Made by a program: the position numbers and the translations under genes | Notes under the pieces: model-generated | Databases searched by the model: none | What the model was told of the DNA's origin: nothing | What the model saw: the letters and a program-made list of their open reading frames with translations, nothing else | Shown here: positions 1 to 58,391 of the stretch, piece after piece | Numbering within the stretch: position 1 is the first letter of the stretch | How the letters are laid out: each line of letters begins with the position of its first letter | Virus record (IMG/VR): IMGVR_UViG_3300020580_000002 | Location: 1-58,391 of that record | Strand: one strand, 5' to 3' | Source: a virus | Lineage: Duplodnaviria > Caudoviricetes | Length of the DNA stretch: 58,391 nucleotides

Positions 1-127
1 CCACAAATAGGCTGATAGCCAGAAGGCACGCCACCGCTGCCAAAGTTATGCGCATTGATAGCCACCTCGCCATGGCACACAAAGCACTCCGCCTTGGTGT
101 GCGGCTCACGGTGCACGTTGGCACAGG
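1..127. repeat. Terminal direct repeat, left copy (127 bp; probably assembler k-mer overlap marking a circular contig)
   Basis: 1-127 is identical to 58265-58391. Confidence 0.95.
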
Positions 128-178
128 CGCGCCAAGGCATGCAGATGAGCAGTGCTTGTTCGCGTTTGTTATCCTTGT

Positions 179-364
179 TTACCATTTAGTACCTCCTCGC
201 CAATGGCCCACATGAAACGCCGGGCAGTACTTGCACTTATACGCTTGAACATACTCACCGGACTTCTTATATATAGCACGCGACGCCGCGATTGCTGCTG
301 CTATCTTCTTGTACTTCACCTTGGTGCCACATGCCTTACGGCGTAACCTGCGCTTGCTGGCCAT
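179..364 (-). CDS. Small basic Zn-finger-like phage protein
   Basis: C...YKCKYC..FHVGH motif; tightly packed with neighbours. Confidence 0.75.
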   Translation of the reverse strand: MASKRRLRRKACGTKVKYKKIAAAIAASRAIYKKSGEYVQAYKCKYCPAFHVGHWRGGTKW

Positions 365-794
365 CGCTGGTCACCTCCGGCAGCAGCCTCGAACCTGCAA
401 AGAACTTCTCGCACATAGCCAAGTGGCCCGCCAGCGCTTCAGCCTCAGTTGAGTACCTCACCTGGTCAAGGTCAGGATGGTAGGTGCGCTTGCGAGTGTT
501 CAGCTTGCGCGCCTGTTCGTTCAGCAACTTCGCGTTCGGAAAGTCGGGGTCATCCTCAGGAAAGGTGTCAGGCCAGGTGAACTCCTGCTCCTCGGCCGCA
601 AACGCCATGCTCTCAAAGATGAGCGGCGGCCCCTTGTCGTCCCAGGAGTGATTCAGCCCAAGGAACACCGTGCTCACAAAGATGCCATTAGGCAGATGGC
701 TCTGGCACACGATACGGTCAGCACGCTCAAAGCGCTCTGCCCACGTGTCACGGTCAGCAGGCGTACCGTCTCTGTTGTAGTACATTTGGTACAC
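336..794 (-). CDS. Conserved phage hypothetical protein
   Basis: VSTVFLGLNH..PPLIFESM..RYSTEAEALAGH motifs recalled from small phage proteins. Confidence 0.75.
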   Translation of the reverse strand: MYQMYYNRDGTPADRDTWAERFERADRIVCQSHLPNGIFVSTVFLGLNHSWDDKGPPLIFESMAFAAEEQEFTWPDTFPEDDPDFPNAKLLNEQARKLNTRKRTYHPDLDQVRYSTEAEALAGHLAMCEKFFAGSRLLPEVTSDGQQAQVTP

Positions 795-797
795 GCT

Positions 798-1193
798 TTA
801 GTCCTGCACCTTCTCAACCTGCTCAGCAGCAGGTCCGTCAGGCGGCAATCCCCTCCGCCAGCGAATATGACGCAACCTCTCCTTGATGAGCGCCAGGTTC
901 TCAACAGGGTCGTCATTGTTGACGCCAGCAAACAACGAAGCAGCTTCATAATCGGTCAGCCCCAGGAGCTGTTGGGCTTCAATACGTATAGCGTACTGCC
1001 TCGGTGCCGCCCATTCCGAGACATCCTTCGACAGCAACACCGTCCACCCCGCAAAACACGCAGTGGTGCCACAGTAGCTGCGGTCCTGCTCCTTGTCGCG
1101 CAGGCTGCACCAAGTATTCTGGTCATACTCGTCAGGATTCGCTTCAATGTGCCGCAACACGCAAGCAATCAGTTTTTCGTTTAGTTCAGGCAT
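798..1193 (-). CDS. Hypothetical protein, CGTTxCFAGW family (paralog 1)
   Basis: ATG at 1193 after a GGGGAG SD; shares LNxKLIxCVLxHIE, YDQNxW and CGTTxCFAGW with the next gene. Confidence 0.8.
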   Translation of the reverse strand: MPELNEKLIACVLRHIEANPDEYDQNTWCSLRDKEQDRSYCGTTACFAGWTVLLSKDVSEWAAPRQYAIRIEAQQLLGLTDYEAASLFAGVNNDDPVENLALIKERLRHIRWRRGLPPDGPAAEQVEKVQD

Positions 1194-1629
1194 GTGTTCT
1201 CCCCTTCTCGTTGACAACATCGCTCAGGTACACTCCGCGCTCGCGCGCCTCACGAATGTTCTCAAGGCGCTCTTTGACCTTCTCAAGCTGGAAGCGCTTG
1301 CTGCCAGAGCAGCTATCGAACAGATAGTTCGCCTCATCTTCCTCTAGGCCCAGTTTCTCGGCAGCATTGTCGGCCCAGTTAAACACATCGTTGCTCCAGC
1401 CCTTGTGCAGTCCAAACTTCTCATACCACTCCTCTCGCGGCGTGCTCAGCATGCAAGCCCATCCGGCAAAGCAGCCCGTAGTACCGCACTTGAGCACCTG
1501 CGCGCCGCGCGTCCTGATGTTGGCCCACAGGTTTTGGTCATAGGCACCACTGCCCTTTTCAACCTCATGCTCAATATGCTCCAGCACGCAGTTGATGAGT
1601 TTGTCGTTTAGTTTTGGTTTGGTGCTCAT
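1186..1629 (-). CDS. Hypothetical protein, CGTTxCFAGW family (paralog 2)
   Basis: Clear paralogy to 798-1193; overlapping start/stop. Confidence 0.8.
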   Translation of the reverse strand: MSTKPKLNDKLINCVLEHIEHEVEKGSGAYDQNLWANIRTRGAQVLKCGTTGCFAGWACMLSTPREEWYEKFGLHKGWSNDVFNWADNAAEKLGLEEDEANYLFDSCSGSKRFQLEKVKERLENIREARERGVYLSDVVNEKGRTHA

Positions 1630-1973
1630 GTGCGGTTAGCCCTCTGCCACTCTAGCATGTCATCAATCCAGCTCTTGACGGCGATGTCGTCGTCATCGTA
1701 TTCACAGAACGCCTTGACACATTCCTGCTTGTTCTTGCTGCCGTCGTTCAGGACAGGTATGGTGTCAGGCGCGTTACCCTCGCCAAGATTTTCGAGCGTT
1801 CTGTTGGTCACTCCGGCATGCTTAGCAATCTGCCCAATCATGCAGTAGCTGTAGCGCCCGTCGTCCTCCTTGCGAATGACGGCGCCATTGTTCCACCTCA
1901 AATGCGAGCGTGACAGCATGCGAGCCAGCTCTTTGCCGGTCATGCGCTCTTTTACTTTGATGCGCTTTATCAT
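1626..1973 (-). CDS. Hypothetical protein
   Basis: GAGGAG SD; ATGA coupling to the next gene. Confidence 0.75.
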   Translation of the reverse strand: MIKRIKVKERMTGKELARMLSRSHLRWNNGAVIRKEDDGRYSYCMIGQIAKHAGVTNRTLENLGEGNAPDTIPVLNDGSKNKQECVKAFCEYDDDDIAVKSWIDDMLEWQRANRT

Positions 1974-1999
1974 CGTTCACTCCTCTTTTTGGGATGACC

Positions 2000-2027
2000 A
2001 CAATAGCAGCAGCACCAGGATAGTCAA
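2000..2027 (-). promoter_or_regulatory. Putative sigma70-type leftward promoter
   Basis: Minus strand TTGACT-16 nt-TATTGT with TG extension, in a divergent intergenic region. Confidence 0.45.
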
Positions 2028-2170
2028 GACCCAGTACTGCACTTTTACAAAAATCTAGTTGACACATTTTGTCAGTGGTGATAGAAAGGCACCGTAGTCG
2101 TCCTGCCAAAACGTGCGTTGAAGGGGTGGGGCCACTCCACGGCCCCATTCCGCTCCTGTGGAGGGAGAAC

Positions 2171-3070
2171 ATGGTAAGCGAATACCTCATAGACCAAATC
2201 CTGCCACGCCGCGAAGTGCACCTTATAGCTGGTCCAAGCGGTGCCGGTAAGAGCACCTGGGCACTTCAAACACTTGTTGAGCAGTGGCAGGTTGGCAAAG
2301 AGGTACTAGGCTATAAGAGCTTTCCTGTCCCATGGCTGTACGTCTCAGGCGACCGCTCCATGGAGAGCGTTGAGCGCACCCTTAGGCGCATTGGCATCCC
2401 ACGCAGCAACATCAACGTTTTCAGTTGCATAGACACTCGTGTGTTCAACATTGGCAGCATCATTAAGAAGGCTATGACTGCCCCTGTACCACCGCGCTTC
2501 TTCTTTTTCGAGGGTTTCATCTCGCTCATGCTCGCCAGTGGCCTCAAGAATGAGTACAAAGACGTATCGTGGTTCCTCACCGGGCTGACCGCTACCTGCA
2601 AGGAGCAAGACATCACCATCCTTGGCTCTTGCCACGCCCCCAAAATGAAGAGTGATTCTTGGTACATGAACCCTCGCGAACGCATCCTTGGCAGTGCAGG
2701 TTGGGGTGGGTTCTGCGAAACTATTATCGTCATAGAGCCAGTTACTAGTACTGGGAACGTGGCAGACGCTTTGCCCCTTCGGCGCTTATATGTGCTGCCC
2801 CGCAACGCAGCCGAAAGGTCCATTGACCTAGTCTTCGACACCAACGGCCGGTTAGTAGAGTCCGAAGCTGAATTGTACACAGCTCTCTTCACAGCCTTCT
2901 TAGGCAAGTTCGCCGCTGGCGCCACTTTCAAGGCAGAAGCAGCTTACGAAACCCTCACGGACGCTGGTCTGTCTAGAGCCACCGTGACACGTTACCTGGA
3001 CAAAGCTGTCGCCGACGGCCGACTATCGAAGGTCGCACATGGAACGTATGCTGTAAACAGGGTAGCGTGA
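2171..3070 (+). CDS. RecA-like (AAA_25/RepA-type) helicase with C-terminal HTH
   Basis: Walker A GPSGAGKS; H-x-x-K and ILGS motifs; C-terminal LSRATVTRYL; ATG at 2171 after GGAG. Confidence 0.75.
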   Translation: MVSEYLIDQILPRREVHLIAGPSGAGKSTWALQTLVEQWQVGKEVLGYKSFPVPWLYVSGDRSMESVERTLRRIGIPRSNINVFSCIDTRVFNIGSIIKKAMTAPVPPRFFFFEGFISLMLASGLKNEYKDVSWFLTGLTATCKEQDITILGSCHAPKMKSDSWYMNPRERILGSAGWGGFCETIIVIEPVTSTGNVADALPLRRLYVLPRNAAERSIDLVFDTNGRLVESEAELYTALFTAFLGKFAAGATFKAEAAYETLTDAGLSRATVTRYLDKAVADGRLSKVAHGTYAVNRVA

Positions 3071-3230
3071 GCATTTGGCAGTTTTTGGTGCTTATGTGCC
3101 TGATAATAAAAGGGTTGACGAAATGCTCATCAAATGCTCAACCAAATGCTCATGAGCATAAGGTGAGCATATGTGAGTATTTGGGTTATATTTATTATTT
3201 TCTTGTACTTACAGACCAAATGCTCACGAA
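3068..3230. repeat. Iterated (C)AAATGCTCA direct/inverted repeats with an AT-rich tract; putative replication origin
   Basis: Direct copies at ~3121, 3131, 3142, 3216; inverted TGAGCAT/TGAGTAT at ~3068, 3153, 3164, 3174; AT-rich 3186-3210; immediately after the helicase. Confidence 0.6.
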
Positions 3231-3254
3231 TACCCCAATCTAAGGAGCGCAAAA

Positions 3255-3560
3255 ATGTCACTAGCGATTGATGTTGACAGAGTGTGCCAGGTGCTACTAA
3301 AAGACGGTTGGCACATGGTCGAGGATGACTCGTTCGAGATAGATGCGTACGAATACATACGCGAGGCAGATGGTAGCGATGATAACCCATACCCGCTGCG
3401 CCTTGGTGGCGGTGAAGAGGAACTGCTACCTTCTCGCGGTGCGCGTTGGAGCGAGCAGAACGGTCCTGAGAGGTTCGTCGTAAGTTGTCCGCTTACGGCC
3501 ATACTTGCGGTGCGCGAGAGGGTAGCAGCGATAAAGCACAAGAAAGCTAAGTCTGCTTAA
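3255..3560 (+). CDS. Hypothetical protein
   Basis: TAAGGAG SD; 101 aa. Confidence 0.7.
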   Translation: MSLAIDVDRVCQVLLKDGWHMVEDDSFEIDAYEYIREADGSDDNPYPLRLGGGEEELLPSRGARWSEQNGPERFVVSCPLTAILAVRERVAAIKHKKAKSA

Positions 3561-3889
3561 TCGCGAAATATGGCACCCGACCTCACGTGCTCCGCCAACT
3601 CAGCCAGCTCATCAGCAACGATGTTGCGAAAGATGCCCTTGACGTCTTTCTCTTGGAGCCACTCTAGGAAGGAGCGCCTGAAGGCATAGGCGAAGGTTGG
3701 CGTGCCTCCTGACTCGTTCCAGCCTAGTTTGAGGACCAGGACGACCTTCTCACCAGGGCTGTCGTTGAAGACGCGCTCGCGGCTGATGTTCTGTTCGGTC
3801 TTGGACCAAGGGCTGTCGTCTGCTGCGTTGATGGGCTTGGTCGGGCCAGGTATAGCATTAGGGGGCTCAGGTTCGTGTTTTGGTATCAT
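3557..3889 (-). CDS. Hypothetical protein
   Basis: Likely ATG at 3889 after GAGGA; convergent with 3255-3560. Confidence 0.6.
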   Translation of the reverse strand: MIPKHEPEPPNAIPGPTKPINAADDSPWSKTEQNISRERVFNDSPGEKVVLVLKLGWNESGGTPTFAYAFRRSFLEWLQEKDVKGIFRNIVADELAELAEHVRSGAIFRD

Positions 3890-4043
3890 GCTGTTATCCT
3901 CTGACCTAGTCGGTCTGTCCAAGCGGCCATTATGCCCCAAAGTATCATGCACAGGAAGCGCACAAAGCCGTTGTCGTTTGGCCACCATGACAGGAGTATG
4001 GCTATAGCTATTGTCGAATACAGCCAGCGCAGGTAACGGGCCT

Positions 4044-4421
4044 TCATGCATCCTCCCTTTCAATCTCGTCAACAGCGTTCCATTCGGCTTCGGTAGGCAC
4101 TGGTGGGAGAGCACCATAGCAGCGATGTATCAAAAACGCCGCACAGGGCGCCAGCGCCACGATCACCAGCCAGTTGAGTACGAAGTCTAGCCAGGTGACC
4201 GATGTCGCTGCCACGGGCTTGCCAGCCAGCAATACCACCACTGCTGCGAGCCAGTGGGACACGCACCAGGGGCACTTGCTGAGGTCCCAAGCGAACTCAC
4301 CCCCATGCCTATGGAACCACCACCTCACCTCACGAAACATGCGTGACCTGGCTAGCGTCATGCTCAATGAGCCTACCGCTATAGACTCCATCAACAGCTT
4401 ACCTATCTCTGTCATCACCAT
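4044..4421 (-). CDS. DUF1360-like membrane protein with CPWC motif
   Basis: Hydrophobic helices flanking LSKCPWCVSHW; similar to 41993-42322. Confidence 0.65.
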   Translation of the reverse strand: MVMTEIGKLLMESIAVGSLSMTLARSRMFREVRWWFHRHGGEFAWDLSKCPWCVSHWLAAVVVLLAGKPVAATSVTWLDFVLNWLVIVALAPCAAFLIHRCYGALPPVPTEAEWNAVDEIEREDA

Positions 4422-4521
4422 CCCCCTTTGGCCTGAACACCTCTCGCCACCTGCGTACCATGCCTCTGAGCACCAAGACTAGTACCAGTACCATGCCAGC
4501 CCACTTCAGCAACAGCAACAT
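4399..4521 (-). CDS. Possible 40-aa single-pass membrane peptide (absent from the ORF track)
   Basis: MLLLLKWAGMVLVLVLVLRGMVRRWREVFRPKGDGDDRDR fills the gap between neighbours. Confidence 0.4.
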   Translation of the reverse strand: MLLLLKWAGMVLVLVLVLRGMVRRWREVFRPKGDGDDRDR

Positions 4522-4733
4522 GGCGGCCTGCGCTTTTTGCGTACCCGGTCTGCTTCCTGAGCCGCCTTGAGCGCATCGTCCATGACCTTCTTGCGCTTCA
4601 AAGCGTCAGCAGCATCCTTCAGCGCTCGCTGCATAGCATCAGTACTGCCTACGTCAACAGGTACTGGTACTTGCTCGTCGGTACCAGTACTGCCCGTTCC
4701 AACCGGTCGTTTGCGCTGCAACTGTTCGCTCAT
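4506..4733 (-). CDS. Small Pup-like disordered/helical protein ending CCCC
   Basis: MSEQLQRKRPVGTGSTG.. N-terminus followed by a predicted helix; similar N-terminus to 4730-4975. Confidence 0.7.
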   Translation of the reverse strand: MSEQLQRKRPVGTGSTGTDEQVPVPVDVGSTDAMQRALKDAADALKRKKVMDDALKAAQEADRVRKKRRPPCCCC

Positions 4734-4975
4734 CTTGCCCCCTTTCGCGTACCATCCCTAAGCGTTATCGGGTCTTCATGGCCATCGCATCCATCGTGTA
4801 CACACGCATGGCACCAACAGCCACTAGAGCATGGGCCAAACTTCTGCTCCAACGCCGCTTCAATCGCACTGTTGAGTGCTGTCGTGGGTGGCACCTCAAC
4901 GGTCCTAAACTCCGCTTCAGTACTAGTACCATCCACACCACCACTGCCCGGCCTGCGCTTGCGCTGTTGGCTCAT
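4730..4975 (-). CDS. Small Pup-like protein with Cys/His-rich tail
   Basis: MSQQRKRRPGSGG..TTALNSAIEAALEQ then CSSGCWCHACVHDGC. Confidence 0.7.
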   Translation of the reverse strand: MSQQRKRRPGSGGVDGTSTEAEFRTVEVPPTTALNSAIEAALEQKFGPCSSGCWCHACVHDGCDGHEDPITLRDGTRKGAR

Positions 4976-4979
4976 GTGC

Positions 4980-5204
4980 TCACTCCCCCCTGTTGCTCAT
5001 AGCTGTATCAATGGCTGCGTACATACGGTCCCAGCCGATGTCCTGAAGGGCAATCTTGACCACTACGGACTCGCTGAACATTGGTACCCTGCTATCGTGA
5101 CCGATAGCTGTGCGTTCAGGTATAACTACCTTGCCTGCTACCAAGTCTCGAAAGTCTTTCTCACTTAGCGAAATGCGAACTTCGGTCAGCTTGTCTGTGG
5201 CCAT
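4980..5204 (-). CDS. Hypothetical protein
   Basis: ATG at 5204 after AGGAGG, directly behind the ATPase stop. Confidence 0.65.
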   Translation of the reverse strand: MATDKLTEVRISLSEKDFRDLVAGKVVIPERTAIGHDSRVPMFSESVVVKIALQDIGWDRMYAAIDTAMSNRGE

Positions 5205-5205
5205 A

Positions 5206-6621
5206 TCAGCCTCCTTGCACCGCTCCCTGAATCTTCGCAACACCCTCGACCTTGACCCCATGCCGCTCAGCGTAATCCTCAATCTCCAACCGGTGGCTCA
5301 AGCGCAGGTGCTCTAAGTAAACACCCTCGAACGCAGCATCAATGTCACCCTCACAAAGCGCACCACTCTTATGCCCACCAGCTACGCACCTATGAATAGC
5401 CTTAGCACTAGCCTGCTCCACTAGGCCAGCTATCATGGCACCACTTACTGTATGGTACATGTGAAAGGTAACTGTACCTTTACTGGTACGTAACTGATAC
5501 AAAGGGTACGCATCACTAAACAGTTTCGATGCTGCGTACCCCGGCATGTTGTCACCGCTCACTGGTATGTCACGCAGGTGTATAGCAAAGATGCGAATGG
5601 TCGCATTCAGGTCCGGTGGCGCGACATACACCTTACGGTCAATCCTGCCCGGCCTGGTGACTGCGCTGTCAAGCATGTCGGCCCTGTTGGTGGCCAGTAG
5701 CACAATCGCACCACTCTCTTCCAGACCATCCATCTCACTGAGAAACTGAGGCACAATGGTGTGCTCCATGCCTGACGCGGTACGACTCCCACGTGCAGTC
5801 AACAGCGCATCAGCCTCGTCAATGAAAATAACAGCAGGCCACCCATGCTGCGCCTGGTGCTTGCGAGCCTGCTCAAACAGCCCCCTGATCATCGACTCGG
5901 TCTCACCCACCCACTTTGACAGCAGCTCCGGCCCTTTGATGTAGATGAACGCGCCCGGCACAGTGCGCTTGCCATGGGCAGCAGCAATAGCGCTCACCGT
6001 TGCCTTACCGAGCAGCGTCTTACCATTGCCAGGCAACCCATGCAGCAGCACTCCACGGGCGTGGCGCTTGCCAAAGTGTTTGTAAAGAGCAGCATGCGTA
6101 TAAGGCATCTCCACACTTTCACGCAGCGCCAGCTTGGCATCCTCCAACCCGCCAACATCGTCCCACGTGACGTGCGTATCAGTCGTGAACGCAAACTTGG
6201 GCGGCTTCGTCAGCTTAAGCATGATGACCGTTGACGAGCCATCCATTACCACCTCATCTCCAACCTCAACCGGCACTCGCGTGCTGGCCACCGTCACCGT
6301 ACCCTGCTCCACAGCCACCTGCCAAAAGTCCTTTTCAACCTTGACAACAGTCCCGGTCATCCCATAGGTATCAAACGGCAGAGTACCCACCACCATCCCA
6401 GTAGGTGCCACCTGCACACAATCACCCACCTTCAACGCCTTGCTAGGCATGGGCACCACCGACCCATTACTCAACAACACCTGCTTGCCCTTGACGCTCG
6501 TAACACTAGCCACCTTCGCCGGTATCGCCGTTAGTTCCTCTAACAGCGCCTGCTGCTCGGCAATCTTAGCCTGCGCTTGACGCAGCAACACTTCCATGTT
6601 GTTATCCAACTGAGCCATCAT
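5206..6621 (-). CDS. ARC/Mpa-like proteasomal AAA+ ATPase
   Basis: N-terminal coiled coil and two OB-like beta regions; TWDDVGGL; Walker A GLPGNGKT; IKGPELLSKWVGETE; Walker B IFIDEAD; IVPQFLSEMDG; RPGRIDRK; SGAMI. Confidence 0.9.
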   Translation of the reverse strand: MMAQLDNNMEVLLRQAQAKIAEQQALLEELTAIPAKVASVTSVKGKQVLLSNGSVVPMPSKALKVGDCVQVAPTGMVVGTLPFDTYGMTGTVVKVEKDFWQVAVEQGTVTVASTRVPVEVGDEVVMDGSSTVIMLKLTKPPKFAFTTDTHVTWDDVGGLEDAKLALRESVEMPYTHAALYKHFGKRHARGVLLHGLPGNGKTLLGKATVSAIAAAHGKRTVPGAFIYIKGPELLSKWVGETESMIRGLFEQARKHQAQHGWPAVIFIDEADALLTARGSRTASGMEHTIVPQFLSEMDGLEESGAIVLLATNRADMLDSAVTRPGRIDRKVYVAPPDLNATIRIFAIHLRDIPVSGDNMPGYAASKLFSDAYPLYQLRTSKGTVTFHMYHTVSGAMIAGLVEQASAKAIHRCVAGGHKSGALCEGDIDAAFEGVYLEHLRLSHRLEIEDYAERHGVKVEGVAKIQGAVQGG

Positions 6622-6857
6622 CGCCCCCCTTTCGAATCATCCTTGCAGCCAATATCATCGTCGCTGACGTGCACAGTGATAGGCGCGCTGCTCTCAATCA
6701 AAAACGTCACGCGCTTGCCGCCACGATAGGCAGCAGCCCAAAACACACCCGTGTCCATGCGCTCTAATCTGAACAGGTCAGCCGTGACCGCCACATCATC
6801 CACCTGGCCAGCAGCATCCAAGCGCACAGCACTCCACACCTTATCGGCCATGCTCAC
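6618..6857 (-). CDS. Hypothetical protein
   Basis: Coupled to the ATPase start. Confidence 0.6.
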   Translation of the reverse strand: MSMADKVWSAVRLDAAGQVDDVAVTADLFRLERMDTGVFWAAAYRGGKRVTFLIESSAPITVHVSDDDIGCKDDSKGGR

Positions 6858-6888
6858 CCCCAGTTTTGATAGATTTACTACAGGTTAA

Positions 6889-7146
6889 CTAATGCTGTGT
6901 AACTTCTCGGACGCGCGTGCCAAGAATCCACACTGGCACCTTTGGCGTATCCATCCATTCGACGCAATATACGAACCGCGCCGGATAACTCTCACTCAGC
7001 GGCCCCATGCTGCCGATGACAGTGCCCAGTGCGCCATCCCGGTGGGCATCACCGTTGGCGGTGCCAGTTTTCTCAACCGTTGCGCCATTTTTTATCGCAC
7101 CGTCAGCCTGACCACGAAACTCAAACGCTCTCCATTGACCACTCAT
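6889..7146 (-). CDS. Hypothetical SH3-like small protein
   Basis: ATGA coupling; GTVIG..YCVEW pattern. Confidence 0.6.
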   Translation of the reverse strand: MSGQWRAFEFRGQADGAIKNGATVEKTGTANGDAHRDGALGTVIGSMGPLSESYPARFVYCVEWMDTPKVPVWILGTRVREVTQH

Positions 7147-7376
7147 TGTTTCTCCAGCACTGCTTTCACAGCAGCCTCCTCAGCATCTTCCTTCTCAAAA
7201 TCTGTCCACAAAAAGTGGCAAGCAGGACAGTCATACACTGGCGCATAGTACTCAGTCGTACCTGCCTCACCATGTCTGCCCCTGACAGGCGCTTGGAACT
7301 TTTCAATTCTCATCACCGTGTCCCAGTTGCCGCAGTTCGGACATTCCTTGCTCACTCTGCCACCCCCAAGCGCCAA
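7143..7376 (-). CDS. Zn-ribbon protein (true start probably GTG near 7355)
   Basis: CPNC and CPAC pairs. Confidence 0.65.
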   Translation of the reverse strand: MALGGGRVSKECPNCGNWDTVMRIEKFQAPVRGRHGEAGTTEYYAPVYDCPACHFLWTDFEKEDAEEAAVKAVLEKQ

Positions 7377-8053
7377 GCAGGCACAATGTTCTGCTCCAGC
7401 TTGCCCTTGTCACCATCAAGCCCCTTGCGCTGATCGTTACATTCACCCCACTCGATGCGTTCACCCATACGAATGCCCTTTTCACCATCATCAGTGCTCA
7501 CCAGCTTGCCCTCTGGATGGCGCTTGTAGAGCATGATCACGCCAACAGCCGTCGCATCAGGATAGATACAGTTAATGGTGAGCGCCTCTTGACGGTCAGG
7601 ATGCTCACTAGGTCTGCCCGCCTGGCGCTGCCACTCCTCAGACTGCTCCTTCGTCAAATCCTTTGGCGTCACCAAACACCACCCATCCGTCACTAACACC
7701 ATAGCAGCAGCTTGATGCTTGGCACAAAACTCACTCAACCCCCGACCAATCTCCCGCTTAGCCCTTGGCCCATTCCAGCCTTCAGGTATCAGGGCCACCA
7801 GCACATGCGGCCCTTGATTCAAAGGCGCATACACCATAGCCATGGGCATGAAGTCTGCGCCCTTCGCTGCTGTCTCGACCAACATGCTGCGCGCCAACTC
7901 CACAGCCTCATCAAACATGGCCTCCACACTCTCGGTCTGCGGCTTCTGGTGCTCATCAGCAGGCACAGGCGCATGTACGAACTCAACCGGCCCATAAGTT
8001 TCGTTTTTGCCCCTTGCTGACCACTTTTTGAGCACGTCGTCAAGGTCGCTCAT
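7352..8053 (-). CDS. Hypothetical protein
   Basis: 233-aa ORF coupled on both sides. Confidence 0.75.
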   Translation of the reverse strand: MSDLDDVLKKWSARGKNETYGPVEFVHAPVPADEHQKPQTESVEAMFDEAVELARSMLVETAAKGADFMPMAMVYAPLNQGPHVLVALIPEGWNGPRAKREIGRGLSEFCAKHQAAAMVLVTDGWCLVTPKDLTKEQSEEWQRQAGRPSEHPDRQEALTINCIYPDATAVGVIMLYKRHPEGKLVSTDDGEKGIRMGERIEWGECNDQRKGLDGDKGKLEQNIVPAWRLGVAE

Positions 8054-8337
8054 GCTGCACCCCCTTTCACCACACCACAGCGCTTGACATGCCTCACCAG
8101 CGAGCGCCTGTCTATAAATCCAAACTCACCACACTTGGCACACTTGCGCTCATCGCGACGGGCCTTCAGCCGCTTGCGCCTACGCTCCCCACGTGCTGCC
8201 TTAAGCATCTCACTGTGCCCAATGATGCCTGCGAAGCTGCCCCACCGCGACTTGGCAGCCTTACGACCACCGCGTCCATGTTTTCTAGTACCGCCTCTAC
8301 CTGGCATTGCCCACCACCTTTGCCTGTTCGTCATCAC
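8050..8337 (-). CDS. Basic protein with C2HC-like Zn finger
   Basis: R/K-rich; CAKC..H...C. Confidence 0.55.
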   Translation of the reverse strand: MMTNRQRWWAMPGRGGTRKHGRGGRKAAKSRWGSFAGIIGHSEMLKAARGERRRKRLKARRDERKCAKCGEFGFIDRRSLVRHVKRCGVVKGGAA

Positions 8338-8488
8338 GGAACGCTTTAGTCTCAGTCAGCAACCACTCAGTGCGTTCCCATGCGCTGATCAACTTCATCT
8401 CACGCAGGTCAAGCTGCATCTGGTGCAGCTCACTCAGCAGCCTGTTAAACCTAGCTGTGCGAATGTCTTTGTCAGTCATCACATTCAT
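8297..8488 (-). CDS. Hypothetical protein
   Basis: Packed in the leftward gene run. Confidence 0.5.
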   Translation of the reverse strand: MNVMTDKDIRTARFNRLLSELHQMQLDLREMKLISAWERTEWLLTETKAFRDDEQAKVVGNAR

Positions 8489-8712
8489 GCTGCCACCACC
8501 TTTCGTGCACGGTGCATACCTAACTTATTCCCACACCACCACGGCGTAATGCGATTGCCTTCCACATCGTCAAGGCTCACCATCAGACCAGAGCCATGCG
8601 CATAGCCACAAAAGCAACACTGGCTGTCGCGCAACTCGCCAGTGAACACCTGCCCATGGCGCTTAGCCCCTGGTGCACACATCTCACATACCGAATGTGC
8701 TTCACTGTCCAT
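8485..8712 (-). CDS. Small Cys-containing protein
   Basis: CEMC and CCFC motifs; AGGAG SD. Confidence 0.55.
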   Translation of the reverse strand: MDSEAHSVCEMCAPGAKRHGQVFTGELRDSQCCFCGYAHGSGLMVSLDDVEGNRITPWWCGNKLGMHRARKVVAA

Positions 8713-8720
8713 GTCTGCTC

Positions 8721-10151
8721 CTACTTGAACTGAGCTGCGTAGTGCGTGCTTTTCAGGTACGCATCAATGTTGTGGTACTGCGTAATCCCGACCATTTTGC
8801 ATATGAGCAGACACTCCAGGTTCAGCGTAGGATGATTCTGCTCACCACCCATGCTCGCACCCGTCACCTCCCCATCACTAATCCACACCCTTGGCCTGGC
8901 TTGACGCGCCAGCCACCTGAGCGCAGGCCCATCCACCACATTGGCACCAGGAAACGTAGGCCAGGAGCGCTCAGCAGCATGCCGACCTTCCTTGGCGAGC
9001 ACGGTCAAATGCCCCATGCTCAAGCCCCTGCTGTCATGCTCACCACCACCTGAGTAGACAGCAATGGTTGCCAACGGGCTCCTGCGTAGCAACTCCACCA
9101 ACTGAGCCTCACTGATGCTCATGCTGCCACTCTTGTCGAGCAACACCGTCCCACCAAGGCCGGGCAACTTCGCATGCCACGCCCTGCCGTCCATCGCCGG
9201 AATGAGCGCTCGATGCGGATAGCGAAAGGCACCAATGAAACAAGGGCGATGTCTAAACGAATGCCTGATGGCGCGCTTGGTCATTGACAGTGCACGCTTG
9301 CGCATCTGGCCCCACGGCGGTATATCCATGCCCGACTGGCGCTCACTCTCACTCTTCAACCGTTCGAGCTGCTCACCAGCCGTCTCCATGTCTTTGGTCC
9401 ACGCCAGGGAGCGCATGAAGTCACGTTTCCACTCGCTAGACAGGTGCCTCATGCTATTGAGCCAATTCATCATGTCTCTGCTATTCTCTTTGCGCTTCCC
9501 CTCAGGCACATCACCAGCTCCTGACCGTGGCATGATGGCGCCCTCATCCACAGCGCGCTTGAGGTCAAAGGCATCCTGCACCACCTCTGCCCAGTGTGCG
9601 AGCTGAACAGCATCAAACTGACCAGCAGCAGCACCAGTCGCAGCCTTGGCACCAATCGCTTGTGCCCCCTGCGCTGCTTTCGCTGCTGCAATATTTATCT
9701 CCTTGCTAGCCCTTTGAACCCATGGTGGCAAGTTGTTGGCCAACGATGCCCCAAACGAGCCAATGTACGTCTTAGCCAGATACTCAACCCCATGACTAGC
9801 ATCAGCCACTACTGGTAGCGCCTTCAGCTCAACGCCCCTCGCAGCAGCAAACCCATTCACCGCCGCCATGAACACCGCCTCAACGATGTCCCTTTCAACA
9901 TGCGCCTCACGACACAGGCGCGCATATTCAGCCACCGCTGCTTCTTGCGAATGGCGCAATTGCAGGTTAGCGTACTGCTGAAACCTCAACGCCTCACTAG
10001 CCTCATCATCACCCATGGGGGCAGTGAACGAGCCACCACCCCCATAGCCCACCACCACCCGCGCTGTTGGTGCATTGCTGACGCCCCACGGTCCAGTGCC
10101 ATGCACTGCACTCGGCAGGGCACCCTTCTGATCATCACCTCGCTTAGCCAT
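8721..10151 (-). CDS. VWA-domain protein (MoxR partner)
   Basis: MIDAS LLDKSGSM and WISDG; adjacent to the MoxR ATPase. Confidence 0.8.
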   Translation of the reverse strand: MAKRGDDQKGALPSAVHGTGPWGVSNAPTARVVVGYGGGGSFTAPMGDDEASEALRFQQYANLQLRHSQEAAVAEYARLCREAHVERDIVEAVFMAAVNGFAAARGVELKALPVVADASHGVEYLAKTYIGSFGASLANNLPPWVQRASKEINIAAAKAAQGAQAIGAKAATGAAAGQFDAVQLAHWAEVVQDAFDLKRAVDEGAIMPRSGAGDVPEGKRKENSRDMMNWLNSMRHLSSEWKRDFMRSLAWTKDMETAGEQLERLKSESERQSGMDIPPWGQMRKRALSMTKRAIRHSFRHRPCFIGAFRYPHRALIPAMDGRAWHAKLPGLGGTVLLDKSGSMSISEAQLVELLRRSPLATIAVYSGGGEHDSRGLSMGHLTVLAKEGRHAAERSWPTFPGANVVDGPALRWLARQARPRVWISDGEVTGASMGGEQNHPTLNLECLLICKMVGITQYHNIDAYLKSTHYAAQFK

Positions 10152-10870
10152 CAGGCACCAACCTTCGCCGCAACAGGAGCACCACTCAACTTCAAGGCAG
10201 CCACCACATCTCTGCCCTTGGCGCCAAACGCGACTTTCGCTGCCTCATCACTGTCAACACCAGCCAGCGCCAACCTAGCAAACGTCAGTGCAGCGCGGGG
10301 ACTAATGGCCTTGCTCTCCTGCGCATACGACTTCTTCACCATGGTGCCCAACCCATTCACTTGTGCATTCAGGTGAGCAATGAGCGCAGGATGGGGCACA
10401 CTCACCACAATCACGCACTCAAACCGGTCTGCCAGCGCCGGGTCTAATTCGTCAACACCACTGTTGCTAGTGGCGATGACGGTGAACGTAGCCTTAGGCT
10501 GTACCACTTCGCCAGTAGGCAGAACAATCTGACATACGTCAGGGCTGTCGAGCACCCCCAACATGGCATCCTTGACCGAGCTGCTGGCACGTCCTAGCTC
10601 GTTGACCACAACCAAGCTGCCCTCTCTCAGCGCCGTCGTCAAAGGCCCATCGTGCCACACAAACTCACCACCCTTGGGCACAAAGTGTCCTAGCAACTCC
10701 TGCAACACCACATCCTCAGACAGGGTAATGCTAATCACCTGCTGCTGCTTAGACTTCAGGGCATGCTGCGCCGCATAGGTCTTACCCACCCCCGGCGGAC
10801 CCACCACAAAGATGCGATTCAAATGCCGCACTGCCACTTCCAGTAACTTCCAGTTCGCTTCAGACATCAT
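10151..10870 (-). CDS. MoxR/CbbQ-NorQ family AAA+ ATPase
   Basis: GPPGVGKT, WHDGPL, VVNELGRA, IATSN, LDPALADRF; ATG at 10870 after AAGGGGG. Confidence 0.85.
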   Translation of the reverse strand: MMSEANWKLLEVAVRHLNRIFVVGPPGVGKTYAAQHALKSKQQQVISITLSEDVVLQELLGHFVPKGGEFVWHDGPLTTALREGSLVVVNELGRASSSVKDAMLGVLDSPDVCQIVLPTGEVVQPKATFTVIATSNSGVDELDPALADRFECVIVVSVPHPALIAHLNAQVNGLGTMVKKSYAQESKAISPRAALTFARLALAGVDSDEAAKVAFGAKGRDVVAALKLSGAPVAAKVGA

Positions 10871-11013
10871 CGTCCCCCTTGCGCACCACCTAACACCATG
10901 ATGCTCCCTGCTACTGCTATGGCGGGGGATAGCCATTCTCACCTGTCTGGTGCTTGTCCAGCCAGGCTCCATAGCAGCAGCAGGCAGCACCATCGCGCTG
11001 CCCATTTCAGTGA

Positions 11014-11250
11014 TTAGTTAACGCGACAATGCTGCTCATGCAGGTCCCACCACCGACCATCTGCCTCTACAGCCTTTTGCGGGTCAGGCCACACCTCAGG
11101 ACCAGTCTCACACTCACTACCACAGGGGCATATCATGGTGCACCTGCTTGGAAAGTGTCCATGCTCTTTCCACATGTCACCCCAGGCAGGCTCATACCAA
11201 TCAATGCGCTCAATGAGCGCACCACATTCACATCTGACGGTCAACATCAC
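11014..11250 (-). CDS. Small Cys-rich protein
   Basis: CECG and CPCGSEC; ATGA-type coupling. Confidence 0.55.
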   Translation of the reverse strand: MMLTVRCECGALIERIDWYEPAWGDMWKEHGHFPSRCTMICPCGSECETGPEVWPDPQKAVEADGRWWDLHEQHCRVN

Positions 11251-11657
11251 ACCACCGACCTATCGAGCGACTGACACTCAAGGTGCGCTGACGCCAACCT
11301 CCACCCCAGCGCCACCATCTGAAGGCTAGCGAATATGACAGGCTTACACAGTTCGATACCTTCACCCTGACAAGCCTTCATGTGGTCCAACAACTGATGC
11401 GCCGCCCCATGCATATACGCACCAAACTCACCACCCTCATTGTGCAGGTCCGTGAGGCGCTTCAACTCCACATCGAGCAGGCTACTCAAGCTAGCCACCT
11501 TGTCCTTCTTACCTAACTGCTCATCAGCCTGAATAGCATCGGCCGCATGCTGCGTAGCCGTAGCATTGCGAGCCTGCTCTCCCACCACCGTCTCCACCAC
11601 CGCCGTTGACAGCTTGCGTATATCCAACAGCACCATCTGCGTACCTTCCATAACCAT
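11247..11657 (-). CDS. Helical hypothetical protein, GWxxA family (paralog 1)
   Basis: C-terminal MVALGWRLA; ATG at 11657 after AGGGG. Confidence 0.6.
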   Translation of the reverse strand: MVMEGTQMVLLDIRKLSTAVVETVVGEQARNATATQHAADAIQADEQLGKKDKVASLSSLLDVELKRLTDLHNEGGEFGAYMHGAAHQLLDHMKACQGEGIELCKPVIFASLQMVALGWRLASAHLECQSLDRSVV

Positions 11658-11847
11658 GTTCCCCCTTTCCATGCCGCTCATCAATACTGCGCAGCACGAA
11701 ACTTGTCGAACCACAACGCCCAATCGTGACCATAGGTGCCAAACACCGCACGCCACGTCATCCAAGCAGCCAACATGGTGAGCGCATACGTGAATGCCTC
11801 ACCAGGCTCCATACCACGAGGCGGACCAACATGACGCAAGGGCCACA

Positions 11848-12183
11848 TCACGTCACACTCTGCGCCGCAAGCTGACTCATCCTGCGCTCAGCCAGCTTCC
11901 ACCCCACCATCAAGCACAAAATAGTGAGCTGCACCGCCCCCTTCTCAGCCCCGCCAGGTTGCTTCTGTGCAGCACTCACACCAGCATCAAGGATAGCCCT
12001 GAACTCCCTGCTCCCCTTGATAGCCTCCATGACCGCATTGGGCTCCTCATCCACCTTGCCAGAGCCAACCATGGTCACCATCCACTTCACCAGCTCGTCA
12101 GCGTAGCCATCCACCAGCTCAGCAGTGAAGTTGCCAACGATAGGCAGCATGTTCGCATCACTCCCACCCCAGTCAGCGCTCAT
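11848..12183 (-). CDS. Helical hypothetical protein, GWxxA family (paralog 2)
   Basis: MLPIVGNFT..LMVGWKLA; ends SVT. Confidence 0.7.
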   Translation of the reverse strand: MSADWGGSDANMLPIVGNFTAELVDGYADELVKWMVTMVGSGKVDEEPNAVMEAIKGSREFRAILDAGVSAAQKQPGGAEKGAVQLTILCLMVGWKLAERRMSQLAAQSVT

Positions 12184-12515
12184 GTCACACTCTCCACACC
12201 CTCACTAAGGGCCAGGGCAGCAGCTCTCCACCCCAGCACAAAGGTTAGTATCAGACTCGCGGTCACTGCATCCTGACTACTGCTGCCACGTTCTACCAAC
12301 CCACTCATCATGCGGCTGAACTCATCATTGCGGCCCATTCTCTCTACCGCCCTCTGCAACGACAGCGCAGGTTCACCAGTGGCATCTCTGCTCCCTGCAT
12401 CACAGCTATCCATGATGCTTATGCAGTAGGGCATCAACTCCCTGCCAATCCTGGTCAACACCTCATCCGTCAGCATGCCAAAAGGCAGCATCCTGTCACT
12501 CTCATTCGTACCCAT
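12180..12515 (-). CDS. Helical hypothetical protein, GWxxA family (paralog 3)
   Basis: MLPFGMLT..FVLGWRAA; ends SVT. Confidence 0.7.
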   Translation of the reverse strand: MGTNESDRMLPFGMLTDEVLTRIGRELMPYCISIMDSCDAGSRDATGEPALSLQRAVERMGRNDEFSRMMSGLVERGSSSQDAVTASLILTFVLGWRAAALALSEGVESVT

Positions 12516-12565
12516 CGCAGCACCCCCACATAGCACCACTGTCACTAGGCGCTATGCTGGAAGCA

Positions 12566-13114
12566 CTACTCGTCAGTAGCGACCTCAGTCAACGTCCCCA
12601 TCACCGGTGGCTGCTGCCCCTGCGCAAAGTTATACCAGTAGTAATACCGCCCCTGCGCAGAGCGATACTGATACGTACTCACCACCAGCACCACACTCCA
12701 CTCATTAGCATCAGCATCAGCACATGAATAGTCACTCACTGCCGTTTGCGTCCTGCGATTGATCGTCGCATACGCATAAGTGACACTAGTTGCACCAACC
12801 TGCTGGCACCCACTCAACAGCAACCCATCGAAGTTGAAGTCATACAACGCCTGCGCCGGGTCAGCAGCATAGTGCCTCACCATGCCGCACCAGATGTTGC
12901 TGCCATCCACTGCCTGACCACACACGCTAGACTGCGCCGCCACGCCATCAAACGACGCGAGCGACCGCACCGCATAAAGAGTGCTCAGCCCAGTGTTGAG
13001 CTGCCAACTCAGCGTGAAGGTATGTTGAGTACCTACACTCTGAGCCATCAGCAACGGCACAGCAGCCACAGCCAACAACGCGACAACAGCCACGGACATC
13101 CCCTTGGTTCGCAT
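12566..13114 (-). CDS. Secreted beta-rich protein
   Basis: Sec signal MRTKGMSVAVVALLAVAAVPLLMA-QS; GAGGAGGT SD; 4 Cys. Confidence 0.8.
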   Translation of the reverse strand: MRTKGMSVAVVALLAVAAVPLLMAQSVGTQHTFTLSWQLNTGLSTLYAVRSLASFDGVAAQSSVCGQAVDGSNIWCGMVRHYAADPAQALYDFNFDGLLLSGCQQVGATSVTYAYATINRRTQTAVSDYSCADADANEWSVVLVVSTYQYRSAQGRYYYWYNFAQGQQPPVMGTLTEVATDE

Positions 13115-13160
13115 GTTGTATTACCTCCTCAGTTGATTTGTACTGCTACTGCCCGAACCC

Positions 13161-13424
13161 TCAGTGCAAATCAGCACGCTCGCTTCGCGTACCGTACAGC
13201 CTGTCTCCGTATTGCTTGCCATCCACAAACGTCCTCCAGCATGCATGCCCACAAAAGGCTGGCAGCGCTTTCACCACCCTTTGCGAGAGCTGCACCTCAC
13301 CCGGCACCAACATCCAGAACTGATACAACGTGTCAGGCACCGCGACGCACCCCTCACACTTCTCACCACGCACGTTATCAAAAGCCCTCATGCACTTCGT
13401 CAGTGCCATCACGTTTTCCATCAC
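13161..13424 (-). CDS. Small Cys-containing protein
   Basis: CEGC and FCGHAC motifs. Confidence 0.55.
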   Translation of the reverse strand: MMENVMALTKCMRAFDNVRGEKCEGCVAVPDTLYQFWMLVPGEVQLSQRVVKALPAFCGHACWRTFVDGKQYGDRLYGTRSERADLH

Positions 13425-13566
13425 CCACCATCCTCACCGAAGCTGCGGCAATCGCCTTCGCAACACTCACATCTTCCGTCATAGCCACAAAGTCTCCCTT
13501 GGCATCCAGCACTTCCATGCCATTCACATGCCACGGGAGCCTATCGGCTGCAAGCGCATTTCTCAT
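13378..13566 (-). CDS. Hypothetical protein
   Basis: LPW..IAAA pattern recalled from small phage proteins. Confidence 0.5.
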   Translation of the reverse strand: MRNALAADRLPWHVNGMEVLDAKGDFVAMTEDVSVAKAIAAASVRMVGDGKRDGTDEVHEGF

Positions 13567-13706
13567 GACTCACCACCCTCTCACCACGCATACTCCCCTC
13601 ACCAACCCGACGTTCGCACCATTCTGCTGCGCTGCTCTGCCATCTGACGCTGCTGACCACGCGACCGCAATCAGCCACACAGCCAGCATCACCACATCGC
13701 TCCAGC

Positions 13707-13898
13707 TCATGGCTGCCTCAGGCGATACAGCAGCACCTTCGCCACATCCAGCGCATTCTCTTCGTCGTCTGTCTCAGGTTGAAACAGGTCAACATGCGCT
13801 TGCAGCATGTCAATTAGACAACCCTGCTCCTCTGTGTTCATGACCAGCACATGTACCTTACAGGCCACGCCAGTCTCGTCGAGTATTTCAGTCATCAC
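13707..13898 (-). CDS. Hypothetical protein
   Basis: Coupled to the upstream gene. Confidence 0.55.
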   Translation of the reverse strand: MMTEILDETGVACKVHVLVMNTEEQGCLIDMLQAHVDLFQPETDDEENALDVAKVLLYRLRQP

Positions 13899-14152
13899 GG
13901 TGTCGCCTCCAGATACGCATTAAGCGCCTTCACCAAGCGCTTCACCTGTTCGTCGCTGAGATAGGCAGTAGCATACCCACCCTCAACACCCACCTGAATC
14001 AGGCAGGCATTCTCAAATGCATCACCACGCGCGCCAATCTCACCTTCAGACACATGCACCTCTTCGAGAGGCACCAGTGTCTTGACGGTCTTGTGAAAGT
14101 TAGCCCTGAGCATGGTGCTCATCGCTGTCGTCACCTTCTTCCAACTGCGCAT
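13895..14152 (-). CDS. Hypothetical protein
   Basis: Packed leftward ORF. Confidence 0.6.
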   Translation of the reverse strand: MRSWKKVTTAMSTMLRANFHKTVKTLVPLEEVHVSEGEIGARGDAFENACLIQVGVEGGYATAYLSDEQVKRLVKALNAYLEATP

Positions 14153-14285
14153 CTTCCCGCTCTGTGTCGAAAATCAGTTGACCCTCAGGGCAGAAAGGGT
14201 GCTCACCAAGGCCATCAAACAGAGCGTCAGCGCACCTCTTGCAGCGTTGCGCGTGTTTCTCAAGGTCGGAAACTGTCTCACTCAT
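14100..14285 (-). CDS. Small Cys/His protein
   Basis: HAQRCKRC..FCPEG; GAGGT SD. Confidence 0.55.
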   Translation of the reverse strand: MSETVSDLEKHAQRCKRCADALFDGLGEHPFCPEGQLIFDTEREDAQLEEGDDSDEHHAQG

Positions 14286-14553
14286 AGCAGCACCTCACCA
14301 GGCATACTCGCGTGCATACATCTCAACGTCAAGCACAAAAGGGAACTCCCAATAATACTCATTGCCAACCACCCCAGCGAACCTATACGACTCGGCCGTC
14401 CGGTACCAAATGAACCCAAACCGCATGTCAATCAGCATGTCATCCCCCTTTGAGCACCGCTTAGGACACAACGCGAGCGCAGCACTCACCAAGCGCCTGC
14501 CACAACCTATCAGGCCAGGCGCCAGTCAGGGCTGAGCACCCTTGTGACGAACC

Positions 14554-14811
14554 CTACGCGACGCGATTCTGATACCACTGCACCCCACGCTCAGTGAGCT
14601 TGTAGCAATGGCCCGACTTATCAAGCAGCCCATAGCGGACCAACCCGCTCATGAGTTCTTCGAACTGGTCTAACCTCATGACGGCCTGGAGCGCCGCATA
14701 CATCACCCCACCTGGTGCTCCAATGTCAGGATTGGCCACACTCACCGCCTCAATGACGGCATCTACGATGTTAGCCATCACTTTTGCCTGTTGAGCATTC
14801 GTATTCACCAT
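14554..14811 (-). CDS. Winged-helix-like small protein
   Basis: LVRYGLL..YKLTERG winged-helix C-terminal pattern; GGGGG SD. Confidence 0.7.
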   Translation of the reverse strand: MVNTNAQQAKVMANIVDAVIEAVSVANPDIGAPGGVMYAALQAVMRLDQFEELMSGLVRYGLLDKSGHCYKLTERGVQWYQNRVA

Positions 14812-14824
14812 GTATCCCCCTTTC

Positions 14825-15900
14825 GAATCAATGTGAGAGAGCTAGTGCCCTTTTGCCGCATCATGCTTCACCAGCTCTCCCCAAGGCTGCCTTCGCAGCA
14901 TTCAACCCACCTGTCACATGGGCTCAATGCTGCGAGTGTGTCGTTCCTAGAAACACATGCGGTCTGCGCACTGTAACTCAGCACGCTCCTGAACACACTC
15001 ACAGCCACATAGGGGAATCCGCGCACAGGTATCACCGCTTCTCTACACCGCTGTTCTTGGCTCAGCATCTCAGCACATGCGGGTTGCCACTCGCACACAC
15101 GTCAACGCATCATCGCCGCGACTTGTCGGTTATGAGCTAGCGTCCATTCCTGTACTTGTGCTGAACACCGTAGCCCGTTCTGGAGTGCGTCCGGTAGCGT
15201 TCCTCATGCTTCAACCAACTCCGCATGCGCGAAAACTCGTCCCGGTTATCGGCCTAGCAGGACCACCTGTCTCTCTTTACTCATTGGCAACAACAAGTTA
15301 GACAGGCTGTCATGTGCGCCATCAGCTTGCGGAACTCTCACCTGCGTGAGTTAGTCCAAATCGCATTCCCTTACCCGCGTCACCGCGAGCAGGATTATTC
15401 AAGCACACACTCTCTGCATTGACTCTCCAGTGTGGAGCCTTTGATTCGCCAGGGCAGCCGAGTGGCCACCCATGAACGAATGCTCAACACCATCAGCCGT
15501 TTACGGCCATCGAGTGTCCGTTTGCGCGGGGGTCTTGCTGCATGGTGCCAAGCGCCTAGTCGTGACCGCTTCGCTTGACGGTGTAGTGCGACTGAATCCA
15601 GTCGCGTCCGTCACTCACACAGCAGTTGCCGCTACCATCTTGTCTGCCACCCTCACGGCTTGTCTAGGGCCGTTCACCTTCATGCGCCAAGTCAAGAACG
15701 CACTCCGGCGGTGACGAGTCTCTGTTACCTCACGACGCTCCAACCTACCGCTTCGCCTCACCAGCAATCTAGGCCCTGTGTTGGTCAAAACCCACGACAC
15801 AGGCGGTGATGGTCAAACCCACGTCACCAAGCCAACCATGCCAGCGTACGGCCCACGGGAGCGTGCGAGACAGAGCAAGTACTGGTACTCGCCCTCTCTT
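14825..15900 (-). ncRNA. Candidate large structured non-coding RNA (~1.05 kb)
   Basis: No credible ORF in a gene-dense genome; many hairpins and nested or long-range helices; G-U pairs and GNRA loops read properly on the minus strand. Confidence 0.65.
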
Positions 15901-15917
15901 GCAAACTCACGCGCGCG

Positions 15918-15956
15918 AAAAAGAGAGCAGGAGCAGCACAATCGCCGCCCCTGCTC
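15918..15956 (-). terminator. Intrinsic terminator after 15964-16146
   Basis: GAGCAGGGGCGGCG-ATTG-TGCTGCTCCTGCTC followed by TCTTTTT on the minus strand. Confidence 0.7.
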
Positions 15957-15963
15957 AAGCGTA

Positions 15964-16146
15964 TCATGCTCGCAAGTAAGCATTTACGCCAACAATCAGC
16001 GCCTTGCCCTGAACGTTCAGGCCCGATGGCTGATTGCCATGCGTTGTTGCCACCACTAGCGTCTTTCCAGACTTCGACGCAACGGGCGTCTGCATCTGCA
16101 ACGTGATGGTGATGGTGCCAGCCTTCTCGTCAATGACAGTCTTCAT
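15964..16146 (-). CDS. Conserved small protein (SKSGKT.VVATT.G motif); first gene of the leftward arm
   Basis: GGGGAG SD; followed by a terminator. Confidence 0.8.
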   Translation of the reverse strand: MKTVIDEKAGTITITLQMQTPVASKSGKTLVVATTHGNQPSGLNVQGKALIVGVNAYLRA

Positions 16147-16634
16147 GATGCTTCTCCCCTATGTCGGCCTGCCGACAATGCCGTGCTGGCTAGGTTGGCT
16201 CCCCTGCCAGCGGCGAAAAACGCGAACGCAATGCACCGTGCAAAGCGCTTGCCAAACCGCAAGTCGTTGAAAACAAACGTGCCTAGTACTCTTAGTACTC
16301 GCGAAAGTGACCGTTTTTGTCTTTATATCAAACTGAGAAACGCGGCAATTCGCGGTGAAAACGCCCGCAAGTGTATGAAAACAAACGCGCAAAAAGTGTC
16401 AGTACCAAAACGTCACATTTTGTCTGGTACTACACTGTTGTAAAATAGACACGCGCGCGTACCCTTTTTGCGGCCGCGCGACTCTCGCGTGCGCGTGCGC
16501 GCATGGGTACCCTTACGGTGCTTTCCGAGCCTACGCCTCACTCTAACGGTTACGACGATTTTTTCATCCTGGTGTATGCAAAAAATTTTGGAATGTTCTT
16601 GCAGTACCCCCATCGGGTATGGTATAGAGGTGCT

Positions 16635-16958
16635 ATGCCAAGGTGGCCAGTTCGTACGGTGGTCGAGCGGTTCATGGCGCAGGTCGAGGTAGCAGGAACT
16701 TGTTGGCTATGGAAGGGTAAGCGGCACAAATACAAGGGTTACGGGTACTTTAAGCTGACTACCGGTAAGTCAGGCGGCAAACATATCATCGCTCATCGCT
16801 TTGCGTACATGCAGTTTGTCGGTCCGATACCTGACGATAGACCAGTTTTGGACCACTTGTGCTTAGTGAGAAGGTGCGTTAACCCGTCGCATTTAGAGCC
16901 TGTGACTGTTGCAGAAAATAACCGAAGGGCAGCACGGGTGAGGCATGGGTCAGTCTGA
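16635..16958 (+). CDS. HNH homing endonuclease
   Basis: CWLW.G..GYG..AHRFAY..LDHLC..CVNPSHLEPVT..EN; ATG at 16635 after GAGGT. Confidence 0.9.
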   Translation: MPRWPVRTVVERFMAQVEVAGTCWLWKGKRHKYKGYGYFKLTTGKSGGKHIIAHRFAYMQFVGPIPDDRPVLDHLCLVRRCVNPSHLEPVTVAENNRRAARVRHGSV

Positions 16959-17225
16959 GGTAGGTGCCAATGGGTGGTCGGTGCCGTCCAAGGTCCACCA
17001 GTCGCAAAGCCATTTCGGGTCGACACCGCTGACGTCAGTCTGCTCACTGCGAAATATCTCGCACACCCCAAAGCCGTCAACCTGGCGGGTGTAGAAGTGG
17101 GCACAGTTCTCGCATCGTTGCTCTGAGCCACGAGGCGCTTTGCGATATCCTACCTGCTCAGCACTGAACTTCTCGGGCCGGTCAGCCACCATGTCGTCAT
17201 AGTCCCGTTTGGTGATCTTCGACAT
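16950..17225 (-). CDS. HiPIP-like four-cysteine protein
   Basis: GY..RCENCAHF..CEIF..VDPKWLCDWW resembles HiPIP Cys spacing; GGAGG SD. Confidence 0.65.
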   Translation of the reverse strand: MSKITKRDYDDMVADRPEKFSAEQVGYRKAPRGSEQRCENCAHFYTRQVDGFGVCEIFRSEQTDVSGVDPKWLCDWWTLDGTDHPLAPTSD

Positions 17226-17430
17226 CGCGTGCCTCCAGACCTTCCCTACGCCCTGCGGCATGCTGCTCCTCACCGGTCGACTTCAACAACTCGGTGAGCC
17301 TGCTGTTCACAATGACGTGCAACTCTTTGATAGCGTATTTGTTGTGGATGGAGATGAGCAACGTGAGAATGGAGAGGATGGTCGGTGGCGCCGTCGTGAT
17401 GAGCGCTGCCACCGTTGTGGGTTCAAGCAT
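17197..17430 (-). CDS. Small single-TM protein (holin-like)
   Basis: N-terminal TM followed by ELHVIVNSRLTELL. Confidence 0.6.
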   Translation of the reverse strand: MLEPTTVAALITTAPPTILSILTLLISIHNKYAIKELHVIVNSRLTELLKSTGEEQHAAGRREGLEARDVEDHQTGL

Positions 17431-17635
17431 CTTTGACTACTCTCGGTCTGCCGGGCCACCTTGCTGCTTGTGCTCTCGCCAGGTTTTGCGCGCACGCTTC
17501 TAGCTTCGCAGGCGACTTCGACCGGCCGCCCTTCGCACCAAGCGCGGCCATCTTCTCCTTGCGCTTAGCGATGCGGTCGTTGATGACCTCGGGAATGAGC
17601 GCCAGTTGTCTAGGGTCCAATTTCGCCATTGACAC
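17423..17635 (-). CDS. Small basic DNA-binding protein
   Basis: GAKGGRSKSPAK..A..N..GRP motif; GAGGAG SD. Confidence 0.65.
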   Translation of the reverse strand: MSMAKLDPRQLALIPEVINDRIAKRKEKMAALGAKGGRSKSPAKLEACAQNLARAQAARWPGRPRVVKDA

Positions 17636-17657
17636 CTCCTCACAAAGCGCATACTCT
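17629..17657 (+). promoter_or_regulatory. Putative sigma70 promoter giving a leaderless mRNA
   Basis: TTGACA-17-TACTCT; ATG 6 nt downstream at 17664. Confidence 0.5.
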
Positions 17658-17663
17658 CACCAC

Positions 17664-18095
17664 ATGTTTACCCCGTCAAGCGAAAAGGTTCGCGCGGCCG
17701 AAGCCTACCTCGAAAAGATTCGCACCCGCAAACGCTCCTGGGCCACCACCCACCCTAGCGGTCACACGCGCACCAGAAAACCCCTGTGGCGTTCGCTCCC
17801 GAAAGAGTGGCACGCCGAAGCTGAAGCGCACCTGAACCGCCTGGTTTGCAAATACTGGAGCGAACACGGCCACGGCCCATCGCAACACAAGCACGCTTCG
17901 CTCATCGGCAATGTGGTGCAGTACATCCTCTACTGCCGCATGTCGCACCGCAAGCTGTCGCTGCTTTGGAAATTCTGGAACGCCCGCAAAGTCGCATCTG
18001 GCGGCGCCAACGTGCGCAATCCCCAAGACCGCACCGGCTTTACCCCACGCGACGCTAAGCACCGCGCTAGCCAAGGAAACCTACAAGGAATATAA
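17664..18095 (+). CDS. Basic hypothetical protein
   Basis: In-frame ATG just after the promoter-like sequence. Confidence 0.6.
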   Translation: MFTPSSEKVRAAEAYLEKIRTRKRSWATTHPSGHTRTRKPLWRSLPKEWHAEAEAHLNRLVCKYWSEHGHGPSQHKHASLIGNVVQYILYCRMSHRKLSLLWKFWNARKVASGGANVRNPQDRTGFTPRDAKHRASQGNLQGI

Positions 18096-18099
18096 ACGC

Positions 18100-18129
18100 T
18101 TGACAACGCTTAGCAACCGGGCGTACTTT
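18100..18129 (+). promoter_or_regulatory. Putative sigma70 promoter of the packaging operon
   Basis: TTGACA-18-TACTTT; ATG at 18137 with no SD. Confidence 0.45.
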
Positions 18130-18136
18130 TCGAACC

Positions 18137-18385
18137 ATGGACGCTCCTAAGTGCCCAAACTTCAAACGCGGTGCCTGCGAACGCAACGACCCCGTAATCA
18201 TCTCTGACGACGGCGACCACTGGCAATTCGGCTGCCGTACCTGTCGCTGCGGTTACGTAGTCACCAAGCCCGTCGGCAAAGGACGTGCCAAGTACGAACT
18301 CGAAATGCAGCGCCGACGCTCGCTAGCTATGACCCCTCGCGACCGTGTCGTTTTCCATGCCCCATCAAAAGGCTGGGCCGCCTGA
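18137..18385 (+). CDS. Zn-ribbon protein
   Basis: CPN..C and CRTC motifs. Confidence 0.65.
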   Translation: MDAPKCPNFKRGACERNDPVIISDDGDHWQFGCRTCRCGYVVTKPVGKGRAKYELEMQRRRSLAMTPRDRVVFHAPSKGWAA

Positions 18386-18456
18386 TGCTAACGTCGGTAC
18401 ATGCTAGAGTTGGACTTTGCCGGACAAAGTGCTTCACAAAACTGAGGTAAACCGCC

Positions 18457-19014
18457 ATGGACGACACCTTCACCGCCGCCGCAGCGCAAATCGCCGCCAG
18501 CGCTGACGCCCCTGCTAACGCACTAAAGAAACGCCAGCCACTCACCGAGGAACAAAAAGAAGTCCTGCGCAAGCGCCTCGACGTTGCCCGCGCCAAGCGC
18601 AGTGCTCTCGCCAAAGCGGGCCTGCTACGCGCTAAGGCACCGCGCAAAGTTATGAAACCTGCGCCCCAGCCCGTCACCATCGCACCATCCAACACCTTCA
18701 CCATGTGGTCCAACGACGAATGGCGCGACGCTCCCTACGCCGTCGCCCTCCAGCGCCTTACCGACCTCACCCAGGACCGCGAGCGCGGTGCCTCTCTCGT
18801 CCAGCAAAAGCGCGACTCCGAGCGCATCCCCGCCACCTACAACTGCATCGTCTGCAAAAAACCAGTCCAAGACGGCCGCTGGATATGGAAAAACGACCGC
18901 CGCGACGAAGTCACGCAGCTCTACACCAGCGACGTCCTATGCTCACAGATTTGCCACGAACGCTTTAGCAACAACGCAAAGTTTTACTTAGACCGCGCCA
19001 AGGGAGTGTCGTGA
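18457..19014 (+). CDS. Hypothetical Zn-finger protein directly upstream of TerL (possible small terminase)
   Basis: CIVC..CSQIC; GTGA overlap with TerL; the role is positional only. Confidence 0.6.
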   Translation: MDDTFTAAAAQIAASADAPANALKKRQPLTEEQKEVLRKRLDVARAKRSALAKAGLLRAKAPRKVMKPAPQPVTIAPSNTFTMWSNDEWRDAPYAVALQRLTDLTQDRERGASLVQQKRDSERIPATYNCIVCKKPVQDGRWIWKNDRRDEVTQLYTSDVLCSQICHERFSNNAKFYLDRAKGVS

Positions 19015-20756
19015 ACTTTCGTAATGCAGTAACGTGGCTCAGCAAGCTAAAAATAAAACACCGCGACACCGGCCGCACCGTTCCCTTCCGCCTAAACGCC
19101 AACCAGCAAAAAGCCATGAAAGCGCTCCAAGAACAATACGACGAAATCGGCATGGTACGCACCATCATCCTCAAAGCCCGGCGCGTCGGCATGTCCTCCC
19201 TCATGGATTCCCTCGGCCTGCTACACTGCCTCGCGCGACCTCAAGCCCACGCAAAAATAGTCGCTCACTTGCAGTCAACGGCCGAGGGCCTCTTTCGCGT
19301 CCCTCGCGACCTGGTCGGAGGACTCCCTTATGGAAACACCGCAGTCGACGTACGCACCCGCCGCATCATCGTCCCCCACCCCGACGGTGATTCAATCCTT
19401 GACATTTCGACAGCAGGTTCTGTCATCGGTGGACGTGGCCTTACGCTATCATTTGTGCACCTGTCAGAGGCCGCTTTCTTCCCAGGAGAGGACTCCTTCT
19501 TGTCACTGCTGCCTGCTGTCTCAGACGGCGACGACACCTTTGTCGCCATTGAATCTACTGCGAACGGCCGTGTCGGGCCTGGTAAAGCGTTTTATGACTT
19601 CTGGAATAGCGCTGTGGCCGGAAAGAACGGATACGTCCCCATCTTCCTCCCCTGGCTCGACGACCCCGCCTGCATTAGACCCGAGGAAGAAGCAGGGGAT
19701 GCCCCTGCCTCTGACATCGAGCGAGAGCTTATGCGCGACTTCCACGCCACTAAAGCACAAATCGCGTGGTTCCGCCGCACCCTAGAAGACAAGTGCCAAG
19801 GCCTGTTGCCAAAAATGATGCAGGAATATCCGCATACGCCCGAAGTCGCATTCGTCGCATCGGGCGACCCGGCCTTCCCGCGCGAGGAGATAATCTATGT
19901 CCGCTCCACTGTCGAAAAACCGCTCCGGCGCGGTCGTGTTCGCTGGGATGGGAACGCTAATCGCGTTCTCTTTGAGGACGTCCGCAACGGACTGCTGCAC
20001 ATCTGGCGCGCTCCTGAACCCAAACACCACTACTACGTCGGCGCTGACGCCGCCACCGGCATCGAAGACGGCGACTTCGCCGCTTATGTGGTCTTCGACG
20101 GCACCACTGGCGAGCAAGTAGCCCGCTACGCCGACCGCATCCACCCTGAGCACCTTGCGGACCAGCTCAACCTAGTCGGCCACTACTACAACAAAGCGAT
20201 GGTGAACATTGAGCTGACCGGCAATTTAGGCAGACATGCACTGAAGGTGCTGCGCGATGACCACCGCTACACCAACTTCTACATCTGGAAAGGCAAAGAC
20301 GACCGCAAACCCGGTGCTCGCACCGGCATGCCCCTGATCGGCTGGGAAACAACCTCAGCCAGCAGGCGCAAACTCTTCGACACTTTCAGAGCGGGCGTGC
20401 GCAGCGGCATGCGCGATGAGGAGGGTGGCCTGGCCATCTACGACGATGCCCTCGTGCAACAAATGGACAACGCTACATTCTACGAAGGCTTTATGTGGGA
20501 GGTCGAGCGAGGCAACGATGACATCCTATTTGCAGCAATGCTGGGCGTCATCGCCATGTCTCAATGGCCCCCGCCGCGCGTCACCAACCGCTCGCGCAAA
20601 CCGGACATCGACGACGAGAGAGCGTACAACCCGCTCTCTGCTATGGGGATTAGACCACAGGAACCAGTCGAACTAAGCCTACGCCGCCACTACCAACTCA
20701 CCATGAAAGCCTTACGTACCGCCACCGGCAAGCCCACAGGCTTGGAGGGCATATGA
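19011..20756 (+). CDS. terL: Terminase large subunit
   Basis: LNANQ, Walker A LKARRVGMSS, GRGLT, Walker B VHLSEAAF, IESTANG; nuclease GADAATG and NDDILFA. Confidence 0.95.
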   Translation: MNFRNAVTWLSKLKIKHRDTGRTVPFRLNANQQKAMKALQEQYDEIGMVRTIILKARRVGMSSLMDSLGLLHCLARPQAHAKIVAHLQSTAEGLFRVPRDLVGGLPYGNTAVDVRTRRIIVPHPDGDSILDISTAGSVIGGRGLTLSFVHLSEAAFFPGEDSFLSLLPAVSDGDDTFVAIESTANGRVGPGKAFYDFWNSAVAGKNGYVPIFLPWLDDPACIRPEEEAGDAPASDIERELMRDFHATKAQIAWFRRTLEDKCQGLLPKMMQEYPHTPEVAFVASGDPAFPREEIIYVRSTVEKPLRRGRVRWDGNANRVLFEDVRNGLLHIWRAPEPKHHYYVGADAATGIEDGDFAAYVVFDGTTGEQVARYADRIHPEHLADQLNLVGHYYNKAMVNIELTGNLGRHALKVLRDDHRYTNFYIWKGKDDRKPGARTGMPLIGWETTSASRRKLFDTFRAGVRSGMRDEEGGLAIYDDALVQQMDNATFYEGFMWEVERGNDDILFAAMLGVIAMSQWPPPRVTNRSRKPDIDDERAYNPLSAMGIRPQEPVELSLRRHYQLTMKALRTATGKPTGLEGI

Positions 20757-20944
20757 CGTTAGCAGCATTCACCAACTCAGACTTCACCATCCCCTTCCCG
20801 CCCATGTGCATCACCTGTCACAGCATCATGTACCGTGCCAAACACGAACCTGAAGAATGGCGTTGTATCTGGTGCGATGAAGCCAAGTTAGCTAAACAGG
20901 AACAAAAAGAGGACAACCGCCATGCCCGCCCACAACAGACCTAA
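20753..20944 (+). CDS. Small Zn-finger protein
   Basis: CITC..CIWC; ATGA coupling. Confidence 0.55.
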   Translation: MTLAAFTNSDFTIPFPPMCITCHSIMYRAKHEPEEWRCIWCDEAKLAKQEQKEDNRHARPQQT

Positions 20945-21311
20945 CACCGCCCCACTCGACGCCTACCTAGGTCGCATCCTCCTGGCTGCCGTCAAACAAG
21001 CCGGTGGCGAACTGCGCATCCCTTGCGCCTCCATCGACGCCGTCGATCAAGAAGAAAACCTAGTCAAAGATTACGACGCCGCAACCAACACTATCGTGTT
21101 ACGCTCATGTGGACGGTTCACCGAAGTATGGTCCGTTCGCCCCGAGGCCAGCGCATGGATAGACCAGACGAGACCCGCAGACCTAGCAGCAGTAGCATCG
21201 CGCAGCAGCGTGAAGACGGACGACGAACTAGCCGCTCTGGAGGAGAGACTCCAGAGGAAGCCCTTTCGCCGCTCAGTCCCGCCTCGCCCGACGAACTCCG
21301 TCGAGCAGTAG
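20922..21311 (+). CDS. Hypothetical protein
   Basis: GAGGA SD; 129 aa. Confidence 0.65.
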   Translation: MPAHNRPNTAPLDAYLGRILLAAVKQAGGELRIPCASIDAVDQEENLVKDYDAATNTIVLRSCGRFTEVWSVRPEASAWIDQTRPADLAAVASRSSVKTDDELAALEERLQRKPFRRSVPPRPTNSVEQ

Positions 21312-21580
21312 ACGTGCTGCGCGAAATCGGCGAAGCCTTCACCAAGCTGCGCCACACCAACCGCACGGCCGCCTGGAGCGACCTGCAAGAGCGCCTGATG
21401 AGCAACATCTCCATGCTCGTACCCAACGTGGTCACCCTCAAGGACTTCATCGGCTTGGGTATCGACATTGAATCCTTCGTCAAGAACGACTCCGGCGCCG
21501 TCGCTGAAGAACCACTCGAAGTCATCCGCAAATTCCTCAACTCCCCAGACGGCACGCTGCCGCTGAAAAAGATAAACTGA
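21155..21580 (+). CDS. Hypothetical protein (start uncertain)
   Basis: 3' half is protein-like and ends 1 nt before the portal gene. Confidence 0.5.
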   Translation: MDRPDETRRPSSSSIAQQREDGRRTSRSGGETPEEALSPLSPASPDELRRAVDVLREIGEAFTKLRHTNRTAAWSDLQERLMSNISMLVPNVVTLKDFIGLGIDIESFVKNDSGAVAEEPLEVIRKFLNSPDGTLPLKKIN

Positions 21581-21581
21581 C

Positions 21582-23285
21582 ATGGCCGTCACCACCTTCA
21601 GCAGGCGTAAAACGGAAGTCGACAATCCCGACCTGGTGATCATCCGCCAGCTTGACGAACTCCAGCGCCTCTCCGCAGACGAACGAGACAAACAACTCGG
21701 CACCGGCTTCTTCAGCGACCTGCGCCGTTTCTTCAGTATGGACGCTGCTTCGACCGCCTGGGCCACTCCAAACTTCCGCCCCCGCGTGCAAATCCCCGAC
21801 CTGCAGATAGCCCTCCTCAACGAAGCCACTGACATCAGCGACGCTTCCCCGCGCATCTTCCTGCTCAAGGGCGGCAAGCGCGACGCCCAACGCGAAACGG
21901 CTTTCCAAGAACATTGGAAGCAAATGCACTTCAACAACCGCCTGATGGAAGTAGACATCTGGGCACTCTTCGCAGGCACCGGCTTCGCACAAGTAGGCTT
22001 CGACCCTGACGCCCGCCGTGGACGCGGCGAAGTCTGGATAGAATCCCGCGACCCCGATACCGTCTATCCCGACCCGGCCACGCGCGACTTCACCAAATGG
22101 CTGTACGTCCAGTACGTCGACACCATGTACATCGACGAAGTCCGCAAGCGCTGGCCCGAGCGCGGCTGGTCCATCCGCCCCCGTCGCGGCTCCACTTTCA
22201 GCATCGGCACCAGCGAAGTCTCGCCCACCTTCAAGACCACTCCCGGCCCCATGAAGTTTGCAACCTCAGCCCCAGGCACCCGCCAGCCTGACCCGAACCC
22301 GCTCGTAACGGTGCGCCACACTTTCATCCGCGACTTCACCACCGAGGAAATCAGCAAAGAAGAACGCGAACGCATGGCCGAGCAGCTTGGCCCACTAGTG
22401 ACCCCGCCTAAGCACAAACCGCGCTGGCCAAACGGAAGGTACCTAATTGACTGCGAAGAAATCCTGCTTGCCGACGGCGAAAATCCTTATCCTCTGGGCC
22501 GCTTTCCGATTATCCCCTTTCACGGCATGCCTAGCCTTGGCAGCTTCTGGGCGCCTCCGGGCATCCGTTACACTCGCGGTCTGCAATTCCTTGCTGAACG
22601 TATGCTTACTCAGACATTCGAAAACGCCGTCCGCTTAAACAACGGCGTGTGGTTCATCCACGAAGACACCGGCATCAGCGCCGACGACTTCGGCGGCATA
22701 CCCGCTGAGATTCGCGTCATCAACCGTGGCTCACAGTTTCCAGAAGTAAGGTGGCCCACTGCCATGCCGCAGCACATGACCCAGTTACCCGAGATGCTCC
22801 TCGCCAAGCAAAAAGAACTACTCGGCATGCAAGGCGCACGCTCCGGCCAGCAAGGCCACGGTAACATCTCACCAGACCTGGCCGACACCTCTATTCTCGA
22901 AAGCAGCAAGTTGACGCGGTTGCGCATGCGAATCTTGGCCGAGTCTGTACAAAACTTGAGCGAGTTAGTGTTCTACACCATGGCGCGCTACTACGACGAC
23001 TACCGCTTCCCGAAATTCGACAACAAGGGCGGCACCGACCTTATCACCTGGTCTTCTATTGCGACAGCATACGACGACTACGACATCTATCTGGACCAGG
23101 CTTCTGCATACGCTGTCAGCGCCAGCAGCATGCGCCGCCTCGTTCTTGCGCTCTTAGAGAAAGGCCACGTCCCACTCAAGTTCGCGCTAGAACAACTCGA
23201 CATACCCGGTGCTACGGAGATTGCTGAGCAAGCCGAGCAACAGAACCAATTGAACGCACTGCTGAAACTCAAGAGGCCCCGGTGA
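21582..23285 (+). CDS. Portal protein
   Basis: 567 aa after TerL; GTGFAQVGFDP, VYPDP.A, FPIIPF and ELLG motifs typical of podovirus-type portals. Confidence 0.88.
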   Translation: MAVTTFSRRKTEVDNPDLVIIRQLDELQRLSADERDKQLGTGFFSDLRRFFSMDAASTAWATPNFRPRVQIPDLQIALLNEATDISDASPRIFLLKGGKRDAQRETAFQEHWKQMHFNNRLMEVDIWALFAGTGFAQVGFDPDARRGRGEVWIESRDPDTVYPDPATRDFTKWLYVQYVDTMYIDEVRKRWPERGWSIRPRRGSTFSIGTSEVSPTFKTTPGPMKFATSAPGTRQPDPNPLVTVRHTFIRDFTTEEISKEERERMAEQLGPLVTPPKHKPRWPNGRYLIDCEEILLADGENPYPLGRFPIIPFHGMPSLGSFWAPPGIRYTRGLQFLAERMLTQTFENAVRLNNGVWFIHEDTGISADDFGGIPAEIRVINRGSQFPEVRWPTAMPQHMTQLPEMLLAKQKELLGMQGARSGQQGHGNISPDLADTSILESSKLTRLRMRILAESVQNLSELVFYTMARYYDDYRFPKFDNKGGTDLITWSSIATAYDDYDIYLDQASAYAVSASSMRRLVLALLEKGHVPLKFALEQLDIPGATEIAEQAEQQNQLNALLKLKRPR

Positions 23286-23521
23286 GCAACACTCAACATA
23301 CTCTCTCGCCTGCCCCACCCTGGCACATCACCACCGGTGTGACATGGTTGTCTGCTGAAGAGATGGCAGTAAAATGGTCGCGCACCGGTAAAACCATCCG
23401 CCAGTGGTGCAAAGACGGCACTCTCATCGCCGCACACTGCCGTGTCTACAAGGACTTCAAAGGACGCTGGTGGATAGGTGTGCCGGACGCTCAAGTGAAC
23501 ATTCCGCACCTTAAAGTTTGA
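23282..23521 (+). CDS. HTH (excisionase/MerR-like) protein
   Basis: WLSAEEMA..TGKTIRQWCKDG. Confidence 0.7.
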   Translation: MSNTQHTLSPAPPWHITTGVTWLSAEEMAVKWSRTGKTIRQWCKDGTLIAAHCRVYKDFKGRWWIGVPDAQVNIPHLKV

Positions 23522-23775
23522 CAACACTACTAGCCCTCGCACACCCTCACAGGGTGAGCACTCCCACACAAGAGCGCGTTCGCCTCTTTCTTCAGAAGGA
23601 CGACGAATGCTGGGTTGCTCAATACGCCATCGACGGCCGCCTGTGTGTCCCCTTTTACGTTCACGAATCAACACGCAGACAGTTCAGAGACGAGCCCAGC
23701 TTTCTCGCCTTCCTTGAGCAGAAGGCCACACAGATGCTCGAAATGTACGGCCCCGTCGACACGAGGATAAACTAA
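23518..23775 (+). CDS. Hypothetical protein
   Basis: Coupled on both sides. Confidence 0.6.
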   Translation: MTTLLALAHPHRVSTPTQERVRLFLQKDDECWVAQYAIDGRLCVPFYVHESTRRQFRDEPSFLAFLEQKATQMLEMYGPVDTRIN

Positions 23776-23831
23776 TGCACACTGAAGCGCACAAGCGCCG
23801 CAAAGGCGGCCGCAAGCACGGTCGTTACTGA
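23775..23831 (+). CDS. 18-aa basic peptide MHTEAHKRRKGGRKHGRY
   Basis: TAATG coupling, GAGGA SD; paralogous to 23902-23952. Confidence 0.6.
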   Translation: MHTEAHKRRKGGRKHGRY

Positions 23832-23901
23832 CTTTGTAGAAGTATCGGCAGCAGGTCTCTCTGGTTGCAAAACTGGGTGCGCTGCCGAGAAAGGAGACCA
23901 A

Positions 23902-23952
23902 ATGTTCACAGAAAAGAACCGTCGGCGCGGTCGCAAGCATGGCCGCAAGTAG
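23902..23952 (+). CDS. 16-aa basic peptide MFTEKNRRRGRKHGRK
   Basis: AAAGGAG SD; paralogous to 23775-23831. Confidence 0.65.
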   Translation: MFTEKNRRRGRKHGRK

Positions 23953-24054
23953 TTAGAAAGGTAAGCAACACAAAAACTGAATCGCGGCGAGGTGCAGTCG
24001 CTGGGCAGGTACCTGACTCCTGCACCTCATCGCACTCAGCACCAGGCATCCACC

Positions 24055-24390
24055 ATGAACAAACATAACATGGAGCGCAACCCCAACGCTCCCCGCCCGC
24101 GCATGAACTCCCCGATGTACGAAGACGGCCCTTGGCTCAAGGAACCCATCCGTCCCGATATGTTTCGCAACATGCAGCTAGGCATACCTGGTGACACTGC
24201 TACCTCGCTAGCCACCTTGCCACCGCAGCGTAACTCCCGAGGAGGCCGCAACCGTGCCCTCCCCGAACCACTCCCCAGCATCGCCAGCGTGCACCAAGCC
24301 AACAAGCACCCCGACACCATTCCCAACACTCAGTACGACGAAGTCGGCGTCCCAAACCGTAGCACCGGCAAGCGTTCGAAAGGTAAGTAG
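24055..24390 (+). CDS. Disordered hypothetical protein
   Basis: In-frame ATG; located in the head module. Confidence 0.55.
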   Translation: MNKHNMERNPNAPRPRMNSPMYEDGPWLKEPIRPDMFRNMQLGIPGDTATSLATLPPQRNSRGGRNRALPEPLPSIASVHQANKHPDTIPNTQYDEVGVPNRSTGKRSKGK

Positions 24391-24392
24391 TC

Positions 24393-24740
24393 ATGCCCAC
24401 TCAATCACTACTAGAGCGTTTCGCAAATCTCTTTTACGAGCCAATCATCTCCTTCCCGCCAGTGGCGCCACCTCCCCCTGTCGTCCCACCTGTGCTAGCA
24501 CATGCGCCACGTAAGCTACGCACCCCCCAGCCGACGCTCGAAAAAATTCTCGCCTCCGCGCTTGCCTCTTGGGGCCTTGCTGGCAGCTCCATCACTTCCA
24601 TAGCTGCCGACCTAGCCGAGATTGTGAAGATGTATTACGACAAGCCCGTGGCACCAACACCAGTGCCACCCGTCGCTAGACCAGTTGTACCACCGATTCC
24701 TCCAGTCGCACCACCTATGCCACCGGTACCACACAAATAA
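24393..24740 (+). CDS. Proline-rich protein
   Basis: PPV repeats at both ends. Confidence 0.65.
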   Translation: MPTQSLLERFANLFYEPIISFPPVAPPPPVVPPVLAHAPRKLRTPQPTLEKILASALASWGLAGSSITSIAADLAEIVKMYYDKPVAPTPVPPVARPVVPPIPPVAPPMPPVPHK

Positions 24741-24751
24741 AGGAGCAACAC

Positions 24752-25003
24752 ATGGCCGCACGTGCAGAAAAAAATCCCGTCGTCAGTTCGCACTACCCGA
24801 GCTTGAACACTCCCTTGCAAGTGACCGAAGCCGGTCCTGACCCTCGCCCCGGCATCTATGCCGAAGAAGGTGACGGCTTTGCCAAGGGCGGTCCAGTTGC
24901 CGACCCCGTCGGCGTAGTCAAGCCTTTCAACAACATCGGCCAAAAGTTCCCCATGGGCATCGAGACCAAGAACGACAAGTCCCTGGCTCGCAAAGGAAAG
25001 TAA
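24752..25003 (+). CDS. Hypothetical head-module protein
   Basis: AAGGAG SD. Confidence 0.7.
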   Translation: MAARAEKNPVVSSHYPSLNTPLQVTEAGPDPRPGIYAEEGDGFAKGGPVADPVGVVKPFNNIGQKFPMGIETKNDKSLARKGK

Positions 25004-25402
25004 TTGGGCGCACCGAATCCACTAGCCGCATTGCTCGCTGCCCGCTCAGGCCAAGGCGCCCCTCCGGGCATGCCCGGCTCGTCTCCTAGCGGAGCCGATA
25101 GCCAAACAGAGGGAGCAGGGGCACAAGTATCCCAGTTGAGTAGTGAGCTACAAGGCGCCGACCCTGGCTTCATGATGCGCGAAATGACCCAAATCAAACA
25201 GGCCATGATGCAGCTTTTCGTCAGAAGCGGCATGCGCATGCCTAACGTCGCCGGTCAAATCGCCATGGCCATGAAGCAATTCGATAAAGCGATAAAGGAA
25301 ATCCAGACTGCCTCGCAGACGCAGAGTGCTACACGGCCTCCGATTGGATTCAGCGCTGCAGGGTCAGGTCAACCGGCTGCGGGAGGGCCTCCAGCAGGAT
25401 GA
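25004..25402 (+). CDS. Hypothetical head-module protein
   Basis: TTG start after AAAGGA; helical core. Confidence 0.7.
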   Translation: MGAPNPLAALLAARSGQGAPPGMPGSSPSGADSQTEGAGAQVSQLSSELQGADPGFMMREMTQIKQAMMQLFVRSGMRMPNVAGQIAMAMKQFDKAIKEIQTASQTQSATRPPIGFSAAGSGQPAAGGPPAG

Positions 25403-25809
25403 ACTGGGCTTACATTGCGGGATTCTTTGATGGTGAAGGCTGTATCCGCGTCGCCCGTGCCAAGTTGGGCATAGGCATTACCTTACAGATTGTCCAAGTT
25501 ACGGAACACGTCGAGGTGCTCAACGAGATTGCAGCGTTCCTAAAGGGACTCAATGTCGAAGCCATTGTGAATGACGAAAAATTTGTGCGTAACCCGAGGT
25601 GGAGGCCTGTTAGCAACCTCACGATTCGACGCCGTGACTCTGTCATGACGTTCTTGCGTGGTGTGCTGCCCTATATTTACGTCAAGAAAGTTTCAGCGCA
25701 AGATGCACTTCGCTTCTTGCGCATGTATCCATCGCTCCGTTACAACCGCCTATTGATGTCAGAAGGGCAAATGCGCCGTAGGAGGACAGCTAATGCCAAT
25801 CTCACTTGA
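25399..25809 (+). CDS. Single-motif LAGLIDADG homing endonuclease
   Basis: WAYIAGFFDGEGCI; C-terminal LPYIYVKK. Confidence 0.9.
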   Translation: MNWAYIAGFFDGEGCIRVARAKLGIGITLQIVQVTEHVEVLNEIAAFLKGLNVEAIVNDEKFVRNPRWRPVSNLTIRRRDSVMTFLRGVLPYIYVKKVSAQDALRFLRMYPSLRYNRLLMSEGQMRRRRTANANLT

Positions 25810-26578
25810 TGATCTAGTTACGAACGCAAAATATACCGACGACATGAAATTTAAGATCGGCGACGACGAAGTCAGCGTGGCAGACCTGCGCGCTTACCAC
25901 CGTCGTGGCCAAGAGGTGTCAGCCACTGCCAAACGCCGCCAAGAAGAAGCCGAAGCTGAGTTCCTCAAGGCGCAAAAGCTCGGTGCCGACGCCCTCGCGC
26001 TATACGAATCCGTCAAGGGCGACGCCGACAAGAAAGTGAAAGTCGACGCCGACGGCGAAATCGACTGGTCCGACCCAGTCATGAAGGCTCTCAAGTCCAA
26101 ACTCGACGCCTTCGAAGCAGCTACTAAGCGCTACGACGATAAGGCCAAACAACTCGAAGGCGCCATCGCCACCGGCTTCAGCTTCGTCACCGACTACGTA
26201 TGGAACCAAGGCTATAGCTCACTTGACGAACTCTCGCGCCCCAAGGACAAGAAGCTCGAAGACCTAGTGAAGTACGCGCAAGAGCAAAAAATCACCGACC
26301 GCTGGGGCCTTCCCGACCCGGTCAAGGCCGCGCGCATGCTCACCGAGAGCGACCGCCAAACAGCCATCGAAAAGAAGGCCCGCGAGGAAGGCCGCAAAGA
26401 AGGTGAGCGCGCCGCTCGTGCCGCTGGCACTCCCCGTCCCGGCACCATCACGCCCGACACCCGCCAGCGCGTCGCATCCGACTCCAAGGACAAGCCCAAG
26501 AACATGAAAGAGTTGCTGCGAAAAGCTATGGCAGACCCTGAGATTCAACGAGTAGCAGGGGGCTTACAGGACCAGTAA
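25793..26578 (+). CDS. Capsid scaffolding protein
   Basis: Charged coiled-coil upstream of the capsid gene; AGGAGG SD. Confidence 0.7.
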   Translation: MPISLDDLVTNAKYTDDMKFKIGDDEVSVADLRAYHRRGQEVSATAKRRQEEAEAEFLKAQKLGADALALYESVKGDADKKVKVDADGEIDWSDPVMKALKSKLDAFEAATKRYDDKAKQLEGAIATGFSFVTDYVWNQGYSSLDELSRPKDKKLEDLVKYAQEQKITDRWGLPDPVKAARMLTESDRQTAIEKKAREEGRKEGERAARAAGTPRPGTITPDTRQRVASDSKDKPKNMKELLRKAMADPEIQRVAGGLQDQ

Positions 26579-26955
26579 TGCCACACAAAGACCCACTACG
26601 CGCAAAAGAATGGCGCCGAGAGTGGTATCAGCGTAGGCCGGAGCTACAGCGTGAATACCACCAGCGGCTTGACCGTAATTTGAAAGAAGCGGTCATCGCA
26701 GCTTACGGTGGAAAGTGCAAATGTTGCGGCGCTGACGAATACGAGTTTCTGACGATTGACCATGTTGACGGGGGCGGGCAGAAGCACAAAAGGTCCGTAC
26801 CTGGTTTCAAGATTTATCGGTGGCTCCGTAACAATGGCTTCCCTCAGGATGGCAGGTTTCAGTTGCTGTGCATTAGCTGCAATTTTGCCAAGGGCATTTA
26901 TGGCGAATGTCCACACGTCAAACAGAAGTTCGACGTGTTAGGTCTAGCCTGCTAA
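26578..26955 (+). CDS. HNH endonuclease
   Basis: YGGKCKCCG..LTIDHVDGGG..LLCISCN. Confidence 0.88.
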   Translation: MPHKDPLRAKEWRREWYQRRPELQREYHQRLDRNLKEAVIAAYGGKCKCCGADEYEFLTIDHVDGGGQKHKRSVPGFKIYRWLRNNGFPQDGRFQLLCISCNFAKGIYGECPHVKQKFDVLGLAC

Positions 26956-26966
26956 GGAGATAAGTT

Positions 26967-27944
26967 ATGGCTGGAGTTGTGGGCACGGGAGTTCAACAAC
27001 CTACTGCACAAATGATTAATACTTTGGACGCAATTAGTCAAAAGTATATTCACGGCGAAATCGGCGATATCGTCTTCAAGCCGTCGCCTCTCTTCTGGGC
27101 GCTCATGCGCAACGGTAAAGACATTCGTTATGGCGCTGAGTTGGTGTTCCCGCTGGTGACCGCCGAAGAAACCACCGGCGGCGCCTACTACGGCGACCAG
27201 CTCTTGAACACCACCGTAGTCGACTCAGTCATCCCAGCGAACCAAGTCTGGCGCCCTTATTACCAGAACGTCTCGCTCCCGGTGACCGACATCATCCTCG
27301 GTCGTGGCGGCAGCGCCGGTCTCGACCTCGTCGAAGTCAAGCTCGAAATCGGCGGCGCCTCGTTGCTGCAGAAGCTAGCTAGGGCAGTCTGGCATACAGC
27401 GCCGCAGAATACGGCGCTAGACGTCGACGACATCGACTCTTGGGTACGCCAGACCGCCAACGTCATCGCCGGTATCGACCGCACCGTGACCACTGCATGG
27501 CAGCCTGCCGCAAACTTCGCTGCTGGTGGCGCCCTCACCGCTGCCAACGCTGAGCTGGCATACCAGCGCGTCGTGCTGGGCTACGACGAACCCGACGTCC
27601 TAGTGCTCACCAACACCGACTTCGCCGGTTTCAAGAACAACTTCACCGGCCTCATCCGGTTCGCAAATTTGGAGCAAGACACTGAGGCGCTGCAAGCCGG
27701 ATTCCGCTACCACTTCGTTTACAACAACGCAGTAGTCATAGCCGACCCGTTCTGCCCAGCAACCCAAGGCTACCTGCTCAACAGCAAATACATCTTCCCG
27801 GTATTCAACGGTAACGACTACTTCGTCATGGACCCATGGATGCAGCCTTCGAACCAGCGCGTGGTCGTGACCAAAATTTACCTGCAGTGGCAGATTTCAT
27901 GCACCTCGCCCCGCATGCAGGTAGCAATCACAGGTATGCCGTAA
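26967..27944 (+). CDS. Major capsid protein
   Basis: 325 aa; strong TAAGGAG SD; SPLF, AGIDR and GYLLNSKY patterns; position after the scaffold. Confidence 0.85.
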   Translation: MAGVVGTGVQQPTAQMINTLDAISQKYIHGEIGDIVFKPSPLFWALMRNGKDIRYGAELVFPLVTAEETTGGAYYGDQLLNTTVVDSVIPANQVWRPYYQNVSLPVTDIILGRGGSAGLDLVEVKLEIGGASLLQKLARAVWHTAPQNTALDVDDIDSWVRQTANVIAGIDRTVTTAWQPAANFAAGGALTAANAELAYQRVVLGYDEPDVLVLTNTDFAGFKNNFTGLIRFANLEQDTEALQAGFRYHFVYNNAVVIADPFCPATQGYLLNSKYIFPVFNGNDYFVMDPWMQPSNQRVVVTKIYLQWQISCTSPRMQVAITGMP

Positions 27945-27956
27945 AAGGAGACTGAC

Positions 27957-28373
27957 GTGGCAATTGTCAATACGTATCAAACCCTCTACCCCGGCTACGG
28001 CCAACCTTCAGTGTACGGCGTGAAGAACGCGGTCTCGCTGACCACCACCGGCCAGCAGACCAACACCTTCAACGCTGCCAACACACCCGGCATCGGCCAA
28101 GGCATGACCAAGGGGCTGGCCCGCGTAAAGGTGTACAACGGGGGCGGCACCTCCCCAACCGTGGCCATCATCGTCCAAGTGACCGACGGTACCAACACCT
28201 ACATCGTGGCCAACATCCCAGCGACGGCCGTAGCTGCCCTGGCCAACAGCGGCGTCGACTTCTACATCGACTTCGGCGTCGATATCAGCTTCAACGCCAT
28301 GAGCATTCTGACCACGCTAGGCGGCACCACCCCCACCGCTTCGATGGACGCCGAGCTGGTCACCGGGCCTTGA
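27957..28373 (+). CDS. Capsid decoration or minor virion protein
   Basis: Beta-rich; directly after the capsid gene with AAGGAG SD. Confidence 0.6.
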   Translation: MAIVNTYQTLYPGYGQPSVYGVKNAVSLTTTGQQTNTFNAANTPGIGQGMTKGLARVKVYNGGGTSPTVAIIVQVTDGTNTYIVANIPATAVAALANSGVDFYIDFGVDISFNAMSILTTLGGTTPTASMDAELVTGP

Positions 28374-28385
28374 TGACGAAAACAT

Positions 28386-28492
28386 TCACCGTGCTTGCAC
28401 GCGGTGAATAGGCACAGCGGGATGGCGGTCTCGCTGTTGTTCCTCCTGAGTGGCGGGGCCGGGCAGTCTGCCCTGTCCCGCCATTCGTATTT
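28386..28492 (+). terminator. Three tandem hairpins after the capsid genes; the last is terminator-like
   Basis: TTCACCG/CGGTGAA; ACAGCGGGA/TCTCGCTGT; TGGCGGG..CCCGCCA followed by TTCGTATTT. Confidence 0.5.
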
Positions 28493-28503
28493 GTGGAGCA
28501 AAC

Positions 28504-29736
28504 ATGCTAGTCGGCGATCTGGTGATGGAAGTTCGCGAATTGATAACCGACGTGCCGCAGGCCATTGGCACGCCTTCGGCGAGCGCTATTCCTGTCAACG
28601 TCGGCTCTGGCTCCATGACCATCAATTCCTACTTCGTCCAGGTCACCGCCTTCACCGTATGGGGCGAATCTTCCCCATCTGCTGAAGCCACTGTCGTAAT
28701 CGCTCCCAACCAGTCTATCCAAATCACTGTTAGCTCTCCTGTTGCGCCCATCGTCACTAAGTACCGCGCCTACGTGACGCAGCCTGGAGGACCTAGCGGT
28801 AGCGAACAACTATATGCCGAAAGCCTCACGCCAGCCTTCACCTTGGTCGGCAACCCAACCATCTACGGCCAGCCACCTATTCACTCCAGCGCCTACCTGC
28901 CCGACTCCGACGGCGGTGCCTTCTCGGCAGGTAGCTTATTCAGGTGGCTCAGTCAGGGTCTTACCGAATGCTCCCGCATCGCTGGCGGCATCATGGACTA
29001 CACCGGCGTCGCCAGCGTCGTCGGCCAGCCCCTCTACACCATGCCCGGCGAATGGCAATCCTTTAGCGATGTCTGGTACGACGGTTATCCCCTTGGCATG
29101 ACCGGCCGCAACGCCATGTTTCGCCGTAACGCAGTGCTCTCTAGTGTCCTTGGCGCCATCACCTGCTCGGTACGCGACAACCGCGTCATCGTCGAAGTCT
29201 GGCCTCAGCCCGCTAGGTCTGCCGCAGTGACCACCACTACCGCACCCATCGGCATCACCGACACGGTAATCCCCATCGCCTCGTCGGGCGGCTTCGTCCT
29301 GCCGTTCGGCTTCGCCCAGGTCGGCACTGAAGTGGTTAGCTACTCATCTCTCGCGCCCGCCCTATCAGGCTGCGTACGCGGCCTCTCGGGCGGCGTCGCT
29401 TCAGCCTGGCCCAGCGGCACCACCGTCCAAGAACTCAATTTGTTCATGAATGGCAAGCGCATATTCACCATCCCCTATGTACCGGGCCAGAGCGCCACGG
29501 TGATACCAGTACCAGCCGGTTGGGACGAACTGCTCGTCAACTTCATGCTTAGCAAGGCCAAGCAGGCCGAGCAAGACTTTCAAGAGAGTGCCAGGTTGCG
29601 TAAGGTGTTCGATGAGCAGATAACAGGCTGGGCACGCACCAACCGCCAGCTCGCCGGTCCGCGCCAGGTAACTTTGCGCGACGAAGAGTACTCTATCTCT
29701 AATCCGCACCCGTTTGGTGGGACGGTGATAAACTAA
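28504..29736 (+). CDS. Head-tail adaptor-like virion protein with beta-sandwich insertions
   Basis: ATG at 28504 after GGAG; VWPQP and C-terminal helix (LSKAKQAEQD) typical of adaptors. Confidence 0.6.
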   Translation: MLVGDLVMEVRELITDVPQAIGTPSASAIPVNVGSGSMTINSYFVQVTAFTVWGESSPSAEATVVIAPNQSIQITVSSPVAPIVTKYRAYVTQPGGPSGSEQLYAESLTPAFTLVGNPTIYGQPPIHSSAYLPDSDGGAFSAGSLFRWLSQGLTECSRIAGGIMDYTGVASVVGQPLYTMPGEWQSFSDVWYDGYPLGMTGRNAMFRRNAVLSSVLGAITCSVRDNRVIVEVWPQPARSAAVTTTTAPIGITDTVIPIASSGGFVLPFGFAQVGTEVVSYSSLAPALSGCVRGLSGGVASAWPSGTTVQELNLFMNGKRIFTIPYVPGQSATVIPVPAGWDELLVNFMLSKAKQAEQDFQESARLRKVFDEQITGWARTNRQLAGPRQVTLRDEEYSISNPHPFGGTVIN

Positions 29737-29738
29737 CC

Positions 29739-32366
29739 ATGCCAGTCAAAGTACTCAACCAAAAGTCGTTCTTCAAAGGGCTGAACGCCAGTGTCGCCGA
29801 CACTTCGCAGCCCAAGGGAGCGCTAGCGCGCATCTCCAACCTGCAATACTTCATTCGCGGCTCGCTGCGCGTCATCGACGGGAACCTGGGGTTCGCAACC
29901 TTGAACGGCACCGGTCCCAACACTCAGCAGGGTCTGTTCATGGACGTGGTGTTGTACCAATTCTCGAACGCCATCAAGTACTACTTGGCGCTCCAGAAAG
30001 ACCTCACTACTCAGCTTTCTGCGCCTTCTACCCTGGCTGCGGTAGATGGCGGTGCAGGTGGCACCTTAGCAGCAGGCACCTATTTTTATAAAGTGACTGC
30101 CCTCGACGGCGCAGGTGGCGAAACTACCGCTTCGAACGAAGCGAGCGTAGCTGTTGCCGTTAACCATAAGATTAACTTAACCTGGACTGCCGTAACGAAC
30201 GCTACTGGCTACAACGTTTATCGCGGCACCGCGACCAACACTGAGCTATTACTTATCGGTACTGGCCTACCCACGCTAACCAACTCCTTTACTGACGACG
30301 GTTCGTTCACCACTTTCGCGGCTGTATACAACTTAGCTGCCGCACCAAGCGGTGCATCAGTCTTCGTAGTAGCCCTCCCACCCAGCGCTCAGCGTAATTT
30401 CTGGAACTTCACCACTACCGTAGCACCAGCCGCTGCTCACGTCGGCAGCAGCTTCACCATCGCAGGGTGCACCCCTGCCGTGTTCAACGGTACGTACAAC
30501 GCCACATCCGTGGTAGGAAACACGGTGACGGCAACCACCTTGACAGCATTCGGATTTGTGTTTAGCGGCACCACTGGTGGTGGCGGCACCTTGACTGTTA
30601 ACGCTCCCCCTCCTCCAGTCGTCAATACTACGCAGACAGTGGCCTTGCTAAAGATCACCAACAGCGGCAGCTACACTAAACCAGGCAGCATCCTCGCGTC
30701 CTTCCCTGCCGACAATATCCCCGTCGAGGACGGCACTGGAGGAGGCAGCGGTGGCGGCAGTTCAGGTGGGGGAGGCGTTGGCGGCGGAGGCACAACCGGA
30801 GGTGGCGCCGCTGCAGGAGGCGTCGTCGGCAACACGTCACCTACGCCCATGATGGTACCTTTCGTAAAGGAAGAAATCCTCGCACTAGGCAATGGTTACC
30901 CTCCTCAACAGTGGAACAACTCAACCGTTACACCCCTCGGCAACACCTTCAGCGCATCCTTCCCTGTATGGGCCAGTGGCGTAGCGCTCATCGCCGGTAG
31001 CATCATCGTGCCCACAGCCCCTAACGGTCACCTCTACAGAGCCATCCAAGGAGGCACCACCGGCACCGTCCAGCCTACCTTCCCGACCGGCGCTGGCGCC
31101 GTTGTGTCCGAGTCCACGCCCGGTACTATTACCTGGCAAGAGGCAGGTAGTACTAGCACCCCCGCCCCACGCGGCGCTGCTCATGCTATCGTGCACGCCG
31201 GTTCGCTGTGGCTTTGGAACACCTCACCGACCACTACCACCGACCTACTCGACGGCCCCTCGTGCCTCAAAATGAGCGACGTTAACAACCCCAACTCGTG
31301 GAACCCCGTCAACACCGCGTTCGTCGGCAAAGACGACGGCCAACAAGGCATGGGCATGGCCACTTTCACCATCGCCGAGTCGGGCATCCCGCCGCAAGGT
31401 TCGCTAGTGCTGTTCAAAGAGTTCTCAACATACCAGGTCATCGGCGTCTTCGGCAGCAGCAACTTTCAAATTCAACGCGCCCAAACCGACCTCGGCTGTA
31501 CCGCCCCGCGCACCATTAAGTTTGTACCTGGGTTTGGCATCATTCGCTTGACGCACTTGGGCATCGCCGTGTTCGATGGAGTGCGAGACCGCATTATTAG
31601 CGAGGAGATTCGCCCTTACCTCTTTGGCGGCCTCAGCGATGTCGCACAACTAGACATGGCCTTTGCTTACTTCTCAAAAGCCGACATGACTGCCAACCCG
31701 CCCATGTACTGCATGGCCATTCCCGTGCTAGGTCAAGGCGGAGACGGCCGCCTCACACGCATCTTATGCTTCGACTTGGTGCTCAAAGCCTGGACCGTCG
31801 TCGACTTGCCATCTAATGGCATCAGCGCCTTCAAACAAATTTACTCCCCAGGCAGCATCCCCATCACCGTCTGGGGCGGCATGAGCGACGGCATGCTCTC
31901 GCGCTGGCAATCCGGTGACGACCAAGGCTTCAACGCCTGGACCGACCCTGCCGGTGTCGTGCACCTCGGCACCAACATCCCCATCGGCTGGCGCACCAAC
32001 AGTGCTATCCAAGAGAACCCTACCGACCGCTTGTACGTCAGGCGCGCTATCATCAAAGGCGTCATCGGCGCTACCGCCCACGCACCCATCAACGTCGGCT
32101 GCGACGTGGTCATGAACAAAATCGACCCCATCGTAAACGCGCCCCCGCTGCAGCTCATCCTCGAACCTTTGCCGTCGACAACCGACACTTCATTCGAGTA
32201 TGTTGTAGACGTGAACGCCATCGGCCTAGACTGCTATTTCAACTTCGTGGCTACGCACGTTGCGGTGCTGCCCAGCAACATTGGGCTGGCGCCCTTCATC
32301 CAGTTCGACAGCATCGACTGGCACGTCCAGCCGCGACCCGCTGGCGGTTTGGTGAGAGTGACATGA
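29739..32366 (+). CDS. Tail nozzle/stabilisation protein with FN3-like insertions
   Basis: FFKGLN N-terminus, LVLFKE, LGCTAPRTI, ISEEIRP beta-propeller-type motifs; YKVTAL..GET..SNE..ATGYNVYR FN3-like segment. Confidence 0.7.
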   Translation: MPVKVLNQKSFFKGLNASVADTSQPKGALARISNLQYFIRGSLRVIDGNLGFATLNGTGPNTQQGLFMDVVLYQFSNAIKYYLALQKDLTTQLSAPSTLAAVDGGAGGTLAAGTYFYKVTALDGAGGETTASNEASVAVAVNHKINLTWTAVTNATGYNVYRGTATNTELLLIGTGLPTLTNSFTDDGSFTTFAAVYNLAAAPSGASVFVVALPPSAQRNFWNFTTTVAPAAAHVGSSFTIAGCTPAVFNGTYNATSVVGNTVTATTLTAFGFVFSGTTGGGGTLTVNAPPPPVVNTTQTVALLKITNSGSYTKPGSILASFPADNIPVEDGTGGGSGGGSSGGGGVGGGGTTGGGAAAGGVVGNTSPTPMMVPFVKEEILALGNGYPPQQWNNSTVTPLGNTFSASFPVWASGVALIAGSIIVPTAPNGHLYRAIQGGTTGTVQPTFPTGAGAVVSESTPGTITWQEAGSTSTPAPRGAAHAIVHAGSLWLWNTSPTTTTDLLDGPSCLKMSDVNNPNSWNPVNTAFVGKDDGQQGMGMATFTIAESGIPPQGSLVLFKEFSTYQVIGVFGSSNFQIQRAQTDLGCTAPRTIKFVPGFGIIRLTHLGIAVFDGVRDRIISEEIRPYLFGGLSDVAQLDMAFAYFSKADMTANPPMYCMAIPVLGQGGDGRLTRILCFDLVLKAWTVVDLPSNGISAFKQIYSPGSIPITVWGGMSDGMLSRWQSGDDQGFNAWTDPAGVVHLGTNIPIGWRTNSAIQENPTDRLYVRRAIIKGVIGATAHAPINVGCDVVMNKIDPIVNAPPLQLILEPLPSTTDTSFEYVVDVNAIGLDCYFNFVATHVAVLPSNIGLAPFIQFDSIDWHVQPRPAGGLVRVT

Positions 32367-32749
32367 TCGTACGCAACCTCCAACCCGGTGAGCACCTGCC
32401 CAGCGTCATCATGACCGGCTTCGAGCAGATGACCTGCGACGAATCTTGGTGCTGGCACGCCATCATTGACGACGTGATCGTGGGTACGCTCATCTGCGCC
32501 CCCGCGCATGGCGCTGTTGTCCTGCTGCGCTTAGTGGTCAGCAAAGATGCCCCTGTCAACACCTTCAGGACCTTGGTACGCACCATGTTCCGCGACGTTC
32601 ACGGCCGGGGCTTTCACGGCTACATCGCGCTCATCGGCCCTCAGCGCCCTGCCGAAGGACACATGATGAAGATTTTGCGCAAAATGGGCGGCACCCAGCT
32701 CACTGAGCCAACCGTTCTCGTGTACGGCCAGTCACCGGAGTTTTACTGA
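32363..32749 (+). CDS. GNAT-fold-like virion assembly protein
   Basis: MIVRNL start, size, and position between the nozzle and internal proteins as in podoviruses. Confidence 0.5.
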   Translation: MIVRNLQPGEHLPSVIMTGFEQMTCDESWCWHAIIDDVIVGTLICAPAHGAVVLLRLVVSKDAPVNTFRTLVRTMFRDVHGRGFHGYIALIGPQRPAEGHMMKILRKMGGTQLTEPTVLVYGQSPEFY

Positions 32750-33237
32750 TGCCAGCAGCCATACCTATCATCATCGCAGCCATCAGCGCGGCCTCGCTTG
32801 GCGAGGGTATTTACGCACAAGTAAATAAGCCCTCAGCCCCTAAGCCACCAACGCCGCAGCAGCTAGCCGCACAGAACCAGCTCAACCCTGCGCAGCTCGC
32901 GAACGCGGTACGCAGCGCCAAGGGCGACGTGCAGTCTCAGACCGGCGGTGGCGTCTCACCTGACTACCTTTCGCAGTTGATACAATCCCAATACGGCTCC
33001 AGCGCAGGTAACCCAGGTGTCGTAGGTCAACAAAGCGCGAGCCAATGGTCCGGCCAGAGCTTCGGCACCGGTGGCGGCTCAGGCCAGCCCGGTGGCTCCA
33101 GCTTCGGGGCAGGTGCGCTCCCCTTTGGTAACGCTTCGTCAGGCGGCTTGGGCAGCAGCGGCCTCTCTACACCAAGCTCCTCAACGGGCTTCAACATCAG
33201 CGACTGGCTGCAGCAAATGCAGGGACAGGCGGCTTGA
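32749..33237 (+). CDS. Internal virion/ejection protein (small)
   Basis: Hydrophobic N-terminus; G/S/Q-rich. Confidence 0.55.
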   Translation: MPAAIPIIIAAISAASLGEGIYAQVNKPSAPKPPTPQQLAAQNQLNPAQLANAVRSAKGDVQSQTGGGVSPDYLSQLIQSQYGSSAGNPGVVGQQSASQWSGQSFGTGGGSGQPGGSSFGAGALPFGNASSGGLGSSGLSTPSSSTGFNISDWLQQMQGQAA

Positions 33238-33238
33238 C

Positions 33239-33838
33239 ATGGAAGCACTCTCAGGAATCGTCAACAGCATCGGCGGCTTCATGGGCGGCACGGGCGGCAA
33301 AGCCATTGGTGGCATCGGCATGGTCGACCAGTTCATCAACAACTGGCTCGCACAGCGCAAGCAGAACGACTACATCAACCAGCAGCTCAAGTACCAGAAG
33401 AACCCGAAGCTCGCGACCAACGAAATCACCGGTATGACGCAACCCCTCGACCAGAACCTGACTGCTGCTGTGTCCAACCAAGTACAAGGCAACCTTGGCG
33501 CACAAGGTCTCGCTGAGTCTCCAAATATCATGGCCACCGTGCTCGCGCAGGCGCTGGCCCCTTACAACCAGCAGAATCAGCAGTACGCGCAGCAACTATG
33601 GCAATCTATCCACGGCCAGCCACCTCCATTCCCGCAACCTGCGAACATGACACCGCTATGGTCCATGCTGATGCGCGGTTCTGGCGGTGGTAGTGGTGGT
33701 GGAGGTAGTGACTTTAGCGGCCCCGGTGACTTCATGAACGTGTTGTTCCCTGGCGGTGGAGGGGGCGGCAGTGACGCATCAACCGGCGCTGGTGACCTCT
33801 TCAACTGGGGCCTTAGCGACGGACAGGCGGCAGCGTAA
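33239..33838 (+). CDS. Internal virion/ejection protein
   Basis: ATG at 33239; G/Q/N-rich. Confidence 0.55.
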   Translation: MEALSGIVNSIGGFMGGTGGKAIGGIGMVDQFINNWLAQRKQNDYINQQLKYQKNPKLATNEITGMTQPLDQNLTAAVSNQVQGNLGAQGLAESPNIMATVLAQALAPYNQQNQQYAQQLWQSIHGQPPPFPQPANMTPLWSMLMRGSGGGSGGGGSDFSGPGDFMNVLFPGGGGGGSDASTGAGDLFNWGLSDGQAAA

Positions 33839-34701
33839 TGGGACTCAGCTTCGCACAAACGCTTGGCAGTGCACTGCAATCGCGAGAAGACGCGCGCACC
33901 AAGCAGCTCACTGAGCAACAGACTGCTCAAGAGCTAAAACTACGCCAAGACCAGCTCGCGAAGACTCTGCAGATGGAGCAGATTCGCCTACAGCTCGACA
34001 AGGCGCGCCAGGCCACTGAAGAAGGCCGCTACGCTGCCGAACAAGAGCGGCTCAAAACAGCAGGCTGGAGCAAGGTCGGCCAGGACTACCAAAACGCTGA
34101 CGGTACCTGGACCACTGTCTGGTACAATCCCTCAACAGGCGAGACACGCGAGAAAAAGTTCGGCACGCCCAAGGCCGTTAGCATACAGGACACAAAGGGT
34201 GACCAAGCGCTCGACCTGGAGAAACTGCGCAACAGAGACAAGCTCGAACAGATAGCCGCCAACGGCCGCTGGCACACCAAATGGGCCGAGATTTCTGCCC
34301 AAGGCAAGCTCAAAAAAGAAGACTGGCAAGCGCTGCGCACCGACCCTGGCTATATCAAGTCCATCAGCGAGATGAAAGCCAACCTCGCCAACCGCAACAA
34401 CATTCTCGCACGCATGTACAGCACTACCAACCCGCCGACACCTGAGCAGTTCACACAACTTAATAAGCAGCTCACTGAAGTCGACACCCAGCTTGAGCAG
34501 GCGTCCCAGGCCGCTGAGCAGGTCCGCAACCGCGTCCGCTTCGGCGCATCAAAGCCCGGCTTCAGCGACACCGTTAGCAACCTGAAAGACATGGTCGGCG
34601 CAGGCGTCGGTCCACCTCGCCCTCCCGGCACGCCTAACAACTTTATCTACCGCAAGAATGGCAGCAAAGGTGAAGGCTGGTACGCACCAGGTACTAACTA
34701 A
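33838..34701 (+). CDS. Internal virion/ejection protein (coiled coil)
   Basis: Q/E/K-rich helices; TAATG coupling. Confidence 0.6.
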   Translation: MGLSFAQTLGSALQSREDARTKQLTEQQTAQELKLRQDQLAKTLQMEQIRLQLDKARQATEEGRYAAEQERLKTAGWSKVGQDYQNADGTWTTVWYNPSTGETREKKFGTPKAVSIQDTKGDQALDLEKLRNRDKLEQIAANGRWHTKWAEISAQGKLKKEDWQALRTDPGYIKSISEMKANLANRNNILARMYSTTNPPTPEQFTQLNKQLTEVDTQLEQASQAAEQVRNRVRFGASKPGFSDTVSNLKDMVGAGVGPPRPPGTPNNFIYRKNGSKGEGWYAPGTN

Positions 34702-37271
34702 TGGCTGAAGATACACCAACATTCATTCCTGCGCAGCCTGACTTTATACCTGCGCAGAAGACGCCTGACTTCATACCGGTCGAGAAAGCTGCTGCACCTG
34801 ACCAAGAAGGGCTGGCGCACAAAGTCTGGTCGCGCTTGTGGGAACCGGTGAAGGCTGAGGAGTACGAGAAATATGCCTACGGCATCCGTCCTGGCGACCC
34901 CCTCAAAGACTATCAGCAATTCGAGATGGAACGCGCACGTGGCCAACATACTGGCCAGCCCAACCCTTACGAAGCAGGCTCGAAATGGGCAGGAAGCCTA
35001 GCAACGGTCGACCGCGCTGGCCTGAAAACTATTAGCGACTTCTTCTCACCAGGCCAGTGGGCTATGCGCTTCACCGGTCCTGTTGGTGTTGCTGCAGGAG
35101 CCGGTTACACCACTATGCAGGCTCACGACATCTACACCAACTGGGAGCACATGTCTCCTCTTGAGAAGTTCGCAAGTGTTGCCGGGTTAACTGGTGGCAC
35201 CGTTATGACTGCTCACGGTATCGCTACCACTAAGCCCCTCGCCATCAAACGCTCCACCGAGCCTGCGCTCCACGAAAAGCTCGCTTACAAATACAACGTC
35301 ACTCCCGAAGGCGAGATGCACGGATTGTACATGTTCCGCGACCCCGTCACCGGGGGCTCCATTTATCTGCGTAAAACAGAGTTCGAGGGCAACCGCGTCG
35401 CTGCCGAGCGAGCCATGCGCGAGAAAGTGCAGACTCACCGTTCAACCATCGGTGAACCAGCCGCCAACGAAGACCCTATGATCGCCGCCCGTCGCGCCTC
35501 GTCACAAGCCCGCAACGAAGCCTGGCGCAAAGAGCACCTCGACAAACAAAAGGGCGTCAACTTTTTCAAACACTACTTCAGCAACCCTGCGCAAGCCATG
35601 CGCGAGAGCGGCGTCCCTGAGGTTGAAGCGGTCGGTGAACACATCTCCAAGGCCGAGGCGCAAAAGAACATCTGGGTCGGCGCCGCCCTGCGCCAAGTCG
35701 AGACCGCCATCGAAGGTCTCAACAGCAAGAGCGTACGCCACGTCGGCGAAATTCTCGACCGCTGGGCATTGCCACACCAGGCTCTAGGCCAGCCCTCAAC
35801 ACGCACCGGCGAAATGTTCTCGCAACAAGAAGTCGCTGCAGCCATTCACACGCGCATCCAGTTACTGAAAATTTGGGAACAGCTTTATGCTGCATCAGGC
35901 CGCACCCCTGGCTCCTTCAGACTGGGCTTCATCCAGAACTACCTACCGCACCTAGAGAGCCTCGCCGCTGGTGGCCAAAACCGCATCATTGCTTCGCTGC
36001 GCTACGAAGCCAGCCAGTTGCCAGCAGCCAAGATTGCTGCCCTTGGCTCCAGCGAGCGCTTCGAAGGCGGTACCCCGACCAACCGCGTGGTCACCGAACC
36101 GACCGTCACCGAACGGGGGCGCTCATTTTCACAGTTTTTGCTACGCAGGGGCCGCCGCATCCCCGACGCCGACCTCGAATACGACATCCGCAAGCTCATG
36201 CCTCGCTACCTGCGCGCTGCTGGTAAGGTGCTATTCGACCGCCCTGCCGTGCTCGCATCAGAGGAGAGCATCAAAGGCATGCCCGCCAACGACACGTGGC
36301 GTCAGTTCGCCGACGCCTACCTGGACAGCTACACTAATAAAAGCGACATGACCAAGTGGGCACGCAAGTCGCGCGAGTTGGGCCGTTCACTAGCCACTGC
36401 TGCCACGCGCACCCTTTTGTTCATGAACCCCAAGCTGCAGACTTTGCACCTTGGCCGCTTGGCATTGAATGCGTTTCCTGAAATGGAAGCGCCATACTTC
36501 AAAAAGGGCCTCCTTGAAGTCGCCACGCACCCCTTCGAAAGCTACCGGCGCGCCCTTGACGCAGGCATTCTGCCCCAGTCCGTGCCAGCCCGCTTCCTCA
36601 CCACCCGCGAAAAGTTTGACCTGGTCGGCAACTACCTCGGCGCCGCTGACTTCATCGACCGCTCCGTGGTATTCGAAGGGCAGCGCCAAAAGTACCTCGA
36701 CGCAGGCATGCCCCCCGACCAAGCCAACTGGCGCGCCGCCCGTGACAGCGCACGCATCAGCTTCCTGTCCAGCCCGGCCAACACACCACTGGCCTTCAAA
36801 CAAGGCAGCGGCTGGCGCGATGCCGTCAGCAGCATGGCGCTCCAGTACAAACACATCCCCTCTTCGATTGTGTACCAATACGCTAAAATAGCAGCCAACA
36901 TCGGCAACGACCCCGCCAAAGCGGCCAAGCTTGTCAGCGCTCTCACCACTGCTATCATCCTGCAGCACTATAGCGGCCTGCGCTTGACGCACCTCTCGCC
37001 ATCTATCCTGAACATCCAAGCAGCCGTCACTTCGCTCGCCAAGAGCATCGTCACCCAGCTCCAAGCAGCCACCAAGTGGTACCTTGCCGGTAACATGCAG
37101 CGCTTCAAGCACCACATCAAAAGCGCCGCTGAAGACACCATCTATCTACTGGCGCCAGGCGGGGGGACAATGCGCCAGGCCGAGCGCTACGGACCTTGGT
37201 CCATCATCCGCGAACCAAGTGAAGAAGAGAAAAAGCGCCGCGACCGCGAGTATCGTCAGCAGCACCGTTAG
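34701..37271 (+). CDS. Large internal virion/ejection protein
   Basis: 856 aa, helical; N-terminal (P)DFIP repeats; QNYLPH motif. Confidence 0.65.
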   Translation: MAEDTPTFIPAQPDFIPAQKTPDFIPVEKAAAPDQEGLAHKVWSRLWEPVKAEEYEKYAYGIRPGDPLKDYQQFEMERARGQHTGQPNPYEAGSKWAGSLATVDRAGLKTISDFFSPGQWAMRFTGPVGVAAGAGYTTMQAHDIYTNWEHMSPLEKFASVAGLTGGTVMTAHGIATTKPLAIKRSTEPALHEKLAYKYNVTPEGEMHGLYMFRDPVTGGSIYLRKTEFEGNRVAAERAMREKVQTHRSTIGEPAANEDPMIAARRASSQARNEAWRKEHLDKQKGVNFFKHYFSNPAQAMRESGVPEVEAVGEHISKAEAQKNIWVGAALRQVETAIEGLNSKSVRHVGEILDRWALPHQALGQPSTRTGEMFSQQEVAAAIHTRIQLLKIWEQLYAASGRTPGSFRLGFIQNYLPHLESLAAGGQNRIIASLRYEASQLPAAKIAALGSSERFEGGTPTNRVVTEPTVTERGRSFSQFLLRRGRRIPDADLEYDIRKLMPRYLRAAGKVLFDRPAVLASEESIKGMPANDTWRQFADAYLDSYTNKSDMTKWARKSRELGRSLATAATRTLLFMNPKLQTLHLGRLALNAFPEMEAPYFKKGLLEVATHPFESYRRALDAGILPQSVPARFLTTREKFDLVGNYLGAADFIDRSVVFEGQRQKYLDAGMPPDQANWRAARDSARISFLSSPANTPLAFKQGSGWRDAVSSMALQYKHIPSSIVYQYAKIAANIGNDPAKAAKLVSALTTAIILQHYSGLRLTHLSPSILNIQAAVTSLAKSIVTQLQAATKWYLAGNMQRFKHHIKSAAEDTIYLLAPGGGTMRQAERYGPWSIIREPSEEEKKRRDREYRQQHR

Positions 37272-37279
37272 GAGGTATT

Positions 37280-37420
37280 ATGGCCCGAGCAGACCACTCA
37301 GCAGGCGACGACATCCTCGACATGGAAGCCGCCAAGCAGCAAAACGCAGGTACGCTCATGCGCAAAGGCAAACGCGGCGCCAAGAAGCGCGGGCGTAAAC
37401 GAGGTAAGGCACGTGGCTAG
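37280..37420 (+). CDS. 46-aa peptide with K/R/G tail (absent from the ORF track)
   Basis: AGGAGGT SD; MARADHSAGDDILDMEAAKQQNAGTLMRKGKRGAKKRGRKRGKARG. Confidence 0.7.
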   Translation: MARADHSAGDDILDMEAAKQQNAGTLMRKGKRGAKKRGRKRGKARG

Positions 37421-37604
37421 AAAGCGCAAACGCACCTCATCGCAGCGCATCGGTGAAAAAATCAGCTACCTGCGTCACGAAGGTGTGCCGCAAAAGGAAG
37501 CGGTCGGCCAGGCCATGGGCATGGAAAGAAGTGGCAGGCTGGGCAGACATGGCGTATATCATAGAGTAGGCCGCAAACGCCGCAAAGGGAGTCACCGTGC
37601 CTGA
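37413..37604 (+). CDS. Small Arg-rich protein
   Basis: KISYLRHEG.PQKEAV..A pattern; very basic ends. Confidence 0.7.
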   Translation: MARKRKRTSSQRIGEKISYLRHEGVPQKEAVGQAMGMERSGRLGRHGVYHRVGRKRRKGSHRA

Positions 37605-37794
37605 CACTCGCACATTTCCGCCATCTGCCAACCCGCCTCGCAAGGTGCCGCGTAACGATAGCCGCATCGTCATCGAAGGCATCGACGAGCCCAAGCGCGA
37701 AGGCCGCTACAGCGACCGCATCAAGGTCGACCCTGGTACGCGCCAATGGTTCGACAAACGCCTCGGTAGACGCAGGACGGCGAGCCGTGCATGA
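37597..37794 (+). CDS. Small basic protein
   Basis: GGGAG SD; coupled to neighbours. Confidence 0.55.
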   Translation: MPDTRTFPPSANPPRKVPRNDSRIVIEGIDEPKREGRYSDRIKVDPGTRQWFDKRLGRRRTASRA

Positions 37795-38171
37795 CAGACT
37801 ACACATTCGAACGCACCATCCAGATCACCAAGATTGCGCTGTTGTGGGCGCTCTTGGTACTAGGACTCATCGCATACGAAAGGTCGCACATGGCTGAATC
37901 AGGATTCACTTATACTCACATCGTCGCTGCCACCAACACGCTCGTCAAAGCCGCACCCGGTACCCTCCACAACGTCACCATCAACGGTGGCACCGCTGGG
38001 CTCATTTCGATATTCGACACCGTTGCTGCCAACTGTACTGGTGGCGTGACCATTGGTATCGCTGCTGCCACTGTGCCTTTAGGCACCTCGCTCAACTACG
38101 ACCTGGCATTCAACACTGGCCTATGCATTACCACAGCAGCAGCAACTGATCTAACCATAACTGTTCGCTAG
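37791..38171 (+). CDS. Small beta-rich virion protein with N-terminal hydrophobic segment
   Basis: LVKAAPGTLHNVTIN..FNTGLCI; one Cys pair. Confidence 0.65.
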   Translation: MTDYTFERTIQITKIALLWALLVLGLIAYERSHMAESGFTYTHIVAATNTLVKAAPGTLHNVTINGGTAGLISIFDTVAANCTGGVTIGIAAATVPLGTSLNYDLAFNTGLCITTAAATDLTITVR

Positions 38172-38178
38172 GGAGCAC

Positions 38179-41100
38179 ATGGCCCAGTACACCTTAATCA
38201 CCGGCACCGTAAGGGACCCTACTGGGCGTATTTACCAGAACGGTACCTTCAGCGCTACCTTTCACGACCCCGGCACCAGCGGCAAGCTAGCTTCCCTATC
38301 CAACGGCCAGCCCTTCGAGCAAACCATCACCGGTACGCTCGACAGCTTCGGCTTCTTTAGCGTGCTCGTGGCCGACAATGGGCAAATCGCATCAGCCTCC
38401 GGCGCCACCGGCACCAGTTGGAATTTCGAGTTTGCCGCCAATGCTAGCATCCTGCAACTCACTGGTATCCAACCCATCCCCAGTTTCAGCTACTCAACAC
38501 CTATCATTTGCGCAACAAACACCCCTGTCGTATGCGGCGTTAGCATGGACATCAGCACCCCCATACAGGCAGTGTCCGCGCTTTTGCCCCCCGTAAGTGG
38601 CAGTGGGGGCCCAACGCTATTCGCCGGTGTGCCTACTGGCCCATGCGCCGCAACACAAACCGCCGTCAACACCCTCACCGGCGATTTTTACTCTTGTGTG
38701 TCTGGCGCATGGTTTAAGGTTGGTCCTGGAGGCGTTCCACTGTCAGCAGCACTGAAGCCAACCCTGCCAGGCGACCCGGTACAGTTTGTGTCTCCAAACG
38801 GCAATGACACAAACGACGGCTTGTCGTGGGGCAGTGCCAAGCTGACAGTCTACAAAGCACTGCAATCACTCCCTGGCGGTTCCAGTACACAAGTCGGCTC
38901 AGGTACCGTCCTTCTGAGCGGCGTCGTAAGCTACGGCGGCCCAGCAGCCAGCCAAGGCATGTGGATTATGGGAGGGTTAGACCCAAACTCGGGCAGTCCT
39001 CCCTCAGGCTGGCTACTTAAGAGCACGTCCGGCCCTATCAACATTGAATGCGCCTTCCCTCCCATCCAGTTCGCCCATGCACACACTCCTGCCTGCACCA
39101 TGACAGGCGGAGGCAACACTGACTTAGTGCACCCTGCAATTTGGCTCTCCGCAACTAACACCATCAACATAAAAAACGTCGGGCTCAGCAATTTTCTGAA
39201 CACTTACGTCAAAATCGGCATCGACTCCAATAACAACCGGAGTACTGCTGCTGGAGGCAGTTCCAGCATTTCGCTGGACGGATTGAGCTGGAACCACGGA
39301 AGTTGCCGATTTGGCGGCGGTCCCGGTCTGGACATCGGCTCTAACACCTTTTGGATTTGGATGCGCAACATTAACGGCAGCGGCTGCAGCTTTGGCGAGC
39401 TAACCATTGCTGGTTCTGGTACCCCTGGCCTCAGCCGCTCCGCAAACGTCGTCACTGTCAACACGACCGCACCAGTCAGCATCACTGCAGGTCCAACTCA
39501 GTGGATTACCGTACAAAACGCCAGCGACCCTAGCTTTAACGGCTCCTTCGCCGTCACTGCGGTCAATTCGAGCCAGCAATTCACTTACGCCCAGGTAGGC
39601 CCCAACGCAACGAGTGGCAACGGGCAGGTAGTCACTGCCGCCAAAGCCGCTATCAACCACGACGCTGGCGGTGGCTCCGGCTCAGGCTTAGTTTTTCTGG
39701 ACAATTTCCAACTAAACAGTGGAGGTATCCGCATCGTCCCCGGCAATCAGGGCGCTGGAATGTACATTCGCAACGGCGATTACGAAGGAGACGGTGCCAA
39801 CCCCGACATGCCGATGGTCCTGGTAACCAGCCAAGTAGCTACTTCAGCGGGTACTGGCATGAACGTTGTCGTCGAGAACTTGGAAATTTCGGACCCCCTC
39901 GTGAGCATCCCCGGCGTGCAAATAGACAACGGTGGAATACCCATCATCAAGGTATCCCGTGTGGACAAAGGTGTGTCAGGGCCTGCGCTGGTCTTGGGTG
40001 GCACACCTTCTGACTTTGTGATTAGCGATTTGCGCCAACTGCACCCAGGCTACAACGTTTTCGGCCGCGTCGTAGGTGGCGGCATCGACGTAGCTAGAAG
40101 GGGCTTCTCTCCTGTTGCAGTGACGTTCCCTAACTTAGCGTCAGCAGCACCTAGTGCTTGGACCTTCGAGACTGGAGCAGGTACCATCACCTCGGGCATA
40201 GCTGCTCCTGACGGCACCACTGGAGCAGGCCGCATCACCTCGAACGCGGGGACAGCCTCGGTGGACGTGTTTAGCAGCTTAGGCACAACGCTGACTGTTG
40301 GCGACGCTTACATCTACGGCGCATGGGAACGCTCAAACTCTGGCGGCGTGCTCAGTGGTGGTGGCGTCAAGCTGGCGCTAAACTCTAACGGCCAGGGTGT
40401 CGGAGATACTTGCGTTGGGGGTGCCCAATCAGGCACCACTCTATTCAGCCAGTTGTTCGGCGACGGCCAGTGGATATGGAACTCAGGTCTGTGCAAAATC
40501 GCCACTAACCCTAACACTGCTGGCCTGACGTTGAGCGTCCCTGTCACCAACCCCAACGTCATGGACGTGTACGCACCAGTTCTAATCAAAGTGCCTGCTG
40601 GCACCAAGTCTGACAATGAGCTTTACGAGATTGCGCTTAACCTTTCCAGTTACTCTGCCACCGCCGTGGCAGGCGATGTCTCCATGCTTGGCGGGCAGTA
40701 TTTCCGTCCTGGATGGAGCACTTTTACGAACCTTGGGGCGGTGCGCAACGGTACAACTATCTACTGCACCGACTGTGTGGACAATAGCCCATGCGCAGGT
40801 GGTGGCACTGGAGCGTTCGCACAAGGGCTAAATGGCGTATGGGTATGCAACGGTGCTGGAAGCAACATACCTTTCAGCGTCGTCACCACTGGGACAAACA
40901 CGAACGCTCTGGTTGTCGGTACTGGCGGCTCGCTGAATGCAAGCGGCTCGGGCATCGTCAATGCCACCATCGTGACCTCTGCGACTGCGAGCCCGGCGTT
41001 GTCTGGGGTAGTGCGTCTAGCGTCTGGCGACCAACTATGCTGGCGCAACAATGCAAACAGCGGTGACGATTGTATCCTCAAGACCGCTACGGATGCTCTA

Positions 41101-41778
41101 CAGCTAAGTTCGTTCTTTCCTGTGATCGCTGGACAGTTCGCCTCAGCTACAACCCCGCGCGCTGCGGCTGGATTCATCAGCCTGGCGACTAATGATGCCA
41201 TCGCCTGGAGAAACACTGGCAACACGGGGGATATTTTCATCACTCTTAACGGGGTTAACAATTTCGACTTCAGCACCGCCCTGCTCGGGGCGCCAGGCTT
41301 CTATAGCAACGCCGCTACGGTCTCGGTGACGGGGGTCGTGAGGCTAGGCACTAACCAGACGGTGAGCTGGCGCAACAATGGCAACACTGCAGACCTTGGG
41401 CTCACGCTAAACTCGTCCAACGTTTTCACCTTTGCCGCGCCAATCCAACCGCCAGCCTACCTAACTAGTACCAACTGCTCCTCTGGCGCTTCGCCAGCAG
41501 TGTGCGGCTCTGCTGCGGCGGGCAGTGTAGCAGTGCCTACCGGCACGAACGCTACCTTGACAGTGAACACCACCGCAGTGACGGCAAACAGCCAGATTTT
41601 CGTACAGCAAGATGATACGCTGGGAGCGAGACTGAGCGTTACTTGCAACAGCACATTGTCGTCGTTAATCGTCGAGCCAGTCGTCACGGCGCGTTCCGCC
41701 GGAACTAGCTTTACTGTGACGATCAGCGGCACGACAGTGACTAACCCAGTGTGCTTAAGTTACTTTATAGTTAACTAG
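38179..41778 (+). CDS. Tail fibre/spike 1 (beta-helix-like, 20 Cys)
   Basis: 1199 aa, G/S/T/N-rich; FVSPNGNDTNDGLSW motif; three WRN repeats. Confidence 0.8.
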   Translation: MAQYTLITGTVRDPTGRIYQNGTFSATFHDPGTSGKLASLSNGQPFEQTITGTLDSFGFFSVLVADNGQIASASGATGTSWNFEFAANASILQLTGIQPIPSFSYSTPIICATNTPVVCGVSMDISTPIQAVSALLPPVSGSGGPTLFAGVPTGPCAATQTAVNTLTGDFYSCVSGAWFKVGPGGVPLSAALKPTLPGDPVQFVSPNGNDTNDGLSWGSAKLTVYKALQSLPGGSSTQVGSGTVLLSGVVSYGGPAASQGMWIMGGLDPNSGSPPSGWLLKSTSGPINIECAFPPIQFAHAHTPACTMTGGGNTDLVHPAIWLSATNTINIKNVGLSNFLNTYVKIGIDSNNNRSTAAGGSSSISLDGLSWNHGSCRFGGGPGLDIGSNTFWIWMRNINGSGCSFGELTIAGSGTPGLSRSANVVTVNTTAPVSITAGPTQWITVQNASDPSFNGSFAVTAVNSSQQFTYAQVGPNATSGNGQVVTAAKAAINHDAGGGSGSGLVFLDNFQLNSGGIRIVPGNQGAGMYIRNGDYEGDGANPDMPMVLVTSQVATSAGTGMNVVVENLEISDPLVSIPGVQIDNGGIPIIKVSRVDKGVSGPALVLGGTPSDFVISDLRQLHPGYNVFGRVVGGGIDVARRGFSPVAVTFPNLASAAPSAWTFETGAGTITSGIAAPDGTTGAGRITSNAGTASVDVFSSLGTTLTVGDAYIYGAWERSNSGGVLSGGGVKLALNSNGQGVGDTCVGGAQSGTTLFSQLFGDGQWIWNSGLCKIATNPNTAGLTLSVPVTNPNVMDVYAPVLIKVPAGTKSDNELYEIALNLSSYSATAVAGDVSMLGGQYFRPGWSTFTNLGAVRNGTTIYCTDCVDNSPCAGGGTGAFAQGLNGVWVCNGAGSNIPFSVVTTGTNTNALVVGTGGSLNASGSGIVNATIVTSATASPALSGVVRLASGDQLCWRNNANSGDDCILKTATDALQLSSFFPVIAGQFASATTPRAAAGFISLATNDAIAWRNTGNTGDIFITLNGVNNFDFSTALLGAPGFYSNAATVSVTGVVRLGTNQTVSWRNNGNTADLGLTLNSSNVFTFAAPIQPPAYLTSTNCSSGASPAVCGSAAAGSVAVPTGTNATLTVNTTAVTANSQIFVQQDDTLGARLSVTCNSTLSSLIVEPVVTARSAGTSFTVTISGTTVTNPVCLSYFIVN

Positions 41779-41790
41779 GGAGGACCAGCA

Positions 41791-42078
41791 ATGGCCGACA
41801 TACGCATGTACGTGCAAAAAGGGTGCCCGCATTGTGAGGCGGCACAGCAGTTTTTGATAGGCCGTAACATGACCGTGGAGGTCATTGAGATTGGCTTCGA
41901 CCCGATTTTACAGGCAGGCATCAGGTCTAGCTCGAACGGGCAGGGCCTGCCGGTGCCCATCATCATCTCGTTCGCAACTCAGGAGGTCGTCGTTGGAAAC
42001 GACACCGCCACACTTCAGCGTTTGGCAGATGCTGCTTTTGTCCATCGCCCAGTCGCATCTCACGCTGCTGCTTCGTGA
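41791..42078 (+). CDS. Glutaredoxin/thioredoxin-fold protein with CPHC active site
   Basis: MYVQKGCPHCEAA..LPVP..VVVG; GGAGG SD; no signal peptide. Confidence 0.88.
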   Translation: MADIRMYVQKGCPHCEAAQQFLIGRNMTVEVIEIGFDPILQAGIRSSSNGQGLPVPIIISFATQEVVVGNDTATLQRLADAAFVHRPVASHAAAS

Positions 42079-42322
42079 GGGAAGGGCGTTCGACTGGCTG
42101 TTTCGCGGTCGCCTACTGAAGGAGATGCGCGAATGCCCCATGTGTTTAGGGGCTTGGACAGCGTTAGGTGTCTCATTGGCAGCAGGTCTACGCAACCCGT
42201 GGCAGATTCTTGTAGTCGCAGGGGTTGGGCATGTGCTATACCTGTTTCGAGATAAGTACCTGCCCTGCGATAAATGCACCATCCCGCCAGCGGTGCCGTT
42301 CAAGTTTATAAACAGGAGTTGA
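41993..42322 (+). CDS. DUF1360-like membrane protein with CPMC and CDKC motifs
   Basis: TTG start 5 nt after AGGAGGT (alternative ATG at 42029); hydrophobic helices; ECPMCLGAW. Confidence 0.7.
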   Translation: METTPPHFSVWQMLLLSIAQSHLTLLLREGRAFDWLFRGRLLKEMRECPMCLGAWTALGVSLAAGLRNPWQILVVAGVGHVLYLFRDKYLPCDKCTIPPAVPFKFINRS

Positions 42323-42325
42323 CCA

Positions 42326-44806
42326 ATGGCTGGCTCGACAACGAACGTCACCGGGACAGCAACTGATTCCCAGACTACGCCATATATCAATGGCACCTGG
42401 GTAGCGAACCTCTTCAACCCGACCTCTTTCCAACCGGTGTGGGGTGGCACTACAAATTTCACAACCACCTATGGCGGGGCGCTCGACAACACCGGCTCGT
42501 TCGCTGCTACCCTGCCATCAAACACCGGCGCCAACTCTATCACCGTCGGCGGGTTGACCACTACGCAGTGGACTTTTGCGTTTTTTACCTCTGACGGCGA
42601 GAATGCCTTCACCGCAACGGTCACCATCACCGGCGCTAACCAGAGCATCAGCGCATCCATCATCAACGCGGCACGCATCTTTTGGGAAACCGGTGACACA
42701 AACCCTCCACCTTGCGGCACCGGCCAAGGAATCGTATCGCTAGGGACGGGAACTTTCGGATGCGGAGGCGGTTCGTTCCCGGTCACCACGATTGTAAACG
42801 TCAGCTCAGGCGGCGGAATCCAGCCTACCGGTACCGGGTTCGTCAATATTGTTCCTGTTAATACGCCTATAACACAGTCACAGGTTGGGCCGGGATTCAA
42901 TGTTAAGAACTATGGAGCGAAGGGCGATACGCAGTTTAGTGCTGCAAACTGCACGCTCAACGGTACGGCAACGCTCGTTTGCCCAGGAGCCAACTTCAAT
43001 TCTGCAAAGGATGTCGGTAAGCGGGTCAATTGCGGGTCTGGCCTAGGCGGGGGCCTCCAAGTAGCGGCAGGTACGACTATAGCGTCGGTTACGAACTCTA
43101 CAACTGTAGTGATGTCAAACGTCAGCGGCCAAAACAATAACATCTTCTCGTGCGCATGGGGAACCGTAGACGATGTAGCTGTCAACGCGGCCGTCACTGC
43201 ATGGCTAGCAGCAGCTTCTAGCACCTCAGGACAGCGCGGCCCATTCAACAACAACAATAATCCGCAATCTCCAGTCTTGTACTTTCCCGCTGGAGCCTAC
43301 ATGCTCTGCGGTTCAGGAAACTCCATAATCAACTTCGCATCAAGCAAGTTTGGCGCTGTCGTTACAGGAGATGCGCCACAGGAATCATGGCTTGTCCCCT
43401 GCGACATCCCAAACATGGGCGGGAATGATTTCTTTGTACAGCAGAGCGGGACAAACGGTCTGGTCATCAGGAACCTATCTATTGACGGTATGTTCTTTCC
43501 CGAGGGCGGCGCGAATGCCTTCAACCTGGGGGGCGACCATCGTACAGAGAACGTAACTGTCACGCGCTGGAACGGGGCCAACGGCTTCCTAAGTGCAGGT
43601 GGCGGTGGGTATAACCTGAACATGAATATAAATAACTCCATCGGGGGCATTTTCTGCAGCGGTTGCAACGACGAGTTCCATGCTGGAGGCTCATCGAACA
43701 ATGGGACGGGCGGCGGTGCCTTCAACTTGAAGGTGCAAAATGTCGTCGGCGAAAACACCGGTACCGGTGCTCGCTTTACAGGTAACTTCCTCATCGACGA
43801 ATGTGGCGCATCAACGAACGGCTGTACGCAAATCCTTAACTCGCAGGATGTGTGGTTTCAAGGAGCGTCGCTGTTCTCGACACCCAGCTCCAACGCTCTT
43901 TACGTTGATGGTACTTCCTTCGTTCATATGTCCGGGGGTATCGCGGGGTGTTTTGGCACCGATGCACCATGTACGGGAGTAAACATTCTGGCCGGTGGGG
44001 TCGTGCAGTCCTCAGATGTAAGGTACGTTGGTTCCGGCACAACTGGGAAGTGCATCAACAACGCCGGTATCTTTAATGATAACGGTGGCAACTCTTGTGA
44101 GACACAATTCACAGTCAACAGCGGTACATCGACAGGAACGGCTGCAGTTCTAACAGTGAACGCTGGCCCCGGTGCCCCAAACACGCTTTGTACTGTGGGC
44201 GATGCTTTAATTGTTGAGGGAGTTTCACCTGCAGGCTACAACGGTTACTACCCGGCAGGCGCAACCAGTGGCGTTACAGCAGTTTCCGGCACGACAATTA
44301 GCTATACAACTGCCGGGAGCAACCTCGGAGCAGCAGGCGCCGGTGGCATTGTGACCTGCCGTAACCTGCAAACTTACGCAGGTACGCTACCAAAGGCTTT
44401 GCTCAATAACCCCATCCCGAATACCTGCTATCTCACCATCACTCCCATTGTAAACGCCACAACCTATCAGATGTGTAACTGGGGAGCTGGCAGTCCCACG
44501 AACATTTCGCGCATCACGGCTAGTTCACAAAACGTAACTACCTGTGCCACAGCGCCAATCATCACCATCTCCAACGGAACGGTTTCGCAAACGCTGACGC
44601 TCACCAGCGGCAAGCAGTTCTGGGACAGTTTCGCTGCCCAAGACGCGAGCACCGGTGTAGGTACAACGATATTCAAGCCAAGCATCTCGCTCACCGGCAC
44701 AGACAGAATCACGATCAAGTACGACGCTGGTGCGCTATCGGCTTGTGCCACACCGCCAACCCTGTTGGCAGTCAGTTACACCATTTCGCCCATCTTGAGC
44801 AACTGA
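42326..44806 (+). CDS. Tail fibre/spike 2 (pectate-lyase-like beta helix, 22 Cys)
   Basis: FNVKNYGAKGD and VLYFPAGAY motifs; N-terminus resembles fibre 1 (VTGTATD / ITGTVRD). Confidence 0.82.
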   Translation: MAGSTTNVTGTATDSQTTPYINGTWVANLFNPTSFQPVWGGTTNFTTTYGGALDNTGSFAATLPSNTGANSITVGGLTTTQWTFAFFTSDGENAFTATVTITGANQSISASIINAARIFWETGDTNPPPCGTGQGIVSLGTGTFGCGGGSFPVTTIVNVSSGGGIQPTGTGFVNIVPVNTPITQSQVGPGFNVKNYGAKGDTQFSAANCTLNGTATLVCPGANFNSAKDVGKRVNCGSGLGGGLQVAAGTTIASVTNSTTVVMSNVSGQNNNIFSCAWGTVDDVAVNAAVTAWLAAASSTSGQRGPFNNNNNPQSPVLYFPAGAYMLCGSGNSIINFASSKFGAVVTGDAPQESWLVPCDIPNMGGNDFFVQQSGTNGLVIRNLSIDGMFFPEGGANAFNLGGDHRTENVTVTRWNGANGFLSAGGGGYNLNMNINNSIGGIFCSGCNDEFHAGGSSNNGTGGGAFNLKVQNVVGENTGTGARFTGNFLIDECGASTNGCTQILNSQDVWFQGASLFSTPSSNALYVDGTSFVHMSGGIAGCFGTDAPCTGVNILAGGVVQSSDVRYVGSGTTGKCINNAGIFNDNGGNSCETQFTVNSGTSTGTAAVLTVNAGPGAPNTLCTVGDALIVEGVSPAGYNGYYPAGATSGVTAVSGTTISYTTAGSNLGAAGAGGIVTCRNLQTYAGTLPKALLNNPIPNTCYLTITPIVNATTYQMCNWGAGSPTNISRITASSQNVTTCATAPIITISNGTVSQTLTLTSGKQFWDSFAAQDASTGVGTTIFKPSISLTGTDRITIKYDAGALSACATPPTLLAVSYTISPILSN

Positions 44807-44983
44807 TGAGGAGGCAAAAGGATAAAATGGATGCCATGCTCGACCTTATCAAGCGCAACGAGATTAAGCCCATTTGGCACTGGCTGCTGATGTGTGGGCC
44901 TGTGAAAGTGCACAAGGGCTGTTCAGGGCCAGGATGTTCGTGCGTAAAGAAAGTAATGGACAAGTCGCGAAAGGAGCACTAAG

Positions 44984-45241
44984 ATGAGCGCCATGTGGAA
45001 GGCCATCACGGATTTTCTTGCAGCCCATGGGACGTCAGCATCTATCGTCGCAACGCTAATATTCGTCAAGTTCGTCGGCAAGCTGCCGGTGCCGACGTCC
45101 AGCTCGAATTGGCTATACCAGTTTTTCTTTGAAGTGATGAATGCACTTACCGTCAACATGCACTTGGCGCGCCAGGCAGTAGTGACACCAGCGCCGCCAG
45201 TGTACCTTCCCCCTGCGCCGCCAACAACGCCAGCAGCCTAG
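44984..45241 (+). CDS. Holin-like membrane protein
   Basis: Hydrophobic helices; LPVP..WLY motif; AAGGAG SD. Confidence 0.6.
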   Translation: MSAMWKAITDFLAAHGTSASIVATLIFVKFVGKLPVPTSSSNWLYQFFFEVMNALTVNMHLARQAVVTPAPPVYLPPAPPTTPAA

Positions 45242-45290
45242 TGTTCAATTGGAGACAGACACCGTCTCGCGAAAGGGGCACACTTCAAAC

Positions 45291-45737
45291 ATGAGCTTCC
45301 GCGAAGAGTTCGAAGAACACGTAGAGAGGTCGCTCCACCGTATCGCCAAGGCGATTGAAGCCATTGTCCAGTTGCTGACGCAGCAGCCGGGCAGCTCAGT
45401 AGCACAGTCAGCTATTCTTACGTTCACAGATGCGAAAGGGAATAAAATTATGCCTGCAACACTTACTGTAGGTCAAACTGCGAATTCAGTTTTCACTGAA
45501 TTCACTGGCCTGAATGGCACCGGGGTAGTCATCGCTCCAATCGGCCCCGTAACATTCAGCTCCAGCGCACCACTCGTTGCCACCGTCGACCCTGCTAGCG
45601 GTTTGGTTACCGCTGTGGGGCCAGGGACTGCTACGATAACAGCGACAGACTCGGGAAACGGCCTTAGCGCCAGTGATTCTGTGAGCGACACGGCACTGGT
45701 CGCGCAATCCGCGACGCTCGTCATAACAGCCAACTAA
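45291..45737 (+). CDS. Ig-like (Big_2) domain protein; possible internal start at 45450
   Basis: VTFSSSAPLVATVDPASGLVTAVGPGTATITAT. Confidence 0.8.
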   Translation: MSFREEFEEHVERSLHRIAKAIEAIVQLLTQQPGSSVAQSAILTFTDAKGNKIMPATLTVGQTANSVFTEFTGLNGTGVVIAPIGPVTFSSSAPLVATVDPASGLVTAVGPGTATITATDSGNGLSASDSVSDTALVAQSATLVITAN

Positions 45738-45858
45738 CACCTTCTCGGACGGCGTGCCACACCTACCCCACGCACACACCCGCCGAGCCATTGCGCTCCT
45801 GGGCTGCCTCCTCATCGCAGGCAGCCTGGGGGCGCTTTTTGGTTTAGTGCTAAAATGG

Positions 45859-46371
45859 TTAGGAAACAGTTACTGTATCGACCGCTGACACGCCAGCAGG
45901 CGGTGCTGGTATTGAGCGGGGGCGCCAGAAGCGCAAGCGGCCCACGTTGAGGGTGTTTACCCAGTCTGACTCATTCCCCCACGCAGAAGGCCAGGTGATG
46001 CTAGTGTCGAAGTAGTTGATGGCACCGGCAGTGTTGTCTAGCACCCGGCCGGTGTAGACGCTGATGGCTGCTTGGGTACAGAGCACAAATGATGGGTCCG
46101 TATCGCTAGGCCACAAGTCATGCTGCGGGTCGTTGGGGTTGAAGGATACGAACATGGGCCTGACCTGGGAGCTGAATTGCGAGGGCGCCAGAATTACTGC
46201 TTTGTAGCTGCCAGCGACGTTGCCGTTATACCAGGCTGGGGTCTTGGTGCGGTTCTTGACTACGTTAGCGACGGCGGTGATGCCCTGCATGGGCTGGCCG
46301 CGAGCCTCGCGCCAGCAGCAGAGTTCGAGAAGGGCAAGGTCTGATAGCTGCGTATAGGGCTGCGGAATCAT
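45859..46371 (-). CDS. Cell-wall hydrolase (SleB/Hydrolase_2 family), putative endolysin
   Basis: WREARGQ..AVANVVKNR..QFS..DNTAGAINYF. Confidence 0.88.
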   Translation of the reverse strand: MIPQPYTQLSDLALLELCCWREARGQPMQGITAVANVVKNRTKTPAWYNGNVAGSYKAVILAPSQFSSQVRPMFVSFNPNDPQHDLWPSDTDPSFVLCTQAAISVYTGRVLDNTAGAINYFDTSITWPSAWGNESDWVNTLNVGRLRFWRPRSIPAPPAGVSAVDTVTVS

Positions 46372-47165
46372 AGCACTGTAACGGTGTCAGATGCGGATGC
46401 AATGCCACCGGCGATCAAGCCCAAGTCTTGGCGCAGGAGCGTAATGGTGTAGCCTACTGGGGTGTTGCCGAGGGTGTTGAACCATTGCGGTGATAGAATG
46501 GCGTAGGCTTCGTCGACATATTTATTCCAGAAGTTCCAGCTCATGCGCTGCACGGTGCCCCAGGTGATGACGGTGCAGCCTTCCAGGTCGTAGCCGAAGA
46601 CGGGCACGGCGTGGCCACCGGCGATGCCGCCGTCATTGGCAACTAAGTCCCACTCTTGGCCTGCGTCGTATTGGTTGAGGGCTGACTGCGGAACCTCGAA
46701 GCCGATGTAGACGCCGCCGAACAGGTACACTGCCTGTTTGACCAGCGTCGCATCAGGCGGCTCGATAGATGCGTAACCCTCGATGGGCTGGCCAGCGATA
46801 CCCTTGGTGCGCCAATAGTTGAGTACGTCCAGCTCGACGGCGCCGTTGTCGTTGGCGCCGGTTTGGCGGTCGTAGCCTGAGACGGCGCTGTAGTCGTTGA
46901 GGATTTGGTTGTCCGTTGGGAACCATTCGGTGCCGGTGTACTTGCTCCACAGCATTTCCATATGACCTGCGGCGGCGATGGTGCAGTCGCCAGTGGTGTC
47001 GTTGGCCATCATACCCCAGCCGTTGATGCCTGCTTGCCAGTTGATGACTGGCGGAGGTACTAAGGGTACTTCGTGTGAAATATAGTTGCGCAGCTTGAGG
47101 GTACGTACGTCAGTGCGCTTGGGGAGGCGGCCGAATTTGAGTCCTACGGTGCGTCCTGGGGACAT
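46368..47165 (-). CDS. Papain-like cysteine peptidase
   Basis: GDCTIAA (catalytic Cys), GGHAV..GYD (His), ITWG. Confidence 0.8.
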   Translation of the reverse strand: MSPGRTVGLKFGRLPKRTDVRTLKLRNYISHEVPLVPPPVINWQAGINGWGMMANDTTGDCTIAAAGHMEMLWSKYTGTEWFPTDNQILNDYSAVSGYDRQTGANDNGAVELDVLNYWRTKGIAGQPIEGYASIEPPDATLVKQAVYLFGGVYIGFEVPQSALNQYDAGQEWDLVANDGGIAGGHAVPVFGYDLEGCTVITWGTVQRMSWNFWNKYVDEAYAILSPQWFNTLGNTPVGYTITLLRQDLGLIAGGIASASDTVTVL

Positions 47166-47167
47166 GG

Positions 47168-47755
47168 TTAGTTCAACTCGATTTCAGGGTGTGCGTACTG
47201 GGTGCAGACCGTGTTCCATTGCGATTTGAAGGTCTTGATGGAGACGACCTTGGGGACGACAGTGAGTGGATGGCCAGCAATCATGGGGATGTGCTTCAGG
47301 CGGCCCACCGCAGGTGAAGGAGGCAGGTGCGTAGCGAACCCGGCGAGGATGTTTAGGATGACCGTCACGAGACCGGTGATGAGCGCGAGCAAGGGGGAGG
47401 CGCCAAGGGTGAGCGATGCGAGGAAGGTGCCAATGTTATCAATAACGTCCTGCAGGAGGAGTGAGACCTTCTCTAACAAGGTGGCTTTTTGGGCGGCAGG
47501 GGCGTTCTGCCATTCGCTGATGCCGCCTGAGAGGGCGGCGAAGGCAGCGAGGATGATGTTTAAGCCAGGAACGGTGATGCCTGCGGAGGCGAGAACGTTG
47601 AAGACACCCTTGATAGCGTTGACGCCTACAGGGATGTATTCGAGGATGCTGCTGATGCTGAAGGCGCAACCACCGGTGAAAAGGGCGGCGCCGCTGGTGA
47701 AGGTTAGCGAGGCTGCGCTAGCGCTGGTGAATTTGAGCCACGTGCGACGGTCCAT
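47168..47755 (-). CDS. Tat-exported lipoprotein/membrane protein
   Basis: MDRRTWLK twin-arginine motif; TGGC lipobox-like site; hydrophobic helices. Confidence 0.7.
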   Translation of the reverse strand: MDRRTWLKFTSASAASLTFTSGAALFTGGCAFSISSILEYIPVGVNAIKGVFNVLASAGITVPGLNIILAAFAALSGGISEWQNAPAAQKATLLEKVSLLLQDVIDNIGTFLASLTLGASPLLALITGLVTVILNILAGFATHLPPSPAVGRLKHIPMIAGHPLTVVPKVVSIKTFKSQWNTVCTQYAHPEIELN

Positions 47756-47871
47756 GTACACCTCGGTGACTACCCATTATTCCACGTGCTCTTGTCGGTG
47801 GTATAATTGACGCACTCCCTCTCTCGGCGTGCGCGTGTTCTGGTGAAGCCGTGAGCAGTCGCCCTAGAGTG

Positions 47872-48096
47872 TCACTTCGCAGGCTGGTTGTCTAGTCCCC
47901 TTTTGAACACTTTGTCGCTTGCTCGTGTGAAGGCGTCGTGCTCGGGGATGGAGATGCGCAGGGTCTTGCCGGGGGCGTATTGCATGATGTAGCTGGCTTC
48001 GCCTTGGAGGCCCACACCCATGCTCTTAAGGCGCCCGGCACGGCCGAGTTTTTGCAGCAGGCGCGTGTAGCCACTAGCGAATAGGTGAGAGGTCAT
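47872..48096 (-). CDS. Hypothetical protein
   Basis: ATGA coupling; GGAG SD. Confidence 0.5.
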   Translation of the reverse strand: MTSHLFASGYTRLLQKLGRAGRLKSMGVGLQGEASYIMQYAPGKTLRISIPEHDAFTRASDKVFKRGLDNQPAK

Positions 48097-48362
48097 GGGA
48101 TGCTCCAAATGAGTGCGGCCAAAATGGGACCGGCGCATAGGTACAGGAAGTCTTCGAGGTCGCTGCCGCGAGTGGCCATGTTTTCCATGCGCGGGTCCCA
48201 GATGAACTCGTGCACTAGGGCGTAGGCGAAGATGATGACAGACGAGCTGATCAGGCCGCGTGCGCCCCAGCGGTGCCCACAGGTAAAGGCGATGGCGTAG
48301 GTGGTTGAGACGTGCGCGAGCTGCGACACCTGGTTAAAAAAGCGCGGGGAGATATCGTTCAT
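48093..48362 (-). CDS. Small membrane protein
   Basis: AH..HEFIWD..DLED motif with three hydrophobic segments. Confidence 0.65.
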   Translation of the reverse strand: MNDISPRFFNQVSQLAHVSTTYAIAFTCGHRWGARGLISSSVIIFAYALVHEFIWDPRMENMATRGSDLEDFLYLCAGPILAALIWSIP

Positions 48363-48426
48363 CGGTGGGCGCCTTGGAGTACTAGTACGAAAATGAGCAC
48401 CAACTCTGCGCACATGAGCACCAGCA

Positions 48427-51147
48427 TTATCTCGCGATAGTTGCGGTTAAGCCAGTTTTCCATTCTTGCATGCCTCCTAAGTTGTCTTCAGCGAAGGGAG
48501 CAGCGTTGTCGCCCACGCTGACTTCGGCGCCAATGGTCAGCCCTTCGAGCTCGTCGATGGGCGAAGTCATCACGTCGTAGAGTGTTTGGGCGTATCGTCC
48601 CACGTGCTCATCCGGCACGTCGGCAATGATCGCGTCGTGGACAAGCAGGCAGAGCCAGGGGGCACACTCGGGCAGACGATGAAGCAGGCGCGCGACGATG
48701 ATGCGCTGGATGGCGGCGGCGGCGCTTTGGGGCTTGAAGGCCACGGCGCGCTTGGCGTCGTCGCCAAATTCCCACGATTGGCGGCGTGCGTTCCAAGCAT
48801 ACAGGCTGTAAAAACGATGGCGCAGGTTGAAGCCATTTTCGAGAGCCTTGTTCGCGTGCGCCAGCTCCACGGTGGCTTTCTGCCAGGCACGCACATCGAG
48901 GCCGGGCTCGCTGCCCAGGTAGAATTGCTGCAGCTTACCTGCTTCTTTCTCAGTGGCGAAGTCATCGGGGTATTCTTCATGAATGCGCCTCTTAGTACCT
49001 AAGTAGTTACTAAGGTGAATGACGCGCTTAATTTTCTCGTAGTCGGCTGGCCAGGTGCGCTTCGAGGCTTTGCATAGCTTGGTCAAAGTTGCGTCGTCTA
49101 AATCCAGCGAGATTGGCTGACCGTGAAGTGCCGATGTAAGCCAGCCATGCACTCCCGACTTTGCTAAGCGCATATACCGTGTCGAGTTCGCGAAGTACCC
49201 GACCAAGACGGCTTCTATCGCTGCAGAATCGCCCTCGACTATCTTGTGGCCCGGCGTGGCGACGATCATGCGTCTGAACAGGTGCGCGAGGTCGCTTCGC
49301 TTGGGGATGGTTTGCAGATTTTGATTGCGGCATGAGAGCCTCCAAGTGCTGGGATGAAACCCGAGAGTGTAGTGTACGCGGTCGTCAGCGTCCAGCGGCC
49401 ACTTGTAGGTGCTGACGAGTTTCCAACGTTCGCGGCATGCGAGAATGTGTTTGAAGACCGGGTACTTTTTGACGTAGTGTGAGAGCGTTTTCTTGTCCGT
49501 AGCGAGCGCTTCTTCATCGGTCTCCTTGGTGGTGTCGCGTGGCGGGAGTTTGATGCCCAGGTGTTTAGCGAGGCGCTGGATTTGCTGCCAGGAGTCTACG
49601 TTGAATTCCAAGCGGCGCATGTAGCGGTAAGGCGTCGCGCTCGCGAGTTTCGCTGCACTCTCGACGTAATGGAGCGAAGAACCGTCATCGGTTCTGAGCG
49701 ACTCCTGATTTGCGGGCACCGGTTCGTGCAGGTCGGCCAGTAGCGCGCCTAGTTTGTCTCCGACTGCTGCCAGTATTTCCTGCTGCGCTGGCGGTAGCAG
49801 TGGTAGTTCCTCGACACCTGCCATGTCCTTCGGGGGGCGCTTCCACATTTTGACAGGTCGGACGGCGTCAGGTACCAGGGCTTGCACCTTCGCGTTTTCG
49901 ATATCCCATTCGGCTTCAAGGCGGGCCATGAACTCAGCTTGGTAGGCGCGGTCGATGCGCAGGCCCTTTTTGCCCATGCGCTGGAGGACCGGGTCGAAGT
50001 CGGTGCAATGGCGCTCAAATGATGACCACCGCCCCTGAGCGATGAGAGCTGCGCGCGTACCTAAGTAGCAGTCGTTTCCAATCGCGTTGTCGAGCGCGTT
50101 GTACCGGCCGGGTTCCGCCGCGTTCAAGTGCTTCCATGGCGGGCCTGCATAGAAGAACGGTGCTACCAGTCCTAACCCTTTCCGTAAATCGCTCTGCAAC
50201 CAATGCCACGCCCACATCCCCGACACAACCTTTGCAGGGATAGATAGACCGGCCGCAGCAAGGCGGCGCGTGTCGTAGTGGTTGTCTGCCCATTCGACTA
50301 CCTCCTCTGCGCGAGAGAGGGCGTCGCGCATGATTGATATGTATGGTTCTTCCCACGGGAACGAACAGGCAGTCCCTTGGCGCACGCTGAACCCTGCGCG
50401 GACGATGGTGTACGATGGCCCCTTCTCGTCCAGGTCTTCTTCGTCTAGCGAGCTGCTCTCTGGCGTTTCAATGTCAACAAACAGGCTCCCAATTCGAGGG
50501 CCCGCGCTAGCAACGTACGCTTTAAGATCAGCAGGAGGTACATCGACCAGCAGCGTATAAGCAGTGTCATGGTAGGTGCCGTCTGCAATCTGTCCAGCAC
50601 GCTGGAGTGCCCAGAGGACGACCGGCACGAGACTTTGCTTTCCACGCAAGAGGTAAGCCGGATGAAAAGTTGGTACAGCCGGTATTCCATATGGAGTAGG
50701 TAGTACATAGCCTGCTCGCTCCTCAATGCCCGAGACGCCGCAGACGCGCCGGAGGGCCACGTTGCCCATCGGGACGATGACGCGGGGGCGGCGCTGTTCG
50801 ATTAGCTCATCCAGATTTGGTCGGCAGTGCTCGATGGCCGTGACCGCTTCAGGGTGCGGTCGGTCCATCCAACCTAGATATTTCGGGGCGCAGAAGATGC
50901 TGTTGGCAACGGTCAGGTCGTTGCGCTGCATACCGCCGCCTGGCATCAACGAGAGGATGCGGTCAAGGAGCCTACCTGCTGCTCCGGCGAAGACTCGCCC
51001 GGCCGCTAGCTCATCCTTCCAGACGCTGTCCCCGACCAACATGACACCACTGGAGCCACTCCCATCAGGGCCAATGAAGCGCTGACCATGCGCTGAGTGG
51101 GGACAGGAATCGCAAAACTTACCGTTAGGGGGCATAGAGGTCTGCAC
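48427..51147 (-). CDS. Family A DNA polymerase with N-terminal family-4 UDG-like domain and 3'-5' exonuclease
   Basis: UDG: CDSC, NSIFCAP, TFHPAYLLR; ExoI FVDIET, ExoIII YNALD; TWRLS..NLQTIP; motif A GDSAAIE; motif B KRVIHLSNYLG; motif C VHDAI. Confidence 0.93.
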   Translation of the reverse strand: MQTSMPPNGKFCDSCPHSAHGQRFIGPDGSGSSGVMLVGDSVWKDELAAGRVFAGAAGRLLDRILSLMPGGGMQRNDLTVANSIFCAPKYLGWMDRPHPEAVTAIEHCRPNLDELIEQRRPRVIVPMGNVALRRVCGVSGIEERAGYVLPTPYGIPAVPTFHPAYLLRGKQSLVPVVLWALQRAGQIADGTYHDTAYTLLVDVPPADLKAYVASAGPRIGSLFVDIETPESSSLDEEDLDEKGPSYTIVRAGFSVRQGTACSFPWEEPYISIMRDALSRAEEVVEWADNHYDTRRLAAAGLSIPAKVVSGMWAWHWLQSDLRKGLGLVAPFFYAGPPWKHLNAAEPGRYNALDNAIGNDCYLGTRAALIAQGRWSSFERHCTDFDPVLQRMGKKGLRIDRAYQAEFMARLEAEWDIENAKVQALVPDAVRPVKMWKRPPKDMAGVEELPLLPPAQQEILAAVGDKLGALLADLHEPVPANQESLRTDDGSSLHYVESAAKLASATPYRYMRRLEFNVDSWQQIQRLAKHLGIKLPPRDTTKETDEEALATDKKTLSHYVKKYPVFKHILACRERWKLVSTYKWPLDADDRVHYTLGFHPSTWRLSCRNQNLQTIPKRSDLAHLFRRMIVATPGHKIVEGDSAAIEAVLVGYFANSTRYMRLAKSGVHGWLTSALHGQPISLDLDDATLTKLCKASKRTWPADYEKIKRVIHLSNYLGTKRRIHEEYPDDFATEKEAGKLQQFYLGSEPGLDVRAWQKATVELAHANKALENGFNLRHRFYSLYAWNARRQSWEFGDDAKRAVAFKPQSAAAAIQRIIVARLLHRLPECAPWLCLLVHDAIIADVPDEHVGRYAQTLYDVMTSPIDELEGLTIGAEVSVGDNAAPFAEDNLGGMQEWKTGLTATIAR

Positions 51148-51220
51148 CTGCTACGAGTCGCTTCGAGGCCGAAGTACGGCCTCTCGCTCCATTACGTTGA
51201 CGACGCATGCGAAAAATGAA

Positions 51221-51257
51221 AGGGCACAAGCCGTCATCTCTGTGACACTTGTGCCCC
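51221..51257 (-). terminator. Stem-loop between the SSB-like gene and the polymerase
   Basis: GGGCACAAG..CTTGTGCCC followed by TTTCATTTTT on the minus strand. Confidence 0.55.
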
Positions 51258-51282
51258 TCCCTGCTTAGCCCATGGCGGCAGG

Positions 51283-51945
51283 CTAAGATGTTGCTGAAGC
51301 TGCTGACTCAGGCTTCTGCGAAAAGTAGCGAATGAATTCCACCTGCCCATAGCTCTTAGGCGTGGCCGGGTTAGCAGCAGCACACTTGGGGCACACCACG
51401 CTGGGCTCCAGATTGCCGCTGGCGTCCTTGGGCCACGCCTCGTCCTTGATACCCTTGCGCTTGCGCGGCGACGTTGAGATGGTTAGACCATGTGTTTTGC
51501 AATAGAAGCGCCACGCGGCTTCACCTCTGCCCCTAGCATGACCATTGCTGCTCATCAGCACCCTGGTGATGTCTTCATAGCTGGGGCGCTCAGGGATTTG
51601 CGTGTGTAGGCCAACGCTGCGGAGGAACTCTCCCATGCTGCTGATGGCCACTTTCTCGTGCTTGTAGGTGCTCACGCGCTGGTACGTAACCTTGGCGTTG
51701 TCCTTGCCGGGCACGATGACGTCGAAGTCGAGGATGGCTTGTAGGTGCTTGTGGCCATCGACAACAACCTTGTCGAACCCGCCCACGCCTGCGTCTGACC
51801 GCAGCGAGGGGATGAATTCGTATACGCCGGGCTGGATAGATGGTGCGTACTGCCCGGCTTCAGGCGCGTTCCAGTCGAACTCAACGGGTGCGTCTTCGTG
51901 TCCCAACTCTGCCAACAATTGCTCTAAGCTGAAATCACTGCTCAC
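51283..51945 (-). CDS. Putative ssDNA-binding protein (DUF669-like position)
   Basis: IQPGVYEF motif; lies between the Sak4-like ATPase and the polymerase; AGGAGG SD. Confidence 0.5.
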   Translation of the reverse strand: MSSDFSLEQLLAELGHEDAPVEFDWNAPEAGQYAPSIQPGVYEFIPSLRSDAGVGGFDKVVVDGHKHLQAILDFDVIVPGKDNAKVTYQRVSTYKHEKVAISSMGEFLRSVGLHTQIPERPSYEDITRVLMSSNGHARGRGEAAWRFYCKTHGLTISTSPRKRKGIKDEAWPKDASGNLEPSVVCPKCAAANPATPKSYGQVEFIRYFSQKPESAASATS

Positions 51946-51959
51946 TTTGTTCCTCCTAT

Positions 51960-52142
51960 TTACTTCAGATTGCGTAGCGATTCGGGCAGGGTAGTACCTG
52001 CTTCCCGCGTCCGCTTGCTAGGGAACTTCTTCACCGCTTCTTGGTAAGCGGCTTCAATGACATCTGGCCTGTTGACACGCAGCCACTTTTTGGCCAAGCT
52101 CCATTGGTAGTTGCTGCGCGTTGCACTTGTAGCGTTGCTCAC
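51960..52142 (-). CDS. Hypothetical protein
   Basis: GTGA coupling; AGGAG SD. Confidence 0.6.
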   Translation of the reverse strand: MSNATSATRSNYQWSLAKKWLRVNRPDVIEAAYQEAVKKFPSKRTREAGTTLPESLRNLK

Positions 52143-53113
52143 TTGCTTACTCCTGTTGCTGCTTGTCTTGCTGCTTTCTCACGAATGGCGGCGATAGCTC
52201 TCGCTCCCATGTCGTCAAGTTTGGTATAGAACTGATAGATGTCTGGCTCCATCACGTCAGCCCACTCGGACCAGAGCTGATACGGTCCGCGCGGCTTCGC
52301 CAGGAAGGGTGTACGGTAGGGGTCGTCAGGGTCAACGTGCTCGCGAAGGTACATCATGGGCACCCGGCGGACCACCTTAATCTTCTTGCCCTTGTTCACC
52401 GGGTCGTCCACTTCGACTTCGCGTGGGGTGAGGAAGAGGTGCAGCATAGCACCGAACCATGCGCCGCATTGGCCCGTAAGGGCTTGGCCAATAACTGCCG
52501 GTCCATATATCTTACGGTTACTGTTGTCTTGTGCATCGGTCTCATGCGCTGTCCAGAGCACCTTTGCCACTGGCAGATGGTTCGCTGTTGAGACAGTCTC
52601 GTAGATACGCTGCTGGATGAACCCGTAGTGAGCGCGTCCTGAAAACCCCCAGCGCATCGCGTCGTCCTTGACGAATGACTCTTTGGGCGTCTCAGGGATG
52701 TGAATGTCTTGGCGTTGCAATAGGTCTGACATGATGAGCGTCGATAGCGTGCTCAACCCTTCGAACCCATACGCCGCCACTTCAGCGTGCTTGTTGGCGC
52801 TGTCAGTCGGCGGCAGCAACTTCGAGTGCTCATCTTTCGGGTCGGCTGGCCACCAGCCTTGCGTCAGTCTGGTGATGGTCTCTAGTGGGAACTTGCGCGT
52901 GTTGGTGAGTAGGAATGGTTCAACGATGCCCTCTTCGACCAGTACGTCGATAGTAGACCACCCGTTCGGGTCGGCGCTGACGAGCCTGGTCTTGAGCCCG
53001 TACTTGTCACGTGCATACTCGGCCATGCGACCTACCTGCGACGTCTTTGTCGCGCCCGTTCGACCGTAGCAGAGGTCGGATTTCGGCCCTAGTGATATGG
53101 CTTTACGGTCCAT
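52139..53113 (-). CDS. Sak4/AAA_24-like P-loop ATPase
   Basis: YGRTGATKT, FEGLSTL, LWTAHE, YGP..IGQAL. Confidence 0.75.
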   Translation of the reverse strand: MDRKAISLGPKSDLCYGRTGATKTSQVGRMAEYARDKYGLKTRLVSADPNGWSTIDVLVEEGIVEPFLLTNTRKFPLETITRLTQGWWPADPKDEHSKLLPPTDSANKHAEVAAYGFEGLSTLSTLIMSDLLQRQDIHIPETPKESFVKDDAMRWGFSGRAHYGFIQQRIYETVSTANHLPVAKVLWTAHETDAQDNSNRKIYGPAVIGQALTGQCGAWFGAMLHLFLTPREVEVDDPVNKGKKIKVVRRVPMMYLREHVDPDDPYRTPFLAKPRGPYQLWSEWADVMEPDIYQFYTKLDDMGARAIAAIREKAARQAATGVSK

Positions 53114-53286
53114 CAGGCACTCTGCTCCTGCTCACGCACTACTACCACTTGGCCTTTGTATACGTAGAAGTCCTGTGCGTTCAGTGGGTGTATCGTTGCG
53201 GGCGCAGCATCTTGGCCATCAGGCCGTTGCAGGTCTACCACGACTGGTTGCGGTCCGTAGTTGACAACATGGATGCGTGTAGTCAT
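53113..53286 (-). CDS. 57-aa hypothetical protein (absent from the ORF track)
   Basis: MTTRIHVVNYGPQPVVVD..QSA; ATGA and TGATG coupling on both sides. Confidence 0.65.
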   Translation of the reverse strand: MTTRIHVVNYGPQPVVVDLQRPDGQDAAPATIHPLNAQDFYVYKGQVVVVREQEQSA

Positions 53287-53465
53287 GCGGCCTTCCTGCG
53301 GCCACGTCTGGCGATACGTTCCTTGATGGCCTTGCGGCTAATCTGCCACCGGTTGTTAACCTTTTTAGCGGCCAGTTTTCCTGCTAGTACCAATCGTTGT
53401 GCTGCGTCGATTGAGATATTCAGCGCTCTCGCCGCTTGCGATGTGCTCAGAGCTTTGAGCTTCAT
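53283..53465 (-). CDS. HTH_17/excisionase-like DNA-binding protein
   Basis: LSTSQAARALNIS..GKLAAKKVNNRWQI. Confidence 0.8.
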   Translation of the reverse strand: MKLKALSTSQAARALNISIDAAQRLVLAGKLAAKKVNNRWQISRKAIKERIARRGRRKAA

Positions 53466-53745
53466 TCGTTGGAGTCTCCTGTACTGCGGGTGCTGAATTT
53501 GCCATAGCAGCAGCACCGCTGTCAAGTGGATTCTGCAACGAAAAAGTACCGGTACGCTCCACACCGCGCTGCATCTGCTGCACAATCTCGTTGACGGCCC
53601 ACACTAGCACCTTTGACACGGCATAGACCTCAGCGCTAACCACGTCAGGGTCGCGGTCGCGGCGTGGGTCTACGATGGCCACGATGCGGCGCTTGACCTC
53701 CTGACTAATCTTTTCGAGCATGCGCTCTTTGTCGTCAGTTGTCAT
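53365..53745 (-). CDS. Hypothetical protein
   Basis: Helical 5' half; 3' end overlaps the HTH gene. Confidence 0.45.
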   Translation of the reverse strand: MTTDDKERMLEKISQEVKRRIVAIVDPRRDRDPDVVSAEVYAVSKVLVWAVNEIVQQMQRGVERTGTFSLQNPLDSGAAAMANSAPAVQETPTNEAQSSEHIASGESAEYLNRRSTTIGTSRKTGR

Positions 53746-53959
53746 AGGGCTGCTTTCGGTCAGGGTTGTCGCCATGCGGATTATTAATGTAGCGCTCCAG
53801 CGGGCTGTTGTCACTGGTTGGCCCGGCGAGGCGCTCGGCCATGGCTGATAGGGAAGCGGCGAGTTGCCTGTTGTTCAGCCTCATGTCCTGGCCCTGTCGG
53901 CAAATGTCCACGAACAGGGCTTGGATGCGGTTGAGTTGGTCTCCTGACAATATGCTCAC
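53735..53959 (-). CDS. Hypothetical protein
   Basis: Coupled ORF. Confidence 0.55.
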   Translation of the reverse strand: MSILSGDQLNRIQALFVDICRQGQDMRLNNRQLAASLSAMAERLAGPTSDNSPLERYINNPHGDNPDRKQPYDN

Positions 53960-54420
53960 TTAGCCTTCACCCTTTCGCCACTGCGCAACATGGCGCGAAT
54001 GCCGGTGGTGTAGTGTCTGAACCGGGGCTTGCCAGGTTTGCGCCTGTCACCATTCTTTTCACTGCCCTGCCTGCTTCCAAGGCGGTGCGACTTGCGTGGC
54101 GCAATGAGCTGGTATTCACCTTCGGCGAATCCTGCTTTGCGGTCAAACGATACTACCTCACGCGACACGCTTTCGGGCAGGTGATAACGGGTAGCGCCTT
54201 CTTTTTGGATGACGTACACAGTGTGCACGCTCACGATGACACCACGGGCCTTGAACTTGCGCTGGCACGCACGGGCAAAGGCGCAGTGGCTATGGTCTTT
54301 TACTGAGCCGCCAGAGCTGTCTTCGCGCGTAACCTCCAGCACCATGTTCTCATCACCGTCATGCACTTCGGTGACGCTTGGAAAGTATTTCTGTACCAGA
54401 CCTAATGCGTGATTAGCCAT
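53956..54420 (-). CDS. Hypothetical protein
   Basis: AAGGAGG SD before ATG 54420; CAFARAC..RY.LP..SFDR motif. Confidence 0.75.
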   Translation of the reverse strand: MANHALGLVQKYFPSVTEVHDGDENMVLEVTREDSSGGSVKDHSHCAFARACQRKFKARGVIVSVHTVYVIQKEGATRYHLPESVSREVVSFDRKAGFAEGEYQLIAPRKSHRLGSRQGSEKNGDRRKPGKPRFRHYTTGIRAMLRSGERVKAK

Positions 54421-54625
54421 TGTGTTCCTCCTTTTGTACGAACATATCGACATCCATTTGCCGCTGGAACGACGATTCAAAGTCATCTAGCGCTTGTTTC
54501 AAAGTGGTGCCTGTTGAGCCTACTTGCTGCTCACCATCCTTCCACCATGCGAACGCTCGCAACGCTTCACGGTAGCCGTCGTGGTAGCCATTTGCGTTAG
54601 GCCAGCGGTGCGCCTTTGAAGGACC

Positions 54626-55126
54626 TCACGACTCCTCCTTTTGTAACGCTCCAACTGCTTGCAGCTTCTCGTCATACGACATGCGCGCCCACAGCAGGTC
54701 CAGGGTGCGCGACATCAGGCGCTCGTCTGCCTGAGCTACTGTCTCAGCCCCTAGCACGATGGGCTGGATGCGGCGCTGGGTGCGTTTGATGGGTGCGGCG
54801 CCATTCATGTGGGCCCTTTTCTTCAGGTAGTAGCCAACATTCGAGGAGTTGGTGCCTACCTTGGCGGCAATCTGCCCATAGCTAAGGCCGCGAGCGCGCA
54901 GCTTAAGGATGCGTTGATGGCGCTTGTCGCGGGCTTTGGCGGCTGCACTAGGGCCCTTGTGCACCTTGGGCCTGCCACCCGGCGGTTGGTTGTTAAGCAG
55001 CCTCGCAATGGTAGATACTGACCTGCCAAACTTCGCGGCCAGCTCGTGGTAGTTCAGTTTCTCCTCAATACGTGCCTCTCTGATGGCGACCTTCTCGTCA
55101 TCGGTTAGGTACCTTGCACTTGGCAT
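54626..55126 (-). CDS. Double-HTH DNA-binding protein
   Basis: YHELAAKFGRSVSTIARLL and GLSYGQIAAKVG. Confidence 0.8.
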   Translation of the reverse strand: MPSARYLTDDEKVAIREARIEEKLNYHELAAKFGRSVSTIARLLNNQPPGGRPKVHKGPSAAAKARDKRHQRILKLRARGLSYGQIAAKVGTNSSNVGYYLKKRAHMNGAAPIKRTQRRIQPIVLGAETVAQADERLMSRTLDLLWARMSYDEKLQAVGALQKEES

Positions 55127-56410
55127 TTATGTTTCCTCCCTTTCTTGGCCATGGTGAGGGCGGCGCGGCCGGTAGTTAGCTGCATACGGGTCTGACGCCG
55201 CCGACCCATGACAAAGGTCGTACATCGAACATTTACCAGGTCGTAAACAGTTGCCTGATGACGTGGACATTGGAAAGTGCGCATCAAGGAGCAGGTCGAT
55301 GTCAGGATGCACAGGCCCCTTGTCGTCATCGGTGCATGCTAACTGTTTGTAGTGGATGTCTACTTCGCGCTGAAGCACCTGACGCTTCCAACGTTCGATT
55401 GCGTAGGGAGAGCGCATGATAGGTGGCAACTCGATGATCTGATTCTGCACAATGCTGTCGTCAGTCTCCAGCAGGTTGTCTATCCAGCCCAGGATGCCAC
55501 CAAGGTATTCGGTGGTAGGCACCTTGCGAGCGCCAGCCAGCTTGTGGTCCTTGTCACCGGGACACTGTTTGCCGGAGCCCATTTTGTGTGGCGCGGTGCA
55601 GTGCCATTCGTAGCGGGGGTACCATTCGTCATGGCCAAAGGGAGCGTCACCTTTACGTACCCACGCATACAACAGCGGCGTGTTGTGGTAAAACTTGCCG
55701 CTGCCGCGCGGGTAGTCGAGCACCGAGCCGGTGACCAGGCCGTCGATGATGACACCAGCGCAGGTGGGACCATAGTCGGCAGGCATGGCTTCGTCGGCGA
55801 GCCATTGGTCGACCGCGAGAGGTTCGGTCAACGTCTGCATGTCCAAGGCCCACTGCTCACGCCAGGTGGTACGCGGTTCGCGGGTGGTCTTGATGTTGCG
55901 AATGAACACCGAACCATCACTGCGTCGGCGCCAGATGATGTCAGGCCGGGTCATCAGCCTGACGATATCGCTGCCAACACTGAAGTCAACATCCATCTCG
56001 CGCTCCACCGCAAGAATCTCGCCGTCGCGCATGAGGTCTGGCAGCCTGACGCGCACCCATGCATACGTGAGGGCCATCGAGATGTTGCGCCCTTCGATGA
56101 CTTCAACTTGCTGTTGTTCCGGCAGCCCCGCCCAAGCGATGCCCTCATCAGCCAGGTGTTTGTCAAAGCTGCCAGCCGCAAAGCCTGCCGCGAGTGCAGC
56201 CAGGTTGAGTGCACCAGCGCTCACGTCACCTATGTGCGTGAGGGCAAACTCAATGCCATCATGAACACCGGTGCCGATGCGCGCATCCAGCTTGAGGCCC
56301 CTCTCGTCTGATGGTTCGAGGCCGGTGCCGTCATGCTCGTAGCGCCAATAGCGCAAACGATTGCACTTCTCAAAACTCTCGATGCGGCTGCGGTCCGTTT
56401 TAATCAACAT
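55127..56410 (-). CDS. PD-(D/E)XK (Cas4/RecB-like) exonuclease
   Basis: SRIESFEKCNR, GTGVH, AVE, RPDII, IRNIKT; C-terminal C..KCSMYDLC. Confidence 0.8.
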   Translation of the reverse strand: MLIKTDRSRIESFEKCNRLRYWRYEHDGTGLEPSDERGLKLDARIGTGVHDGIEFALTHIGDVSAGALNLAALAAGFAAGSFDKHLADEGIAWAGLPEQQQVEVIEGRNISMALTYAWVRVRLPDLMRDGEILAVEREMDVDFSVGSDIVRLMTRPDIIWRRRSDGSVFIRNIKTTREPRTTWREQWALDMQTLTEPLAVDQWLADEAMPADYGPTCAGVIIDGLVTGSVLDYPRGSGKFYHNTPLLYAWVRKGDAPFGHDEWYPRYEWHCTAPHKMGSGKQCPGDKDHKLAGARKVPTTEYLGGILGWIDNLLETDDSIVQNQIIELPPIMRSPYAIERWKRQVLQREVDIHYKQLACTDDDKGPVHPDIDLLLDAHFPMSTSSGNCLRPGKCSMYDLCHGSAASDPYAANYRPRRPHHGQEREET

Positions 56411-56415
56411 GTGCC

Positions 56416-56474
56416 AACCTGCTGCACAGAAACCAGGAGTCACCTGCCGACCTGCTGCACCAAACCCAGGAGTC
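56416..56474. repeat. Imperfect 33-nt-period tandem duplication
   Basis: ACCTGCTGCACAGAAACCAGGAGTC and ACCTGCTGCACCAAACCCAGGAGTC. Confidence 0.7.
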
Positions 56475-56702
56475 GCTCAACGTCCATGGGACGTTTCGCT
56501 CCATTACGCTGTCAATCATCGCGAACCTCATTCCGCCCCCTTGCGCTGCTTTTTGCGTTCAATCTGCGCACTCAGCGAATCACACGCCACAATAGGATTA
56601 CCACAATAATAACACCCATGAAATGAGCGCCACGCTTCCAGGCTGCTCTTGTGGCCACAGAAGGTGCAGCGTTGCAGTGGCAGGGTACGCTGTTTACGCT
56701 TT

Positions 56703-57806
56703 TTAATACCCACCACTGCATCCACACGAATCCGTACTCGGGCAGCAGCAATACACACGCGGCCCTGGCAGGTGAGTACATGCCTGTGCGTTGCTGCAAT
56801 CAGTCCCATCGGCATTTGTCCAGCCGCACCAGCCGCAGTCTCCCACACCGGGATTCGCGAAAGCCGCGAAACAGTTATTACCTATGAGTTGATTACAACT
56901 GAGGTCATAGCACTTAGAACAGCCCCCGTAGCAGCCTATGGGATTAGTCGTGCAAAAGGAACCTCCGCACCCACAATCAGCGATACGGGTTTCGCAGTAG
57001 CAATAAGCGACTGAGCAACATTGGTTATTACATCTTGGAGAAACGCAGTTCAGGCACCAGTATATGCCACAAATGAGTCTGGGATTACGTTCCATCAAGC
57101 GCAAAGACACAGCCTTCAAATAGCTCTTGGCCTTGCTCGCCGCAGGGATAGTTCCGGCAAAGCGGTCCCAAGAAACAGCCCTCGCATGCGCGGCGGTTTC
57201 AAGCGAACTAGCCGCTGGCGGAATCGCGGTTTGCATTCGATAGATCACCCCGTGGCTGTCGCTGATGAGCACGTCTTGACTGTTTTTGGCCTTAAGTACT
57301 AGCACGTAGCCCACCCCGCCAAAAGGCTTGGCGATATCCATGGGCTTGATGTGCATGTCATGTTCCCACCCGGCGAGCATCTCCCTGCCATCAAGGTTCA
57401 AGCTCCGCAGGAATCGCTCGTCTTCGGGCAAGTGCGGATGCATAGGGTCGGGGTTCACGATTGAGTTCTTAAGGTACGCGACCACATCCGCTTCGGTGCC
57501 AGGGACGTAGACGTACGTTCCGTCGTCCTTCTTGACAGCGGTCTTAATCTTGGCGTGGGCGCAATTCAGGATACGCACCAGATTCAAGGCGTCTCCGACC
57601 TCATCATTAACCGCCGTGGTCACCTTGTTTACCAGTGCGGCCTTGACAACCAGCGGGAACGCCACCATCCGGCCAATGAAGCTGCGCCGTCCCCACTCAT
57701 TCAACTTTTTCTGGCGGTCTTTACAGCCTTTACAAGGCCGCTGGATACCGACCGCTTTCGCAAAATTGGCTACTACGTCTCCCAACCCGTAATCATTGAT
57801 TCGCAT
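56703..57806 (-). CDS. Modular protein: CxxC N-terminus, RRSF Tat-like motif, pilin-like middle, 25-Cys C-terminal tail
   Basis: AAAGGAG SD; translation shown in the ORF track. Confidence 0.8.
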   Translation of the reverse strand: MRINDYGLGDVVANFAKAVGIQRPCKGCKDRQKKLNEWGRRSFIGRMVAFPLVVKAALVNKVTTAVNDEVGDALNLVRILNCAHAKIKTAVKKDDGTYVYVPGTEADVVAYLKNSIVNPDPMHPHLPEDERFLRSLNLDGREMLAGWEHDMHIKPMDIAKPFGGVGYVLVLKAKNSQDVLISDSHGVIYRMQTAIPPAASSLETAAHARAVSWDRFAGTIPAASKAKSYLKAVSLRLMERNPRLICGIYWCLNCVSPRCNNQCCSVAYCYCETRIADCGCGGSFCTTNPIGCYGGCSKCYDLSCNQLIGNNCFAAFANPGVGDCGWCGWTNADGTDCSNAQACTHLPGPRVYCCCPSTDSCGCSGGY

Positions 57807-57820
57807 TGTTACTCCTTTAG

Positions 57821-58066
57821 TTAGTGGATTCCCCCCGGTACCGGTCGGCCCTCAGTGATAGCCTTCGTGAGGGTCAAGAGCATCTGTGCTGCTGCCACTA
57901 CGTCACTAGCAAAACGCTCACACTGCTCCTTGTCACCATGCACGCCCACGTTACTATACACATGCTTACCCACCAGGCGCTCAGCCGCCTCGATAGCTTC
58001 GTGCAGCGAGTTGATGCTGACCTCTACCTCACCCATGTAAAAACCAGGCTCTTTGATGTCACTCAT
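57821..58066 (-). CDS. Hypothetical protein
   Basis: TAATG coupling. Confidence 0.65.
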   Translation of the reverse strand: MSDIKEPGFYMGEVEVSINSLHEAIEAAERLVGKHVYSNVGVHGDKEQCERFASDVVAAAQMLLTLTKAITEGRPVPGGIH

Positions 58067-58391
58067 TAGTTATCCCTCGCTGGTGCAGATGGGCGGGCAT
58101 CATACTTGGCCCGGTTGCGCCTCACGTGGTCGAGCGCCACTGTAGACCATTTATCTTTTGCGAGCGCCTCGATAGCCGCAATGCGCGGGTCAGCCTTCTG
58201 GCGCTCCGTGAGTCCAAAGGTGTGCCCCTCAGCGTCCGCATCAATCATGTCCACTGCGCAGGCGCCACAAATAGGCTGATAGCCAGAAGGCACGCCACCG
58301 CTGCCAAAGTTATGCGCATTGATAGCCACCTCGCCATGGCACACAAAGCACTCCGCCTTGGTGTGCGGCTCACGGTGCACGTTGGCACAGG
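58066..58391 (-). CDS. Zn-finger protein spanning the circular junction (ATG at position 185; 127 aa in total)
   Basis: MVNKDNKREQALLICMPWRACANV from 185 continues in frame into HREPHTKAECFVC..ICGAC. Confidence 0.7.
   Translation of the reverse strand, partial: CANVHREPHTKAECFVCHGEVAINAHNFGSGGVPSGYQPICGACAVDMIDADAEGHTFGLTERQKADPRIAAIEALAKDKWSTVALDHVRRNRAKYDARPSAPARDN
58265..58391. repeat. Terminal direct repeat, right copy
   Basis: Identical to 1-127. Confidence 0.95.

What the first reader, a model, noticed from the sequence alone, without database searches (positions are those of the whole stretch)
4506..6621. Phage-encoded ARC/Mpa-like unfoldase followed by two Pup-like proteins, without ligase or 20S core
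Seen: the 471-aa ATPase has the ARC/Mpa architecture (coiled coil, OB-like pair, AAA with KGPELL.K.VGETE, IVPQFLSEMDG, SGAMI). It ends VQGG rather than the GQYL/HbYX 20S-docking motif. Just downstream are two ~80-aa proteins starting MSQQRKRRPGSGG and MSEQLQRKRPVGTG, each followed by a predicted helix (TTALNSAIEAALEQ; STDAMQRALKDAAD). Known: Pup starts MAQEQTKRGGGGG and binds the Mpa coiled coil through the helix TDDLLDEIDDVLEE. These proteins lack the terminal GGE/GGQ and instead end in Cys-rich tails. No PafA, Dop or 20S subunits are encoded. Inference: the small proteins are non-conjugated Pup mimics or adaptors that deliver host targets to a phage unfoldase, or decoys that jam a host Pup/UBact proteasome. 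The Pup resemblance is by eye and modest.
Basis: partly seen in the sequence, partly recalled or inferred. Interest (0 to 1): 0.78.

Follow-up and report, generated by a model that had tools for sequence, protein, structure and literature searches.

The report
Phage unfoldase with Pup-like Cys-tailed partners
A complete phage genome carries a protein-unfolding motor of the mycobacterial proteasome-ATPase type, always accompanied in related phages by small proteins laid out like the bacterial degradation tag Pup but ending in cysteines, and usually by a small membrane protein, which suggests tag-like targeting of an unfoldase without any tagging enzyme or proteasome.

Summary
The window is a complete 58.4-kb phage genome. 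Gene 5206-6621(-) is an ARC/Mpa-like AAA+ ATPase: end-to-end but sub-threshold TIGR03689 match, and best fold matches all M. tuberculosis Mpa. It has no penultimate-Tyr docking tail. No Pup, PafA/Dop or 20S gene was found in the genome.

- a 74-aa ORF between the ATPase and the small ORFs;
- a DUF1360 membrane protein with a CPxC motif just downstream (4044-4421).

The cassette is conserved. Cys-tailed small ORFs follow the ATPase in 12 of 17 assessable viral loci. They lie between ATPase and DUF1360 in 17 of 17 loci and are missing from 32 of 32 DUF1360 loci where no ATPase was found.

ORF B folds as a disordered basic N-terminus plus one long helix, as Pup does. Sequence homology to Pup is not supported: Pfam, PDB and hhalign gave nothing, and a reversed-profile control shows the likeness is compositional. 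Predicted binding to the ATPase N-domain got only weak support (0.35 against 0.01).

Best reading: ligase-free, Pup-like partners of a proteasome-independent phage unfoldase, probably linked to the membrane protein through their cysteines. I found no description in print. This scan noted the same cassette earlier on other DNA.

The parts
5206..6621 (-). ARC/Mpa-like AAA+ ATPase, 471 aa: N-terminal helix 2-31, beta-rich (OB-like) region 36-137, AAA module with Walker A GLPGNGKT, Walker B IFIDEAD and pore loop KWVG. It ends VQGG and has no penultimate Tyr.
   Evidence: In the trees it sits in a viral clade that is sister to cellular ARC/Mpa.
4980..5204 (-). 74-aa ORF of unknown function (starts MATDKL) between the ATPase and ORF A. 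AGGAGG lies 6 nt upstream of its ATG, inside the ATPase's last codons.
   Evidence: sequence. No Pfam family; for the overlapping 100-aa reading 4980-5282, no PHROG or NCBIfam family either. No counterpart in the nearest relative L002. Whether it belongs to the module is uncertain.
4730..4975 (-). Small protein A, 81 aa, 'knuckle type': basic N-terminus, acidic linker, helix, then CxCxxC...CxGH.
   Evidence: P0123 is this protein. Homologues lie after the ATPase in L002, L003, L016, L018, L008, L011. A GGGGGAG ribosome-binding site precedes the ATG.
4506..4733 (-). Small protein B, 75 aa, 'terminal Cys-pair type': basic N-terminus, residues 1-30 disordered, helix 31-68, polybasic stretch, then PPCCCC at the very end.
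   Evidence: Its start overlaps ORF A's stop (ATGA). In alignment A6 of 28 type-B members, two Cys columns near the C-terminus are at least 90% conserved.
4044..4421 (-). DUF1360-family membrane protein, 125 aa, with invariant C-P-x-C at residues 50-53, just before the second hydrophobic segment and after a Lys/Arg-rich loop.
   Evidence: Alignment A3. 11 of 11 members match PF07098 at E<=1 (best 5.3e-8; the window's own copy only E 0.13) and 11 of 11 match phrog_781. Hydropathy and charge count.

Best explanation
A leftward operon of this phage encodes a proteasome-independent unfolding machine together with its own targeting pieces.

The ATPase is built like Mpa/ARC: N-terminal coiled-coil helix, OB-like ring, AAA motor. 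It lacks the tail that docks on a 20S proteasome, so it should unfold, extract or remodel proteins rather than feed a protease.

The two small proteins are gene-encoded partners that work like Pup without a ligase:
- the long helix docks on the ATPase's N-terminal helices;
- the basic, disordered N-terminus points into the pore and is pulled;
- the C-terminal cysteines replace Pup's isopeptide link as the way to hold something.

For the terminal Cys-pair type (ORF B), that something is most likely the co-encoded DUF1360 membrane protein. Its CPxC motif sits at the cytoplasmic face, and the contact could be a shared metal site or a disulfide. This would tether the unfoldase to the membrane or hand it that protein or its complex. 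The knuckle type (ORF A) would carry a small zinc module that binds another target.

Shown here: the ATPase architecture; the absence of ligase, Pup and 20S; the layout of the small proteins; the conserved gene order. Inferred: every physical contact, the direction of pulling, metal binding, and the biological purpose.
For: ATPase is Mpa-like:
- TIGR03689 matches end to end, E 1.7e-79.
- The listed Foldseek rows of ranks 1-29 are all Mpa chains, 24-27% identity over 468-496 columns.
- Helix 2-31 has its invariant or near-invariant residues (A16, I20, Q23, L27, L30) at 3-4 spacing. Reading that as a heptad pattern is my own.

No proteasome link:
- 0 of 21 viral-clade ATPases have a penultimate Tyr (C-termini printed).
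- No Pup, Pup-ligase or proteasome profile matches in the complete genome.

Small-protein layout:
- ORF B model: residues 1-30 without structure, helix 31-68 at pLDDT 84-96.
- Mpa recognises Pup through just such a helix, with the disordered N-terminus threading the pore (passages of PMC8755798 read).

Linkage, sampled from the ATPase: of 18 viral loci with near-full-length ATPase relatives, one is cut off. 12 of the other 17 have a Cys-tailed small ORF directly downstream. Two MAG contigs, L082 and L084, do as well.

Linkage, sampled from DUF1360: of 49 viral loci, 17 have the ATPase upstream.
- All 17 have a Cys-tailed small ORF in between: 13 by HMM at E<=1 and 4 by eye.
- In the 32 loci where no ATPase was found (7 of them have under 1.8 kb upstream), 0 have an HMM hit or a Cys-tailed ORF upstream.

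Family size: a profile search of 1.84 billion proteins found 30 proteins at E<=0.001, all 59-130 aa, none ending GGQ/GGE and none fused to a larger protein.

Contrast with cells: in 4 of 4 cellular ARC loci tested, the next gene is a PF03136 Pup ligase/deamidase. Viral and cellular ATPases split with SH-aLRT 100.

DUF1360 and tail type:
- 23 of 24 loci with ATPase and DUF1360 carry the terminal Cys-pair type. The 4 knuckle-only loci have no DUF1360 within 5 kb.
- 3 of 3 independent contrasts on the tree go the same way.
- The loop before CPxC holds most of the Lys/Arg, 5-8 residues. By the positive-inside rule it is cytoplasmic.

Operon structure: ribosome-binding sites and an ATGA start/stop overlap.

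Complex prediction: verdict 'weak support'.
- ATPase residues 1-150 in two copies plus ORF B scored 0.35 (runs 0.36, 0.33, 0.35); the best of 3 controls scored 0.01.
- The mark was reached by 58 of 80 solved complexes and 2 of 110 mismatched pairs. At 0.60 or under it was reached by only 7 of those 80 and by both mismatches that passed.
- The runs agree in at least 50% of their contacts, and the partner's pLDDT is at least 63.
- Mpa-Pup is a solved complex, so a pass may reflect likeness to it.
Against: - No sequence evidence of kinship with Pup. 0 of 18 small ORFs match PF05639 even at E<=10. The profile search of PDB chains finds no Pup. hhalign of the family against 16 true Pups gives probability 5.2% over 16 columns.
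- The small ORFs rank high with a Pup HMM (Mann-Whitney p 3e-10 and 9e-13), but equally high with the reversed Pup HMM (p 1e-7 and 4e-12). The likeness is one of composition.
- The complex prediction is weak, returned no interface, and was run with a dimer of N-domains rather than a hexamer.
- The ATPase helix is about 30 residues, which may be shorter than Mpa's coiled coil (its length is recalled, not measured here).
- 5 of 17 assessable viral loci with the ATPase have no such small ORF (L007, L009, L010, L014, L019). The motor can therefore work without it.
- L188 has DUF1360 with only a knuckle-type protein.
- The DUF1360 and tail-type association cannot reach significance once relatedness is allowed for (3 pairs, sign test p 0.25).
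- The small-ORF HMM was built from ORFs first picked by eye, so the counts in the first sample are partly circular.
- A non-covalent or metal link might not survive pulling by an AAA motor.
- The host and the time of expression are unknown.
Confidence: 0.45

Rival explanations
1. Same operon, different wiring. The small Cys-tailed proteins are zinc-binding or membrane-proximal subunits or regulators that act with DUF1360 or on their own. They meet the ATPase, if at all, at another surface or merely as substrates. For example, the unfoldase might remove an inhibitory small protein to time a membrane event. There is no Pup-like docking on the coiled coil.
For: - Profile comparisons give no Pup homology.
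- The complex prediction is weak and shows no interface.
- DUF1360 occurs in 32 of 49 viral loci where no ATPase was found, so it has a life of its own.
- A second DUF1360-like ORF lies among the structural genes of this phage.
Against: - The small ORFs follow the ATPase, not DUF1360: 17 of 17 with it against 0 of 32 without. They also occur with the ATPase where DUF1360 is absent (L008, L011, L016, L018).
- The layout of a basic disordered N-terminus followed by a single helix is what an ARC-type motor is known to engage (PMC8755798).
Confidence: 0.27
2. The small proteins are true, very diverged Pup homologues. They lost the PafA-binding C-terminal part and the GGQ/E end, or they represent the ancestral unconjugated state, and stayed with a viral branch of the ARC family. 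This is a claim about ancestry and is compatible with the best explanation.
For: - The order of elements is the same as in Pup.
- hhalign places the family's helix (columns 31-46) on Pup's Mpa-binding helix (columns 36-51), pairwise P-value 0.0076.
- The L084 protein, with its VQDVLDEIDALLAE helix, is the best non-Pup scorer with the Pup HMM at 14-16 bits.
- The partner ATPases are the sister clade of cellular ARC/Mpa.
Against: - hhalign probability is only 5.2%.
- A reversed Pup profile gives a family member 15.2 bits and equal rank enrichment.
- There is no Pfam hit.
- Short, charged, low-complexity helices converge easily.
Confidence: 0.15
3. The small proteins are decoys or inhibitors aimed at a host Pup-proteasome or UBact system. 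They would occupy the host ATPase's coiled coils.
For: The Pup-like layout. Phage inhibitors of host AAA+ proteases are known in general (recalled, not checked here).
Against: - They were found only next to a phage-encoded ATPase.
- The host is unknown: no tRNA and no terminase relative in 185,579 species genomes.
- MAG contigs with the cassette are binned to Saccharibacteria and Gammaproteobacteria, groups not known for Pup (recalled). Such binning is unreliable.
- A conserved Cys tail and a conserved membrane partner are not needed for a decoy.
Confidence: 0.05

Closest known systems
Pup recognition by Mpa/ARC in the actinobacterial Pup-proteasome system (TIGR03689; PF05639; PDB 5kwa, 5kzf, 7px9, 7pxc)
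   Same: - The motor has the same domain order and its best fold matches are Mpa.
- The partner is a small protein with a disordered N-terminus and one long helix.
- In Mpa, the helix binds the coiled coil antiparallel and the N-terminus threads the pore (PMC8755798, passages read).
   Different: - No ligase, deamidase or 20S genes, and no GQYL-type tail.
- The partner is not conjugated: it has no GGQ/E and no PafA-binding part, and it ends in cysteines.
- No detectable sequence homology to Pup.
- The ATPase scores below the equivalog cut-off and sits in a separate viral clade.
- A membrane protein is part of the cassette.
Proteasome-less Pup-ARC loci, such as the Bifidobacterium loci seen here. 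A role of Pup-ARC in disassembling ferritin in Corynebacterium is recalled, not checked.
   Same: An ARC-type motor used without a 20S core. The Bifidobacterium ARCs in L091, L093, L094 and L096 also lack a penultimate Tyr.
   Different: Those loci keep Pup and a PF03136 enzyme next to ARC. The phage cassette has neither.
DUF1360 (PF07098) / phrog_781 small membrane proteins of phages and bacteria
   Same: The third cassette gene belongs to this family: 11 of 11 aligned members match both models.
   Different: The family has no known function. My one search of the library for 'DUF1360' listed 2 papers with one or two occurrences of the term each, and I opened neither. Most viral copies, 32 of 49, had no ATPase or Cys-tailed ORF within the fetched flank.
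Intermolecular 'zinc clasp' of the CD4/CD8 tails with Lck (recalled from memory; an analogy only)
   Same: A CxC-type motif on one chain and a CxxC motif on another, at the cytoplasmic face of a membrane, could share one metal ion.
   Different: Eukaryotic and unrelated proteins. Nothing here tests metal binding.

Membership tests
Mpa/ARC proteasome ATPase (TIGR03689) | N-terminal helix that pairs into a coiled coil, followed by two OB domains | tested here: met
   Model: helix 2-31, strands 36-137. Foldseek alignments to Mpa chains span 468-496 columns of the 471-residue model. Pairing into a coiled coil and ring assembly were not tested.
Mpa/ARC proteasome ATPase (TIGR03689) | Classical AAA module with Walker A, Walker B and an aromatic-hydrophobic-Gly pore loop | tested here: met
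   PF00004 E 2e-32. GLPGNGKT, IFIDEAD and KWVG are seen in the translation and conserved in alignment A1.
Mpa/ARC proteasome ATPase (TIGR03689) | Score above the curated equivalog cut-off | tested here: not met
   267.9 bits against a cut-off of 504.75, although the match is end to end.
Mpa/ARC proteasome ATPase (TIGR03689) | C-terminal GQYL/HbYX-type motif with penultimate Tyr for 20S docking | tested here: not met
   Ends VQGG. 0 of 21 viral-clade relatives have a penultimate Tyr, whereas the cellular L092 ends GHYL. The motif's role is taken from PMC8755798.
Mpa/ARC proteasome ATPase (TIGR03689) | Genomic company of pup, dop/pafA and prcBA | tested here: not met
   No PF05639, PF03136 or PF00227 match in the complete phage genome. 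In 4 of 4 cellular ARC loci tested, the gene after ARC is PF03136.
Mpa/ARC proteasome ATPase (TIGR03689) | Placement inside the cellular ARC/Mpa clade | tested here: not met
   It sits in a viral clade of 33 rows, separated from 13 cellular rows with SH-aLRT 100; 91 and 90 in the first tree. These are quick trees built only from the loci that the pattern scans returned.
Pup (PF05639) | Match to the family profile | tested here: not met
   0 of 18 small ORFs match at E<=10. No match in the window. hhalign probability 5.2%. Reversed-profile control.
Pup (PF05639) | C-terminal GGQ/GGE for isopeptide ligation, and the preceding PafA/Dop-binding part | tested here: not met
   ORF A ends ...RKGAR and ORF B ends ...CCCC. 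None of the 30 family representatives ends GGQ/GGE. All 16 true Pups aligned here do.
Pup (PF05639) | Intrinsically disordered N-terminus followed by a central helix of about 30 residues | tested here: met
   ORF B: residues 1-30 have no secondary structure (pLDDT 55-61), helix 31-68 (pLDDT 84-96). This is a prediction only.
Pup (PF05639) | Binds the coiled coil of the ARC-type ATPase | tested here: inconclusive
   Complex prediction verdict 'weak support': 0.35 against a best control of 0.01, with no interface reported.
UBact | Match to a UBact profile and a conjugatable C-terminus | not tested
   I had no UBact profile under a known accession. The NCBIfam scan of ORF A and ORF B gave 0 families at E<=0.1. 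Whether that library holds a UBact model was not verified.
DUF1360 (PF07098) | Match to the family profile | tested here: inconclusive
   The window's copy has E 0.13 and 12.8 bits against a cut-off of 21. Its aligned relatives all match (11 of 11 at E<=1, best 5.3e-8), and 11 of 11 match phrog_781.

The most novel reading that the evidence does not exclude
Phages carry a minimal, ligase-free counterpart of pupylation. A gene-encoded 'threader plus helix' protein docks on an ARC-type unfoldase exactly as Pup does. It is coupled to its cargo through a cysteine-metal clasp with a CPxC membrane protein (or, in the knuckle type, through its own zinc module) instead of an isopeptide bond. This would give the phage a membrane-tethered extraction and unfolding machine for host takeover. 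It could also represent the kind of unconjugated adaptor from which Pup evolved.
Probability: 0.25. Interest if true: 0.85.

Novelty: new variant of a known kind. Interest (0 to 1): 0.7.

Why it matters
Pup-style recognition by ARC/Mpa motors is known only together with an enzymatic tagging pathway in bacteria. This conserved phage cassette keeps the motor and a Pup-shaped partner but drops the ligase, the conjugatable end and the proteasome, and adds a membrane protein. If the inferred contacts hold, it would show three things:
- This recognition mode can work with a gene-encoded, non-covalent adaptor.
- Phages deploy proteasome-type unfoldases for their own ends, probably at the membrane.
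- Pup may have arisen from such adaptors.

It also gives the function-less DUF1360 family a testable partner. And it offers a very small two- or three-part targeting system that can be tested directly in vitro.

Four literature searches listed nothing on a phage ARC-type ATPase with Pup-like partners. The library lacks most subscription journals, and supplements were not seen.

Tried and rejected
Sequence kinship of the small ORFs with Pup, all negative or insignificant:
- Pfam scan at E<=10.
- NCBIfam.
- Profile search against PDB chains. The best hit was SRP19 at E 0.0098, judged chance.
- hhalign against 16 true Pups.

The true-Pup alignment was built as follows. One search examined 29 loci after I left out 3 loci from genomes flagged unpublished. 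20 of the 29 gave an ORF. I aligned 16 of those and dropped L132 and L138 as near-duplicates and L137 and L143 for unsure starts.

A rank test with Pup HMMs looked positive until the reversed-profile control matched it, so I rejected it as evidence.

Searches for relatives:
- The search for related loci with the single ATPase found nothing. The alignment A1 worked.
- The small-ORF alignment has no stretch conserved enough for a scan, so I scanned with the DUF1360 alignment instead.
- blastn of 4000-9000 against the phage records found no match.
- tblastn of the ATPase against 50,697 phage records gave 67 records, none covering 80% or more of the query. The best are the Brevundimonas phages Polewnik and Strzyga, annotated 'proteasome-associated ATPase'. 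They share only the AAA part and have no cassette.

Host: no tRNA genes and no terminase relative in genome contigs, so the host is unknown.

Fused forms: the profile search that reads proteins of any length found no family member longer than 130 aa.

Also considered and dropped:
- RiPP-precursor or lipidation readings of the Cys tails. No modifying enzyme is conserved beside them, but I did not test this.
- PMC13037316, opened for 'Pup', holds only the word 'puppet'.
Full report
WHAT THE WINDOW IS. The window is a whole virus record of 58,391 bases with direct terminal repeats, rated complete. It has a terminase, portal, major head protein, DNA polymerase and helicase/primase-like genes. The finding lies in a long leftward operon of small genes. 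Composition is even at 53-60% G+C. No tRNA genes and no terminase relative in 185,579 species genomes were found, so the host is unknown.

THE ATPASE.
- Pfam sees only the AAA domain (PF00004, E 2e-32).
- NCBIfam's proteasome-ATPase model TIGR03689 aligns end to end: residues 10-465 on positions 21-509 of 512, E 1.7e-79. The 267.9 bits are well under the equivalog cut-off of 504.75. CDC48 and PAN models match only the AAA part.
- Against PDB sequences, the two-domain Cdc48/VAT chains score highest by summing two stretches. Mpa (5kwa) matches residues 148-362 at E 8e-49.
- An AlphaFold2 model from an 11-row alignment (mean pLDDT 75.7) shows helix 2-31, a beta-rich stretch 36-137, then the AAA module.
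- The listed Foldseek rows of ranks 1-29 are all M. tuberculosis Mpa: E 6e-27 to 2e-22, 24-27% identity, 468-496 columns, TM 0.32-0.51. Rpt subunits follow.
- The invariant or near-invariant N-terminal residues A16, I20, Q23, L27 and L30 are spaced 3-4 apart, as in a coiled coil. That reading is mine.

So the ATPase works like Mpa/ARC in architecture. It fails three membership features: the curated score, the penultimate-Tyr docking motif and the pupylation gene neighbourhood.

NO PUPYLATION OR PROTEASOME GENES. Profiles for Pup, Pup ligase/deamidase and proteasome subunits find nothing in the complete genome. The control genomes respond as expected.

THE SMALL GENES. The sequence shows a coupled operon.
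- A G-rich ribosome-binding site precedes ORF A (4730-4975).
- An ATGA start/stop overlap joins ORF A to ORF B (4506-4733).
- AAGGGGGA precedes the next gene (4044-4421).

None of the small ORFs matches Pfam, PHROGs or NCBIfam at E<=0.1. ORF B is predicted as 30 unstructured residues, one helix 31-68 (pLDDT 84-96) and a short tail RPPCCCC.

CONSERVED CASSETTE, SAMPLED FROM THE ATPASE.
- The protein has thousands of AAA relatives (6708 at E<=0.001 among 8000 scored). Only a few are close: 76, 74, 67, 54 and 52% identity.
- A scan of IMG/VR with an alignment of relatives gave 18 loci with near-full-length matches, L002-L019. L013 is cut off right after the gene.
- In 12 of the other 17, the next gene or two genes on the same strand encode 60-130-aa proteins. 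Each has a basic N-terminus (typically M-x-Q-x-Q-K/R-K/R), a Gly/acidic linker, an amphipathic helix often starting P-x-[IV]-D-D, and cysteines at the end.
- L007, L009, L010, L014 and L019 have no such ORF.
- Two MAG contigs in the same ATPase clade (L082, L084) have it as well.

I distinguish two tail types:
- A terminal Cys pair (CCCC, CGCF, CGCW, CTCW, CGC and similar), often after a polybasic stretch.
- A longer 'knuckle' (CxCxxC...C, often with His).

The window has one of each.

THE THIRD PARTNER.
- In the window, in 8 of those 12 viral loci, and in L082 and L084, the next gene is a ~100-140-aa membrane protein with invariant C-P-x-C.
- 11 of 11 aligned members match DUF1360 (PF07098, best E 5.3e-8; the window's own copy only 0.13), and 11 of 11 match phrog_781.
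- A crude hydropathy and charge count puts 5-8 Lys/Arg in the loop before CPxC, which sits at the start of the next hydrophobic segment. By the positive-inside rule this loop should be cytoplasmic. That is an inference.

CONSERVED CASSETTE, SAMPLED FROM DUF1360. A scan with the DUF1360 alignment returned 49 viral loci.
- 17 have the ARC-like ATPase just upstream. All 17 have a Cys-tailed small ORF between the two genes: 13 by HMM at E<=1, of which four had been in the training set, and 4 (L173, L187, L205, L206) by eye only.
- The other 32 have no ATPase match in the fetched flank. In 7 of them less than 1.8 kb lies upstream.
- 0 of those 32 have an HMM hit, and 0 of 32 have any Cys-tailed small ORF ending within 500 nt upstream.

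The small proteins therefore go with the ATPase, not with DUF1360 as such. They also occur with the ATPase where no DUF1360 lies within 5 kb (L008, L011, L016, L018).

For comparison, a basic N-terminus plus a Cys pair in the last 12 residues occurs in 27 of 4196 background small ORFs.

TAIL TYPE AND DUF1360. Of 24 loci with both ATPase and DUF1360, 23 carry the terminal Cys-pair type. L188 has only a knuckle type. The four knuckle-only loci lack DUF1360. On the ATPase tree only 3 independent contrasts exist. All 3 agree, but the sign test cannot go below p 0.25. This is a lead, not a result.

FAMILY SIZE. A profile of 20 small ORFs, run over 1.84 billion representative proteins of any length, found 30 at E<=0.001. 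All are 59-130 aa, none ends GGQ/GGE, and none is fused to a larger protein.

IS IT PUP? Not by sequence.
- 0 of 18 small ORFs match PF05639 at E<=10, and a profile search of PDB chains finds no Pup.
- I built a true-Pup alignment from actinobacterial genomes. One search examined 29 loci, 20 gave an ORF, and 16 were aligned. Three loci of genomes flagged unpublished were left out.
- hhalign of the family against that alignment gives probability 5.2%, pairwise P 0.0076. It does place the family's helix on Pup's Mpa-binding helix.
- Family members rank high among 4217 small ORFs with a Pup HMM (Mann-Whitney p 3e-10 and 9e-13). They rank as high with the reversed Pup HMM (p 1e-7 and 4e-12), and one member scores 15.2 bits on the reversed model.

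The likeness is therefore one of composition and layout. Homology is neither shown nor excluded.

PREDICTED BINDING. It returned 'weak support'.
- Score 0.35 (runs 0.36, 0.33, 0.35), best of 3 controls 0.01.
- The mark was reached by 58 of 80 solved complexes and 2 of 110 mismatched pairs. At 0.60 or under it was reached by only 7 of those 80 and by both mismatches that passed.
- The runs agree in at least 50% of their contacts, and the partner's pLDDT is at least 63.
- No interface was reported, so I cannot say that the contact is on the coiled coil.
- Because Mpa-Pup is solved, a pass may reflect likeness.

WHERE THE ATPASE SITS.
- In a quick IQ-TREE of 35 ATPases from the fetched loci, rooted on a Cdc48-like archaeal protein, all viral loci and three MAG contigs form one clade of 21 rows (SH-aLRT 91). 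It is sister to a clade (90) holding the Bifidobacterium, Nitrospirota-labelled and Chloroflexota ARC/Mpa, the Fimbriimonadaceae and the DPANN archaeal proteins.
- With 12 more viral loci, the viral/cellular split has support 100.
- In 4 of 4 cellular ARC loci tested, the next gene is a PF03136 Pup ligase/deamidase.
- The sample is what the pattern scans returned, not a survey of the family.

MECHANISM.
- Shown: an Mpa-like motor without a docking tail; no ligase, Pup or 20S; small partners with a disordered basic N-terminus, a long helix and a Cys end; strict linkage to the motor; frequent linkage to a CPxC membrane protein.
- From established knowledge (PMC8755798, passages read): Mpa binds Pup's helix on its coiled coil, antiparallel, so that Pup's disordered N-terminus enters the pore and is pulled.
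- Inferred: the phage proteins dock and thread in the same way; their cysteines take the place of the isopeptide bond; in the terminal-pair type they join the CPxC of DUF1360 by a shared metal ion or a disulfide.
- With no protease partner, the outcome would be unfolding, extraction or remodelling at the membrane, or tethering of the motor there.

I put 0.45 on this reading as a whole. My odds are higher (about 0.6) that the small proteins are physical partners of the ATPase at all, and lower (about 0.25) for the cysteine clasp.

WHAT IS KNOWN.
- Four full-text searches listed nothing on a phage-encoded ARC-type ATPase with Pup-like partners.
- 'DUF1360' occurs in 2 papers, with one or two occurrences each in the listing; I opened neither.
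- Iyer et al. 2008 (PMC2588565, passages read) does not mention phages. It does note Pup/ligase genes linked to membrane proteins in Plesiocystis and Rhodopirellula.
- No record among 50,697 deposited phage genomes covers 80% or more of the ATPase.
- Subscription journals and supplements were not searchable.

EARLIER NOTES OF THIS SCAN. I read these after I had reached the reading above. Notes e1-5818135 and e1-1025800 describe the same cassette on other DNA. They agree with my results but are not independent evidence.

VERDICT. This is a new variant of a known kind of system, and I found no description of it in the searched literature.

Noticed in passing
window 4980-5204 (-): A 74-aa ORF (starts MATDKL) with an AGGAGG ribosome-binding site sits between the ATPase and ORF A. 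It matches no family, and the nearest relative L002 has no counterpart at that position.
   Followed up: partly
window 41885-42322 (+): A second, distant DUF1360-like small ORF with a CPMC motif before a hydrophobic segment (HMM of the cassette's DUF1360 family, E 2.3e-4). It lies between two very large, probably structural, genes (38179-41778 and 42326-44806). No Pfam match.
   Followed up: partly
window 8721-11005 (-): A second AAA machine in the same leftward operon: a MoxR/AAA_5-type ATPase (10151-11005; PF07728 E 6.2e-21) directly followed by a 476-aa protein (8721-10151; phrog_33218 E 1e-20, no Pfam).
   Followed up: no
L085:6461-6910, L086:6365-6922, L087:4734-5165: In three DPANN archaeal contigs, an ARC-like ATPase is followed by a 143-185-aa protein with a Lys-rich N-terminus and a conserved LPIVAS...GLAGKDDA stretch. 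There is no Pfam match for the two tested. Earlier notes of this scan describe ubiquitin-like tagging operons around such ATPases.
   Followed up: partly
P0007 (807 aa): A relative of the ATPase (58% identity over 56% of the query) has about 330 extra residues inserted right after GNGK of the Walker A motif. The ATPase sequence resumes after ...HN. By eye this looks like an intein in the P-loop; I did not test it.
   Followed up: no
L209:2557-3978 (Brevundimonas phage vB_BpoS-Polewnik, ON529863.1): An isolated phage carries a gene annotated 'proteasome-associated ATPase' that shares only the AAA part (33% over residues 155-450). Its N-terminal region is basic and carries its own Cys motif (CGDPNCMEC). 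No Cys-tailed small ORF or DUF1360 follows it.
   Followed up: partly
L168:4237-4614: In this locus a further knuckle-type small ORF lies after the DUF1360 gene, in addition to the terminal Cys-pair ORF (3822-4010) before it. The order of the parts is therefore not fixed.
   Followed up: no

What the first reader, a model, noticed from the sequence alone, without database searches (positions are those of the whole stretch)
14825..15900. ~1.05-kb highly structured non-coding region: candidate new large phage ncRNA
Seen: this is the only long ORF-poor stretch in a tightly packed genome. On the minus strand it folds extensively. Perfect 9-bp long-range complements occur at 15858-15866 with 14981-14989 (joining the two ends) and at 15698-15706 with 15182-15190 (both appear to lie in hairpin loops, kissing-like). 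A domain-closing helix pairs 15835-15845 with 15537-15546, and a 14-bp helix pairs 14992-15005 with 14929-14942. There are nested helices (TGACGG/CCGTCA around GCGACTG/CAGTCGC; CCTGTCT/AGACAGG) and GNRA-capped stems (CTCGCG-GTGA-CGCGGG; G-GCAA-C twice). GAAGCGGT occurs three times. Known: phages carry large RNAs such as GOLLD and ROOL that have long-range pseudoknots. I saw no signature of tmRNA, RNase P or group I/II introns. Inference: a large functional RNA at the start of the leftward arm.
Basis: partly seen in the sequence, partly recalled or inferred. Interest (0 to 1): 0.85.

Follow-up and report, generated by a model that had tools for sequence, protein, structure and literature searches.

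The report
New large structured phage RNA
The 1.15-kb gene-free stretch of this soil phage encodes a previously undescribed, very large, intricately folded non-coding RNA that turns up in soil RNA libraries, which adds a new family to the few giant phage RNAs known.

Summary
The finding holds. Window 14812-15963 carries no gene: all six frames have stops, differences from relatives show no codon periodicity, and indels are rarely multiples of three. It matches no Rfam 15 family.

Only three other distinct sequences carry it: two IMG/VR phages and one soil metagenome contig. In each it lies directly downstream of the same 60-aa early gene.

A four-sequence alignment gives a minus-strand consensus fold of 250 pairs in 40 helices. 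95% of cells are paired, and 73 pairs keep pairing through changes on both sides. Column shuffles give 28 ± 4.5 such pairs, and slid partners give 3-16. The plus strand folds much worse (-128 against -229 kcal/mol).

Contigs from all four soil metatranscriptome runs I laid, each from a different study, match 100%. Two are stand-alone contigs of 922 and 840 nt lying wholly inside the region.

Single-sequence folding energy is only modestly better than shuffles (z = -2.3).

Best reading: a new family of large (about 0.85-1.15 kb), stable non-coding RNA of the same kind as GOLLD and ROOL, made early from the leftward operon. Its function is unknown. A trans-acting scaffold is the favoured role, and a cis-acting leader is the main rival.

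The parts
16147..16470 (-). Likely promoter and operator region of the leftward early operon. It holds two 26-nt direct repeats, at 16257-16282 and 16365-16390.
   Evidence: The repeat pair was found. The motif occurs only twice in the 58,391-nt window, with 0 expected from shuffles. One sigma-70-like site lies at 16444-16417. The promoter assignment is an inference.
15964..16146 (-). 60-aa early gene directly upstream of the RNA. It is co-conserved with the RNA in all relatives.
   Evidence: tblastn identity is 98% in L020, 65% in L013 and 56% in L014. It belongs to a widespread family of about 63 aa with 151 hits and no Pfam domain. One RNA-library contig covers 15969-16192.
15918..15956 (-). 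5' hairpin of 13-14 bp followed by a U-run. It looks like an intrinsic terminator or attenuator, placed just after the stop codon of the 60-aa gene.
   Evidence: The terminator scan found it. It is helix 2 of the consensus fold, with 2 covarying pairs. The U-run is present only in the window and L020.
15732..15916 (-). Domain 1. It has a closing helix (15916-11 with 15738-32), a long 19-bp hairpin (15908-15859), and a branch that carries a variable insertion.
   Evidence: These are helices 3-8, with 12 pairs changed on both sides. The domain is 186 nt in the window, 150 nt in L014 and 106 nt in L013.
15491..15731 (-). Domains 2 and 3, the most conserved core. They include the invariant loops AACAGA, AGGUGAACGGCCCUA, GUGGCAG and AGCGGCAAC.
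   Evidence: Alignment A3 has 85% mean column identity. These are helices 9-20, and helix 15 alone has 7 covarying pairs. Covariance model R1 finds only the family members. Invariant runs are listed.
15158..15490 (-). Domain 4. A long-range 9-bp helix (15490-82 with 15166-58) closes it. It holds the variable insertion at 15319-15403 and the invariant loop GUUGCCAA at 15291-15284.
   Evidence: These are helices 21-32. Helix 21 has 5 covarying pairs out of 9. The insertion is replaced in L020, absent in L013 and different in L014. The invariant loop is shown.
15023..15155 (-). Domain 5. Its stems vary with compensation around the invariant loop GUGGCAACC (15090-15082). That loop is complementary over 7 nt to the domain-4 loop, so the two are a candidate kissing pair.
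   Evidence: These are helices 33-39, with 14 pairs changed on both sides. Loop invariance and complementarity are shown. The kissing interaction is an inference, because invariant columns cannot covary.
14812..15022 (-). 3' domain. It holds the 14-bp helix (15005-14992 with 14942-14929) and three more hairpins. A possible outer helix (15018-11 with 14820-13) would cover the Shine-Dalgarno sequence of the next gene.
   Evidence: Comparing the window with L020 over 63 predicted pairs, 10 changed on both sides, 5 changed on one side and 0 were broken. Two compensatory swaps lie in the 14-bp helix. The Shine-Dalgarno helix has no covariation.
14935..15859 (.). The span covered by 100%-identical contigs from soil RNA libraries.
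   Evidence: X3 covers 14935-15856 with a whole 922-nt contig. X5 covers 15012-15851 with a whole 840-nt contig. X7 and X9 cover pieces within 15002-15859. Contigs cannot show the strand.

Best explanation
Window 14812-15963, read on the minus strand, encodes a new family of very large, highly structured non-coding RNA in a soil podovirus-like phage. The genome is complete at 58 kb and has terminal repeats.

**Shown**
- The stretch is non-coding.
- It is conserved in the phage's few relatives, always directly after the same 60-aa first gene of the leftward early operon.
- It has a conserved fold of about 40 helices in six domains. Many base changes are compensatory, and hairpins of variable length are inserted at fixed sites.
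- It is present in soil metatranscriptome assemblies.

**Inferred**
- It is transcribed from the leftward early promoter, through or past the hairpin that follows the 60-aa gene.
- It accumulates as a stable species of at least 0.85-0.92 kb (about 15859 to about 15002), possibly after processing at the long 5' hairpins.
- It acts in trans as a structural RNA, either as an RNA-only assembly or as an RNP scaffold or decoy during infection. This is the way GOLLD and ROOL are thought to act. The invariant complementary loops GUUGCCA and UGGCAAC could provide a tertiary or intermolecular contact.

My confidence that it is a real, conserved, structured RNA is about 0.9. My confidence that it acts in trans rather than as a cis leader is about 0.45.
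For: **Non-coding**
- All six frames have stops.
- Mismatches by codon phase are flat (p = 0.04-0.75), whereas the terminase control gives 5e-57 and 5e-40.
- Indels that are multiples of three number 0 of 8, 4 of 28 and 2 of 18.

**No known family**
- No Rfam match was found.
- ARAGORN finds no tRNA or tmRNA.
- No reverse transcriptase is present.

**Conservation**
- Between the window and L020, 15001-15950 is 94-100% identical in 50-nt bins (most bins 98-100%), apart from the replaced segment within about 15301-15400. The flanks are only 60-94% identical.
- The core is 80.6% identical to L014 over 294 nt, while the neighbouring protein is 56% identical.

**Structure**
- RNAalifold on alignment A2 gives -228.75 kcal/mol, 250 pairs, and 73 pairs changed on both sides.
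- Twenty-five column shuffles that were refolded give -137.7 ± 6.5 kcal/mol and 28.2 ± 4.5 such pairs, with a maximum of 36.
- In the pair-count tool, 95.0% of cells are paired, against 85.9 ± 0.7% in shuffles and 32-46% with slid partners. None of 500 shuffles reaches the observed value on any of the five measures.
- Pairs from the window-only MFE fold hold at 65-67% in L014 and L013, against 32-43% with slid partners.
- The 3' domain has 10 double changes, 5 single changes and 0 broken pairs out of 63.

**Strand**
- The plus-strand consensus fold reaches only -127.94 kcal/mol.
- Each sequence has 28-46 G·U cells, against at most 8 A·C cells.

**Expression**
- Six of the 13 listed soil runs are RNA libraries that hold part of the region.
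- All 4 RNA runs that were laid, from 4 studies, give 100%-identical contigs inside 14935-15859.
- A diverged variant in X3 carries two compensatory swaps, 15684/15701 and 15685/15700, in helix 12.
Against: - Only four distinct sequences exist, and two of them are near-identical. Formal per-pair significance of the R-scape type is therefore out of reach.
- RNAalifold favours covarying pairs by design. This was controlled only by shuffles and slid partners.
- Single-sequence stability is modest. The core has z = -2.30, and 300-nt windows inside the core average z = -0.27, against -0.63 ± 1.78 outside it.
- Logan contigs cannot show strand, transcript ends or expression level, and RNA libraries can contain DNA. 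Contig ends at 15002-15012 and at 14935 coincide with places where strains diverge, so they may be assembly breaks rather than RNA ends.
- A terminator-like hairpin lies between the promoter-proximal gene and the RNA, and no promoter for the RNA itself was found.
- Nothing tested bears directly on function. The trans-acting scaffold role rests on analogy alone.
Confidence: 0.7

Rival explanations
1. The RNA is a cis-acting leader of the early-left operon. It would be a giant structured 5'/intercistronic region that controls read-through of the hairpin after the 60-aa gene. It could also control processing, stability or translation of the downstream early genes, for example by sequestering the Shine-Dalgarno sequence of the next gene.
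For: - It lies between the promoter-proximal gene and the rest of the operon.
- A terminator-like hairpin with a U-run sits at its 5' edge.
- The predicted outer helix of the 3' domain pairs 15018-15011 with the GGGGGA ribosome-binding site at 14820-14813.
- No separate promoter or 3' terminator was found.
Against: - At about 1.1 kb with about 40 helices, it is far larger than any known bacterial or phage leader (from my own knowledge).
- The downstream gene is not conserved. The 85-aa gene is found only in L020, yet the RNA core is kept in L014 and L013.
- The Shine-Dalgarno helix has no covariation support.
- RNA-library contigs of 840-922 nt consist of the core alone.
Confidence: 0.2
2. The region is a replication-origin element. 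Its transcript would be a structured pre-primer in the manner of ColE1 RNA II, or the DNA itself would be an origin at the junction of the two divergent arms.
For: - It sits about 300-1500 nt from the point where the leftward and rightward arms diverge.
- The transcript is G-rich, with 321 G against 234 C in the core.
Against: - There are no iterons or AT-rich unwinding stretch. GC content is 53-60%, and the only direct repeats inside the region are short two- or three-copy families.
- Covariation that preserves G·U pairs on one strand points to selection on RNA folding.
- The G-richness is shared by the whole leftward arm.
Confidence: 0.05
3. The region is a self-splicing intron or another mobile ribozyme inserted behind the 60-aa gene.
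For: - It is large, structured and present only in one small clade.
- Other phages with the 60-aa homologue have ordinary genes at that position.
- An HNH endonuclease gene lies about 540 nt away, at 16503-16958 on the plus strand.
Against: - There is no group I or group II match even at E <= 10 or in the relatives.
- The 60-aa gene is full length when compared with 37 homologues and ends where they end, so no exon is interrupted.
- No reverse transcriptase is present.
Confidence: 0.03
4. The region holds decayed genes or a cluster of small ORFs, and its conservation comes from recent common descent or recombination.
For: - Short ORFs of 56-76 aa exist on the minus strand.
- The 98-100% identity to L020 could reflect a recent exchange.
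Against: - There is no codon periodicity.
- Indels do not come in multiples of three.
- The stop-free stretches lie at different positions in each relative.
- Pairing is kept through 73 double changes.
Confidence: 0.02

Closest known systems
[quoted passage not shown]
   Same: - It is a very large non-coding RNA carried by phages and prophages. Many members exceed 800 nt, and its function is unknown.
- It has a conserved part and a variable part.
- Its fold has many stems and uses loop-loop contacts. (From passages of PMC12286853.)
- The RNA here is likewise phage-borne, about 0.85-1.15 kb and multi-domain. It has variable insertions and a pair of invariant complementary loops.
   Different: - There is no match to any Rfam model, even at E <= 10. 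That GOLLD is among the Rfam 15 models is from memory.
- GOLLD often lies near tRNA islands, whereas this genome has no tRNA.
- The RNA here sits in an early operon behind a conserved 60-aa gene.
- Oligomerisation was not tested.
ROOL RNA (rumen-originating, ornate, large)
   Same: - It is carried by phages and prophages, is large and complex, and has no known protein partner.
- It can be as abundant as 16S rRNA in one strain (passages of PMC12286853).
- The RNA here assembles from soil RNA libraries at summed contig depths of 7-17.
   Different: - There is no Rfam match. ROOL's presence in Rfam 15 is from memory.
- ROOL is about 580-660 nt and lies near tRNA islands.
- There is no sequence or fold similarity that I could detect.
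Structured leaders and antitermination RNAs of phage early operons, such as HK022 put RNA and the phage P4 CI RNA processed from the early leader (recalled, not checked in any call)
   Same: The position is promoter-proximal in an early operon and next to a terminator-like hairpin. The RNA may be processed out of the operon transcript.
   Different: The known examples are tens of nucleotides long, not about 1 kb. None has a fold of 40 helices. No homology was tested because no models for them were available to me by name.
Candidate structured RNAs predicted from IMG/VR (PMC10690425)
   Same: That work used the same data source and the same covariation-based logic.
   Different: Its candidates are 30-151 bases long, with a mean of 67 (passages). 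It therefore does not describe an RNA of this size as one unit.

Membership tests
GOLLD / ROOL / OLE / HEARO / raiA and all other Rfam 15 families | A match to the family's covariance model at or above its gathering score. | tested here: not met
   There are 0 matches at gathering score in the 58,391-nt window. In 14300-16500 there are 4 matches at E <= 10 (best E 0.31), all far below their gathering scores and none to a large-RNA family. There are 0 matches at E <= 1 in L013, L020 and L012.
GOLLD / ROOL | Frequent location next to tRNA genes or tRNA islands in phages and prophages. | tested here: not met
   ARAGORN finds 0 tRNA or tmRNA genes in the whole window. The feature as described comes from passages of PMC12286853.
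GOLLD / ROOL (works-like test) | Homo-oligomeric RNA-only assembly (nanocage). | not testable with these tools
   The only hint is a pair of invariant complementary loops, GUUGCCA (within 15291-15284) and UGGCAAC (within 15090-15082). Testing needs native gels, mass photometry or cryo-EM.
Group I / group II self-splicing introns | A conserved catalytic core detectable by covariance models, and an interrupted host gene. | tested here: not met
   No intron model matches at E <= 10. The upstream 60-aa ORF is full length against 37 homologues. No reverse transcriptase is present. No joints appear in the RNA contigs.
RNase P RNA / tmRNA | A covariance-model or ARAGORN match. | tested here: not met
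Conserved structured non-coding RNA (generic) | Non-coding, with base pairs maintained by compensatory changes above controls. | tested here: met
   Searches show it is non-coding. Searches give 73 of 250 pairs with changes on both sides, against 28 ± 4.5 in shuffles and 3-16 with slid partners.
Conserved structured non-coding RNA (generic) | Transcribed as a discrete RNA of defined strand and ends. | tested here: inconclusive
   It is present in contigs of all 4 RNA libraries that were laid, from 4 studies. Contigs give no strand and no reliable ends. The strand is inferred from G·U asymmetry.
Intrinsic terminator / attenuator leader | A GC-rich hairpin followed by a U-run, conserved in relatives. 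| tested here: inconclusive
   A 14-bp hairpin at 15956-15925 is followed by UCUUUUU in the window and in L020. The hairpin is kept in L013 and L014, but the U-run is not.

The most novel reading that the evidence does not exclude
This is the founding member of a third, unrelated class of giant phage RNAs. Like GOLLD and ROOL, it would self-assemble into an RNA-only quaternary structure. The invariant complementary loops (GUUGCCA and UGGCAAC, with a second invariant GGCAAC) would act as intermolecular kissing contacts. The RNA would be made at the very start of infection and would accumulate far above the phage's own mRNAs. At about 0.85-1.15 kb it would be among the largest natural non-ribosomal structured RNAs of bacteria or phages.
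Probability: 0.15. Interest if true: 0.92.

Novelty: new variant of a known kind. Interest (0 to 1): 0.8.

Why it matters
Very few bacterial or phage non-coding RNAs longer than about 500 nt are known, apart from rRNA, group II introns, GOLLD, ROOL and OLE. Each has led to unexpected biology, most recently RNA-only nanocages (PMC12286853, passages).

This region offers a new, unrelated family with three useful properties:
- It has a detailed fold backed by covariation.
- It has a defined genomic setting: it follows the first gene of an early operon in an uncultured soil phage lineage whose terminase is under 28% identical to any cultured phage.
- It appears in soil RNA libraries from four separate studies.

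That makes it a ready target for structure determination. It also allows a direct test of whether large phage RNAs share a common mode of action.

Tried and rejected
**Searches for more family members**
- blastn against 50,697 phage records found no match.
- The 85-aa neighbour gave no related loci.
- The 60-aa neighbour gave 10 loci. None has DNA similarity to the region by blastn or nhmmer. None matches model R1. All have ordinary ORFs directly downstream.
- Three pattern scans of viral contigs each returned the same 3 records.
- The metagenome scan returned 3 loci. Only L020 is real. L019 and L021 share nothing beyond the 21-nt pattern, apart from one further marginal 54-nt match (E 0.04) in L019.
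- Two genome-contig scans gave 0 and 1 loci. The one locus, L022, lies on a 71%-GC contig and shares nothing else with the window, so it is a chance hit.
- Relatives cannot be drawn for a virus record.

**RNA-library coverage**
- In the read-laying output, 12000-14934 and 16193-19000 had no cover apart from two short low-identity pieces. X3 had no cover at 15857-15968.
- Similar stops of RNA contigs in several studies (15851-15859; 15002-15012), with no loose ends, are at most a weak hint of RNA ends. I laid no DNA run beside them.

**Other checks**
- The three GAAGCGGT copies are not conserved in L014 or L013, so I dropped them as a feature.
- No antisense target was found in the phage. The only repeats of 13 nt or more elsewhere in the genome are a shared ribosome-binding-site context and one 13-mer.
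- The fold of the 60-aa protein has no PDB match at E <= 0.001 among 77 listed, so it gives no clue to RNA binding.

**Literature and tools**
- Four literature searches found no description of such an RNA. I read only listings and the passages cited.
- Supplementary files of papers were closed, so PMC10690425's tables could not be checked.

Full report
**Setting**

The window is a complete 58,391-bp virus record with direct terminal repeats. Its genes include:
- a terminase (19011-20756);
- a P22-like portal and an SU10-like adaptor;
- a family-A DNA polymerase fused to a UDG-like domain;
- two AAA ATPases and an HNH endonuclease.

The terminase is under 28% identical to that of any cultured phage among 920 matching records. 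Genes run leftward from about 16146 and rightward from about 16500. The finding lies in the leftward arm. It sits between a 60-aa ORF (15964-16146, minus strand) and an 85-aa ORF (14554-14811, minus strand).

The 1,152-nt gap has stops in every frame: 21, 9 and 25 on the minus strand, and 6, 13 and 8 on the plus strand. It contains the longest stretch of the genome without an arm-strand ORF of at least 55 aa.

Exact 9-mers with an inverted partner are not unusual, though: 6 were found, against 2.4 ± 1.9 in shuffles.

Folding energy is only modestly special:
- The full gap folds to -487.3 kcal/mol on the minus strand and -391.8 on the plus strand.
- The core 15001-15963 has z = -2.30 on the minus strand and -1.16 on the plus strand against 60 dinucleotide shuffles.
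- Most 300-nt windows in the core are unremarkable. The exceptions are the 5' hairpins (z = -6.2 and -3.9) and the 3' end (z = -3.9).

Energy alone would therefore not have carried the claim.

**Relatives**

No phage record matches by blastn. Through the terminase I found two related IMG/VR phages:
- L014, which is the same as L012 and L018 (99.99% identical to L012 over 7,000 nt);
- the fragment L013.

A metagenome pattern scan added L020, a 1,867-nt contig that is 87.6% identical over 14639-16569.

All further scans returned only these sequences or chance hits. Covariance model R1, built on the core, finds only these in 21 sources totalling 237 kb.

In every relative the element directly follows the homologue of the 60-aa gene. 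That protein is 98% identical in L020, 65% in L013 and 56% in L014. The 85-aa gene is found only in L020.

Ten other phages carry the 60-aa homologue. They have ordinary ORFs at this position and no similarity to the element.

**Conservation pattern**

Between the window and L020, 15001-15950 is 94-100% identical in 50-nt bins (most bins 98-100%). The exception is a replaced segment within about 15301-15400. The flanks, including the 85-aa gene, are 60-94% identical.

The core is 80.6% identical to L014 over 294 nt and 75% identical to L013.

Differences show no codon phase (p = 0.04-0.75), whereas the terminase control gives 5e-57 and 5e-40. Indels that are multiples of three number 0 of 8, 4 of 28 and 2 of 18. 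Several indels are whole hairpins inserted at fixed sites, for example two extra hairpins in L014.

**Structure**

RNAalifold on the four-sequence minus-strand alignment A2 gives -228.75 kcal/mol, 250 pairs, and 73 pairs in which both sides changed while pairing was kept.

Controls:
- **Column shuffles.** I ran 25 shuffles that keep gap and identity patterns, each refolded. They give -137.7 ± 6.5 kcal/mol and 28.2 ± 4.5 such pairs, with a maximum of 36. That puts the observed fold at z = -14 for energy and z = +9.8 for pair count.
- **Pair-count tool.** 95.0% of 951 cells are paired, against 85.9 ± 0.7% in shuffles and 32-46% with partners slid by 1-3 columns. Slid partners give 3-16 pairs with double changes. 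None of 500 shuffles reaches the observed value on any of the five measures.
- **Window-only fold.** A fold predicted from the window alone, and so blind to the relatives, keeps 65% of its pairs in L014 and 67% in L013. Slid partners keep 32-43%.

Long-range helices are well supported. The helix 15490-82 with 15166-58 has 5 covarying pairs out of 9. The helix 15155-49 with 15029-23 has 4 out of 7.

In the 3' domain (15022-14812), the window and L020 differ at 25 paired positions. Of 63 pairs, 10 changed on both sides, 5 changed on one side and none are broken.

The fold therefore spans the whole gap, in six domains (see parts).

**Strand**

The plus-strand consensus fold reaches only -127.94 kcal/mol with 202 pairs. 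The minus-strand fold uses 28-46 G·U pairs per sequence and has at most 8 A·C cells. The folded molecule is therefore the minus-strand transcript, which has the same sense as the leftward genes.

- The 14-bp helix is supported by two swaps in L020: 14999/14935 goes from AU to GC, and 14998/14936 goes from GC to AU.
- The 'end-joining' 9-mer has 3 mismatches in 9 in L020.
- The 'kissing' 9-mer has no compensatory change and overlaps helices 12 and 24, which do covary.
- The 'domain-closing' helix is broken in L014 and L013, and covarying helices 7 and 15 replace it.

A better tertiary candidate emerged. The invariant loop GUUGCCAA (15291-15284) caps helix 28. The invariant loop GUGGCAACC (15090-15082) caps helix 38. 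They are complementary over 7 nt, while the stems beneath them vary with compensation. Because both loops are invariant, this pairing cannot yet be tested by covariation.

**Expression**

Thirteen soil runs from 13 studies hold part of 14500-16500, and six of them are metatranscriptomes. I laid four of the RNA runs on 12000-19000 at 80% likeness or better. All four gave 100%-identical contigs inside the element:
- X3 covers 14935-15856 with a whole 922-nt contig at depth 17.4.
- X5 covers 15012-15851 with a whole 840-nt contig at depth 7.
- X7 gives three pieces within 15002-15859.
- X9 gives four pieces within 15012-15527 (three 100% identical, one with a single difference).
- X3 also covers the 60-aa gene (15969-16192).

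X3 contains diverged variants of 15618-15756 as well. One of them carries paired changes, 15684 with 15701 and 15685 with 15700, that swap two base pairs of helix 12. More family members therefore exist in soil RNA.

Caveats:
- Contigs show presence only. They do not show strand, ends or level.
- RNA libraries can hold DNA.
- Some contig ends coincide with points where strains diverge.

**What it is**

It matches no Rfam 15 family in the window or the relatives. The genome has no tRNA or tmRNA and no reverse transcriptase. There are no iterons. No gene is interrupted, because the 60-aa ORF is full length against 37 homologues.

The best-supported reading is a new family of large, stable, structured non-coding RNA. 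It is expressed from the leftward early operon and is of the same kind as GOLLD and ROOL: phage-borne, over 0.8 kb, multi-domain, abundant and of unknown function (passages of PMC12286853). It has no homology to either and no tRNA neighbourhood.

Its mode of action is inferred, not shown. I favour a trans-acting structural RNA (about 0.45) over a cis-acting leader (about 0.2).
- **For the trans reading:** the downstream genes are not conserved while the core is, and the core assembles alone from RNA libraries.
- **For the leader reading:** a terminator-like hairpin with a U-run lies at 15956-15918, and a possible helix covers the next gene's Shine-Dalgarno sequence.

Origin, intron and decayed-gene readings are unlikely for the reasons given under rivals.

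**Novelty**

Four full-text searches found no description of such an RNA. I read only the listings, plus passages of three papers. The large IMG/VR screen for structured RNAs reports motifs of 30-151 bases only.

I rate it a new family within a known, loosely defined kind.

**Limits**

- Only four distinct sequences are available.
- There is no strand-specific read evidence.
- The host is unknown.
- Function is untested.

Noticed in passing
window 15964-16146 (-): The 60-aa protein upstream of the RNA belongs to a strongly conserved family of about 63 aa. The family has 151 hits at E <= 0.001, mostly on short metagenome contigs, and carries the invariant motifs SGKTLV and THGN. It has no Pfam or PHROG family. 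The AlphaFold model (pLDDT 83) has six beta strands, and no PDB chain matches it at E <= 0.001.
   Followed up: partly
window 16257-16282 and 16365-16390: Two 26-nt direct repeats, 85% alike and 108 nt apart, lie in the region between the divergent arms. The 23-nt core motif occurs nowhere else in the genome, with 0 expected from shuffles. They may be operators or duplicated promoter elements of the leftward operon.
   Followed up: partly
window 14816-14830 and 6625-6639: An identical 15-nt context (minus strand TGATTCGAAAGGGGG) precedes the start codons of the 85-aa gene and the 471-aa AAA ATPase gene. This is a shared translation-initiation region.
   Followed up: no
Read-laying run X3, window 15489-15756 and 15976-16068: One soil RNA library holds diverged variants of the RNA core and of the 60-aa gene, about 85-90% alike and with loose ends that run on unlike the window. 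Further relatives of this module are therefore present there. The sequences could not be retrieved.
   Followed up: no
window 48427-51147 (-): A 906-aa protein combines an N-terminal UDG-superfamily domain (E = 5.5e-18) with a family-A DNA polymerase domain (E = 1.7e-25).
   Followed up: no
window 16950-17273 (-): A 107-aa ORF gives a weak match, just above the cut-off, to the high-potential iron-sulfur protein family (HIPIP, 24.2 bits against a cut-off of 22). This is unusual for a phage.
   Followed up: no
window 2069-3070 (+): A 333-aa plus-strand ORF lies inside the otherwise leftward arm. It matches AAA_25 (E = 1e-10) and, weakly, an AbiEi_4 HTH domain. It overlaps minus-strand ORFs that have no family match. 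The gene orientation there may differ from the simple two-arm picture.
   Followed up: no
L014 6150-7407 (-): The relative's copy of the RNA carries two extra perfect hairpins, inserted in domain 4 just before hairpin 22, and a longer, different 3' region. Its downstream genes are unrelated to those in the window.
   Followed up: partly
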